In this document: piece after piece, positions 1 through 28,364 of the stretch
How the letters are laid out: the number at the start of each line of letters is the position of its first letter
Position numbering within the stretch: the stretch's first letter is position 1
NCBI GenBank assembly: GCA_008632985.1
Contig: QPGO01000315.1
Location: 62,001-90,364 of the forward strand
From: Psammoneis japonica
Taxonomy: Eukaryota
Direction: 5' to 3'
DNA: 28,364 nt
Program-made: the position numbers and the translations under genes
Notes under the pieces: model-generated
The model's database searches: none
What the model was told of the DNA's origin: nothing
The model's input: only the letters and a program-made list of their open reading frames with translations

Positions 1-1984
1 GTCTGACAATCGCTGGAGCGCGTCTTTTAACTTCCTTGTCAGCTCCACAACTTCGTGGTGCCACGGTGTATTGGACATGTTGAGATTGGAAGCGTCCGAC
101 TTTCCACAAAAGGTGACGCCCTTGACCTCAACCAGGGAGCAGTGGCCCAGAGCAATGAGCTTGGCGTATCCATCCACTTCGTCCGAGTTCCATCCCTTTA
201 CCACGGTCAAACGAGCCACGGTTCGCTGTCCCTTGTCTTTGAGAGAAACAAGAGATTGCTGCAACCGCTCCCAGGCATCCTTAAAGAGAGGCCTGTCAAT
301 GGCTTCCAAACTTTCGGGCGTTGGAGCATCGACACTTACATAGAGCTGCGTAATGGGTCGAAGAGATGAAATGGCTTGTGGGTGCTGCCCGTTTGTGACC
401 AAAAATGTGGAAATCTTGCGTCGATGAAGCTCACCCAAGAGCTCTCCGATGCGCGGGTACATGATTGGTTCTCCGACAAGGCTCAGTGCACAGTGTCGCA
501 CCGTGTGAGCTTCAGACCAGCGATCCATACGTACACCGGGAATACCCTTTGCTTCCTTGATCATTTTGATGTGCGTCTTTACTGCTTCGTCTACAATAAA
601 GTAAGGATCGTCCGTCTTCCAACGCCATTCCTTTCCAACAGGATTCTTATGATGTCGCCAACAAAAGACACCTATGTCGATAAAAAAATAAGAGCAATAG
701 AGACCAACATGTAAAGTGAGAAATGATAAAAAATGAATAGAGAGGTCAAGCAGTCGCAGCAAATAACGTACACTTATTTGCACACGCGAGGCTCGGGGTT
801 GCCTCCATACACTGATAGCTCGTGATGCCATAGTGAGTATGCTTGTAACAACCACCTCGCCCACGCAACTGATTCTTTGTCCATCGGCACAACTTTACAG
901 CACTGTGTGTTCCAATGAGTTTGTAACCTTCCTTCTTGAGAGCGGCGGCCTGAGTCGGTGTCACCATTTCGGTTACTCTTTTGACTTTGTCTTTTTTGAA
1001 GAGGCCTTTAACGAGTCTCCAATGTCTTCCAATCCATAACTTCTGGTTCCTTTTCGTCTTCCATATCTGATTCGTCAGTGTCGTAGTAGTCCTCGTCATC
1101 ATCTTCAGGATTGCGCTCTGCATCAGTGGTAGGCGGTGTTTGACAACACGACCCTCCGTGGCTTCCGAAGCTTTGTTGTTGTCCTTACAGGCACATGAGT
1201 TACTCACAGGTTCCACCATGACATCAATTCGTGTGATAACATCCTTCATCCATCGATCAAAGGTTGCTTTATGATCTCCGACCGAGTCGTCTCCTACACC
1301 CACAGGCCCAAGCGTTTTGGCTCCCAGCTTTCGTGCCTGTACCCACGCCTCGTGTGCTGGTTTGCCCATGGTATCATCGCCATAGGCGGAACTACCCATT
1401 CCAAACACTGCAACACGGAGTTGAGTCGATTTGAGGGGATTTTTCTCAATACGCCAGTCGTGAAGCATTTCATGCAAACTCTGTTTTAAAGTGGTAGCTG
1501 CCGACTCGGGCCAAGTCCCTCCCGTATAGGTGGGCAACACCCACACAACAATAGGCGGGAGTAGCAGCAGCGAGTCGTCGTCGGTTTTATCCTGATCTTC
1601 GTTATTCAAAAGTTCATCCCACCAATCCCATTCGTCAACCTTTCCCATTTGGATCGTGCTTGTGTGGGAAGCAATCGATGCATGAGACTTTAACCTATGG
1701 TACAAATTCTCTGCCAGTGCCGCACACGTGCCAGTAACAGAACCATGAACAATCGAAATGGTGCCTCGAACTAAAATGCGGTCTTTGCAGGGAGTTTTTT
1801 CTTCCTCGAAAAAATCCTTTTCGGGTTTTGGCAACGTCCGTTTTGCGATTGTTGTTGTTGTGGGTGCTGTTTCATTCTTTGTCTTTTTTCGGCGAGACCA
1901 CACCACACCTCCAATCGCCACCACAAATACTACTGTCACGATGGAAGCAGACAAGGCTGCATCTCCTCCGCGACTACGAGCCAT
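1..1984 (-). CDS. TYW1: tRNA wybutosine-synthesizing protein 1 (N-terminal TM anchor, flavodoxin domain, radical SAM domain); 3' end runs off the window
   Basis: Flavodoxin-like motifs (GSVTGT, PTYTGG, AVFGMGSSAYG), then KEGYKLIGTHSAVKLCRWTK...RGRGGCYKH..YGI.S.QCMEATPSLACANK. A GT-AG intron at 771..672 joins this to CVFCWRHHKNPVG, giving the CxxxCxxC motif (CANKCVFC), followed by HCALSLVGEPIMYP and FLVTNGQHP. Apparent compensating frameshifts at about 970-1160 in the acidic linker. Confidence 0.95.
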
Positions 1985-2685
1985 GGTTGACTCAATTCAA
2001 CCTTACTTGTTACTGCACCTTCATGAAGAAAAAATTGGAAACAGTGTTGAGATTAGATACGGTAGATGCGACCGGGTTCGATTGGTTCAGCAAACGGAAT
2101 CTCACTTTCTTCGACCTCACCAAATGACCTGGCGGAGATCGCGTCAGCAGAACTCCGCATTCCTTTTAATTTGGGACCAAACCGCGAAAGTTCTGTCACT
2201 ATCGATCCTCGTTCGCACTCCTAACAACGTCGCAATCAAAATCAGTTGATATTGGATTTGCACAAAACAAGAAGATAAAAGGCAAACAAAAGATGCTCTT
2301 TGAAATGATTCTCTAGCTCTTTTTAAATTTTCTCCAAGGCTCTGAGACAATCAGTTTCTCACGCTAACCTCGGGTGTGTGCACTTGCCGAGAAACAGCTC
2401 GTTGCCGATTGAAACATGTGGGGCAAAAAGAAGCAAAAATGGAGTATTTCTTGAGATAGAGAAAAAGCCTTAGGCACACAGAAGAACTACCGTATAAAAT
2501 ATCTAAAGAATTGTACCATACACGATTGAGATTTTTTTCTCAGCACAAAAGATTGCTTTCTGTTGACAAAACACCACGACTGTCACAACTCACGTTTACA
2601 AACTAATTTAGAAAACTTACAACACTGGAATCCTACCAGAGATTAAACATTATTTCACAGGACAAATCACACACGGAGAAAAATC

Positions 2686-3168
2686 TTAACTGTTGAGCTT
2701 GGGATTGTTCTGAAGGAACTCATCCTTGCCCGTGTACTCGAAAAGCACACCATCTCGGACCCATCCCGCGACAATGCTGACCTTGTCTTCTTCCTTCTTG
2801 ACAACCTCCTCTGCTACTTCCACAGACTCAAACTTGGTAACACCGTTAATGGCAAAGATGGTCCATCCGACTTCAAGAGTGGTGTTGCGAAAAGGACTCA
2901 TGAGTTTCATTCCGGTCAAAATGAGTGACTTGTCTTCTCCCATGTCAAACTGCAAACCCATGAGGGGATCCTTCTTTCCGGGAATGGGAAGAACCGACTT
3001 GATCTTTTTGGCGGCGCACGTGTGCATCTTCTTGACCTCAATGTCCGACAGACCCGTCTCCTTTTGGTAATCAAACTTGGTGTAATCCGCGTTAGTGGAG
3101 ATGGGATGACCAAAGTTTAGGATTTGAAGCGTGTTGAACGCCTTGTCGAGTTTCTCGTCGTTCACCAT
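2686..3168 (-). CDS. Small protein with a probable PDZ-like domain
   Basis: 160-aa intact ORF. The segment MGLQF...LILTGMKLMSPFRNTTLEVGWTIFAINGV...EVAEEVVKKEEDKVSIV follows the PDZ pattern (G-phi-x-phi, SPF..T.L..G..I..ING). Confidence 0.6.
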   Translation of the reverse strand: MVNDEKLDKAFNTLQILNFGHPISTNADYTKFDYQKETGLSDIEVKKMHTCAAKKIKSVLPIPGKKDPLMGLQFDMGEDKSLILTGMKLMSPFRNTTLEVGWTIFAINGVTKFESVEVAEEVVKKEEDKVSIVAGWVRDGVLFEYTGKDEFLQNNPKLNS

Positions 3169-3672
3169 GGTAAAACGAGTTGCTTGTTGATTCCGATGAT
3201 GAGAAGCCGACGCCTTTGTGTGTAATTGCCATTCGATTCTTGAAATTTCGGGGATGAACGGGTGGCGGGATTCTTCCGACTCACAAAGATTCGCAACAAA
3301 TCATAAATTGTCTCATTTATGAGAAGATTAAAACGAATCTCACTGTCAAAATTTCAATTTTCTGTAGAGCTTGTACTGTGACAACGGGCCAAATGTGCTT
3401 ATTCTGTATTGAATATACTATGAAAGATTTTCGATCTTTTTGTTGCTTTTTTTTTTCCACATTTTTGTCGGATCCACGGCGAGCCCACGCGATGCCCTAT
3501 GGGAGGCGGCAGCAGCAACTCAACTTGAAACTTGCCGTTTCGAATAACCTTACCTAACGACGACAATGAGATGAAGATACCAGTGGAAATAATGGAGATT
3601 GCTCTGAATTATGTTCTTTGAATTAACAGATGCAAACAAGTTTGGGCAACGCGGCGTTCGTTTGTTCAGGGG

Positions 3673-5523
3673 ATGAAGGAAGCGAAATTCCAATCGGAAA
3701 CATTGTCAACACTCCTGGACGAGATGTTTGACGAGAACGAGGTGATGTCTTTGGGATCTTGCGAGGATATCACCACTCGACTCAGTGACACTGAAGTCGC
3801 GGCGATGAATATTGACTACTCATTAGATGAGCCAATAGTGGAGTCGAATGATAACACTAGGGTGTTGACGACGCTGCCTCTAGCGGTGCTGATCTTTTAT
3901 GAAGTGTCGGGTATGTGTGCTTGAACATGCCACGAAATTCGGAAAAGGACGAATAAAAAATGTTGCTCATAATGTCGTTTGACGTTTGTTTGTTTTCAAA
4001 GGTGGACCGTTCGGAATAGAGCCGGCTGTTCGTGCTGGGGGAGCACTGTACGCGCTACTTGGGTTTCTAATTTTGCCTCTGGTATGGTCCGTTCCCGAAA
4101 GTTTAATCACTGCAGAATTGGGTTCTGCCTATCCAGAAGCGTCCGGCAGTGTCGTATGGGTGGAAGAGGCTTTGGAACAACAACGGGATGGATATCTGGA
4201 TACCTAAACTGGTTGTCAGGAGCTACAGACAATGCCATTTATCCTGTTTTGTTTCTCGAGTACCTGTTGCAAGTCATGTATGGAAATGACAGCAGCAATG
4301 GCGACGATCTTACCATGCAAATGAATCCATTCATGCGATTCATAATCTTGTCGTCGACATGCATCACCCTTGCCTATATTAACTGGTTGGGATTAAAGCT
4401 CGTTGGAAACATATCCATGGTGGTGTGTGCTATTTCCATGAGTCCGTTTGTCATTTTATGCATATGGGGAGCGTTTAAAGTCGATCCAAAGCGCTGGTTG
4501 CAGACACCAACCGCTGGCGATGCTTCAAACACGGACGACGACGATGATGACGCAATGTCACTTTTGAATCCATCGTGGGGTGGAATCGAGTGGAGACCAT
4601 TTTTGAATAATTTGTTTTGGAATCTCAATTCTTTGATTCCGCCGCTTCCTTTGCCGGCGAAGTTCAAGATCCGGGTCGGACGTTTCCCCGGGCCATGTGG
4701 CTTGGTGTTGCAATGGTTTCGTGTTGTTACTTTTTTCCGCTCTTGATTGCGATTGGAGCTTCTGGTGATGACGTGACTCAATCAAGTTGGGTCGATGGTT
4801 ACCTTGCCACCGTGGCGTCCATGTGGTGTCGCCATGGCTCGGCGCTTGGACTGTCCTTGCCAGTGGTATTAGTAATCTTGCCTTGTTTCAGGCTGAAATG
4901 TCGTCGGACGCTTTCCAAATCATGGGCATGGCGGATCGAGGATTGTTGCCTCCGATTTTTCGAGCAAGGAGCCAACATGGTACTCCCACGAACGGTATAC
5001 TGTTGGGTACAGCGGTTCTGATTGTCATGAGCGTTGCTGATTTCTCAGACTTGGTGGAAATGCTAAACTTCAACTACGCCATTGCATTACTACTGGAGTT
5101 TGCTGCGTTTGTTAAACTGCGGCTATCCAAGTCGCATGGTAAGTATGTAGTGAAAGTGATTGAAGCTGTCTCTATTCATTTTCCATACAATGATCTCATG
5201 GTTTCTTCCTATTGGTTGACCACTGATCTTCAAAGTATCTCGTCCGTATCGAGTGCCTCTCAATACGGTTGGATGCGTGCCATGCTGATCCCAACCGCGA
5301 GTCTTACGCTATTTGTCATGCTCATGCTAGCGTGAAAACCTATATGTATGCTCTAGCTGGATGTTTGTGGGTGTGATTCTCTTTCGAGCACAGCGTAGCA
5401 CCGTTCGCCATTATTCTGTCTTACCATCAGGCGCTGACCCGCTTGCAAACTAGAGAGGAGAGAAGATCTTTTCATGGCGACAATGCGCGGCTTCGAGAGG
5501 ACTCTCTCGTGCAAAAGAAGTAA
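3673..5523 (+). CDS. APC-superfamily amino acid/polyamine permease (LAT/PUT, RMV1-like)
   Basis: IFYEVSG|GPFGIE across intron 3911..4001, then [48 protein letters not shown] and [12 protein letters not shown] second intron at 5139..5235 is followed by SRPYRVPL. Frame changes near 4170, 4630 and 4820. Start and stop positions are approximate. Confidence 0.9.
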
Positions 5524-6482
5524 TGGATCCAAGTGAGGACGATACTCTAGAGAAACTTGTGGCGAATGAGGCCATACCAAATGCCATATTCGCCTCATGG
5601 GGGATTCCAGCAAAGACCTCTGGGACTGCGTTTTTAATCAACTCCTGGACACACGGGAATGAATCCATGAGGACTTCATCTAAAGTGCCTAATCAGTAGT
5701 TCCAGGAGTGACACGTGGCGTTGTGTCAGTTGTAGAACAAGGCAGGAGAGTCCATGCAGCAGCAAACAGACCCCTTAAAAAAATAGAAGCCCTCCAGAAG
5801 CAGAAGAATAGCAGAATGAACGTGGCAGCGAGTGTTTTTTCCCCGTGCCAGCGGTGATATTCTTTTGACAACTTTTGACCTGGGCCGAGCTGTTGGGAGT
5901 GAACCTTGGCTAACTCACGACGGGTGTTCTTCCGAAAATTAAACGGGTAGAACTAACACAGGATTGGTGACAATCACAGGCATTATTTGAAGGCTATGAG
6001 TACCTCCACTAGCTGCAGCGCTGGAGCCACGGTTGGCTCGCTTGATCAGGGCGAGAAGAGAACTAGTTAGAAGATGCGAGCTCAGTTTTGGCTTTGTGTT
6101 TACATGTGTGGGCTGCCCTTAACAATGGAATAGACTAGATGCAACGCGCAGCAATGAGAGTTGACGGTAACCACAATCCCACGGAAAACGAATGCCTTGG
6201 CCTCGTGCAGATATTTTTCAAGGAAGTCTAACCTTTTTCTGTTGAACAGCTCTAAAGCATGTCAGCTGTCAGCATGACTCTAATCCATCTGTTTTCGCAC
6301 ACCGCGAAGGCTTGTGAAGATTCATCACGTGTGATGCTGTCATCAGACTTGTTCCTCAAACTGGAAAACAGCGATGAGTGTTCATCTGATCTAACTTGGC
6401 CTAAGTACTACGTACTCTCTCTCTAGCTCTAGTAAGATTTGGATAGGAGATAGACTCTAGACCTAGATTCTGTCATCGTCTG

Positions 6483-8225
6483 ATGCATTTTGAATTTATT
6501 GAACATGGGGGTGCCGTCTGTCCGCCGCGCAAGAAGGAATTCCGTGGAAGCACGGGACTTGAGGAAAGGCGCGAAGTTCGCCTGTGTTTTCAGTCCTTCA
6601 GACCCAAGGTCGAGATCATCGCACTCACAATCCGTCTGGGGGGTCCGCAATCACAAGATAGAAGCATCAGCAACGATGGCGAGGACAAGCAACGAAGATG
6701 CGACGTATCGGTGGTAACTTTCAGCGCGGCTCTAATGAAGCAGCTCCTTTTGCAGAAAAGAAGCCATCTAGCTTGGGTGTTTTCATGTCACGGCGGCGGG
6801 AGTGGTGGCGGCCCGATGCAGTGGCGTGGGCATTCAGTGTCGGCTCTGGAAGCATTAAAAAAAGAATACGGAGAAGAAGAAGAAAAGTCGACGATCGTTT
6901 CAAAAACCGTTTGTGGTGAAATTGAAACCGATGCATTGACACTTTCGCGTTATCAGCTATTGGCTGTGCAGCCTAGGCTGCGCTTTTCTCGAATGAGGAA
7001 TTTTGAAGCCGATTCGTGGAATTTGATGGCTCACGAGAAAGCAGATGCCTTTGTCTATTTCGTTAAAATTGAGAAGACCGAATCATACCTCGTCGGTGAG
7101 TCCAGTTATTCAAACCGCACATGGGAAAATGATCGCTCTACGATTTCCAGGCTCCTTCGAAAGCCTTCGCTCGTAGAGAATCCTCGAAAACCATTCCTAC
7201 TCCTCGTGAACAACGACGAGGATGATGAGTTTGACGTTGAGCGTCTTGCCACCCTTTTTGGACTGGGCGGATATGGCTTTGAGCGTCCCTTTCGAGCCGT
7301 GTCGTACTCCTCCAACCAAAGCGATGGCACGTTAAGAGAATCTCTTGAATGGTTGGTCAATACGGCCAGTTCTTCTGATGACGATGTCACGGCCATGACA
7401 GGAAGCGACACCGAAGAGGGAGGATCTGTTGTCACATCCACGACAACTAGCACGGCCGCATCCTCATTCGTTGGCAGCGGCCATTACGTCTTGGACTATG
7501 AACCCACTCTGCTTGGCGGCAATCCAGTCCTACAGCGCTTCGAACCCATCAAGAAAGGAACCCATTGCCCATTTGCTCGCGCGGCCAAACTATGGGGCGG
7601 TAAGTTGGCGGATGAACTCACGCCAAGGTTGAATGTGGACAATCTCGAGGAAGCTGCTTCCTTGAACGCCGGACCATTGGCCGAGTTTGTGGCCAGGTCC
7701 AACAATGGAGAGCCACTCGATGGATTCTGTCTTGAGATCCCAGGAGGAGCATACACTGTTGAGAAACTCGGTGAGAAGGTTCGCGTGCTCTTGACCAAAC
7801 TCGCCGAATTGGATCCATCAGGGGAAAACGCAATGAAGATGGGCCCCTTCGACCATCCGCATTGGCGCTTTCGTTTCGCGGGAGAAGACTTCTTCCTAAC
7901 AACATTTTCGCCCGCATACGGAAAAGAGTCGTCTCGTTATTCCTTTGGGGTCCGGAGGAATTTCCTGCTGTTTCAGCCCATGACTTCCTTTGGCCGTCAT
8001 GGGTTGGTTAGTGATACTCCCGCTTCGGCTACAAACTGGAATACTCCCACCACCATGCGAGACAAGGCCCGCGTGGCTTTCAAGAAGAATGGATGTCCCT
8101 ACCACATCCCCGAAACGTTGCCTTACCCTGTAGCGGAGCACGTCGTGAAGCCAAAAAATGACGACGGGACCACCGTCGTTCGCTGGTGGGAGTCTCCCGA
8201 AGAAAGCCAGCAGCCAGTAGGATAG
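6483..8225 (+). CDS. Fusion protein: degenerate ARF-like small-GTPase fold plus C-terminal YqcI/YcgG-family domain
   Basis: 580-aa ORF; the true start is probably later, e.g. ATG 6735. The C-terminal THCPFA, WRFRFAGEDFFLTTFSPAY...SRYSF and LLFQP motifs match YqcI/YcgG. The middle segment (ADAFVYFV...PFLLLVNN...LFGL...DGTLRESLEWLV) parallels ARF/Arl secondary-structure motifs. Confidence 0.7.
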   Translation: MHFEFIEHGGAVCPPRKKEFRGSTGLEERREVRLCFQSFRPKVEIIALTIRLGGPQSQDRSISNDGEDKQRRCDVSVVTFSAALMKQLLLQKRSHLAWVFSCHGGGSGGGPMQWRGHSVSALEALKKEYGEEEEKSTIVSKTVCGEIETDALTLSRYQLLAVQPRLRFSRMRNFEADSWNLMAHEKADAFVYFVKIEKTESYLVGESSYSNRTWENDRSTISRLLRKPSLVENPRKPFLLLVNNDEDDEFDVERLATLFGLGGYGFERPFRAVSYSSNQSDGTLRESLEWLVNTASSSDDDVTAMTGSDTEEGGSVVTSTTTSTAASSFVGSGHYVLDYEPTLLGGNPVLQRFEPIKKGTHCPFARAAKLWGGKLADELTPRLNVDNLEEAASLNAGPLAEFVARSNNGEPLDGFCLEIPGGAYTVEKLGEKVRVLLTKLAELDPSGENAMKMGPFDHPHWRFRFAGEDFFLTTFSPAYGKESSRYSFGVRRNFLLFQPMTSFGRHGLVSDTPASATNWNTPTTMRDKARVAFKKNGCPYHIPETLPYPVAEHVVKPKNDDGTTVVRWWESPEESQQPVG

Positions 8226-8743
8226 GGCCCTACAACTTTTAAAGCAGAGGAAATGTCGGCGCGTTCCGATTAGCCTTCCTGGCGACGTCACTTGATCACC
8301 TTACACATGAGTTGAGCCACCTCAATAACGTACACGTAGCCAGTAACAACACAAATAAGTACATTTTATCATTTTTTTTCATCAGTTTCCAAACTTAGGG
8401 CATCGACGCATTGAAATCGTTTACACTGTTGTTCTAATACTAGCTATGAAAAAATTGTTGAGGTTTATGCGTGGGCGATATGAATGATGCGGTATTTTCT
8501 GCTATATTATGCCAATCACCTATTCGCGAGCCTACGTCTGTTTGCCATGCTATGGAATGCTTGTGGGTTTCTCGTCACACAGTGCACAATTGCACGATTC
8601 GCTACATTCCTCCTAAAATAACTAGATTTGTTCATGGCGAAAGCGTTCTATTGAAAATTGATATCTTGTATTTTTTGTGACAGACATGTGAATCAGATCA
8701 TCCTTGGTTGATTCGGAGGATAGAAGACCAATGTTTCACGGGA

Positions 8744-9157
8744 TTAGAACCAATCCGATTTTGGGGGTGGAACGTCCCATCCTCTCCACCATCCAGATTC
8801 TTCGTGCGCGCTGGTCCATGGGATTTGTGATAACTCGCCATTGATCCGCACAACGTACATTGGCGCCTTGTTTATGCCTCGACCTTGGGGTTCGTACACC
8901 ATTCGCGATCCCAAGACTTGGCACTTCATCGGCCTGCTGGGGTCTCCATCAAAGTATGTCATTAGCTTTTGACCCACCGGATGCTGCTCGTTATAGGTAC
9001 CAAAAAGCGTCATGTCGGACGTAAAGACCTCCGGATATGCTTTCTGCATCGACTTGAACCAGGCTTCCAGATCGGCGACAGGAATGAATTTTCCTTCATC
9101 AGAAGGAGTTGGATCGTCGTCTTGGTCCATGAACATGGTATCAATCGATTTTTTCAA
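8744..9157 (-). CDS. Hypothetical protein (137 aa)
   Basis: Intact ORF with protein-like composition and normal TpA/Tyr content. No motif recognised; start codon uncertain. Confidence 0.5.
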   Translation of the reverse strand: MKKSIDTMFMDQDDDPTPSDEGKFIPVADLEAWFKSMQKAYPEVFTSDMTLFGTYNEQHPVGQKLMTYFDGDPSRPMKCQVLGSRMVYEPQGRGINKAPMYVVRINGELSQIPWTSAHEESGWWRGWDVPPPKSDWF

Positions 9158-9508
9158 TTGCGGTCGTACTTCCTCTGCCCTTGTTCACTAACTGCAACCT
9201 CAACACTCTAAAGAGAGATTTGTTCGATGCAGGACCAGCACACGTGATTGAGCAACACGAATAAATTTGGAATTTGCCAAACACACCCCATCGCGCGCGC
9301 GAGAGCGAGCTTGAATACTGTATGACGTCACGTCGGAGGGAAATATTTACGACTCGGATTCCGGCCGGAGGGAGTTCAATTCAAGCCTTGAATTTGCTGA
9401 AGCTGCCAACACGTGGCACTAAAAACAGTGCACACCCTAAATCCAAATCCCCGTTCTCTTGCCTGTAACTGTAATCGAATTGCATCTGGGCCCAGTATCG
9501 GTGCGGGG

Positions 9509-11285
9509 ATGTTGTTGCTGCAGCTGCTGCCATGCAGCCAGAATAAGAGCAGCGCCTTAGTTCGAAACATTTTGACGTTATTGGCAATTCACCTTTTGGG
9601 TGTTTCACATGCGTGGACGCATCAGACGTCAGCCAGAACAGTGACACATTCAAGACTTTTAACAACACGTCTACTAGGCACTAGCACAGTGATTTTGATA
9701 ACGTGCCGCGATTCCACCCAACGTTTGAATCTCAACCAGTTGAAGTTTCCACAGTCTTGGCCTCGACTCCTCCGTCCCCCGATGCCGAACAAGCGCTGGC
9801 GTCGCTCGCCGCAACGACACTGGCACTCTTGGCTGGAGACGAAGAAGCCGCCGAGGCCTTGGCCGGAGGAGCCCAGCGAAAAAAGGAACTGATTCACAAG
9901 GCGTTCCAAGCGTACGATGTCTGTGAGAGTGGGATACTATCGGTCGACGAAGCTCGAGCGCTCTTTGTTGATTTAGCTAGAAACATTGTCACGGACCTGG
10001 CCACGCCGTCACAAGATCGAAGCAGCGAAAACTTGGCATCCTATCGGCCGTCGGAAAACAAGGCGTCCGTTCCGGGTGTGGCACGGGCTCATGCCAAGCG
10101 GGTGTTGGCCATGGACGAGACGGGCAATACCATTGAACGAATTGCCACCAAGCTGCTGCTATTGGCCGATCCCGATGGGGATGGTCGAGTTTCGCTTCGG
10201 GAACTTGCGAATTTGTTTGAAACGGTACAGTCTGCAAACACTCAAGCGACAAACAATGCGGATAGTCCTTCTGTGGAAACGTTTCCTCAGCCTCTCTTGG
10301 CACTTGCGGGATCGTTGCAATTGTTGCCTCCCGTTAAGGAAATGACGTGACGGAAGCAGCCTCCAAGGCAACACACTGGAATGTTGGGGTGCCCGGAGAT
10401 GATCACACTTTGAAACGAGTCGAATTGGAAAAGGGCGTCTCCATTGTTGGTTTGGGCCGATCTGCAGACGCTTCAGCCTACTTTTTGCCAGAGCTCGGCA
10501 TTGTTCTGGATGCCGGAATTCATGTCAAGTCGATTCGACCCAAGACCGTCTTACTAACCCATGGACACCGGGATCACATTGCTGCGCTTCCAACCCACGC
10601 GGCGGTTGGATCCAGAATTCTGTGCCCCAAACCGATTGAACCGTTGGTGCGGAGATTTCTATTGGCAGAAGCGCAATTGAACTATGGAGACAACACTCAG
10701 ACGGATGAGGAAACCATTGAGGCACTGGGGGATTTTGATTTACACGCGGTTGTGGATGGAGACGAGATTTTGTTGCCTCGAGAGTTCTACCAGGGTTCTC
10801 CAACGCCACTTGGTGTACAGGTCTTTCGAGCGCCACACAAGGACGGTGTGCCGGCTGTATCGTATGGGCTTTATCGAGCCAAGACGAGACTCAAACCCGA
10901 GTATGCCAAGCTGCCTAAAAACGAGCTAGGGGGTCTAATTCAAAAGGACATTGCCATTACAGAGAGTTACAATGAAGGGCTGCTTTTCTATACCGGAGAC
11001 ACTACGATCAATCTCCTCAAGCAACGATGGAAGGAAATACTCCCAAAGTACAAGCACGTCATTCACGAAGTGACATTTCTTGGCGAGCCAAGCTCTGAGC
11101 TGGACGAATCGACGAGAAGGAAGGGTCATACACATTACTCTCAGCTTCATCCTTGGATTTGTGCATTCCCCGAAACGACTTTTGTCTGTGTCCATTGGAG
11201 TCTTCGGTATTCCAGAGAGGATGTGCTGCGTTTTTTCGAAGAAGAGTATGGAGGTGTTCCCAAGAACGTTGTATTGTGGGTGTAG
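9509..11285 (+). CDS. EF-hand plus short-form (TM-type) tRNase Z / metallo-beta-lactamase fusion with an N-terminal targeting leader
   Basis: Hydrophobic leader ending ...LLGVSHA-W and a Ser/Thr/Arg-rich segment. Two EF-hand loops (DVCESGILSVDE, DPDGDGRVSLRE). MBL motifs LDAG, THGHRDH, RLKPEY, YTGDT, HEVTF, GHTH, VHWSLRY. Needs 1-nt frame corrections near 9685 and 10336. Confidence 0.8.
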
Positions 11286-11385
11286 GGAGATGGAGTCCTA
11301 GTAGAGCAAGAGGATGAAACAAACATGGAGAACCTAACTTCGACGTATCCCTTGTTCATCGGTAGCAATGGCTCCCCAAGACACA

Positions 11386-11423
11386 AAAGCAACCCAATCG
11401 CAAAGAAAGCAACCCAATCGCAA
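11386..11423. repeat. Short direct repeat (AAAGCAACCCAATCGCAA x2, period 20)
   Basis: Read directly at 11386-11403 and 11406-11423. Confidence 0.85.
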
Positions 11424-12153
11424 GCTTAGCGTGTGGTTTCTCCGCGGATGTCATCGCTACTGATGTGCCCGCTGCCTGCAGAGAGGATTGCTGCAGTAGT
11501 TTCGACTCCTTATGTTCCAACTCCTCTCACGACGGATGGCGACAGCCTTCCAAAGGCAATGATGCGCCCGCTAGTAATTGGAAAGCAGCGTAAAAATTGC
11601 TCTCGTCGTCCCAGTCGAACGAGCACGATTGCTATGCTCCATCTTAACTACAGGTTTTGTTGTGCTCGTCATGACTTTAACGGTTGCTGCGACAACTGAC
11701 CCAAGTCTGTTTGCTTTGGTGCTTCCGGAATTTCCCTTCCACGTCATTCTCCATGTCTGCGGTGATAGATTTTCGACTAGCAACAGACTTATGTAGTGAT
11801 TATATTTTCTTCAAATGCAGCTTCTTGCCCATTGGTCAGTACTCTAGATGCAGTGGAGTAGACTAGTTGTGGGCAAACCTTGCGTCTTCTTCCTTCTTTT
11901 GTTGGCAGAAAGCAGCCATTGAGGGCTCCAAATCAGAAACCAGAGCCATTCGGAAGACTGCGAAAAGATGGGATACAGCGTTACCGTATTTTGGATCGAC
12001 TACGCCGTTGTCGAAAATCGCAAGTACAGGCGCAATCCTCGGCAACATCACAACATTGAAACGCATATGGTTGTGGACACACGAGAATTATGTACATTTT
12101 AATTAACACAAAGAACCTTTACTTTGAGACAAAAAGCACGGTGTTGTTCACTA

Positions 12154-13252
12154 CTAATGCCGAAACATTTCGGATCGGATTTCATCTTGATTGAGACCCT
12201 TGTCGTACACGCGGAAAGAGTCCATATATCCGCGAAAGAAGTTCCTATCTTCGGCCCTCGTCTCTCCCAAGTAGCTGCCAATGTTAAGTGGTGCATTATT
12301 GGAACAATACGGTCCTTTGGTCACGATTTCAATCTCTGAGTCCAATTCTCCATTGATATAGACCTTCAAGGAATCGCCGTCATTGGTTGCAGCAATGTGA
12401 GTCCACGACTCTGTTGGAACTGGTTTGGTACCTTTTAGCAAAGTGAGATTCTTGCGAGCACAACCGCCGAAATAGCCACCGAACCTGACAGTGCGGGACT
12501 CCTTGTTGATGGTGAGCCAAAATGCTGACGTTTTTAGAGCAATAACATATGCAAACTTAGCGTACGTGGTATCAGAGTACCGAACCCATGCCATCATGGT
12601 ATATTTATCCATCTTGAGGTTTTTGGCTTCTTGGATAACCATTTGATCATCCCTCCCGTCAAGGCTGGCTCCATACCTGGAATGACCTAAATTGGTGTAA
12701 GATAGCCTGCCTCTTCCTGGTGCAGTTGAGCCATCCCATCCATTCGCGCCCGTGTCCTTGAAGAGGGTGTTGTAAGAATCAAAGCGGTATTCGAGAATCG
12801 GTCCAACACGGCTTCAAGCCAGGGACACTGATAGATTTGGTAGTAAGCTCCACACGGTTCTTACCAACATACAAGGGGATGTCTTCAGGCGATTTGATAG
12901 TCAAACATCCACTCCCATCGTTCTTGACGACGAATTTGAAGCCATCCTTCTTTTTCTTCGCGACGTTGATGGTAAAGTTCTTGTTCAACTCAACCCCAAC
13001 GGCTTTCTTGTTGATCGCAATGTCAGATGTATCTGCCACCAGCGTGCCATCGACTGCAACAGGGAATCTGCCGCCAGCGGCTTCTAGGTACCACTCAGAG
13101 GAAAAGCACTTTCGCCAGAGAAAAACTGCCCTGTCCTTTCGTTTATTGTACGAAGGCTCACCACAAGTTGGTTCTACGTTTGCGGCAACACCATGAGCTC
13201 CGATCCAAAGCAGGGTGGAGATGGCTGCCAGGTTGCTGTAAATGATCTTCAT
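12154..13252 (-). CDS. Secreted protein with a C-terminal LamG/concanavalin-A-like domain
   Basis: Signal peptide MKIIYSNLAAISTLLWIGAHGVAA. After frame changes at about 12730-12810 it reads LEYRFD...ASLDGRDDQMVI...YTMMAWVR...WTHIAATNDGDSLKVYINGELD...LNIG...FRGYMDSFRVYDKGL, a typical Laminin_G_3 pattern. Confidence 0.85.
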
Positions 13253-14066
13253 CTTGTCTCGTGCGTTGCTCTCTTTGAATTTTGTGAGACGATTTCAAGC
13301 CAAAGCTTAGATCAACCATTGAAGAATAGAGTGAAATGACTTCGACTTTGTTTCATTGCTGCCGAACAGCAGTATAGTTTTTACTTTTGGGTTCGAGGAT
13401 CAAATGCAGGGAAAGAGGGAAAGTCATGCTTGACTGAAGCTTGTTCAAGCGTGAATGCTTGCAAACATTTATAGCCGCGCACAGTCACGTTCGTTTGTTT
13501 GGATTGCGGTGGATAGAAAACATGTCAGCTTGATCAACTTTCGCGGTTCGCGTTTGTTCTTGGCGGATCGCGGGCGGGTTCGCGGTGAAATGGTGAAATG
13601 GCTTCCCGCATGCATTGTTGCTTGAATTCTGCTTTGCTGTCAGTTTGTCTGTCACTCCACAGATGGAATGAAGAGAGTCGTCGCCTGTTTGGTTTTGTTT
13701 CTTGCATTGCTGGACCCTGTGTTCCAGTTTGGGATCAATTGCAGGGAAAGTGGGGCAATCATGCCTGAGCAAGGAGAGTGTGAGTGAGGCAATTCTTGCG
13801 AACATTGCATGTCTGCAATGCTGGCTTTGTGGCATCTTCATCTTGTTGTTTCGGCGCCGCTGGCGCGTGTTTGGGTTGGAGTGGGCTGCACAGCAGCGAA
13901 TTTGAGGAATGTGTTGGCTTTGATTGATTGGTTTTCAGCACTCACTTTTGCAATTTGAAGATCCATGGGAATTGCCATTTGCACTTTTTAAGAATGACTT
14001 CGTGCTTGGAAGGACCCCATGTCTGTCCCGCTGCCCCCCCGGTCTCCTGCTGCCATGCCGCCGGGG

Positions 14067-14387
14067 CTTGATTCGAGCTGCTCTCAAGCAGTTGACCAGA
14101 GTCATGGACACACTGAGGGCTGCTGCTCTGCCAACATGTGCATGTGTCCAGCTTTGTTCTCTGGGGGTGGCCTTCTCCATGCACTGGGGGCTGCTGTTCA
14201 TCCATGAACAGCGGCTTTGTGCATGAAAGGGAGGGCCCCTGCATCTGCTCCGCTCATCGGTCTGTCACTCAACCTTGACTCAAGCTGCTCTCTTGCAGTT
14301 GGTCAAAGTTGTGGCTGGACACATGGTGCTGCTGCTCTTCTGACTTCTGATGTGAGTGCACACCCTGCTTGTTCTCTGGGGAGTGGC
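14067..14387. repeat. Diverged direct repeat of about 105-115 bp (14067-14171 and 14274-14387)
   Basis: CTTGATTCGAGCTGCTCTCAAGCAGTTG...GCTGCTGCTCT...TTGTTCTCTGGGG versus CTTGACTCAAGCTGCTCTCTTGCAGTTG...GCTGCTGCTCT...TTGTTCTCTGGGG. Confidence 0.75.
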
Positions 14388-15481
14388 TGCACCCTGTTCT
14401 TGAGGTGCGCAAATGAGAGCAACGAGCTGGCTGAAGAGCAAAGCATGCTGCTGATCCCCCCTGAGCATCATGAGCTGAAATTCTGTGGTGAAATGCCATT
14501 GTCATCTCTCATCATTTCAATCTCACATGATGTGGCCAAGTGTGGGTCACTTTTTTGCCATGTGGTGCTCAGATTTGCTGAAGACTGGGGAGCATGATGG
14601 AAGCAAAATGACAGGGCCACAGGCCACAGGCCACAGGGAGGGTCATTTTAAGGTGTGCAGAGATGTGTTTGCACCCAATGCATTCTGGCCATGGGCAAGG
14701 CTCCATGTGGCATTGGGCTCATGCAAAATCTTGGTGTGAGCACTGCAGCACAAAGCTGCCAGCAGATGACGAAAATGTGCCAATGACCGAGACAACAGAA
14801 AAGGAGAAGTGACATTTTGTGAGCACCCCAAAACTTGTGCACACTTCAAACACATCATGCCCAGCTTGCCCCAGGGCTTTTCCTGATGGTCAGACACCAA
14901 AGAAAACATCCAGCCCATTTTTGTTCTGGCAGGAGGCGAGTGCAGAAATGAAAAGCCTTTGATGGGATTTGAAGTTTGTCACACATGGGTGCATGTGCTT
15001 TGAGGACTGTGCTCACTTCACATCATTTCATTTCACATTGCATGCATGAAGGGCCTTTTGTCCTGCTGCACGCACACTGAGTCCATTGCTCCACATGATC
15101 CACCCCAGGGGCTGTTGTTGGTGTTTTGCTGCTCTGGGAGGTCTGCAAGGATGACTGTGAAAGGAAGCAGCTGTGATCATGGTCTGCATCTTGGGGCTCA
15201 GGGAACACTTTCTCATGTTCATTCACCAATCCTCTGAAATTTGATCGGGCCACCCAACAGACACAAAATGAGAAAGGTTTGGGGGAACTGTCGTCACCTC
15301 TTGCGATGGGTTCCAGTCCTGGGTGGGACTCCGTGTGACATTGGGCCCGTGGAATTCTGCGTGCGAGCTCCGCAGCAAATTTGTGCTGCAATGAAAATGT
15401 GAATGATCGCCAACAGAAAAGGAAGCAATTTTATGAATGCATCTCCTCCTTCACACTTGGAGCACATCATTGATGGTTTGC

Positions 15482-16430
15482 CCGGGTGTGTTCTTCAGAC
15501 ATTGACGCTGCATCCACGGATTCACCAGGCAAAATTGGCAAAAGTCGGGCATGGCAAAAAGTGTGCATTTGGCCCAAATCGATCATTGAGTGCAAATGGT
15601 GGCATCTTTGGGGTCCCTTTAGTGAGCCGAACATGCGCATTTCTCATTTGACCATCACAGGTCCGTCTCATGGGGGGTGTCAAAACGTCGTGCTTTGACG
15701 CGTCTCGAGGATTAATCGTCACACACAGGGGTCACCGATCTTGTGTTTGTTGTTGTTTGTCATCCCAGACGATCACTCATTCGTCAGACATTGTCGGCAA
15801 AGAAACGTGACAACTGCGCTCAGGTGACTTTTATTTGAACATTTAGTGTGAATTGAGACCACGTCATTGATGATGTCATGAGGGTCTTTCTGGGCAGGCG
15901 TGCATCGGAGCTGCAATGCACTGCCTGACACCGGCCTTGTTTGGCGTCAAAGGCTCAACTAAAATGGCAAAAGATGATGTCAGCAACACATTTGGGAAAA
16001 TGTCCGACGTGTCTTCATGTCTCACGGATTTTATTTGTGAAAATGACAAACACTGCATTTGCGGTCAAATGTGGAAACAAAATCATTTGGACTCATCAGC
16101 AGTGCAATGCTCGCGGAAATGATGCGAAAAACAACAAACACTGGATGTGCGTGCTGCACAATTTTGATCAGATCAGTGATGCCTGCAATGTGATCAGCCA
16201 TTGAGGTCACATAAAATTGAAAATTTACACACCAAAGCACGACATTTTGACACACCCGCAAGACGACCTGTGATGGTCAGATGAGAAATGTGCATGTTTG
16301 GCTCACCAAAGGGACCCCAATGACACCATCATTTGCACTCAACCATCGATTTTGACCAAATGCACACTTTTTGCCATGCCCGAGTGTTGCCTGGTGAATC
16401 CGTGGATGCGGTGTTAAAGAATGCACCCAG
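15482..16430. mobile_element. Non-autonomous TIR (MITE-like) element: about 200-bp inverted repeats at 15482-15697 and 16233-16430
   Basis: GCATCCACGGATTCACCAGGCAA...CGGGCATGGCAAAAAGTGTGCATTTGG...GGGGTCCCTTT...TGACCATCACAGGTC occurs on + in the left arm and on - in the right arm. Outer ends are CCGGGTG and CACCCAG. No clear TSD. Confidence 0.75.
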
Positions 16431-17341
16431 CGTGTTTTCATTCTCACAAATGTTGAAAATGGAAAGCCTTTGGCTTCGCAAAACAGGGAGTGTGAAACCA
16501 TTTCGTAGAATGCAACACGTAGAAATGTGCGTGCGTGACATGCAATGCAATCCAAAAAACTGTTGATGTCACAGTGCAGCAGTGCGAGGTCCCACCCAGA
16601 GCTGGAGCGCGTCTTGTGCGCTTGCTTGCGGTTTTTTTAACTCACTGCTCTGCTTGCAAGCAACCCAAAGCACTGCCAGCTGTGGGCTTGGATGTGCCAG
16701 CGCAGCTCTTCAGACCAGAGACAGAGAGCTCAGCAGCACTCGAGAGGGTGGCAAAGCCTGGTGTCTTCTGTGGACAAAGCTTGCAACGCACAGCTGAAGA
16801 TTTGTGTCCAAGTCAAATCTCTGGTTTCTGGCTCCTGGCAAAAGTTTTGGTGCTCCTTCTGCTTTCCACCACAGCTCTTGCCAGGCTGCGGCAAACCAAA
16901 GGCTTTGATTTGAACACAAGTGCTGGGTCCAAAGTGCAGCCTGCATGGCTGGTGGAGAGCCCCAGTGCTCTCTTGGCTGCCAGCAGCCAGTGTGTTTCTT
17001 TCTTTCTGTGGGCCAACACAAGCTCACACAAGCAAAAATGATCTCCCACACCCCTCTATTTCCACTGGCTGCAGTGTCAGCTGGCTGGTGGTGCAGGTGT
17101 TGTGACACCTGGGAGACTGGCGGGCAACAGCTTTGGGTTGCCACCAAACCTGCACTGACCATCGAGTACAACGAAATGACAAGATTCCAGATTCCTTTTG
17201 ATTCACGAGTTCAATTCTGCATTCGTGACTCGTGACTCGAGTCAAAAATCAACAACCAACAACCAACAATAGAGGTACAAGGTACAACCACTGCGGCGAC
17301 AACATTTCGTAACAACAGAACAACAACAATAGCAAGACACA

Positions 17342-17911
17342 ATGGCATCATCCAGTCAACCCCCTAAATTCATCACCAAAGCAGGAGTTACCAGACTCAA
17401 TCCAGCATATCTCGAATGGAAAAAGAAGACTGGTGGCGTCGTCCCAAAAGCTGCGCCAGCAAGCGAACCACCAATAGACAAGATGCTTGTGCAAGTGACA
17501 ATTCAGCAAGGCGAAGGCTTGGTGGCCAAGGATCGTAATTTACTCGGTAAAAAGACAACGTCGGATCCATACGTGGAAATGATTTTGGTGTCGAATCGTC
17601 AAGACCGCAAACTCGGTAAAACACCCACGGTTTACAAGAATTTGTCGCCCACTTGGAATCACAAAATTCAAACGACAATTGGATATTTGGGAAACGCGAA
17701 TGCACAACTAGCCTTTCGTATTTACGACGAAGATAAATTGTCTGATCCTGACAGTATGGGTGTGGTGACGCTTCCTCTTGTTTGGAAGGAGAGTCATACC
17801 AACGAGTGGTATGAAATCCCAAAAAGTTCTGCCAAGAATGCCTCAGGAAGGATACAGATTGAAATTCAAACCCAACTTCATCGTCTCGAGAACCTTCGAC
17901 CATATGTGTGA
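17342..17911 (+). CDS. C2-domain protein
   Basis: 189-aa intact ORF with GEGLVAKDRNLLGKKTTSDPYV, GKTPTVYKNLSPTWN, FRIYDEDKLSDPDSMG and WYEI, i.e. a C2 fold with acidic Ca-binding loops. Confidence 0.92.
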   Translation: MASSSQPPKFITKAGVTRLNPAYLEWKKKTGGVVPKAAPASEPPIDKMLVQVTIQQGEGLVAKDRNLLGKKTTSDPYVEMILVSNRQDRKLGKTPTVYKNLSPTWNHKIQTTIGYLGNANAQLAFRIYDEDKLSDPDSMGVVTLPLVWKESHTNEWYEIPKSSAKNASGRIQIEIQTQLHRLENLRPYV

Positions 17912-18078
17912 AAAGGAACCGTTTCGACAAATGGGACTATTGTTAGGAAGTGGAAATAGATAGGATTAGCAACTTTTGGCTTGAGTAGTATTTTATTCTC
18001 ACGTGTGTAACTTTCTCTCTAGTAGAGATAGCTTTAGCATCACTCTACTCAATTTTAGTCTGCGCTCTACAAAGGGCT

Positions 18079-18160
18079 ACTTTGGTCACTTTGATGCGTC
18101 TCGACAACTTTCTTTCGTAAACTTTGATCACTTATGCGTCTCAACAACTTTCCTTCGTAA
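18079..18160. repeat. Tandem duplication of about 41 bp
   Basis: ACTTTGGTCACTTTGATGCGTCTCGACAACTTTCTTTCGTAA followed by ACTTTGATCACTTATGCGTCTCAACAACTTTCCTTCGTAA. Confidence 0.85.
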
Positions 18161-18269
18161 ACCTTGTCCAACCTTGAGTAACCAAATGTCTTGTGGCCGC
18201 ACCACGACAAAACCAACACTGCTAGATGAACGCCTGTGCTGCCACATCCTTGACCGCTGCGTTTTTTAT

Positions 18270-18800
18270 CCATGGGCAACAGCGCCGGGATCTTTTCTGC
18301 ATAGGTGGGGATGTCTTGAATCAAATGCAGTAAAAAAACTCCTTGCTCCACTTGTCCAAACACCACGTCTGCTGCACCCAGTTCTGGGCAAAACCTCGTG
18401 TTGCAAAATGCCAAACATTGGCAACAGATCCAATGTCCGATGCATCAAGAGTCCCTTGGTTGAATGAGAAAAATTCTTCTTTCATCCCCCCCCTTTTCAA
18501 TCCAAATCGGTGCTCCCATGATTTGTCCTGCATGGCACATCGCTGTCCCATCACCTGGACTTGTCAGCTCCAAACTGGGCAAATTCCCATCCTCCAATGA
18601 CAATTGCCCATGCAATGGCAGTGGGTTGTCATTGTCCATGGTGGGATTGCACTCAATGCTGGCATGCTTCCAAAGTTAGTCAAACAACAGTCCACCACAG
18701 AAAACCCTGTCAGTGGGAGGTGTGTCGGCACATCATCATGAGTGTGAGGTGTCCCATCTGATGTTGACATGCACGCATCCATGGCAACCTTTTGTGCAAT
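18270..18800 (-). pseudogene. Possible decayed cyclophilin-like coding relic
   Basis: Fragments in different frames (TSPGDGT, KEEFFSF...GSVAN, FCNTRFCPELGAADVVFGQVEQG...IQDIPT) occur in the order of cyclophilin motifs (GDGTG, DENF...SMAN, FITT..CPHLDGKHVVFG.V.EG). By-eye similarity only. Confidence 0.3.
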
Positions 18801-18939
18801 TTTTTTGACAAAAAATCCACAATGTTTTTTGTGTCCATCTCAGCAATTAAGAGCAGCATTTCATGTGCTGCAACTCAACCAACTGTGCATCCCCACCCGA
18901 GTCATCAGCACAGCCCACTCCAGCCCCACCAACAAGGTG

Positions 18940-19215
18940 TGACAGAAATTGAAGGCAAATGGCAAGAATTCAAACAATGACTCCTTGCTGCTGTCTAAAT
19001 GGCAGATGAGTCTCCACTCAGAGACCGTCACAGGAGCCAAAAGACGTGCAAGTCAGTGCAATCGGGCTGCTGTTGTCATTCTTGTGAGCCTTGTGGCTCG
19101 AAAGCAAACTGCATCGCGCACGAACGCGCGGAACTAAAGCACACAAAACTGTGCACGGCAAACTAAACAGCGCGCGACATTTCGCGCGCACCTGAATCCT
19201 GTTCAAATCCTGTCA
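18940..19215 (-). repeat. 3' LTR (276 bp)
   Basis: Direct repeat of 25768-26022 with TG...CA ends. Preceded on the minus strand by a short purine run (GGGAAG), a possible PPT. Confidence 0.95.
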
Positions 19216-22200
19216 CTTCCCAGTTTGCTTGAGGAGCCACAGAAACAGATTCGACTTCAGATGGAATGAAGTTCCAGAACATGAGGGGGCGGAGAAGGCC
19301 CCAGATTTGGGAGCAACCCCAATGCTTGCTGAGAATGTCAGCAGGGTTGCGGGAGCCTTCGATGAAGTGGAGCTCAAGGCAACCAGAGGCAATTGCCTCA
19401 TGCACACAGTGGAATGACAGTGCGGTGTGTCGCTTGTGTAACTTGGAGTGTGGGATGGTGGCACTGTCTACAACCGACTTGTTGTCACCGAACATGCAAC
19501 TGATGTTGTGGATCGGGACGCCAAGGCAGCGCAGGGTGATGCGCAGGTCGACAATCTGCTCGACACAAGTCCTTGTGGCAACAAATTCAGACCCGCAGGT
19601 TGCAGTCTCCATGGTGGCTTGCTTCTTGGAGAACCAATCAGCCGGGAATTTGTTGAGGAAGTGGAGCATTCCCATGACAGAGCGTCCGGTGAGCATGCAA
19701 TGACACAAGTTTGCATCGACGCAGTGGGTGGCAGTGACGAACTTGCCAAGGGGCGGTGGAGCATCCTTCGGGATCATCTCTTCTGCTTTGCCGCACACGG
19801 AATGCATCCATTCACAGGCCGGAGCAGGGAGATCCAAACAGTCGGGCTCTTCTGTGCGAACGCAGAGAGCGCCGTGTCGCATCTTGGAGAGGCACCCACA
19901 GACACGTTTGGCACGATCCAAGTGGCCTTGACGGGGCGCAGCTCGGAAGCTAGAGAGTGACATGACGGCCGTGGCAATGTCAATTCAACCAAGGGACACT
20001 GCCCATTGGAGTGAACCAACAAGAGACTGGAACTTGTGAATGCCATCGGGCCCCAGCAGTTCGGAAGTGTCCAGTTCGGGGTGGTCACCCTTCTCCAGAG
20101 GTGACAGGGCATTGGCGGCAGGTTTCTCCCCAAACAGTCGGGTGCAGCTGTTGACCATGCGCTTGATGCACTTGCGCGGAGACAGGCACAAGGTGCCATT
20201 GGGATCCCGGGAAAAGTCGCAGCCCAGATGGAACTCAATGGGTCCCGCACCCTTGAGCTTGAACTTGCACTTTTCCGTGAGAGTGTCGACGAAAGATTGA
20301 GGGTCCTTCACAGCAATGGCAAGGTCATCCACATAGACGGCAATGCACCCACAGTGGTCGCCGTTCCTGCGCATCCAAATGTTGGGTTCGGCGCGGCAGG
20401 GGAAGAAGCCTTCAGCTCGCAGGCAGTCGGCAAAGCGCTCGTGCCAGTGGAGACCGGAGCTGCGCAGTCCATGCAGGGCCTTGTGGATGACAAGGATGTG
20501 TCCTTCGAGTTTGCCAAATTTGGGTCCGGCTGCAATGTAGAGCTTCTCCTTGGTGGTGGCTTCAAGGTGGGCATTGCCAATGTTGGTGGCCCATGTCTCC
20601 AACTCGTTGAGTTCGGCCAGGAAAATCATCAGCCGAAGGCCACGGAGGGAGACTGCTCCGGAGCAGACACTGTCGATGGGTGCGTCCGTGAGGTGCCCAT
20701 CGGCTGCGAGTCGTGCCTTGTGGCGACCGTCGTGTTTCACGTTGCACACTGGGTGCACTCGGATCTTCTTGTGTCCCGCAGGAGGAGCGGAAGACTCGAA
20801 GGGCCCGCAGTCATGGAAGACTTCGTATTCCTCGAGTTGGTCCATCTCGAGATTAGTTGCGTCTCCCCATTTGCGGTTGCCGTTGCATTCGTCCAGTGAC
20901 ATGGCATGTTTGCAGTTCTGGGGAACTTCGCATCCGCACTTGCAGTGAGGTGCAGTGCGGAAGGAGCAAAGCTTGGCTTGGTTGGCCATGCGAAACAGCT
21001 TCTTCTGGCGCCTCGCGATGGTGCGGAACCGCTTCCAGCCATCAGTGTCGAGAAGTCCGTTCTCTCGTGCATGGATGGCGCAGGTGACGGGGTCTTCCTT
21101 GGCGATGATGGCAAGAGGCTCGGACGTGATCTCCCCACTTTCCCATTCAAGCACAATGTTGTAGCTTGAGCCTTTCCAGGTTGGGTCATGAGGCTTCAGA
21201 GGTCCTTCGTGTGACACGATGCGTCGAAATTTCCAAACAGCAGTGTCTTCGTCTTCTTGCTCAATGTGATTCATGATGTCGTTGCAGGCAAGGACTTCCT
21301 CGTGTTCATCGTTGTTGACAGAGCAGACGAACTTAGTGAGCTCGGGATTGCCGTTCACTTTCCATTCGTGGTCTTCAATGGCCTTGACGATGCGAGCCAT
21401 GTGGCATTGTCCGTCCTCTTGTGGCTGCATGAGGAAGGTGCGTCCGATGATGTCTTGCGGATCGAAAACTGGCATCTTGGGTGTCCTGATCTCCCCATCA
21501 GGAGAATCGACGGGGTTGTCGTCATGGCGAGATTTGATGATGGGTTCAGGTGGCTCCCCATCAGGAGGATCAAGACGCAGGTTTCGAACCGCAGGATCGG
21601 TGGTGGTGGATCATACGTTGGACCGGCCGAGGATCTTCTGAGTCTCATCAGAGAGAATCTTGAAGGTCATCTGGTGACCAACGTGCTCAGCAATGCCAAC
21701 AAAGCGTCCACGCAACTCACGGGATTCGGACAGCCAATCGGAGTCATCGAGGTGGAAGCACACGGGTTCCCACCAGTGAAAGCAAAGCAATGGGCTGATG
21801 TCTGGGGTGGAGCCAGTGAGAGTCTCAAGGGGTGTGTGCCAGTGGAGACGTGGAGACACTGCATGGTTGAGTGTGAAGCACACGCACATGAGCGCCAGCA
21901 GCCATGTGTGGGCAGGCGAACCGAAATGATCCATGACAGTGTTCGCCATGCGCTTCACGGTCTGGTGTCGACGCTCGGCAAAGTTTTGGTGTTGCTGGTG
22001 AGGCTCACTTTGCCAGCTGGAGATGAAGAGGGCTCGTAGGATCCCAAGCACCTTGTTGCTGATCTCAACTTGAGCACGGTCGCCAATGAGTTTGGATGGG
22101 GCACCACGCTCACGGATGTGATCCTCGAGTGTGTTGACAAACTCCTTGTCCGTCTTGGTGCCACAGACGTCAGTGACGGTGGACTCGGTGCCAACAAACA

Positions 22201-24832
22201 GTTGGGCGCTGGTGCAACCAGAGTCGACGGCTGGGGTGTCGGCACAAACGGTGTCAGTGGCGACAGGCTCGTTGCGGCGGTGCACATCAAGGGCGGGGTT
22301 GGGTGATTTGCAGGCCTTCCTAAGGTGTGTACCGGCGGGCATGCGGACGTGCTGCGTGGTGCAGTCAAAAGTACGACGAACCGCATCGGTGGGTGGGAAG
22401 CCAAAGTGAGGCCGAAGAGACTCGAAGGGGGGGTCCTTGGGCTGCACAGTGCGCTCCGGGGGCGGAACGTCGTTGTCCTTGGGGTCAATCGCGTGTAGAT
22501 GACACTCGTAGAACACGTCGTCGTTCGGAATGAGGTGATCATCGAGGGCGGACGCGTGATCGGCAGACAAGGAAGCGGACATGATGGTCTCATTGACAAC
22601 GACACGATGACGGTAGTTGCCGCATTCGTCAAATGGGTTGGCAGTGGGATCGTCCTGCAGGTCAGAGATCGCGTCGCACCACTGGTTGTCGTCAGTGACA
22701 GAGTGATCGAGGACGGAAGGATCCCATGTGTCATCACCGGTGAGGATGACATGGGGCAGGGTGTCCCATTCGGCATCAGTGCAAGGTCGCATGGCAACAC
22801 AAGGCAGGCCGCCCTTGATGTCAATGGGGATGACACAGCCATCAGGAGTGGCAATGCGTTGCAAGCCGTCAAGCACCTTGACAGAGTGATCGTTGACATC
22901 CTGTTTGCACCACTCGAGCTGGCCGCAGGAATGGATGGTCTTGCCCTTGCCCGTGCATGCGCACTGATGGAGGATGGCGATGACGGGACCACGCTGGGTC
23001 TCAATGACGGCACCCGCAGTGACAATGGGGATGTCCACCAATTGATGGTCGTCAATGCCCTGAACGTCGACTTGGCAAGAGGTGCGTGCAATGACGCGAA
23101 CGTCGTCGCCAGCAATGCCGCCGTTGGCCCCACGATCGACTGGAGCACCAGTGCGTGTGGAGCGATGAGCAGAGGCAGAGCAAATGACATTGTGGTCAAC
23201 AACGCGACGGTGAGTGCGGCCGTTGAGTTCCATGTCATCGGCAGAAGCTGGCGGGGTAGAGGGAGCGGCAGATGGCCCTGGTCGACTAGCATTGGGGGCT
23301 TGGTTAGGAGACAACAGACGTTGCAGATCACCGGGTGGCAGTGGCTTGCGCTTGGTGAGGTGCACCAGGATGGGATTGTCCGAAGTGGCATCCACACTTG
23401 GAGCGGAGTCACCAGAGTCAGCAGGAGTCGTGTTGGACAAGTTGACATCACCGTCACTGCCAAGGCGTTGGTCGTGAAGGTTGGCCGCAACGGACTCATG
23501 GAAGTTGCTGGCTCGCGGGTTGCGGGGAGGTGGACGAGAATGCTCAAGGATGATCGCCTTGGAGGAATGGGGCAACGAATCCCAAATCCGTTGGTGGTCG
23601 GGAGGGAGACGTTTCCATTGGTCACCGGCGAGGCTGGGACCACGGGTGCAGGCAGCATTGGCCTGAAGGACGTCAATGTCGCTGTCAATGTCGCAGAACA
23701 CATCGTCGGACGGTTCCTCGGAGCAGACGTCGTGTGCGTGTGTGGCGAGTTGGGGAGCTCGAGGTGTTGTCTTGGGTTGAAACGCACTGTCGCATTGAGC
23801 CGCCACGGAGAGGAGCAAGCCACAGTGTTGATCGTGTGTGAGGCTCTTGCCACTCTGCGTACGATGCTGATCAGCTTGGTTCTTGACAGCACGGAGTTCC
23901 TCGACAGGATGCACGGCATTCTCGAGCATGACACGCTTCTGTCCTTCAGAGAAGTGGTCACTGGCCGGGATGAGTGCCTCGCACTTGCGCAACTGATCTT
24001 GCCAATGAAGGATGAACCCGTGGGTTGGACCTTTCCAAGTGCCATCACCAAGACGTGCGGTGGTGAGGTGCGTGAGCAAAGTGGAGGACTCGACAGATGC
24101 GCGGGTGGAGGCGAGCGCATGCTCAGACAAGGCGCGGTGGATGGTCTGGGCATCAGAAGACCCCACATTTTCGCGAATGAGAGCCTTGCCCTTGTCAGTG
24201 AGAAGGATGCATTCGAAGACGGCGAACATGTGCTTTTGCTGTTCAGCAAAGAGCAGTTTGTCTTCGGGGCTGGTCGGTTTGTACAACGAGTCTAGAACGC
24301 ACTTGACGTCTTGGGCACGGGCTTGTGCCACAAGTGAGGTGTGCCAAGTGTGCCACTGCTTGTCGGATTTGAGAGCCGTGAAAGCGGTGGGGTCACGCTT
24401 GATGCCTCACTTGAAGTCTCACACCGGGTTGCGTGCCTTGGTCGGGTTGGTGACATGCGGAGGTGCGAGGGGTGAGCTGCTGACGGACACAGAAGACATG
24501 TGGTCGGGGCTGAGGCGGCAGGCAAGGAACTCGTCATGCGTGAACAACGAGGAGTCATTGGCAACGTCAAGACCTTCATGTGCTTTGACAATGTGCAGAC
24601 CAATTAGAGCTGCTAACATGTTCTTATAACCGCGGGGCAAAGGGATCACATTGGTGCCGTTGTCGTGCTCAAGCGAGTCGATTTGGGATGGCATGAACGT
24701 GAACAGTTCTTGATGCGAGTCCGTGCCGTCTTGGGTCAAAGCCAAATGAAGAGGGCTCCCAGCACCTTGGGCAAGCACGGCTCCAACAACATGCTCGAAG
24801 CCATCGGTTTGTTGCTGACGAGTGAGAACCAT
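19163..24832 (-). pseudogene. gag-pol polyprotein in a single reading frame, broken by four in-frame TGA codons
   Basis: gag DFK*GIKRDP...AQARAQDV; protease VDRGANGGIAG; integrase ATDTV...GDRAQVE...SEPHQQHQNFAERR; RT KHDGRHKARL, KALHGLRSSG, YVDD; RNase H VDANL...TGRSV, GSEF, FGDNKSVV, NPADILSKHW. The ORFs 24419-24862, 21611-24331, 19985-21475 and 19163-19963 are all in one frame. Stops at 24421-24419, 24409-24407, 21613-21611 and 19987-19985. Confidence 0.95.
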
Positions 24833-24881
24833 GGCAGACAAAAGTGGTGTCAGGACAAGCAATTCTTGTTGGGAAGCGAAG

Positions 24882-24944
24882 GCAGACTTGAAACTTGGGT
24901 GAGAACAGACTTGACTTGAAACAGACTTGACTTGAAATCTTGAA
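24882..24944. repeat. Short ACTTGA/AACAGACTTGACTTGA repeats in the retrotransposon 5' leader
   Basis: GCAGACTTGAAACTTG...AACAGACTTGACTTGAAACAGACTTGACTTGAAATCTTGAA, about 50-110 nt upstream of the gag ATG. Confidence 0.75.
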
Positions 24945-25750
24945 CTACCTTAAAATCAGAAGTCGCTGGGCTGTGCCATCCCGTTCATTGTTGAGTGCTA
25001 AACTTCCCATCCGGTCCGTAGAGTTGTGCCGGCACGTCCGAACCCGCAGCCAGCGGCGCTTTGGGTTGCTTGCGAGCGGAGCAGCGGGTTGTAAACCCCT
25101 GCAGGCAAGCTGACCAGAGGTGGACAAGACCCCCGAACCATTCTCATTTTATGTCGGTTGGATTTCCCGATCAGGCTGGCCAGTTGATGTGGGCGTCAGG
25201 CGCTGTGGACGAACGAACAAACGCGGGAAAACACCCTCGCCCCAACGCAGGCTGCAATCACGGCTGCTTGCTCTCACAGTCGTCCTCGTGGACCTGGCAG
25301 AACTGCAGAGCACCAGCAGTCTGGGGTAGATCAGGTGCAATGGACTCGGTGTGCTTGTAGAGTGGTGGCAAAACCGCAGTCCGAAGAGTGGGTGCAAGTT
25401 CTTGGCCGTGAAGATGTGTGCATGTGTGTGTCTTCAGCGACGAAGATCCTTGAATGTGTGGGGTTCTTGACCATCAACCGATGAATGGGCACATCAAGGG
25501 ATGAGGATCAAGGATGGACTTGGACATGACCGTTGAATGCATGTCTTCAGCGATCAAAGGTGGCACAATCAATCCAGATGTCCAGCGGCAAGGGGACTTG
25601 ACGGTGACGTTAAATTCCTGCCGATGCCTGGCATTGAACGCGCGTAGACTTGCCGATGTACGTAGAACATGTGTGGAGGTCCACGCAGAATTGAAAAGCG
25701 TCGTCGGTAAATCAACGACGACGATGGCGGTTGCTCAATGGGTTGACAAT

Positions 25751-25767
25751 GAGCAAGACTGTTGATC
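25751..25767 (-). promoter_or_regulatory. Putative primer-binding site complementary to a tRNA anticodon arm
   Basis: Directly abuts the 5' LTR. Minus strand reads GATCAACAGTCTTGCTC with no TGG; its complement reads CAAGA-CT-GTT-GA-TC, which resembles a tRNA anticodon stem-loop. Confidence 0.5.
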
Positions 25768-26022
25768 TGACAGAAATTGAAGGCAAACGGCAAGAATTCA
25801 AACAATGACTCCTCACTGCTGTCTAAATGGCAGATGAGTCTCTGCTCAGAGACCGTTGCAGGAGCCGAAAGACGTGCAAGTCGGCACAATCAGGCTGCTG
25901 TTGTTATTCTTGTGAGCCTTGTGGCCGCGAACGCGCGGAACTAAAGCACACAAAACTGTGTGCGGTAAACTAAACAGCGCGCGACATTTCGCACGCACCC
26001 AAATCCTGTTCAAATCCTGTCA
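25768..26022 (-). repeat. 5' LTR (255 bp; about 21 bp shorter than the 3' LTR)
   Basis: Direct repeat of 18940-19215 with TG...CA ends, followed by the TSD AGGTG. Confidence 0.95.
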
Positions 26023-27439
26023 AGGTGCCCCCAAAGCCACCCAACAAAACTGAGACACCAAAACTGCTGCATGCTCCAAGGCTGCATTGAAACAATTGAG
26101 AGTGCTGCATCCAGACCTCCTCTTGCAAAAGTCCGTGCCATTCCAAAAAGCTCCAACAGCAAGAGAGTGCAGTCTCCCACTTTTAAGAGCAAAACAAAAT
26201 GTGCCAAGCCAATCAAGAATGTCGCTGCCAAGCTGTGTGCACATGTCCCCTTGTGAGAGTTGTGCTCATGCTGGCACCACAAAAAAACAATTGTGCCAGT
26301 GCCAGTTGACAACATGGATTCCCCTCACAAAACTGTCCCTGTCATTTTGCCTGTCCAAGTCTTGGTTGGTGCGCGTCCATTTTGGGCAACTTGACTGTGA
26401 TGGTGGAAAAACCCATGGCCAGAAATAGAAAAAAAAGAAGATGTCCCTTGATCTGCCCCAACTGCCAACACATTTCCACTTGGAGATGAGGGTGCAGAGC
26501 TGCCAAACCGCAGCTGTCAGCAGCTTTGCCATGCAAGAGACTTCTCCAGGGGAGCAAAGCCTTGCTTGCCATTTTGGCTGGGCAGATGCTCCAACTGAAA
26601 TTGCCACAACAATCAAAAGTGCTGCATCTTCTAAAACAGTGAAATGTCTCAACAAGAGGGCCTGTGTTGCTCCAAAGAAAAGAGCATTTTTTCTTGTTCG
26701 AGAGCCAGCGATTCACTCTTGTGCGTCATTTGCAGTGTGCCATCATCCTGAGCGGAGGCTGTGGCATGAAATCTGAGTGTGTCATCTACAAGTTGGGCAC
26801 AGCAGCAAGCCAGTGTTTTGTGTGACTGCCCCATCTCAATGGTTGATGCGGTCGACGATCCCTGCTGTTGGTGTGAGCCATGAAGGACGAGCCCCTCCCC
26901 AATCATGGTGGAAGGCACGGCTTTTTTCAGGCCACTCTGCCTTGGACCTTTTCTCTTTCTTGTCTCAATGAGAAGCATTGTTGGCAGCAAAAGCACAAAC
27001 AATCTTCAAGCGCAAGCAACGTTTGGTTGCAGTCATTCTCGTTCTTTTTTTGTTGTTGGCTCTTGCTGAGCTCGCTCTCTTCTCCCGCCCCAAGTCTTTT
27101 TTGCTGGTGTTTTTCCACTTGCTTTTCAGGACTTCTCCTGTCACCACAATTGAGCCGCTTCTCTGGTGCTTTTAACGCCCAGTTACAATGATCCATCATG
27201 GTGGCTTGCTTCAAAATGTCATTTGGTTAATGAGGCATGAGGTTTGATGACGCTCGCTCCATCATGCGTCAAGCCATCCACGCGCGCGCCGCGCGGCGCC
27301 ATCGTCGGTCAGTCGTACGCGCACGACACACAATACATCATCAATCCTTTTTTTTTGGCGATCGCAACGACATCAACACGAGCCAACACACAAAACCGAA
27401 CAACAACGCGGTCGACAACAAATCTTGCTCTCAACGAAG

Positions 27440-28364
27440 ATGCCAGAGCCTGTTAGTTATGCCGTAGGTGTCAATGCGGGACTTTCTGCGATGAAAATAA
27501 TAGCGGAGTCCACAGGAGCATGGGGGGGATGGATACCGAGATCTGTGCAGGTTGCTAATTTCAGGCGCCTCGTTGACAACAATACGGTGTTGGGCTTCAG
27601 TCCGAACCTCGACCGCAAGAAATACGCGGTTACACCAGTCATACAAGCAATGTATCGATGTAAAGGTGAGGGTGCTGTTTCTGTCGCAATGGTGCCGCCG
27701 GCGCTAGGCAAAACAACTGCAGCCATGTTCTTTTTACGTCACAACAAATCCTCCGTTCGGGGAATCGCCATTTGCCGCTCGCACAAGGGAAGTCCGTATG
27801 TTATGGAAATGTTGGAACTCCTGGGTTTGAATGCTTTAAAGCCACCCCATGGCTGGCTATCATGCCTTATTGATGCTCTGCGGTTTCCTGATCCAGGTGA
27901 CACTAGGAGCAGCTATATTATCCTTGACGAATTTGTGAACGAGACAGGTGATCTGGTTGACTCAAGCCTCGTGGAAACGCTAAAGACTTATTTGCGCAAC
28001 ACTGGTATACGCCTGATTTTGTTGACACCATCTGAAGACTATGCAAACTACTTGTTGACTCTCAATGATTTACAGGGGATACTTCCATTAAATGGAACTT
28101 ATCCAATTGAAAAGTATCCTAACGGGCAGTGGCAGAGCATGCGTTGGTCAGCTAACACGCTGAAAATCGCGGCCAGGCAATGGCATGACTTTTCTGAGTT
28201 CACGGCTGATCAAATAGATAAGGAAGTTGACGAATACCTTGCGTCACTATCAGATGATGACGAAACGCGTTTCCTCAAAGTTGTCGAAGCGATCAAGGAT
28301 AAGCTTGTTCAGGGACACGAGTTACAGCAATTGGATGTCACCGTCTCAGTTTCTGTCGGCGCCG
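27440..28364 (+). CDS. P-loop NTPase (AAA/STAND-like), 3' end off the window; absent from the ORF track
   Basis: Manually translated open frame from ATG 27440 (MPEPVSYAVG...) to the window end. Walker A-like VPPALGKTT, Walker B YIILDE, then RLILLTP. Confidence 0.75.
   Translation, partial: MPEPVSYAVGVNAGLSAMKIIAESTGAWGGWIPRSVQVANFRRLVDNNTVLGFSPNLDRKKYAVTPVIQAMYRCKGEGAVSVAMVPPALGKTTAAMFFLRHNKSSVRGIAICRSHKGSPYVMEMLELLGLNALKPPHGWLSCLIDALRFPDPGDTRSSYIILDEFVNETGDLVDSSLVETLKTYLRNTGIRLILLTPSEDYANYLLTLNDLQGILPLNGTYPIEKYPNGQWQSMRWSANTLKIAARQWHDFSEFTADQIDKEVDEYLASLSDDDETRFLKVVEAIKDKLVQGHELQQLDVTVSVSVGA

Follow-up and report, generated by a model that had tools for sequence, protein, structure and literature searches.

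Gene content and extent of the TpA-erased domain

The analysed window, a stretch of 28,364 nucleotides from the pennate diatom Psammoneis japonica (contig QPGO01000315.1, positions 62,001-90,364), holds two divergently oriented host genes separated by a domain that is almost free of the dinucleotide TpA (13520-17160, as delimited by TpA counts and change points). On the left, a duplicated host gene region on the minus strand (12147-13537) carries laminin-G-like ORFs, the upstream one having its first ATG at 13252; on the right, an intact C2-domain gene on the plus strand (17345-17911; PF00168, E = 1e-17), whose best homologue is found in Nitzschia inconspicua (59%), lies between flanks of normal TpA content (17170-17344 and 17912-18330). 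A second TpA-poor domain follows (18333-27170), in which a full-length Copia element (18940-26022), bounded by LTRs and an AGGTG target duplication, sits within 1.75 kb of TpA- and CpG-poor sequence.

The ~3.6 kb domain between the genes contains 16 TpA (o/e 0.07), where about 130 would be expected at the density of the sequence to its left (P(≤16) = 9e-37), while CpG, CpA and TpG stand at 0.44, 1.77 and 1.70, respectively. A preliminary description of the window had put the TpA count at about 17, a figure that requires the site at 13514 or at 17167 to be included; the scarcity itself stands, as does the count of only 2 TpA in 13520-15430 (o/e 0.02). The strong CpG loss that it reported holds for the domain overall but is uneven, with o/e values that run from 0.0-0.27 where the sequence is oldest, through 0.40 in the left flank, to 0.58-0.93 in the miniature inverted-repeat elements (MITEs) described below.

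Two-rate change points place the left border at 13515 (interval 13475-13565) and the right border at 17270 (17220-17275, with isolated TpA at 17057 and 17167), and the next transition at 18335 (18225-18385). Given these narrow intervals the borders are sharp, on a scale of 50-160 bp, in agreement with the earlier placement near 13.5 and 17.2 kb. They fall ~260 bp upstream of the left-gene ATG and 75-180 bp upstream of the C2 ATG, so that both coincide with the upstream ends of the flanking genes. The C2 island (17170-18330) has 49 TpA, a TpA o/e of 0.54 and a CpG o/e of 0.94, and its TpA level equals that of positions 1-13519 (o/e 0.53).

Contigs from a public sequencing run agree with the window at every position of 13709-14528 and 14551-15052 (0 differences in 822 and 502 bases). 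This speaks against an assembly error, although the run may derive from the window's own sample. A contig at half depth, with 56 differences, also aligns to 14551-15052. In a further run of unrecorded kind (X2), contigs cover 12806-13503 in the left gene and 17297-17859 in the C2 gene, and none falls on 13575-17229; the uncovered stretch carries no evidential weight.

A nest of dead transposons between unmatched flanks

Three nested MITEs within a Copia leader relic of ~580 bp make up 60% of the domain. The outermost, MITE A (15305-16613), measures ~397 bp when empty, has 25-bp terminal inverted repeats and a 4-bp target duplication, and is split by MITE B (15502-16417; ~455 bp when empty, inverted arms of ~200 bp, TTAA target duplication), which is in turn split by MITE C (15724-16187; ~450 bp, CAGG...CCTG ends, TA target duplication). 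From their target sites we take MITE B to be piggyBac-like and MITE C to be Tc1/mariner-like. All three have terminal inverted repeats, target duplications and many short non-coding copies; the genome holds 34 matches to MITE C, and 12 other copies of MITE A were examined. The single terminal-inverted-repeat element of the preliminary description is thus real but resolves into three.

The relic surrounding the nest (15054-15303 and 16612-16939, both on the plus strand) qualifies a second point, as the domain, said earlier to contain non-retroelement-looking sequence, holds retroelement sequence as well. Its left part matches a Copia leader profile (nhmmer E = 4e-39), is 66% identical to 25116-25360 and has no TpA; its right part, covering the leader and the start of gag (E = 7e-41), has one TpA and a CpG o/e of 0.27. 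Both are related to the Copia element at 18940-26022. Further left lies the degenerate half of an old MITE-A-like element (14678-14961; 62-65% identity to MITE A copies) with no TpA and a CpG o/e of 0.17.

The remaining 40% (1.47 kb), of unassigned origin, is equally TpA-free and without a second match in the assembly. It comprises the left flank (13520-14677; 2 TpA in 1158 bases, CpG o/e 0.40), for which the assembly search returned the self match only, and the right flank (16940-17160; 1 TpA, CpG o/e ~0.05), near which genome matches exist only for 16620-16770. The left flank contains short direct repeats (13732-13806 repeats 13397-13469, and 14067-14190 pairs with 14274-14405); Copia profiles matched nothing in it, and no LTR was found upstream of the Copia relic. 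A six-frame scan of the unmatched flanks (27 frames) gave no Pfam family over the cut-off, and transition-tolerant alignment to the fetched loci gave nothing beyond the known short repeat. An origin as dead host genes is unsupported by these Pfam searches and by protein searches, which gave no match; a codon-bias frame predictor proved unreliable, since for 7 of 8 windows of a Copia control it settled on the antisense frame. The sequence flanking the Copia element in 18333-27170 likewise had no second match in the assembly; a read-through frame at 18225-18932 gave no phmmer hit among 1.84 billion proteins, and for a frame at 26024-27169 none of the 3353 candidates from a word-index search matched. 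The lack of a second match is nonetheless a weak criterion, and the flanks may be old repeats, because the assembly search missed a relative of 18150-18597: a public-run contig ~80-86% similar to this segment is present at full depth, whereas it is absent from the assembly-search results, and an exact 24-mer search for a second copy recovered the window itself only.

Direction, timing and specificity of the mutation

TA-rich sister copies of the three MITEs allow the change to be read site by site. In comparison with copies L163, L014 and L006, 20 of 24 TpA sites in MITE A, 14 of 17 in MITE B and 33 of 37 in MITE C are now TG or CA (67 of 78 in all, 35 TG and 32 CA, with 11 kept), 6 further TpA sites having changed otherwise. 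The 990 other sites carry 35 transitions and 20 transversions, and 23 of 69 CpG have changed relative to natural copies, MITE C alone showing decay at 13 of 27 against L006. The left TTAA target duplication of MITE B now reads TTGA, whereas the right is still TTAA and empty MITE A copies mostly have one TTAA at the insertion point; both TA duplications of MITE C have become CA, whereas spared copies retain TA. As two TA-containing target duplications are altered, the change post-dates insertion; it acted on both strands and on non-retroelement DNA. The earlier proposal that erasure is not limited to reverse-transcribed elements is borne out by these three non-coding elements.

The Copia family, represented by 12 of its 24 listed copies, agrees with the MITE signature on resident DNA of both strands. 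Among 1908 TpA cells 1219 have changed (64%; 705 TG and 514 CA), and at 114 of 176 sites TA, TG and CA all occur, without any CG, which together with the target duplications fixes the direction as TpA to TpG or CpA. Within 12 LTR pairs 42 columns differ as TA/TG and 100 as CA/TG, next to 53 CG/CA columns and 20 others, one of these a transversion; each 7-kb copy carries 2-9 private transversions. The base 3' of the adenine modulates the rate of A>G change, from 0.73 (C) and 0.52 (T) to 0.38 (G) and 0.33 (A) in MITE C (pyrimidine versus purine, p = 2e-6) and from 0.46 (C) and 0.36 (T) to 0.21 (A and G) in Copia. Same-strand neighbours make up 306 of 593 pairs at ≤30 bp (0.516, null 0.519) and a fraction of 0.497 at ≤100 bp (null 0.511); strand-coordinated runs, as left by a processive APOBEC-like single-strand deaminase, are rejected. 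Retention of TpA is patchy within Copia copies (0 of 300 shuffles as patchy) and may be inherited, since three copies (L073, L080 and L082) have one patch in common. Finally, one copy (L122) has 32 TpA changes and a single CpG transition, which separates TpA loss from CpG loss.

The host genes are untouched, TpA erasure being confined to mobile DNA and the unmatched flanks. All 7 tyrosines among the 188 residues of the C2 protein fall on columns with Tyr in 10-24 of 24 homologues, and its silent NNT|A versus NNC|A sites (9 versus 16) differ from those of the Copia ORFs (10 versus 285; p = 1e-6) and resemble those of ten other host ORFs (96 versus 249; p = 0.37). The earlier claim that the C2 gene and its flanks escaped erasure holds, down to the silent sites of the gene. 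The left gene region is 82% identical over 1402 bases to a copy on another contig (C12), and both are spared (54 and 47 TpA).

Targeting by region or by homology

The borders proposed earlier for a chromatin or homology domain are real, and between the two we favour targeting by region without regarding it as proven: one MITE family speaks for it and two do not. In MITE C, each of the 4 full-length copies that are erased lies between 500-bp flanks with ≤9 TpA on either side, and each of the 9 that are spared adjoins a flank with ≥14 (Fisher p = 0.0014, with the threshold chosen after inspection of the data). The patchy retention within Copia copies and the loss of TpA from 1.47 kb that has no second match also point to region. 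For MITEs A and B, sampled by likeness to the window's mutated copy, the flank rule was not significant (10 of 12 MITE A copies, rho 0.25, p 0.48; 11 MITE B copies, rho 0.34, p 0.31). One MITE A copy rich in TA (L170) lies inside a TpA-poor block; among MITE B copies, three (L012, L015 and L019) keep TpA in TpA-poor flanks, and two (L013 and L011) have lost it although one flank is TpA-rich. Overall, 10-17 copies per family were compared.

Guidance by the elements themselves, through RIP-like pairing or small RNAs, with the unmatched 40% as eroded repeats or short leakage and the spared copies as the youngest, is the most serious competitor, and we consider it possible but improbable. The multi-copy majority of the domain and the missing flank effect in MITEs A and B fit it, as do the flanks, which have lost more CpG (o/e 0.05-0.40) than MITEs or young Copia (0.6-0.9), as older repeats would, and the diverged copy of 18150-18597 that is present in a read set but was missed by the genome search. 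Against it, 39-41 TpA survive in each of five MITE C copies that are 96-99% alike, while the fragment L133, which differs otherwise at 2 of 137 sites, has been erased, and two partial copies (L121 and L128) are changed mainly at the end adjoining a TpA-poor flank; the duplicated host gene, moreover, keeps TpA in both copies. Fungal RIP is triggered by duplicates longer than about 400 bp and more than roughly 80% identical; the spared 82%, 1.4-kb gene duplicate and 96-99%, 450-bp MITE copies are both near these thresholds, and spared copies may simply be young. The NCLDV target in Bigelowiella natans, which is single-copy (bioRxiv 10.64898/2026.01.13.699255), also speaks against homology.

Mechanism

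We retain targeting by region and propose, with a probability of roughly one half, that in this nest of dead transposons and its flanks a TadA/ADAT-type adenine deaminase acted after insertion on silenced, probably CpG-methylated chromatin. A distributive enzyme of this kind would edit the A of TpA one site at a time on either strand, presumably through an A-to-inosine lesion; the borders would be imposed by the promoters and transcription units of the genes on either side, and the unmatched flanks would have lost their TpA by the same route as the transposons. The parallel, slower loss of CpG we read as ordinary 5-methylcytosine decay. A deaminase search of the genome returned routine members only (an ADAT2-like, L112, a TadA-like, L109, a dCMP deaminase and a RibD-like protein); an ADAT2-like gene is to be expected in any eukaryote. 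There are 27 PF00145 matches in the genome, and in Phaeodactylum tricornutum CG methylation marks transposon regions along with H3K27me3 and H3K9me2/3 (PMC9998398).

The sequence by itself cannot separate a lesion on A from one on T, and the substitutions would be identical if TpA in silenced DNA bore a modified thymine, either a mark or a product of oxidation, that paired with G and fixed T>C. Oxidised thymine does mispair. In dinoflagellates, TET/JBP-made 5-hydroxymethyluracil marks repeats and silences transposons (PMC11572971). We nevertheless judge such a lesion unlikely, as the flank preference fits a TadA-like T-A-Y motif and TpA-specific T>C mutagenesis was not found described in the literature as far as it was accessible; a Tet_JBP family search gave no match, its controls matching nothing either. 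Pol eta-like polymerases err at WA motifs, and error-prone repair patches begun at deaminated methyl-CpG could account for the spatial overlap of TpA and CpG loss and for the AA>AG rate in Copia (1.7%, about twice the 0.9% of CA>CG or the 0.8% of GA>GG, within an overall 0.8-1.7% outside TpA). This is less probable still, given the 64% change at TpA against 1.7% at ApA, the near absence of transversions at TpA, the lack of same-strand runs and the copy L122 that lost 32 TpA with one CpG change.

ADAR-type RNA editing copied in by reverse transcription, base-calling or assembly artefacts, and compositional bias are highly improbable: ADAR does prefer U before A, as the B. natans preprint states, but non-retroelement MITEs and their target duplications are altered, LTRs of one element differ and both strands are affected (ruling out the retroelement-only case with identical LTRs), while public contigs agree with the window base for base in the core and TpA-rich sister copies stand in the same assembly. 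As a cause, the 6mA mark at ApT is rejected since A after C, G or A is barely changed whatever the 3' base, and GC-biased conversion since it would not yield three-state TA/TG/CA sites at one dinucleotide only.

Relation to known systems

Fungal RIP, known from ascomycetes, makes TpA from CpA by dinucleotide-specific C:G>T:A transitions, may affect flanks, and needs RID/DNMT4 and a premeiotic stage. Like RIP, the process described here acts after insertion, on both strands and by dinucleotide-specific transitions in repeat-rich regions, sparing genes; unlike RIP, it runs in the opposite direction, leaves near-identical MITE copies and a duplicated host gene untouched and shows no same-strand runs. 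RID is linked to DNMT4 in PMC9998398, and the DNMT5a-dependent CG methylation of P. tricornutum transposons described there would explain CpG loss in the same domains but accounts for nothing at TpA, which is lost faster than CpG and sometimes by itself.

The closest counterpart is the hypermutation of integrated NCLDV and virophage DNA in B. natans, restricted to A:T>G:C changes at TpA (Mettrop et al., bioRxiv 10.64898/2026.01.13.699255). The mutator there is reported to raise the local rate ~1000-fold and to be on in some lines only, an ADAT-type (ADAT2-like) deaminase is proposed as a candidate, and clusters of TpA-poor, CpA/TpG-rich windows and transposon-type Pfams are reported. Both cases involve TpA>TpG and TpA>CpA only, regionally, on both strands of resident nuclear DNA; the B. 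natans target can be single-copy and silent, as may be the case for the unmatched 40% of the present domain. The host here, however, is a stramenopile rather than a rhizarian, the targets are MITEs, Copia and unmatched flanks in kilobase-scale intergenic domains rather than NCLDV DNA, and loss is near saturation (o/e 0.07 versus a Rho of 0.45); the preference for a 3' pyrimidine, the lack of strand runs, the accompanying CpG decay and the gene-edge borders seen here do not appear in the available B. natans text. TadA/ADAT2-3 tRNA A34 deaminases and TadA-derived DNA adenine base editors resemble the process in their A>G outcome and pyrimidine-A-pyrimidine preference, reported for the editors as YAC or YAY>YAR (PMC12528748); these engineered enzymes also accept C at -1, whereas T is strictly 5' here.

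Biological implications

The TpA-erased nest was probably left behind by a defence that edits DNA in silenced regions. A search of mainly open-access literature found no description of a TpA-specific A:T>G:C mutator in a diatom, and among the papers found a direct measurement for B. natans only. As the diatom case is near-saturated and falls on DNA transposons, a general anti-transposon system of SAR algae seems likelier than a quirk of viral inserts. The locus provides sister copies before and after mutation and target duplications from which direction and timing can be read; its four borders, all within 14 kb, are places where chromatin marks could be compared with the mutation scar. Because TAA and TAG stops and Tyr codons are removed, transposon dating, GC content and annotation would be distorted, and a natural DNA adenine deaminase, if true, would matter for base editing. 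More tentatively than the local reading, and with the odds somewhat against it, we suggest that a diatom nuclear defence by DNA adenine editing reads silenced chromatin rather than homology, clears whole intergenic domains of TpA, extends beyond transposons to unique DNA and halts at promoters; such a natural adenine base editor, common to stramenopiles and rhizarians, would destroy the very TA and TTAA targets on which DNA transposons depend.

Extent and composition of the erased domain

The domain at 13520–17160 holds 16 TpA (observed/expected, o/e, 0.07) against an expectation of approximately 130 (P = 9e-37), with 2 in 13520–15430, and CpA, TpG and CpG stand at o/e 1.77, 1.70 and 0.44, respectively. 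These dinucleotide counts and the change points at 13515 (13475–13565) and 17270 (17220–17275) uphold the TpA-erased domain of the preliminary description; further change points fall at 18335 (18225–18385) and 27450 (27165–27455), and the island at 17170–18330 has 49 TpA (o/e 0.54), comparable to 1–13519 (0.53). Because contigs of one public sequencing run are identical to the window over 13709–14528 and 14551–15052, assembly error is disfavoured, with the qualification that the run may represent the window's own sample. In run X1 (records 5 and 6), two contigs cover 14551–15052, each at half depth (31.7 and 36.1). One shows no difference from the window; the other, over 486 letters, has 56 that differ and 28 gaps. 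The pair may be two alleles about 11% apart within the domain.

Transposon matches cover 2170 of the 3641 domain bases. A Copia leader relic of ~580 bp (15054–15303 and 16612–16939; E 4e-39 and 7e-41) is interrupted by MITE A (15305–16613; 4-bp target duplication), itself interrupted by MITE B (15502–16417; TTAA), which contains the innermost MITE C (15724–16187; TA), and an older MITE-A-like half lies at 14678–14961. The TIR sequence reported earlier is thus present, not as a single element but as MITE B holding MITE C, and the relic shows that the domain also includes retroelement sequence. The 1471 unmatched bases (13520–14677, 14962–15053, 16940–17160), with 3 TpA, found no second match in the searched 91-Mb assembly.

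The domain separates two divergently oriented genes, a laminin-G-like region (first ATG 13252, minus strand) and a C2 gene (ATG 17345, plus strand) whose product has its best homologue in Nitzschia inconspicua (59%) and another in a Bacillariaceae MAG, which makes the organism a pennate diatom. Ordinary host genes encode flavodoxin-domain (746–1996, −), YqcI/YcgG (6447–8225, +), EF-hand (9685–10350, +) and metallo-beta-lactamase fold (10338–11285, +) proteins; an open frame of normal TpA content at 27251–28363 (+), P-loop-like by eye (GKT and DE motifs), had no match in a Pfam scan. The neighbouring Copia (18940–26022) is embedded in 1.75 kb of sequence poor in both TpA and CpG (18225–18934 and 26023–27170), where one minus-strand frame, poor in stops and rich in Cys, His and Trp, continues over the target duplication; a homology search with this frame found none.

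Direction and signature of the changes

Measured against natural TA-rich sister copies (assembly loci L163, L014 and L006 for MITEs A, B and C), the domain MITEs have 67 of 78 TpA sites altered, 35 to TG and 32 to CA, with 11 kept; 6 additional TpA sites changed in other ways, and 23/69 CpG and 55/990 other sites are altered. The same site becomes TG in some independently erased copies and CA in others. Around MITE C both copies of the TA target duplication have become CA, and TTGA now stands in place of the left TTAA of MITE B; this fixes the order, TA being ancestral and the alteration postdating insertion. The target sites thereby set the direction of a real mutational process acting on non-retroelements, as previously claimed, in a domain that also holds retroelement sequence. 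The changes do not run in the direction that defines RIP.

The neighbouring Copia has 24 listed copies; in an alignment of 12 of them, TA, TG and CA are all present, and CG absent, at 114 of 176 TpA-bearing sites. Over 159 TpA sites, 1219 of 1908 site-by-copy entries are altered, in contrast to 1386/6852 for CpG and 0.8–1.7% for other A contexts; the resulting 64% is a lower bound because sites required at least one surviving TA. On the Copia sense strand TG exceeds CA (705 to 514), which may reflect sequence context or a transcription effect.

Across nine erased copies or fragments of MITE C, A>G change depends on the 3' base (C 33/45, T 83/160, G 32/84, A 58/177), favouring pyrimidines (p = 2e-6); the Copia rates are 0.46 for C, 0.36 for T and 0.21 for A and G. 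Among the 16 surviving domain TpA, YTAR occurs 8 times (background 113/484; p = 0.03) and RTAY never (133/484; p = 0.009). Neighbouring changes lack strand coordination (same-strand 306/593, null 0.519), so the process is distributive, and it is separable from CpG decay, as in MITE C copy L122 (32 TpA changes, 1 CpG transition).

Probable regional targeting and spared genes

Of the earlier alternatives of a chromatin or a homology domain, the data lean modestly towards region, supported by MITE C and not by MITEs A and B. From 34 genome matches of MITE C, 29 loci were scored, 17 of them near full length. The flank test left out L121 and L124, which are partly mutated, and two tandem duplicates of L134. 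All four erased copies have ≤9 TpA per 500 bp in both flanks and all nine spared copies one flank with ≥14 (p = 0.0014, threshold picked post hoc). L133 is erased, yet has 2 other differences in 137 sites, and L126 and L129 are spared, yet have 52 each; erasure does not follow distance from the reference copy, which may mark subfamily rather than age. In the partly mutated L121, L128 and L140 (contigs C10, C240 and C141) TpA changes crowd at one end, adjoining a TpA-poor flank in L121 and L128. Within Copia copies, TpA is retained in patches (0.672 vs 0.595; 0/300 shuffles), possibly through inheritance: L073, L080 and L082 share ~35 nearly unmutated TpA sites in the 5' part, the rest being mutated.

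Five MITE C copies 96–99% alike retain 39–41 TpA, which again speaks for region. Guidance by the element itself or by homology is the less likely reading; in its favour, no significant flank effect is seen for MITE B (rho 0.34, p 0.31 over 11 copies; clear exceptions in both directions) or MITE A (rho 0.25, p 0.48 over 10 of 12 copies, the rearranged L168 and L169 dropped). The unmatched flanks have lost more CpG than the young elements and so resemble long-silenced DNA that later received the insertions, rather than a fresh halo. They could be unrecognised old repeats, since the assembly search found no copy of 18150–18597 while reads contain a diverged one (61–64 differences; X1 record 7, X2 record 16).

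Three loci (L097, L102, L104) carry 1–2.4 kb blocks erased of both TpA and CpG, separate from the Copia that retrieved them and without match among the other retrieved loci. L107/L108 and L022/L023 are near-identical duplicates (contigs C41/C317 and C57/C196), possibly haplotigs, and L134/L135/L137 form a tandem block of ~20 kb on C141.

The C2 gene (17345–17911) is spared, as first described: all 7 Tyr are kept at conserved columns, NNT|A to NNC|A at silent sites is 9:16 (ten other host ORFs 96:249, p 0.37; three Copia ORFs 10:285, p 1e-6), and TpA o/e is 0.78 in the non-coding 3' flank. With silent sites and flank retained, selection on the protein alone does not explain the sparing; selection against gene silencing could. 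Contig C12 carries a duplicate of the left gene region at 82% identity, and TpA is kept in both copies (54 and 47). At L032/L170 (C12) a TpA-poor block of unrelated sequence begins a few hundred bases upstream of this duplicate; within the L170 block lies a TA-rich MITE A copy.

A candidate mechanism

We propose, at even odds for the whole chain (about 0.5), that a TadA/ADAT-type adenine deaminase would convert A at TpA distributively in silenced chromatin, a reading suggested by outcomes that are purely transitions, by the preference for T-A-Y and by co-location with CpG decay. In tRNA, A34 comes directly after U33. TadA-derived editors prefer YAC, and YAY over YAR, in the available text of PMC12528748, and that of PMC9998398 assigns CG methylation, H3K27me3 and H3K9me2/3 to Phaeodactylum tricornutum TE regions. 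The assembly has 27 PF00145 matches; the nine PF00383 matches (duplicated dCMP deaminase, TadA-like, ADAT2-like, RibD-like, two unassigned) are all routine, and this search identified no effector deaminase. At L111 (313–1785, −) an in-frame fusion joins a deaminase-like domain to a longer C-terminal region that resembles, by eye, a 2-oxoglutarate/Fe dioxygenase.

A lesion on thymine (compare PMC11572971) is improbable, and an error-prone polymerase more so. RNA editing or artefact has a negligible chance: editing introduced through reverse transcription is excluded by differences between the LTRs of single elements (12 Copia pairs: 42 TA/TG columns, 100 CA/TG, TA- or CG-derived, 53 CG/CA and 20 others, including one transversion), and artefact is opposed by the identical public-run contigs.

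In its signature the domain is the same as the TpA hypermutation of Bigelowiella natans. The available preprint text (bioRxiv 10.64898/2026.01.13.699255) describes a silent, single-copy NCLDV insert with 211 changes and a virophage insert with 20, every GC-biased change at TpA, a rate ~1000 times background, and also TpA-poor window clusters and TE-type Pfams. A literature search of titles and abstract openings found no diatom report. We infer the targeting rule and the enzyme type; the P. japonica domain would be TpA hypermutation of the type known from B. natans, in a diatom.

Follow-up and report, generated by a model that had tools for sequence, protein, structure and literature searches.

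A dead Ty1/copia-type element and its neighbourhood

The window, by which we mean the whole 28,364-nucleotide stretch of DNA analysed, carries at 18940-26022 a dead Ty1/copia-type LTR retrotransposon, lying on the minus strand within an older nuclear repeat. The host of the element is a stramenopile, most likely a diatom, an assignment based on named homologs. The element is bounded by a 3' LTR at 18940-19215 (276 bp, TG...CA ends, observed/expected TA of 0.18) and, as its direct repeat, a 5' LTR at 25768-26022 (255 bp), the two being distinguished in length by a 21-bp indel. Both LTRs have termini that read TGACAG...CCTGTCA, with the TG...CA ends of Ty1/copia-type LTRs, and the 5-bp target-site duplication of that class, AGGTG, can be read directly from the bases at 18935-18939 and again at 26023-26027. 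The empty site is also represented, in that an X1 contig fuses 18932 with 26021 and lacks the element. X1 to X4 constitute one sample, possibly the window's own assembly data, so the support they lend from reads is not independent of the assembly. The primer-binding site 3' of the 5' LTR is unlike the usual TGG... form.

A single gag-pol frame on the minus strand (19166-24832) is colinear with P0002, an intact relative of 1859 aa, residues 1-1850 of which span 24832-19253 in a tblastn search. It is interrupted by four in-frame stops, all of them TGA (24419-24421, 24407-24409, 21611-21613, and 19985-19987), two of which occupy conserved Arg columns. The stop at 24421 is CGA in other copies, and those at 24421, 21613 and 19987 are CGA to TGA changes of the CpG type, which thus explain at least three of the four. 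The reverse transcriptase domain of Ty1/copia-type elements (Pfam RVT_2) lies at 20153-20782 on the minus strand (P0001 residues 1209-1418, E = 4.6e-22), and RVT_2 matches of E = 6.6e-23 and 4.6e-22 exceed the curated Pfam cut-off. Pfam detected no integrase or protease domain, RVT_2 being the one element domain recovered in the window as in intact P0002, and a PDB profile search for the same two domains returned nothing useful. Hints of an integrase are confined to colinearity with polyproteins of about 1900 aa and to one homolog that its source names 'transposase InsO family'. A tRNA gene search returned none.

Two blocks of the window are depleted in TA. Block B (18331-27173), delimited by TA positions and a 500-bp profile, comprises the copia element together with, on either side of it, the older repeat that received the insertion (18331-18939 and 26023-27173), where CpG o/e is just 0.14-0.44. 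Block A (13514-17260) consists of old repeat relics with TA o/e of 0-0.15, CpG o/e of 0.1-0.8 and CA/TG of 1.5-2.0, and contains copia-leader-like fragments at 15066-15301 and 16612-16719. Nested in block A is an element of about 916 bp (15502-16417), whose two arms, inverted relative to each other and each some 190 bp long (15502-15697 and 16233-16417), are 84% alike. It is likewise TA-poor (9 TA), is missing from other copies of the surrounding repeat (joint 15501 to 16424, among others), and is probably a small inverted-repeat element of the DNA type. Its arms were considered as a second clock and set aside, as their differences are mixed, with several transversions, and the arms were perhaps unlike at insertion. 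Relative to the sequence-only reading, which dealt with the copia element, the depletion extends to 13514-17260, 18331-18939 and 26023-27173, where CpG is low too. Between the blocks lies a plus-strand host ORF with a C2 domain (17333-17908; Pfam C2, E = 1e-17), in a region of normal windowed TA o/e (0.57-0.66). To the right of block B, a plus-strand host gene (27440-28364), with 12 homologs that carry no family name, is spared as well (TA o/e 0.69); its 43 TA agree with the earlier hand count. The borders of depletion are abrupt, at about 13514, 17260, 18331 and 27173, and within the window the loss is confined to mobile DNA, with host ORFs beside and between the blocks normal. Host ORFs are themselves mildly TA-poor (o/e 0.51-0.54).

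Loss of TpA and of tyrosine codons

The interior of the element (19216-24960) holds 29 TA, o/e 0.11, in good agreement with the roughly 30 counted by eye, and the element as a whole (18940-26022) holds 48, o/e 0.14. CA and TG are in excess (o/e 1.4-1.6), AA is not reduced (1.02-1.10), CpG o/e is 0.81-0.83 and GC is 0.57 versus 0.48. Where TA is absent, TAA and TAG are impossible on both strands, so that in dead elements more than one frame stays open over a great length without being a gene; two such spurious ORFs, of 778 and 598 aa, occur in the window, and ORFs of this kind are liable to be annotated as genes.

Depletion at the DNA level is mirrored in the protein. The three abutting ORFs contain 7 Tyr, as the sequence-only reading had it, in 1745 codons (931 + 541 + 273 aa) rather than the 1668 aa that it gave, and the last of them (19984-19166) is indeed free of Tyr. 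Tyr makes up 0.4% of the element versus 2.9-5.0% in all 120 homologs listed, Cys 3.8% versus 0.5-1.6%, and His 5.3% versus 2.6-4.6%. All nine of the consensus motifs from which substitutions had been proposed match the consensus of 60 full-length homologs (KALYGL, GNAYLEA, ETATYGSEF, YVDANL, SYMFGDN, ERRYQT, HWGY, (S)LVDRG, and ARLVADG). Conserved-Tyr columns, defined as those with Tyr in at least 80% of the 60 homologs, number 37, and at these the window has Cys at 24, His at six, Phe at three, and Tyr at only four. Thirty of the 37 have changed to Cys or His, as compared with changes at 67 of 642 other conserved columns that are neither Tyr nor Arg (Fisher p = 3e-21); with Y to F left out, conserved Tyr codon loss is 30/34. 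Of the conserved positions other than Tyr and Arg, 7.5% are mismatched, within the span of 0.3-27% (mostly 3-14%) seen in 79 relatives. Conserved Arg columns show R to C four times, R to H four times and R to stop twice. The claim that the element was inactivated by missense load rather than by stop codons therefore stands in part: the Tyr to Cys/His load is real, but the copy has also been broken by CpG decay, which supplied at least three of its four TGA stops. An index of conserved Tyr replaced by Cys or His may serve to find affected elements in metagenomes.

The arrangement of these changes along the element, counted by hand, gives about 10 runs of Y to C and Y to H against 10.6 expected, with no sign of processive action on a single strand. 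The preceding base does not significantly affect the outcome (purine, 10 C to 4 H; pyrimidine, 14 C to 2 H; Fisher p = 0.38), with a trend in the expected direction. Strand bias was also gauged by codon phase against the relatives, a comparison of qualitative use only, as the phase-2 TG baseline is noisy (sd 10 per kb) and confounded by codon usage. The base that follows is more informative. Surviving TA is followed by T in 13 of 142 cases, as compared with 299 of 1158 in host DNA (p = 3e-6), TAG and TAA being the best-surviving classes. Scarcity of a 3' T among survivors would account for the preponderance of Y to C over Y to H (24 versus 6), and such a flank preference, if genuine, provides a handle for judging candidate enzymes. 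The same bias is absent from L059, a second hypermutated element described below (25/98, versus 26% in relatives), and the surviving TA may be newly made rather than resistant.

Timing, other copies and relatives

The LTR pair dates the loss relative to insertion. Twenty of 255 aligned columns differ, and all 20 are transitions inside YpR steps, comprising six CA/TG doubles, two TA/CA differences, six CpG/(CA or TG) differences and no others, such that every A:T to G:C difference falls at a TpA-derived step. Twelve LTR CpGs are intact and six singly changed, from which CpG decay alone predicts about 0.2 doubles. As six are seen, the CA/TG doubles represent former TA struck independently in each LTR. 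The ratio of doubles to singles (6:2) gives a per-site TA loss of about 0.9, equal to the conserved-Tyr codon loss of 30/34. In terms of relative dating only, each LTR has lost about 0.9 of its TA, about 0.15 of its CpG, and none of its other positions. Since only former TA and CpG steps differ, the loss of TA followed insertion and ran about 20-fold faster than CpG decay. LTR pairs can thus be used as internal clocks for the ratio of TpA to CpG rates.

Other copies of the family retain TA where the window has TG or CA, namely at 19058 (20% of depth), 22870 (all), 25516 (64%) and 25562 (69%), and retain CG at six other listed sites; this per-site family spectrum covers 40, picked by support, of the 736 places at which copies differ. 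The family is highly repeated, with 16,638 X1 contig pieces and a summed depth about three orders of magnitude above the flanks, a figure that is not a copy number. The TA-depleted segment 13513-15051, by comparison, is at single-copy read depth. Four X1 contigs of 329-822 bp (depth 31-40) match TA-free DNA without a single differing letter, at 13709-14528, 14551-15052, 15694-16022 and 16657-17046. An insertion-free contig and the window differ by CA/TG doubles at 18714/5 and 18841/2, both in flanking sequence.

Among 79 environmental relatives, TA o/e ranges from 0.24 to 1.01 (median 0.69), versus 0.10 in the window element, and L056, the closest relative in the tree, has a silent-site TA obs/exp of 0.97. 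This implies that the depletion is not an inherited composition of the family. Nor is it wholly a matter of decay after insertion, in that silent-site TA seems already to have gone from functional ancestors. Silent sites of the window element hold 19 TA versus 156 expected, only four codon-junction A1 to G1 changes are preceded by T, and two intact environmental relatives, L060 and L028, have silent TA of 0 observed to 35 expected and 5 to 73, respectively, with normal Tyr and open frames. The purge of TA from silent sites and codon junctions seems to predate the death of this copy and to have taken place in a still-functional lineage. There is a tension here, in that the LTR seems to have carried some 11-17 TA at insertion, unpurged, while silent coding TA had already been lost, and the same contrast is found in the intact relatives; selection against UpA in the RNA, for example, might lie behind the coding purge instead. 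L059, on a metagenome contig from a separate project, is also hypermutated, with 13 of 23 Tyr changed to Cys (seven) or His (six). The window, this one hypermutated relative, and the two TA-purged intact relatives among the 79 environmental contigs suggest that the process is more widespread and that transposons are its usual targets.

A candidate TpA-directed process and its known counterparts

We consider it likely that these observations reflect a real, transposon-confined, post-insertion conversion of TpA to TpG or CpA in chromosomal DNA, a judgement that leaves the chemistry aside. The signature, its dating against the insertion, its confinement and its occurrence in contigs built from reads are shown directly; targeting, chemistry and the involvement of a host process are inferred. 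The sequence-only reading had proposed an undescribed mutator, acting specifically in repeats and in the direction opposite to RIP. Its context-specific A:T to G:C change at TpA on transposon DNA is borne out by the LTR pair, by the copies that keep TA and by the abrupt block edges; it was right that neither CpG decay nor protein-level selection can produce the signature, and right about the direction. Confinement to transposons holds likewise, but repetition as the target is unsupported, given the single-copy depth of 13513-15051. Because CpG decay occurs in the same blocks, targeting through silenced or methylated chromatin fits equally well. Nor is the process undescribed. Mutation-accumulation lines of Bigelowiella natans have revealed the same TpA to TpG/CpA hypermutation, there in integrated NCLDV and virophage DNA (Mettrop et al., bioRxiv 10.64898/2026.01.13.699255). 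That preprint proposes an adenosine deaminase and draws the comparison with RIP. It reports that, of 231 mutations newly arisen in two viral regions, 230 were A to G or T to C, all at TpA, and that predicted CDS depleted in TpA have an excess of reverse-transcriptase and DDE domains.

A retrotransposon replicates through RNA and cDNA, and editing of either before integration, by an ADAR-like adenosine deaminase on element RNA or by one acting on single-stranded cDNA, would agree with the excess of Y to C, a sense-strand A to G change, over Y to H; cDNA editing could also make the LTRs differ. ADAR-type editing is marked by sense A to G changes only and identical LTRs, whereas here both directions are seen, the LTRs differ at eight TpA-derived steps, and the CA/TG outcomes between them are divided 3:3. 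Loss of TA in flanking relics, including the single-copy-depth segment and the probable inverted-repeat element, and the flank doubles against the insertion-free contig, also argue against it. ADAR prefers a 3' G, which is opposite to survival best at TAG and TAA. Such editing is improbable, the more so as the B. natans mutations arise in resident chromosomal DNA. That no mutator exists at all, the family being TA-poor by codon usage or by selection against UpA in RNA and the Cys and His being lineage-specific substitutions, would gain from the functional-looking L028 and L060, which show that TA avoidance is possible in working elements, and from the mildly TA-poor host genes. We regard it as very improbable, because it cannot account for the loss of 30 of 37 conserved Tyr in a copy with four stops, for the TA kept by other copies, for the loss of TA from non-coding relics, or for the YpR-only LTR differences.

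Deamination or demethylation of 5mC in transposons might instead provoke error-prone repair patches (Pol eta-type, WA to WG) or be accompanied by GC-biased gene conversion among copies. TA loss and CpG decay do share blocks, the family is highly repeated, and the hotspot of Pol eta, WA, includes TA. Against this, the LTR pair has no AA to AG or other non-TpA A:T to G:C difference (0/20), AA is undiminished, and in the young element TA loss goes far beyond CpG loss (o/e 0.10 versus 0.82). Biased gene conversion is blind to dinucleotide context and should have blocked G:C to A:T decay at CpG alongside, and the hypermutable NCLDV region of B. natans is single-copy. Repair-linked mutagenesis accordingly has little chance of being the cause. 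An artefact, in which a true TA, maybe with a modified base, is misread as TG or CA by base-calling, polishing or a polymerase, could be suspected from the location of the effect in transposon DNA, where base modifications concentrate, and from runs of unrecorded library type that are perhaps the assembly's own data. A base that mispairs on two strands would give CA/TG mixtures and break 31-mer contigs, whereas the four contigs described above are exact over dozens of CA/TG sites. Differences between copies at these sites are stable, L059 comes from a separate project, and the B. natans changes are new mutations in some lines only, read by Illumina NovaSeq. An artefact is thus extremely improbable.

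The favoured post-insertion conversion would be carried out by the host and restricted to DNA of transposon origin, probably silenced and CpG-methylated, changing A:T to G:C at 5'-TA-3' so that each TA becomes TG or CA. It would have struck about nine-tenths of the TA present at insertion, in Tyr codons, LTR and leader alike, while 5mC-type decay of CpG, proceeding in parallel and about 20 times more slowly, would have yielded all but perhaps one of the four TGA stops. Functional ancestors would already have lost nearly all silent and codon-junction TA and kept their Tyr, which fits long exposure of active elements filtered by selection. As to chemistry, a lesion at A and one at T would leave the same sequence behind. 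Polymerases read hypoxanthine as G, and the natural tRNA substrate of ADAT2/TadA is an A preceded by U; we tentatively suggest that adenine in DNA is deaminated to hypoxanthine, possibly by an ADAT2/TadA-like enzyme. The main chemical alternative, oxidation or other modification of T in TpA to a base that then pairs wrongly with G, appears rather unlikely.

The closest formal parallel is RIP of ascomycete fungi, also a dinucleotide-specific transition hypermutation that decays transposons and leaves sharply bounded, skewed blocks. RIP changes C to T at CpA, creating TpA and stop codons and lowering GC, whereas here TpA is destroyed, CA and TG accumulate, GC rises, and TAA and TAG cannot arise. 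Methylation-driven CpG decay co-occurs with the TpA process (CpG o/e of 0.1-0.4 in old relics, and the six CpG-type LTR differences), but removes CpG rather than TpA and trails it in the young element. ADAR (A-to-I, on dsRNA) and APOBEC3 (C-to-U, on retroviral cDNA) likewise act against retroelements by deamination-type hypermutation, and the Discussion of the B. natans preprint notes that ADAR prefers a 5' U (bioRxiv 10.64898/2026.01.13.699255). Both edit RNA or cDNA before integration and on one strand, unlike the changes described here, which affect both strands of resident DNA and non-retroelement relics too, and the base change is unlike that of APOBEC. The 5-hydroxymethyluracil of dinoflagellates prefers TpA, according to older literature, and we know of no such base, or TET/JBP-type enzyme, in diatoms; the window itself offers no evidence on it either way. 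In dinoflagellates it is made by a TET/JBP-type enzyme, is enriched in repeats and is required for transposon silencing (PMC11572971). It is thus a thymine-directed, transposon-aimed system of another SAR lineage, with a possible route from T to C if oxidised thymine mispairs, but is an epigenetic mark, not known to be mutagenic, as compared with the mutational footprint seen here.

The B. natans system remains the nearest in substance, and a full-text literature search found its preprint to be the sole paper on the phenomenon, turning up neither hypermutation directed at TpA nor transposons depleted of it for diatoms. The two share A to G and T to C changes exclusively at TpA, confinement to foreign DNA, a rate far above that of other sequence, and depletion of TpA with gain of CpA and TpG. 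They differ in host (a chlorarachniophyte, of the Rhizaria, versus a stramenopile, probably a diatom), in target and extent (a single-copy viral insert, partially depleted at Rho 0.45, versus LTR retrotransposons and relics near saturation at 0.0-0.15 and with CpG decay), and in timing (orders of magnitude above background as measured in real time, versus relative dating only). The Results and Discussion of the preprint hold no flank preference, LTR dating, evidence of counter-adaptation by transposons, or the word 'diatom'. TpA-specific hypermutation has thus been reported once before, in one chlorarachniophyte, and its transposon footprint in a diatom-like stramenopile is a further case. It is conceivable, and we advance it with reserve, that a TpA-directed DNA base-conversion defence operates in two or more SAR lineages as far apart as diatom-like stramenopiles and chlorarachniophytes. 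Its agent, directed to silenced chromatin, might be a DNA adenine deaminase derived from ADAT2/TadA or an enzyme that modifies thymine, and it would have driven an arms race that stripped active copia genes of every dispensable TA. If so, eukaryotes would widely possess an equivalent of RIP whose chemistry runs the other way, recognizable in genomes and metagenomes by transposon relics that are TA-free, Tyr-poor and interrupted only by TGA.

TA-depleted blocks and the element within them

The Ty1/copia-type LTR retrotransposon at 18940-26022, on the minus strand, is bounded by LTRs (18940-19215 and 25768-26022) that have TG...CA ends, differ by a 21-bp indel and are flanked by a 5-bp target-site duplication, AGGTG. 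On the minus strand, a single reading frame extends from about 24832 to 19166, broken by four TGA codons and nothing else, and is colinear with an intact 1859-aa relative across 1850 residues; the copia-type RVT_2 domain is the sole Pfam domain found, and no integrase domain was recognised, in the element and in this relative alike. Immediately inside the 5' LTR (25730-25767, minus strand), where a primer-binding site is expected, the sequence lacks the usual TGG start. DNA free of TA can contain no TAA or TAG in either orientation, and within 19163-24406 the true frame is accordingly overlapped by spurious ORFs of 778 aa (minus strand, in a different frame) and 598 aa (plus strand); gene callers will annotate such TA-free relics as genes.

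TA occurs 29 times in 19216-24960 (observed/expected, o/e, 0.11) and 48 times in the whole element (o/e 0.14) versus 43 times in the gene at 27440-28364 (o/e 0.69), which bears out the contrast in composition drawn by the sequence-only reading. The element itself has an excess of CA and TG (o/e 1.4-1.6) with only a slight deficit of CpG (0.81-0.83). A 500-bp profile, together with the position of each TA in the window, confines depletion to two sharp-edged blocks, approximately 13514-17260 and 18331-27173, separated by a TA-normal stretch that contains a C2-domain ORF (17333-17908). The older parts of these blocks (13.5-17.2 kb, 18331-18939 and 26023-27173) are depleted of CpG as well (o/e 0.1-0.4), with CA/TG up to about 2.0. 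Host ORFs of the window have TA o/e values of 0.51, 0.54 and 0.53 in the three codon phases. A dense CpG run of the CGCGCG type (27251-27440; CpG o/e 1.2-1.3) directly separates the relic depleted of CpG and TA from the beginning of the spared gene and looks like an unmethylated promoter island adjoining silenced DNA. An insert of about 916 bp (15502-16417), whose inverted arms are each about 190 bp long and 84% alike, is also TA-poor; judging from joints in contigs built from sequencing run X1, it is missing from other copies of the surrounding repeat and is probably a small inverted-repeat transposon.

The element family is highly repeated in the X1 reads, with 16,638 contig pieces and a summed depth about three orders of magnitude above that of the flanks, which is not a copy number. 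One X1 contig (depth 48) links 18932 straight to 26021 and thus represents the site without the element, so that either the insertion is hemizygous and the contig is the other allele, or a paralogous site exists. In the flank, the contig also carries CA/TG double changes relative to the window, at 18714/5 and 18841/2. The TA-depleted interval 13513-15051 has single-copy read depth, and the proposal that repeats as such are targeted is therefore not sustained.

Other proteins encoded in the window include a permease, EF-hand, metallo-beta-lactamase, LamG and C2 proteins, and TYW1 (flavodoxin and radical-SAM/wyosine domains; 1-1996, minus strand). The latter is split over two overlapping ORFs in different frames, which implies a single short intron near 750-890. 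No match to the TYW1 ORF exceeds 58% identity, and its named matches are all from stramenopiles: the best is the diatom Amphora coffeaeformis (E = 2.5e-78), with Tribonema, oomycetes, Ochromonas and the diatom Stephanocyclus next. These matches point to a stramenopile host, most likely a diatom, as opposed to Bigelowiella.

Loss of tyrosine codons and the LTR pair

A search with the element protein returned 1511 homologs at E <= 1e-10, the best being 68% identical. The protein contains 0.4% Tyr, 3.8% Cys and 5.3% His, as compared with 2.9-5.0%, 0.5-1.6% and 2.6-4.6%, respectively, in the 120 homologs listed. Alignment with 60 full-length homologs yielded 733 columns with at least 80% conservation, 107 of which differ from consensus in the window. 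At the 37 conserved Tyr columns, the window has Cys in 24, His in six, Phe in three and Tyr in just four. Conserved Arg columns have changed to Cys (four), His (four) or stop (two), the signature of CpG decay. The remaining conserved positions show 7.5% mismatch, inside the range of 79 environmental relatives. All nine motif changes named in the sequence-only reading proved correct when checked against homologs.

Contigs from the X1 reads (depth 31-40) are identical to the TA-free DNA along 329-822 bp. A modified base mispairing on both strands would mix CA and TG at every site, breaking such contigs. The runs come from one sample and are possibly the assembly's own data, with the library type not on record; the matches exclude consensus errors and are not independent confirmation. 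The same Tyr to Cys/His pattern occurs in an unrelated metagenome contig (L059).

The two LTRs of one element are identical at insertion. In this pair, 20 of 255 aligned columns differ; all 20 differences are transitions and all fall within pyrimidine-purine steps, which cover just 52% of LTR columns (P ~ 1e-4 for 14 events). The 14 events comprise six doubles (CA in one LTR, TG in the other), two TA/CA pairs, six pairs of CpG with CA or TG, and nothing else. With 12 LTR CpG sites intact and six hit once, about 0.2 CpG double hits are expected versus the six doubles seen, and the doubles are therefore former TA sites that mutated independently in each LTR. At one of them (19057/8), other copies in the X1 reads still have TA in 20% of the depth. 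From the six doubles and two singles, the fraction of TA sites lost in each LTR works out at about 0.9, in agreement with the loss of 30 of 34 conserved Tyr codons. Taken together, these figures place TA decay at about 20 times CpG decay in the same DNA, far above all else. Other copies also retain TA at 22870, 25516 and 25562, and CG at 24421, a stop codon in the window copy. The proposed TpA to TpG/CpA signature is upheld by the LTR pair, the TA kept in other copies and the sharp block edges.

The two blocks retain 71 TA sites, or 142 when pooled over both strands. Survivors with a 5' A (equivalently, a 3' T) are scarce, at 13 of 142 versus 299 of 1158 in host DNA of the window (p = 3e-6). 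No ATAT remains, and the best-preserved contexts are CTAA/TTAG, CTAC/GTAG and TTAA. Were A the target, susceptibility would rank as TAT > TAC > TAA ~ TAG, and such a preference for TAT and TAC would explain why Tyr codons (TAY) gave 24 Cys versus six His (binomial p = 0.0014). The Cys/His split by the base preceding the Tyr codon is not significant (p = 0.38), and neither a flank effect nor a Cys excess was found in L059. Some surviving TA sites may be newly created. The flank rule is a lead, not a finding.

Environmental relatives and a probable older purge

The 79 relatives, all from one metagenome scan, share 64-69% DNA identity with the window and have TA o/e values of 0.24-1.01 (median 0.69); that of the window is 0.10. 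L059, a copia fragment of environmental origin that falls on a separate branch of the tree, is alone among them in resembling the window at conserved Tyr positions (of 23, Y 10, C 7 and H 6; TA o/e 0.31 over L059:1-2759), the other 78 having at most two Cys/His. It is a second, independent hypermutated element.

TA counts were also compared with expectations per codon phase, derived from position-specific composition. Silent plus junction TA numbers 0 against 35 expected in the intact ORF of locus L060 (L060:3-1244), 5 against 73 in that of L028 (L028:235-2580) and 19 against 156 in the window; the corresponding values for Tyr-codon TA are 15 against 24.5, 29 against 42 and 8 against 92. Both L060 and L028 keep normal Tyr, have 21% T at third positions and end their ORFs in TAA, a state that looks like adaptation of active elements to a TpA-directed pressure. 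Across the other loci, the silent-site TA ratio ranges continuously up to 1.14. A FastTree phylogeny of the RT-RNase H region (71 sequences; read for topology only) places the window next to L056, a locus with normal TA (silent-site ratio 0.97), then L028 and L060, with L059 elsewhere. From this placement, the TA-loss trait seems to follow hosts, not element lineages.

Outcomes in the window copy are silent where possible. To illustrate, CA at codon junctions reaches 54 per kb versus 33 in relatives, TG is elevated at third codon positions, junction changes of the A1 to G1 type after a T number just four, and a T precedes just three of the 123 conserved N/K/T/I/M codons that are retained. By rough estimate, neutral decay from a normal junction TA density would give tens of such amino-acid changes. 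We infer that dispensable TA was purged earlier in a functional lineage, as in L028 and L060, and that leftover TA in Tyr codons, LTR and leader was struck after insertion. The LTR seems to have held about 11-17 TA sites at insertion, in tension with a purge of coding TA. L028 and L060 likewise retain 5-7 TA per 200 bp immediately downstream of their ORFs. Either these TA sites are functional or something at the RNA level contributed to the coding purge as well.

Mechanism and known TpA hypermutation

These data show an A:T to G:C process, strictly specific to TpA, that affects resident TE DNA on both strands and is sharply bounded, with slower CpG decay alongside. Four rival accounts fit worse: editing before integration, composition alone, error linked to repair or gene conversion, and artefact. 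The process would be a host function directed at silenced or methylated chromatin. Adenine deamination in DNA appears the likeliest chemistry, the natural target of ADAT2/TadA-like enzymes being an A after U; thymine oxidation would be the main alternative.

The sequence-only reading holds for the signature but did not fully cover targeting or the older purge; its proposal that the system is undescribed fails, as the signature has already been reported in Bigelowiella natans (bioRxiv 10.64898/2026.01.13.699255), the only report of the phenomenon found in a full-text literature search. According to the available text of that preprint, 231 of 302 new nuclear mutations in mutation-accumulation lines fell in integrated NCLDV and virophage sequences. 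Of these 231, 230 were A to G or T to C changes, without exception in a TpA context, and the rate was about 6e-7 per site per generation; reverse-transcriptase and DDE domains are enriched in TpA-depleted predicted genes. The enzyme that its authors propose is an ADAT2-like DNA adenosine deaminase; they liken the process to RIP, and the same text makes no mention of diatoms or flank preferences (bioRxiv 10.64898/2026.01.13.699255). In dinoflagellates, a TET/JBP enzyme places 5hmU on repeats, silencing TEs (PMC11572971). The present case belongs to a different major lineage from B. natans and to a kind of process very recently described. Novelty lies in the lineage, in the class of target and in how far depletion has gone, the kind itself being already known; the case also adds evidence for transposon adaptation to a TpA-directed process.

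Follow-up and report, generated by a model that had tools for sequence, protein, structure and literature searches.

We have analysed a Ty1/copia element of 7,083 bp on the minus strand of contig QPGO01000315.1 of Psammoneis japonica, in a window of 28,364 nt (the whole stretch of DNA under analysis). We consider it probable that its two long terminal repeats (LTRs), at 18940-19215 and 25768-26022, come from one Ty1/copia insertion in the diatom nuclear genome, and that the DNA of the element was then struck by two dinucleotide-specific transition processes. Within the window, the changes have a clear direction, act on both strands, arose independently in the two LTRs and are confined to repeat DNA.

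The dominant and nearly saturating process would turn TpA into TpG or CpA by an A:T to G:C change on either strand of the palindromic TA, with a modest preference for T-A-pyrimidine. A second, slower process would turn CpG into TpG or CpA, as from 5-methylcytosine deamination in a silenced transposon. Both processes would finish at TG or CA, and opposite-strand hits on one ancestral TA would leave TG in one LTR and CA in the other. The surrounding older repeat DNA bears the same marks.

Structure of the Element

The element has direct LTRs of the TG..CA form, a short target duplication and a reverse transcriptase of the copia type (Pfam RVT_2, scoring 82 bits where the cut-off is 31.6), as belongs to Ty1/copia. 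Because the AGGTG target duplication is intact, both LTRs derive from one insertion. A purine-rich run (...CTGGGAAG, the reverse complement of 19216-19225) adjoins the 18940-19215 LTR on the sense strand of the element. RVT_2 was the sole Pfam domain found, even in the intact homologues P0001 and P0011, and the integrase model was found by Pfam neither in the window copy nor in these two homologues. In a tblastn comparison, residues 1-1834 of P0001 matched the gag-pol frame collinearly at 55.9% identity. All four in-frame stops of this frame are TGA (24421-24419, 24409-24407, 21613-21611 and 19987-19985). The internal region has a GC content of 0.564, an observed/expected ratio (o/e) of 0.13 for TpA and 0.82 for CpG, and values of 1.40 for TpG and 1.58 for CpA. 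No deaminase gene was found within the window. The features are collected in Table 1.

Table 1. Coordinates of the element, its variable LTR sites and the neighbouring zones, as positions of the window
Feature	Position	Strand	Basis or remark
Older TpA-poor, CpG-poor repeat zone	13501..17250	.	0-3 TA per 250 nt
Normal-TpA island between TA-poor zones	17251..18250	+	9-14 TA per 250 nt; C2-domain frame
Left flank, old TpA-poor/CpG-poor repeat DNA, insertion target	18251..18939	.	TA counts per 250 nt
Target-site duplication AGGTG, left copy	18935..18939	.	Read in sequence; same pentamer beyond other LTR
3' LTR (element orientation), 276 nt	18940..19215	-	Begins TGACAG, finishes CTGTCA
TG/CA double sites (n=6)	18986-7, 19015-6, 19029-30, 19057-8, 19154-5, 19193-4
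CG versus TG or CA sites (n=6)	18960, 19039, 19055, 19064, 19120, 19186
CA versus TA sites (n=2)	19077, 19159
21-nt segment in the 18940-19215 LTR, not in the other LTR	19098..19118	.	Alignment gap; deletion in the 25768-26022 copy
Ty1/copia internal region	19216..25767	-	RVT_2 match, E 6.6e-23
gag-pol polyprotein frame	19271..24832	-	Collinear with full-length homologues; four in-frame stops
5' LTR (element orientation), 255 nt	25768..26022	-	Begins TGACAG, finishes CTGTCA
Target-site duplication AGGTG, right copy	26023..26027	.	Read in sequence; X1 empty-site contig
Right flank, old TpA-poor/CpG-poor repeat DNA	26028..27250	.	From 27251 on, 6-15 TA per 250 nt

Differences between the Two LTRs

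The LTRs of an element are identical at integration, and in the retroviral replication scheme one template gives both. In a global alignment, the two LTRs differ by one 21-nt gap and by 20 mismatches at 14 sites. All 20 mismatches are transitions, none is a transversion, and all 14 sites sit in pyrimidine-purine steps, which cover 132 of the 255 aligned columns. The chance that 20 of 20 random changes fall in such steps is about 0.52^20 = 2e-6, leaving the transition requirement aside. The divergence of the pair is 7.8%, with zero background change outside pyrimidine-purine steps, whereas transversions are found in the older repeat pairs of this window (6 of 19 differences, 7 of 26, 7 of 21 and 6 of 10). 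At the six sites with TG against CA, each LTR carries both products, 3 TG and 3 CA. Therefore, editing before integration is ruled out as the source of these six sites.

The alignment upholds the proposal of the initial annotation that only transitions within pyrimidine-purine steps occurred. Its six TG/CA and two TA/CA sites also stand, and its total of 13 sites and 19 changes is corrected to 14 and 20, the CG class having six members and not five. It had further proposed that the mutations were post-integration events at the DNA level, hitting both strands and each LTR independently, which is borne out by the intact target duplication, the six opposite-product sites and the three products of each kind per LTR. 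The additional site, 19120, adjoins the indel, and its call varies with the alignment.

Direction of Change from Protein Comparison

The polyprotein was aligned with the first 70 by id among 83 homologues of 1750-2000 aa (120 listed), relatives that are 53-63% identical, and 755 columns with at least 80% conservation were taken as conserved. Tyr was lost in 35 of the 39 conserved Tyr columns, becoming Cys in 25 and His in 6, and was kept in 4. At conserved Arg columns, 43 residues were kept, 42 of them as CGN codons, and 10 had become Cys, His or stop. Among 84 unambiguous single-step changes in conserved columns, we counted 34 A>G (29 in T[A]), 10 T>C (9 in [T]A), 12 G>A (11 in C[G]), 9 C>T (8 in [C]G) and 19 transversions. 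The composition of the element is shifted likewise, with Tyr at 0.41%, Cys at 3.56% and His at 5.31%, against 3.87+-0.34, 0.94+-0.21 and 3.53+-0.38 (%) in the 120 homologues. From the sequence comparison, some of the Tyr loss could be older than this insertion.

Conserved Tyr persist at 8 of 9 positions in the flanking host gene TYW1, whose organism-named matches are all from diatoms, and none has become Cys or His. The Tyr loss of the element recurs in two metagenome contigs from other assemblies. One of these related metagenome loci (L046) has a TpA o/e of 0.02 and kept 1 of 37 Tyr, with 8 changed to Cys and 14 to His; another (L062) has a TpA o/e of 0.33. The median TpA o/e of the 78 related loci is 0.73. 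That the element is intrinsically TA-poor was therefore rejected, from this median and from the loss of conserved Tyr. By self-comparison, 20 metagenome loci have direct repeats of at least 90 nt that lie more than 3.5 kb apart, of which at least 11 look like assembly overlaps (91-124 nt, mostly 100% identical). The spectra of terminal repeats come from three loci only (L001, L045 and L057), which are possibly chimeric; in two related metagenome contigs, the spectra of such repeats differ from that of the LTR pair of the window. When the protein alignment was used to scan a viral contig collection, 23 patterns matched and none was a relative.

TpA-Poor DNA around the Element

The TpA o/e of 0.13 in the element compares with 0.36-0.76 (about 0.5) in the genic kilobases nearby, and the GC content of 0.564 with 0.48 in the flanks. 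Per 250 nt, there are 0-3 TA in 13501-17250 and 18251-27250, versus 6-15 elsewhere in the window, and the borders of these zones are sharp on either side of a normal gene island. The island holds a C2-domain reading frame (17333-17911; Pfam C2, E 1e-17). The zone 13501-17250 includes inverted fragments akin to the 5' region of the element (15066-15301 and 16612-16719) and an inverted repeat (15502-15697 / 16233-16417). Within the window, the TA-poor state is confined to repeat DNA, older non-coding repeats included.

Among the retained TA steps, a 3' purine is enriched on the plus strand (36 of 48), but this has no counterpart on the other side. No simple context rule held for the surviving steps on both strands. 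CTA/TAG accounts for 31 of 48 retained steps, versus 206 of 517 genic ones.

Family Copies and the Empty Site

Other copies of the family were taken from sequencing run X1, in which 52% of the sampled words are present, and from run X3; zero-depth parts of the stretch in X2-X4 were excluded. One contig of X1 joins 18932 to 26021 with a single AGGTG, which is the exact empty site. At 18841-2 and 18876-7, this contig and the left flank of the window differ by CA/TG pairs, and the left-flank haplotype of the window itself was not seen in X1. Another X1 contig covers 26021-26300 with no difference from the TA-poor right flank. Since an exact empty site occurs in a sequencing run and no change lies outside pyrimidine-purine steps, our data support the earlier proposal that LTR dating overestimates the age of this element.

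The family depths also bear on the direction of change, summed depths over the element being unequal to copy number. At site 20169, the window has the codon TGC, 83% of the family depth reads TA, and 63 of 70 homologues have Tyr. At three further positions with TG or CA in the window, TA is read in 70% (25562), 63% (25516) and 42% (19508) of the family depth. Codon 1825 is TGC (Cys) in the window and CAC (His) in 42% of the family depth, and 67 of 70 homologues have Tyr. At LTR site 19058, TA makes up 20% of the family depth, a reading that depends on there being no paired row among the 40 of 590 variant places listed. Additionally, copies within X1 are polymorphic for CA versus TG at 19527-8. 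A contig of run X3 has a loose end at 19108 that runs on through the 21-nt segment, and thus other family copies possess this segment; the X3 copy reads TA at 19110-19111, where the 18940-19215 LTR reads TG.

Alternative Explanations

Gene conversion, in which one or both LTRs were overwritten from differently mutated copies of this abundant family, is in our view unlikely. Donors are plentiful, as 14,327 X1 contigs map to the element with a likeness of at least 80%, and imported tracts would be indistinguishable, given that the family variation in X1 comprises 518 transition places versus 65 transversion places. However, the variable sites are interleaved and spread along the entire LTR and form no single tract, and conversion would merely relocate variants derived from TA and CG, so that the underlying process remains necessary.

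It is distinctly unlikely that A-to-I editing of the RNA genome before reverse transcription made the TA loss, with LTR differences of another origin. Deaminases of this kind prefer U before the edited A, according to the preprint on Bigelowiella natans (bioRxiv 10.64898/2026.01.13.699255). At conserved Tyr, sense-strand A>G, giving Cys, exceeds T>C, giving His (25 against 6, binomial p 0.0009), as this explanation would have it. But sense-strand T>C is present too, and the asymmetry is gone after a preceding purine (His 10, Cys 11), while after a pyrimidine the products are His 3 and Cys 18. Because the excess of Cys over His is absent after a purine, we consider it an effect of the neighbouring base; transcription-strand bias was rejected as its cause, since the preceding base accounts for the excess. 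Further, the excess in L046 runs the opposite way, old non-coding repeat DNA is TA-poor as well, with sharp borders, and CA/TG pairs separate allelic flank DNA. Finally, with one template for both LTRs, TG in one and CA in the other would be impossible; these opposite products within one insertion agree with the initial annotation, in which editing of the RNA genome had been judged a misfit.

It is very improbable that 5-methyl-CpG deamination alone explains the pair, a reading in which all variable sites descend from CG, six of them (TG/CA) being very hot CpGs that changed in both LTRs. Methyl-CpG decay is real here, and it accounts for only part of the differences. The six LTR sites with CG versus TG or CA are ordinary CpG decay, which also matches the Arg changes to Cys, His or stop at 10 conserved columns and the CpG-poor older repeats. 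In the 35 in-element rows among the 40 of 590 variant places listed, 23 have TG or CA in the window and a CG majority in the family, 7 are of the TA type and 5 belong to neither class. At LTR sites 19039 and 19055, CG makes up 92% and 95% of the family depth, so that both polarise to CG. Two of the four TGA stops, at 19987 and 24421, are traced to CGA, as the family reads G there, that is, CGA to TGA on the sense strand in the window. On the other hand, methyl-CpG decay spares TpA and can yield neither the lost Tyr nor so many TG/CA discordant sites. The explanation by CpG alone is largely refuted by the Tyr codons, as it explains neither the 35 conserved Tyr lost out of 39 (31 to Cys or His), nor the low TpA o/e beside a CpG o/e of 0.82, nor the TA of family copies at the TG/CA of the window. 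The LTR model counts were 12 CG/CG, 6 CG/x and 6 TG/CA sites, and the loss rate of CpG per copy was 0.20 when estimated on the LTRs and 0.19 on Arg codons. At the measured rate, 0.34-0.38 discordant TG/CA sites are expected and 6 were observed (P(>=6) about 2e-6), and the single-rate model of CpG only was rejected (G 9.5, p 0.002). The ancestor of the TG/CA sites, given as TA or CG in the initial annotation, is mostly settled as TA by the Tyr loss, this rate model and the TA in family copies. Most likely, then, all six TG/CA LTR sites descend from TA, of which one (19057-8) has some direct evidence from family copies.

An assembly or base-calling artefact, in which modified bases at TA and CG of silenced DNA were misread as G or C, is extremely improbable: run X1, without the left-flank haplotype of the window, gives the window variants no confirmation by independent reads, but the identical context of the two LTRs predicts equal and not opposite miscalls, X1 agrees with the TA-poor right flank and is itself polymorphic for CA and TG, and the Tyr loss is repeated in metagenome contigs of other assemblies.

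Significance

In this element, the two LTRs serve as an internal before/after control. Diatoms are of great ecological weight, and genetic tools are available for them. LTR-divergence dating is strongly inflated in such genomes, as seen from a pair with considerable divergence and zero background change while an empty allele persists. Homology tools miss transposon proteins in which Cys and His have taken the place of Tyr. The loss of TAA and TAG from every one of the six frames of TA-poor DNA creates long spurious reading frames. If an adenine-editing defence exists, LTR clocks would be of no use in these genomes, Tyr codons would disappear along with TAA/TAG stops, and GC would rise. A candidate enzyme class, natural DNA adenine editors with TpA specificity, would deserve a search.

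Comparison with Known Systems

Repeat-induced point mutation (RIP) of ascomycete fungi is likewise directed at repeats, acts on DNA in a dinucleotide context and on both strands, disables transposons and falsifies LTR dating. It changes C:G to T:A, mostly CpA to TpA, so that TpA is enriched and GC lowered. Unlike RIP, the process in the diatom erases TpA and raises GC above that of the flanks, and no stops from CAG/CAA to TAG/TAA were found in the gag-pol frame of the element. RIP was therefore rejected for its opposite direction, the polarised changes running from TA to TG or CA. Hyperediting by ADARs, which are animal enzymes, and G-to-A hypermutation by APOBEC3 resemble our case as deaminase-type clustered transitions in retroelements, and ADAR prefers U ahead of the A that it edits. 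However, both act before integration on one strand and are copied equally to both LTRs, whereas the LTRs of the diatom element differ and both strands are changed.

The element resembles the diatom Ty1/copia CoDi groups in its RVT_2 domain, short LTRs and 5-bp duplication (PMC2806351). CoDi LTR pairs are described as mostly >95% identical (Maumus et al. 2009, PMC2806351), and no mention of dinucleotide-specific mutation was found in the passages of that paper that were searched. Our search of the accessible literature found no diatom report of TpA-directed hypermutation.

In mutation-accumulation lines of the chlorarachniophyte B. natans, TpA-only A:T>G:C changes on both strands were reported de novo in integrated foreign DNA, and the long-term trace in this alga is described as depleted TpA with enriched CpA and TpG (Mettrop et al., bioRxiv 10.64898/2026.01.13.699255). 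According to the same preprint, reverse transcriptase and DDE endonuclease domains are enriched in its TpA-poor coding sequences, and an ADAT2-like DNA adenine deaminase was proposed as the agent. The diatom element shares A>G and T>C changes on TpA, which give TpG or CpA by strand, on both strands of chromosomal DNA. In both systems the changes are local to foreign or integrated DNA and the remainder is normal, as judged for the diatom within the window, where they are confined to repeats; the CpG decay is additional in the diatom. As far as the preprint describes it, B. natans also differs in several respects. Its host is rhizarian, whereas the diatom is a stramenopile, and its targets are single-copy giant-virus and virophage inserts, whereas ours are a high-copy LTR retrotransposon and old repeats. 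TpA depletion is far deeper in the diatom (0.02-0.17 per kilobase, against 0.45 in a B. natans NCLDV region), and the B. natans events were observed de novo, whereas the diatom case is deduced from polarised protein changes and one LTR pair.

Enzymatic adenine deamination in DNA is the most likely route, by analogy with B. natans, in which the same signature led to this proposal; the resulting inosine would be read as G, and the activity may be aimed at silenced or foreign chromatin. TpA-directed hypermutation of integrated DNA has one earlier report, the 2026 preprint on this rhizarian alga, and the diatom would be a second, independent instance. The same signature in a diatom LTR retrotransposon would widen the process into a broader eukaryotic genome-defence or mutational phenomenon. 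As a tentative proposal, which we rate as possible, diatoms may have an active chromatin-directed DNA adenine-editing defence, which would convert nearly every TpA of a silenced transposon to TpG or CpA. It would favour T-A-pyrimidine, as tRNA adenosine deaminases do, and would act alongside CpG methylation within borders sharp at the kilobase scale. This would be the same system as in chlorarachniophytes, and hence old in the SAR supergroup.

The Ty1/copia element and its host

We have identified a single Ty1/copia insertion of 7,083 bp on the minus strand at 18940-26022. This assignment is based on two direct repeats bordered by the same pentamer, on one minus-strand frame between them, roughly 1,900 codons long, in which Pfam recognises a reverse transcriptase of the copia type (RVT_2, E 6.6e-23), and on a minus-strand purine-rich run adjoining the 18940-19215 repeat. 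Full-length homologous polyproteins align collinearly with the frame (residues 1-1834 of the homologue P0001 against 24832-19271, 55.9% identity). The frame continues past the homologues' end, and the original stop may have been lost to the process that erased TA from the element. The flanking gene TYW1 has radical SAM, flavodoxin and wyosine domains (Pfam). Every TYW1 match with a named organism was to a diatom, indicating that the host is a diatom.

Features of the copia element and its surroundings
Feature	Position	Strand	Remark
Direct repeat (LTR), 276 nt	18940-19215	minus	starts TGACAG, ends CTGTCA
Direct repeat (LTR), 255 nt	25768-26022	minus	starts TGACAG, ends CTGTCA
Pentamer AGGTG bordering both repeats	18935-18939 and 26023-26027		sequence inspection
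Polyprotein frame beyond the homologues' end	19163-19271	minus	about 36 codons, reaching into the LTR
Spurious reading frame (example)	22499-24295	plus	598 aa
TYW1	1-1996	minus	two frames overlapping at 746-894, short intron or frameshift
TA-poor zones	13501-17250 and 18251-27250		0-3 TA per 250 nt (6-15 elsewhere in the window), sharp edges
Island between the TA-poor zones	17251-18250		normal TA, C2-domain reading frame inside
Inverted fragments in the old repeat zone	15066-15301 and 16612-16719		74-80% identity with the 5' region of the element
Inverted repeat, 197 nt, in the old repeat zone	15502-15697 / 16233-16417		84% identical

Differences between the LTRs

Global alignment of the two LTRs gave one 21-nt gap, with 19098-19118 absent from the 25768-26022 copy, and 20 mismatches spread over 14 sites. 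Six sites are TG against CA, six are CG against TG or CA, and two are CA against TA. The initial annotation had described the differences as transitions in pyrimidine-purine steps only, and this holds for 20 of 20; its tally of 13 sites and 19 changes stands for all but one site, 19120 beside the indel, which it missed. Such steps take in 132 of the 255 aligned columns, and the chance of all 20 hits falling in them is about 2e-6, the transition requirement not yet counted. Transversions do occur among the differences of older repeat pairs in the window (6 of 19, 7 of 26, 7 of 21 and 6 of 10), and the terminal repeats of related metagenome contigs have spectra unlike that of this LTR pair. The pattern is real and unusual. 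As for the gap, a run X3 contig with a loose end at 19108 shows the 21-nt segment kept in another family copy, which makes the indel a deletion from the 25768 copy. The same family copy has TA where the LTR at 18940-19215 has TG.

A different, strand-specific signature was observed in the terminal repeats of the related metagenome locus L001 (1-537 against 7493-8029), where 19 of 20 differences are transitions and C/T changes on one strand, within CC/TC and CT/TT, make up at least 12. Alternatively, this locus could be an assembly chimera.

Direction of change

The internal region of the element has observed/expected ratios of 0.13 for TpA, 0.82 for CpG, 1.40 for TpG and 1.58 for CpA; in the genic kilobases of the window, TpA is at 0.36-0.76 and CpG at about 0.8-1.3. 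The median TpA ratio of 78 related metagenome loci is 0.73, and the family is therefore not TA-poor by nature.

A homologue search found 1,230 relatives, with 120 among the matches listed, at 51-63% identity. With its stops replaced by X, the window frame was aligned to 70 homologues (the first 70 by id of 83 sized 1750-2000 aa), and it differs from them at 109 of 755 columns that are at least 80% conserved. Conserved Tyr columns are occupied by Cys (25), His (6), Phe (3) or Trp (1) and are kept in 4 cases. Conserved Arg is kept at 43 columns, 42 being CGN codons, and is replaced by Cys (4), His (4) or a stop (2); about 19% of CGN Arg codons were lost. When we considered the 84 changes at conserved columns explicable by one unambiguous step, 34 were A>G (29 in T[A]), 10 T>C (9 in [T]A), 12 G>A (11 in C[G]), 9 C>T (8 in [C]G) and 19 transversions. 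The alignment-free residue composition of the element is 0.41% Tyr, 3.56% Cys and 5.31% His, compared with 3.87+-0.34, 0.94+-0.21 and 3.53+-0.38% in the 120 homologues. Together, the polarised changes and the composition indicate that conversion of TpA to TpG or CpA is the main process and that CpG decay is second and weaker.

The ancestry of the six TG/CA sites in the LTRs, TA or CG, had been left open. If they came from CpG decay alone, 0.34-0.38 discordant sites would be expected, against six observed (P of at least six about 2e-6). The per-copy CpG loss is 0.20 from the LTR tally (CG/CG 12, CG/x 6, TG/CA 6, TA/TA 3, TA/CA 2), using CG/CG and CG/x, in agreement with 0.19 from Arg codons. 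The tally rejected a single-rate model of CpG decay only (G 9.5, p 0.002). The six discordant and two half-hit sites agree with a per-copy TA loss of about 0.8-0.9, the level at Tyr codons.

Runs X1-X4, which come from one sample and cover the window partly, provided further family copies; X1 contains 52% of sampled words. On the element fell 14,327 X1 contigs at 80% likeness, giving 518 transitions and 65 transversions among family variant places. Of 590 variant places 40 were listed, 35 within the element: at 23 the window has TG or CA where most family depth has CG, 7 are TA-type and 5 belong to neither class. The listed CpG-type places include LTR sites 19039 (92% CG) and 19055 (95%) and the stops 19987 and 24421. 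Among the TA-type places, the family has TA at 20169 (83% of depth), 25562 (70%), 25516 (63%) and 19508 (42%). Position 20169 lies in codon 1611, where the window reads TGC (Cys), 83% of family depth reads TAC (Tyr) and 63 of 70 homologues have Tyr. At 19058, within one of the six TG/CA LTR sites, 20% of family depth has TA; the 40 listed places include no paired row for 19057, which weakly suggests TA in those copies. At 19527-8, also TA-type, the window has CA against TG in 42% of family depth. This is codon 1825, TGC (Cys) in the window, CAC (His) in that 42% and Tyr in 67 of 70 homologues. It is the LTR pattern of opposite products with the ancestor known.

Strand, timing and extent

Had RNA or cDNA been edited before integration, both LTRs would have received the same changes. 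However, the LTRs carry opposite products, with three TG and three CA in each at the discordant sites, which supports the earlier proposal that the mutations arose in DNA after insertion and on both strands. At Tyr codons, Cys exceeds His by 25:6 (p 0.0009). A sense-strand bias was dropped as the explanation, since the excess tracks the neighbouring base (after a purine, His 10 and Cys 11; after a pyrimidine, His 3 and Cys 18). This fits a preference for adenine before a pyrimidine (T-A-Y) on either strand.

The same mark is shown by two related copia fragments on metagenome contigs. In L046 (2,766 nt), TpA is at 0.02 and 1 of 37 aligned positions still has Tyr, with 8 Cys and 14 His, an excess opposite to that in the element. 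In L062 (2,561 nt), TpA is at 0.33, and 32 positions hold 15 Tyr, 4 Cys and 6 His. On the other hand, L054, L057, L003 and L011 have CpG at 0.03-0.23 (0.03 in L054) but ordinary TpA at 0.50-0.61. Their hosts apparently have CpG decay only, which argues that the TA process is host-specific.

Six-frame stops within the element number 293 TGA, 25 TAA and 34 TAG, whereas 13 kb of genic DNA has 469, 232 and 219. Because TAA and TAG both contain TA, they are nearly erased from the element, resulting in long spurious frames on both strands. Where the polyprotein frame itself is interrupted, the stop is TGA in all cases. CpG is low as well (0.2-0.58) in the older TA-poor zones, suggesting loss of TpA first and of CpG later. 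In TYW1, 8 of 9 conserved Tyr are kept and none became Cys or His, an outcome that selection alone would give.

The inverted fragments and the inverted repeat are remnants of older related insertions. The plus strand of 13501-14500 has a strong asymmetry, with 137 TG against 69 CA, and CA is the more frequent of the two in the copia element; context, replication and transcription direction are possible causes.

Age of the insertion

The LTRs show no differences outside the two hypermutable steps, and their naive divergence is 7.8%. In an X1 contig (995 nt, depth 48.1), 18932 is joined directly to 26021 across one copy of AGGTG, a junction that is the exact empty site. The insertion is therefore still polymorphic, or heterozygous, in the sample behind X1. 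The left flank of this contig has 7 letters unlike the window, CA/TG pairs at 18841-2 and 18876-7 among them, and its right flank is identical over 280 nt. The lack of other differences and the empty site support the argument of the initial annotation that LTR dating overestimates the age of the element.

Discussion

We consider it fairly probable that, after integration, a DNA-level process aimed at repeat DNA converted TpA to TpG or CpA on both strands, together with CpG decay. Its chemistry would be adenine deamination or thymine modification. In the literature searched, we found no report of TpA hypermutation for diatoms, and the searched passages of Maumus et al. 2009 (PMC2806351) make no mention of a TpA process. 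A 2026 preprint (bioRxiv 10.64898/2026.01.13.699255) describes A:T>G:C mutations restricted to TpA, on both strands, in DNA that giant viruses and virophages have left integrated in Bigelowiella natans, at a rate of about 6e-7 per site per generation. There, TpA-poor coding sequences are enriched in transposon domains, and the agent put forward, though not demonstrated, is an ADAT2-like DNA adenine deaminase.
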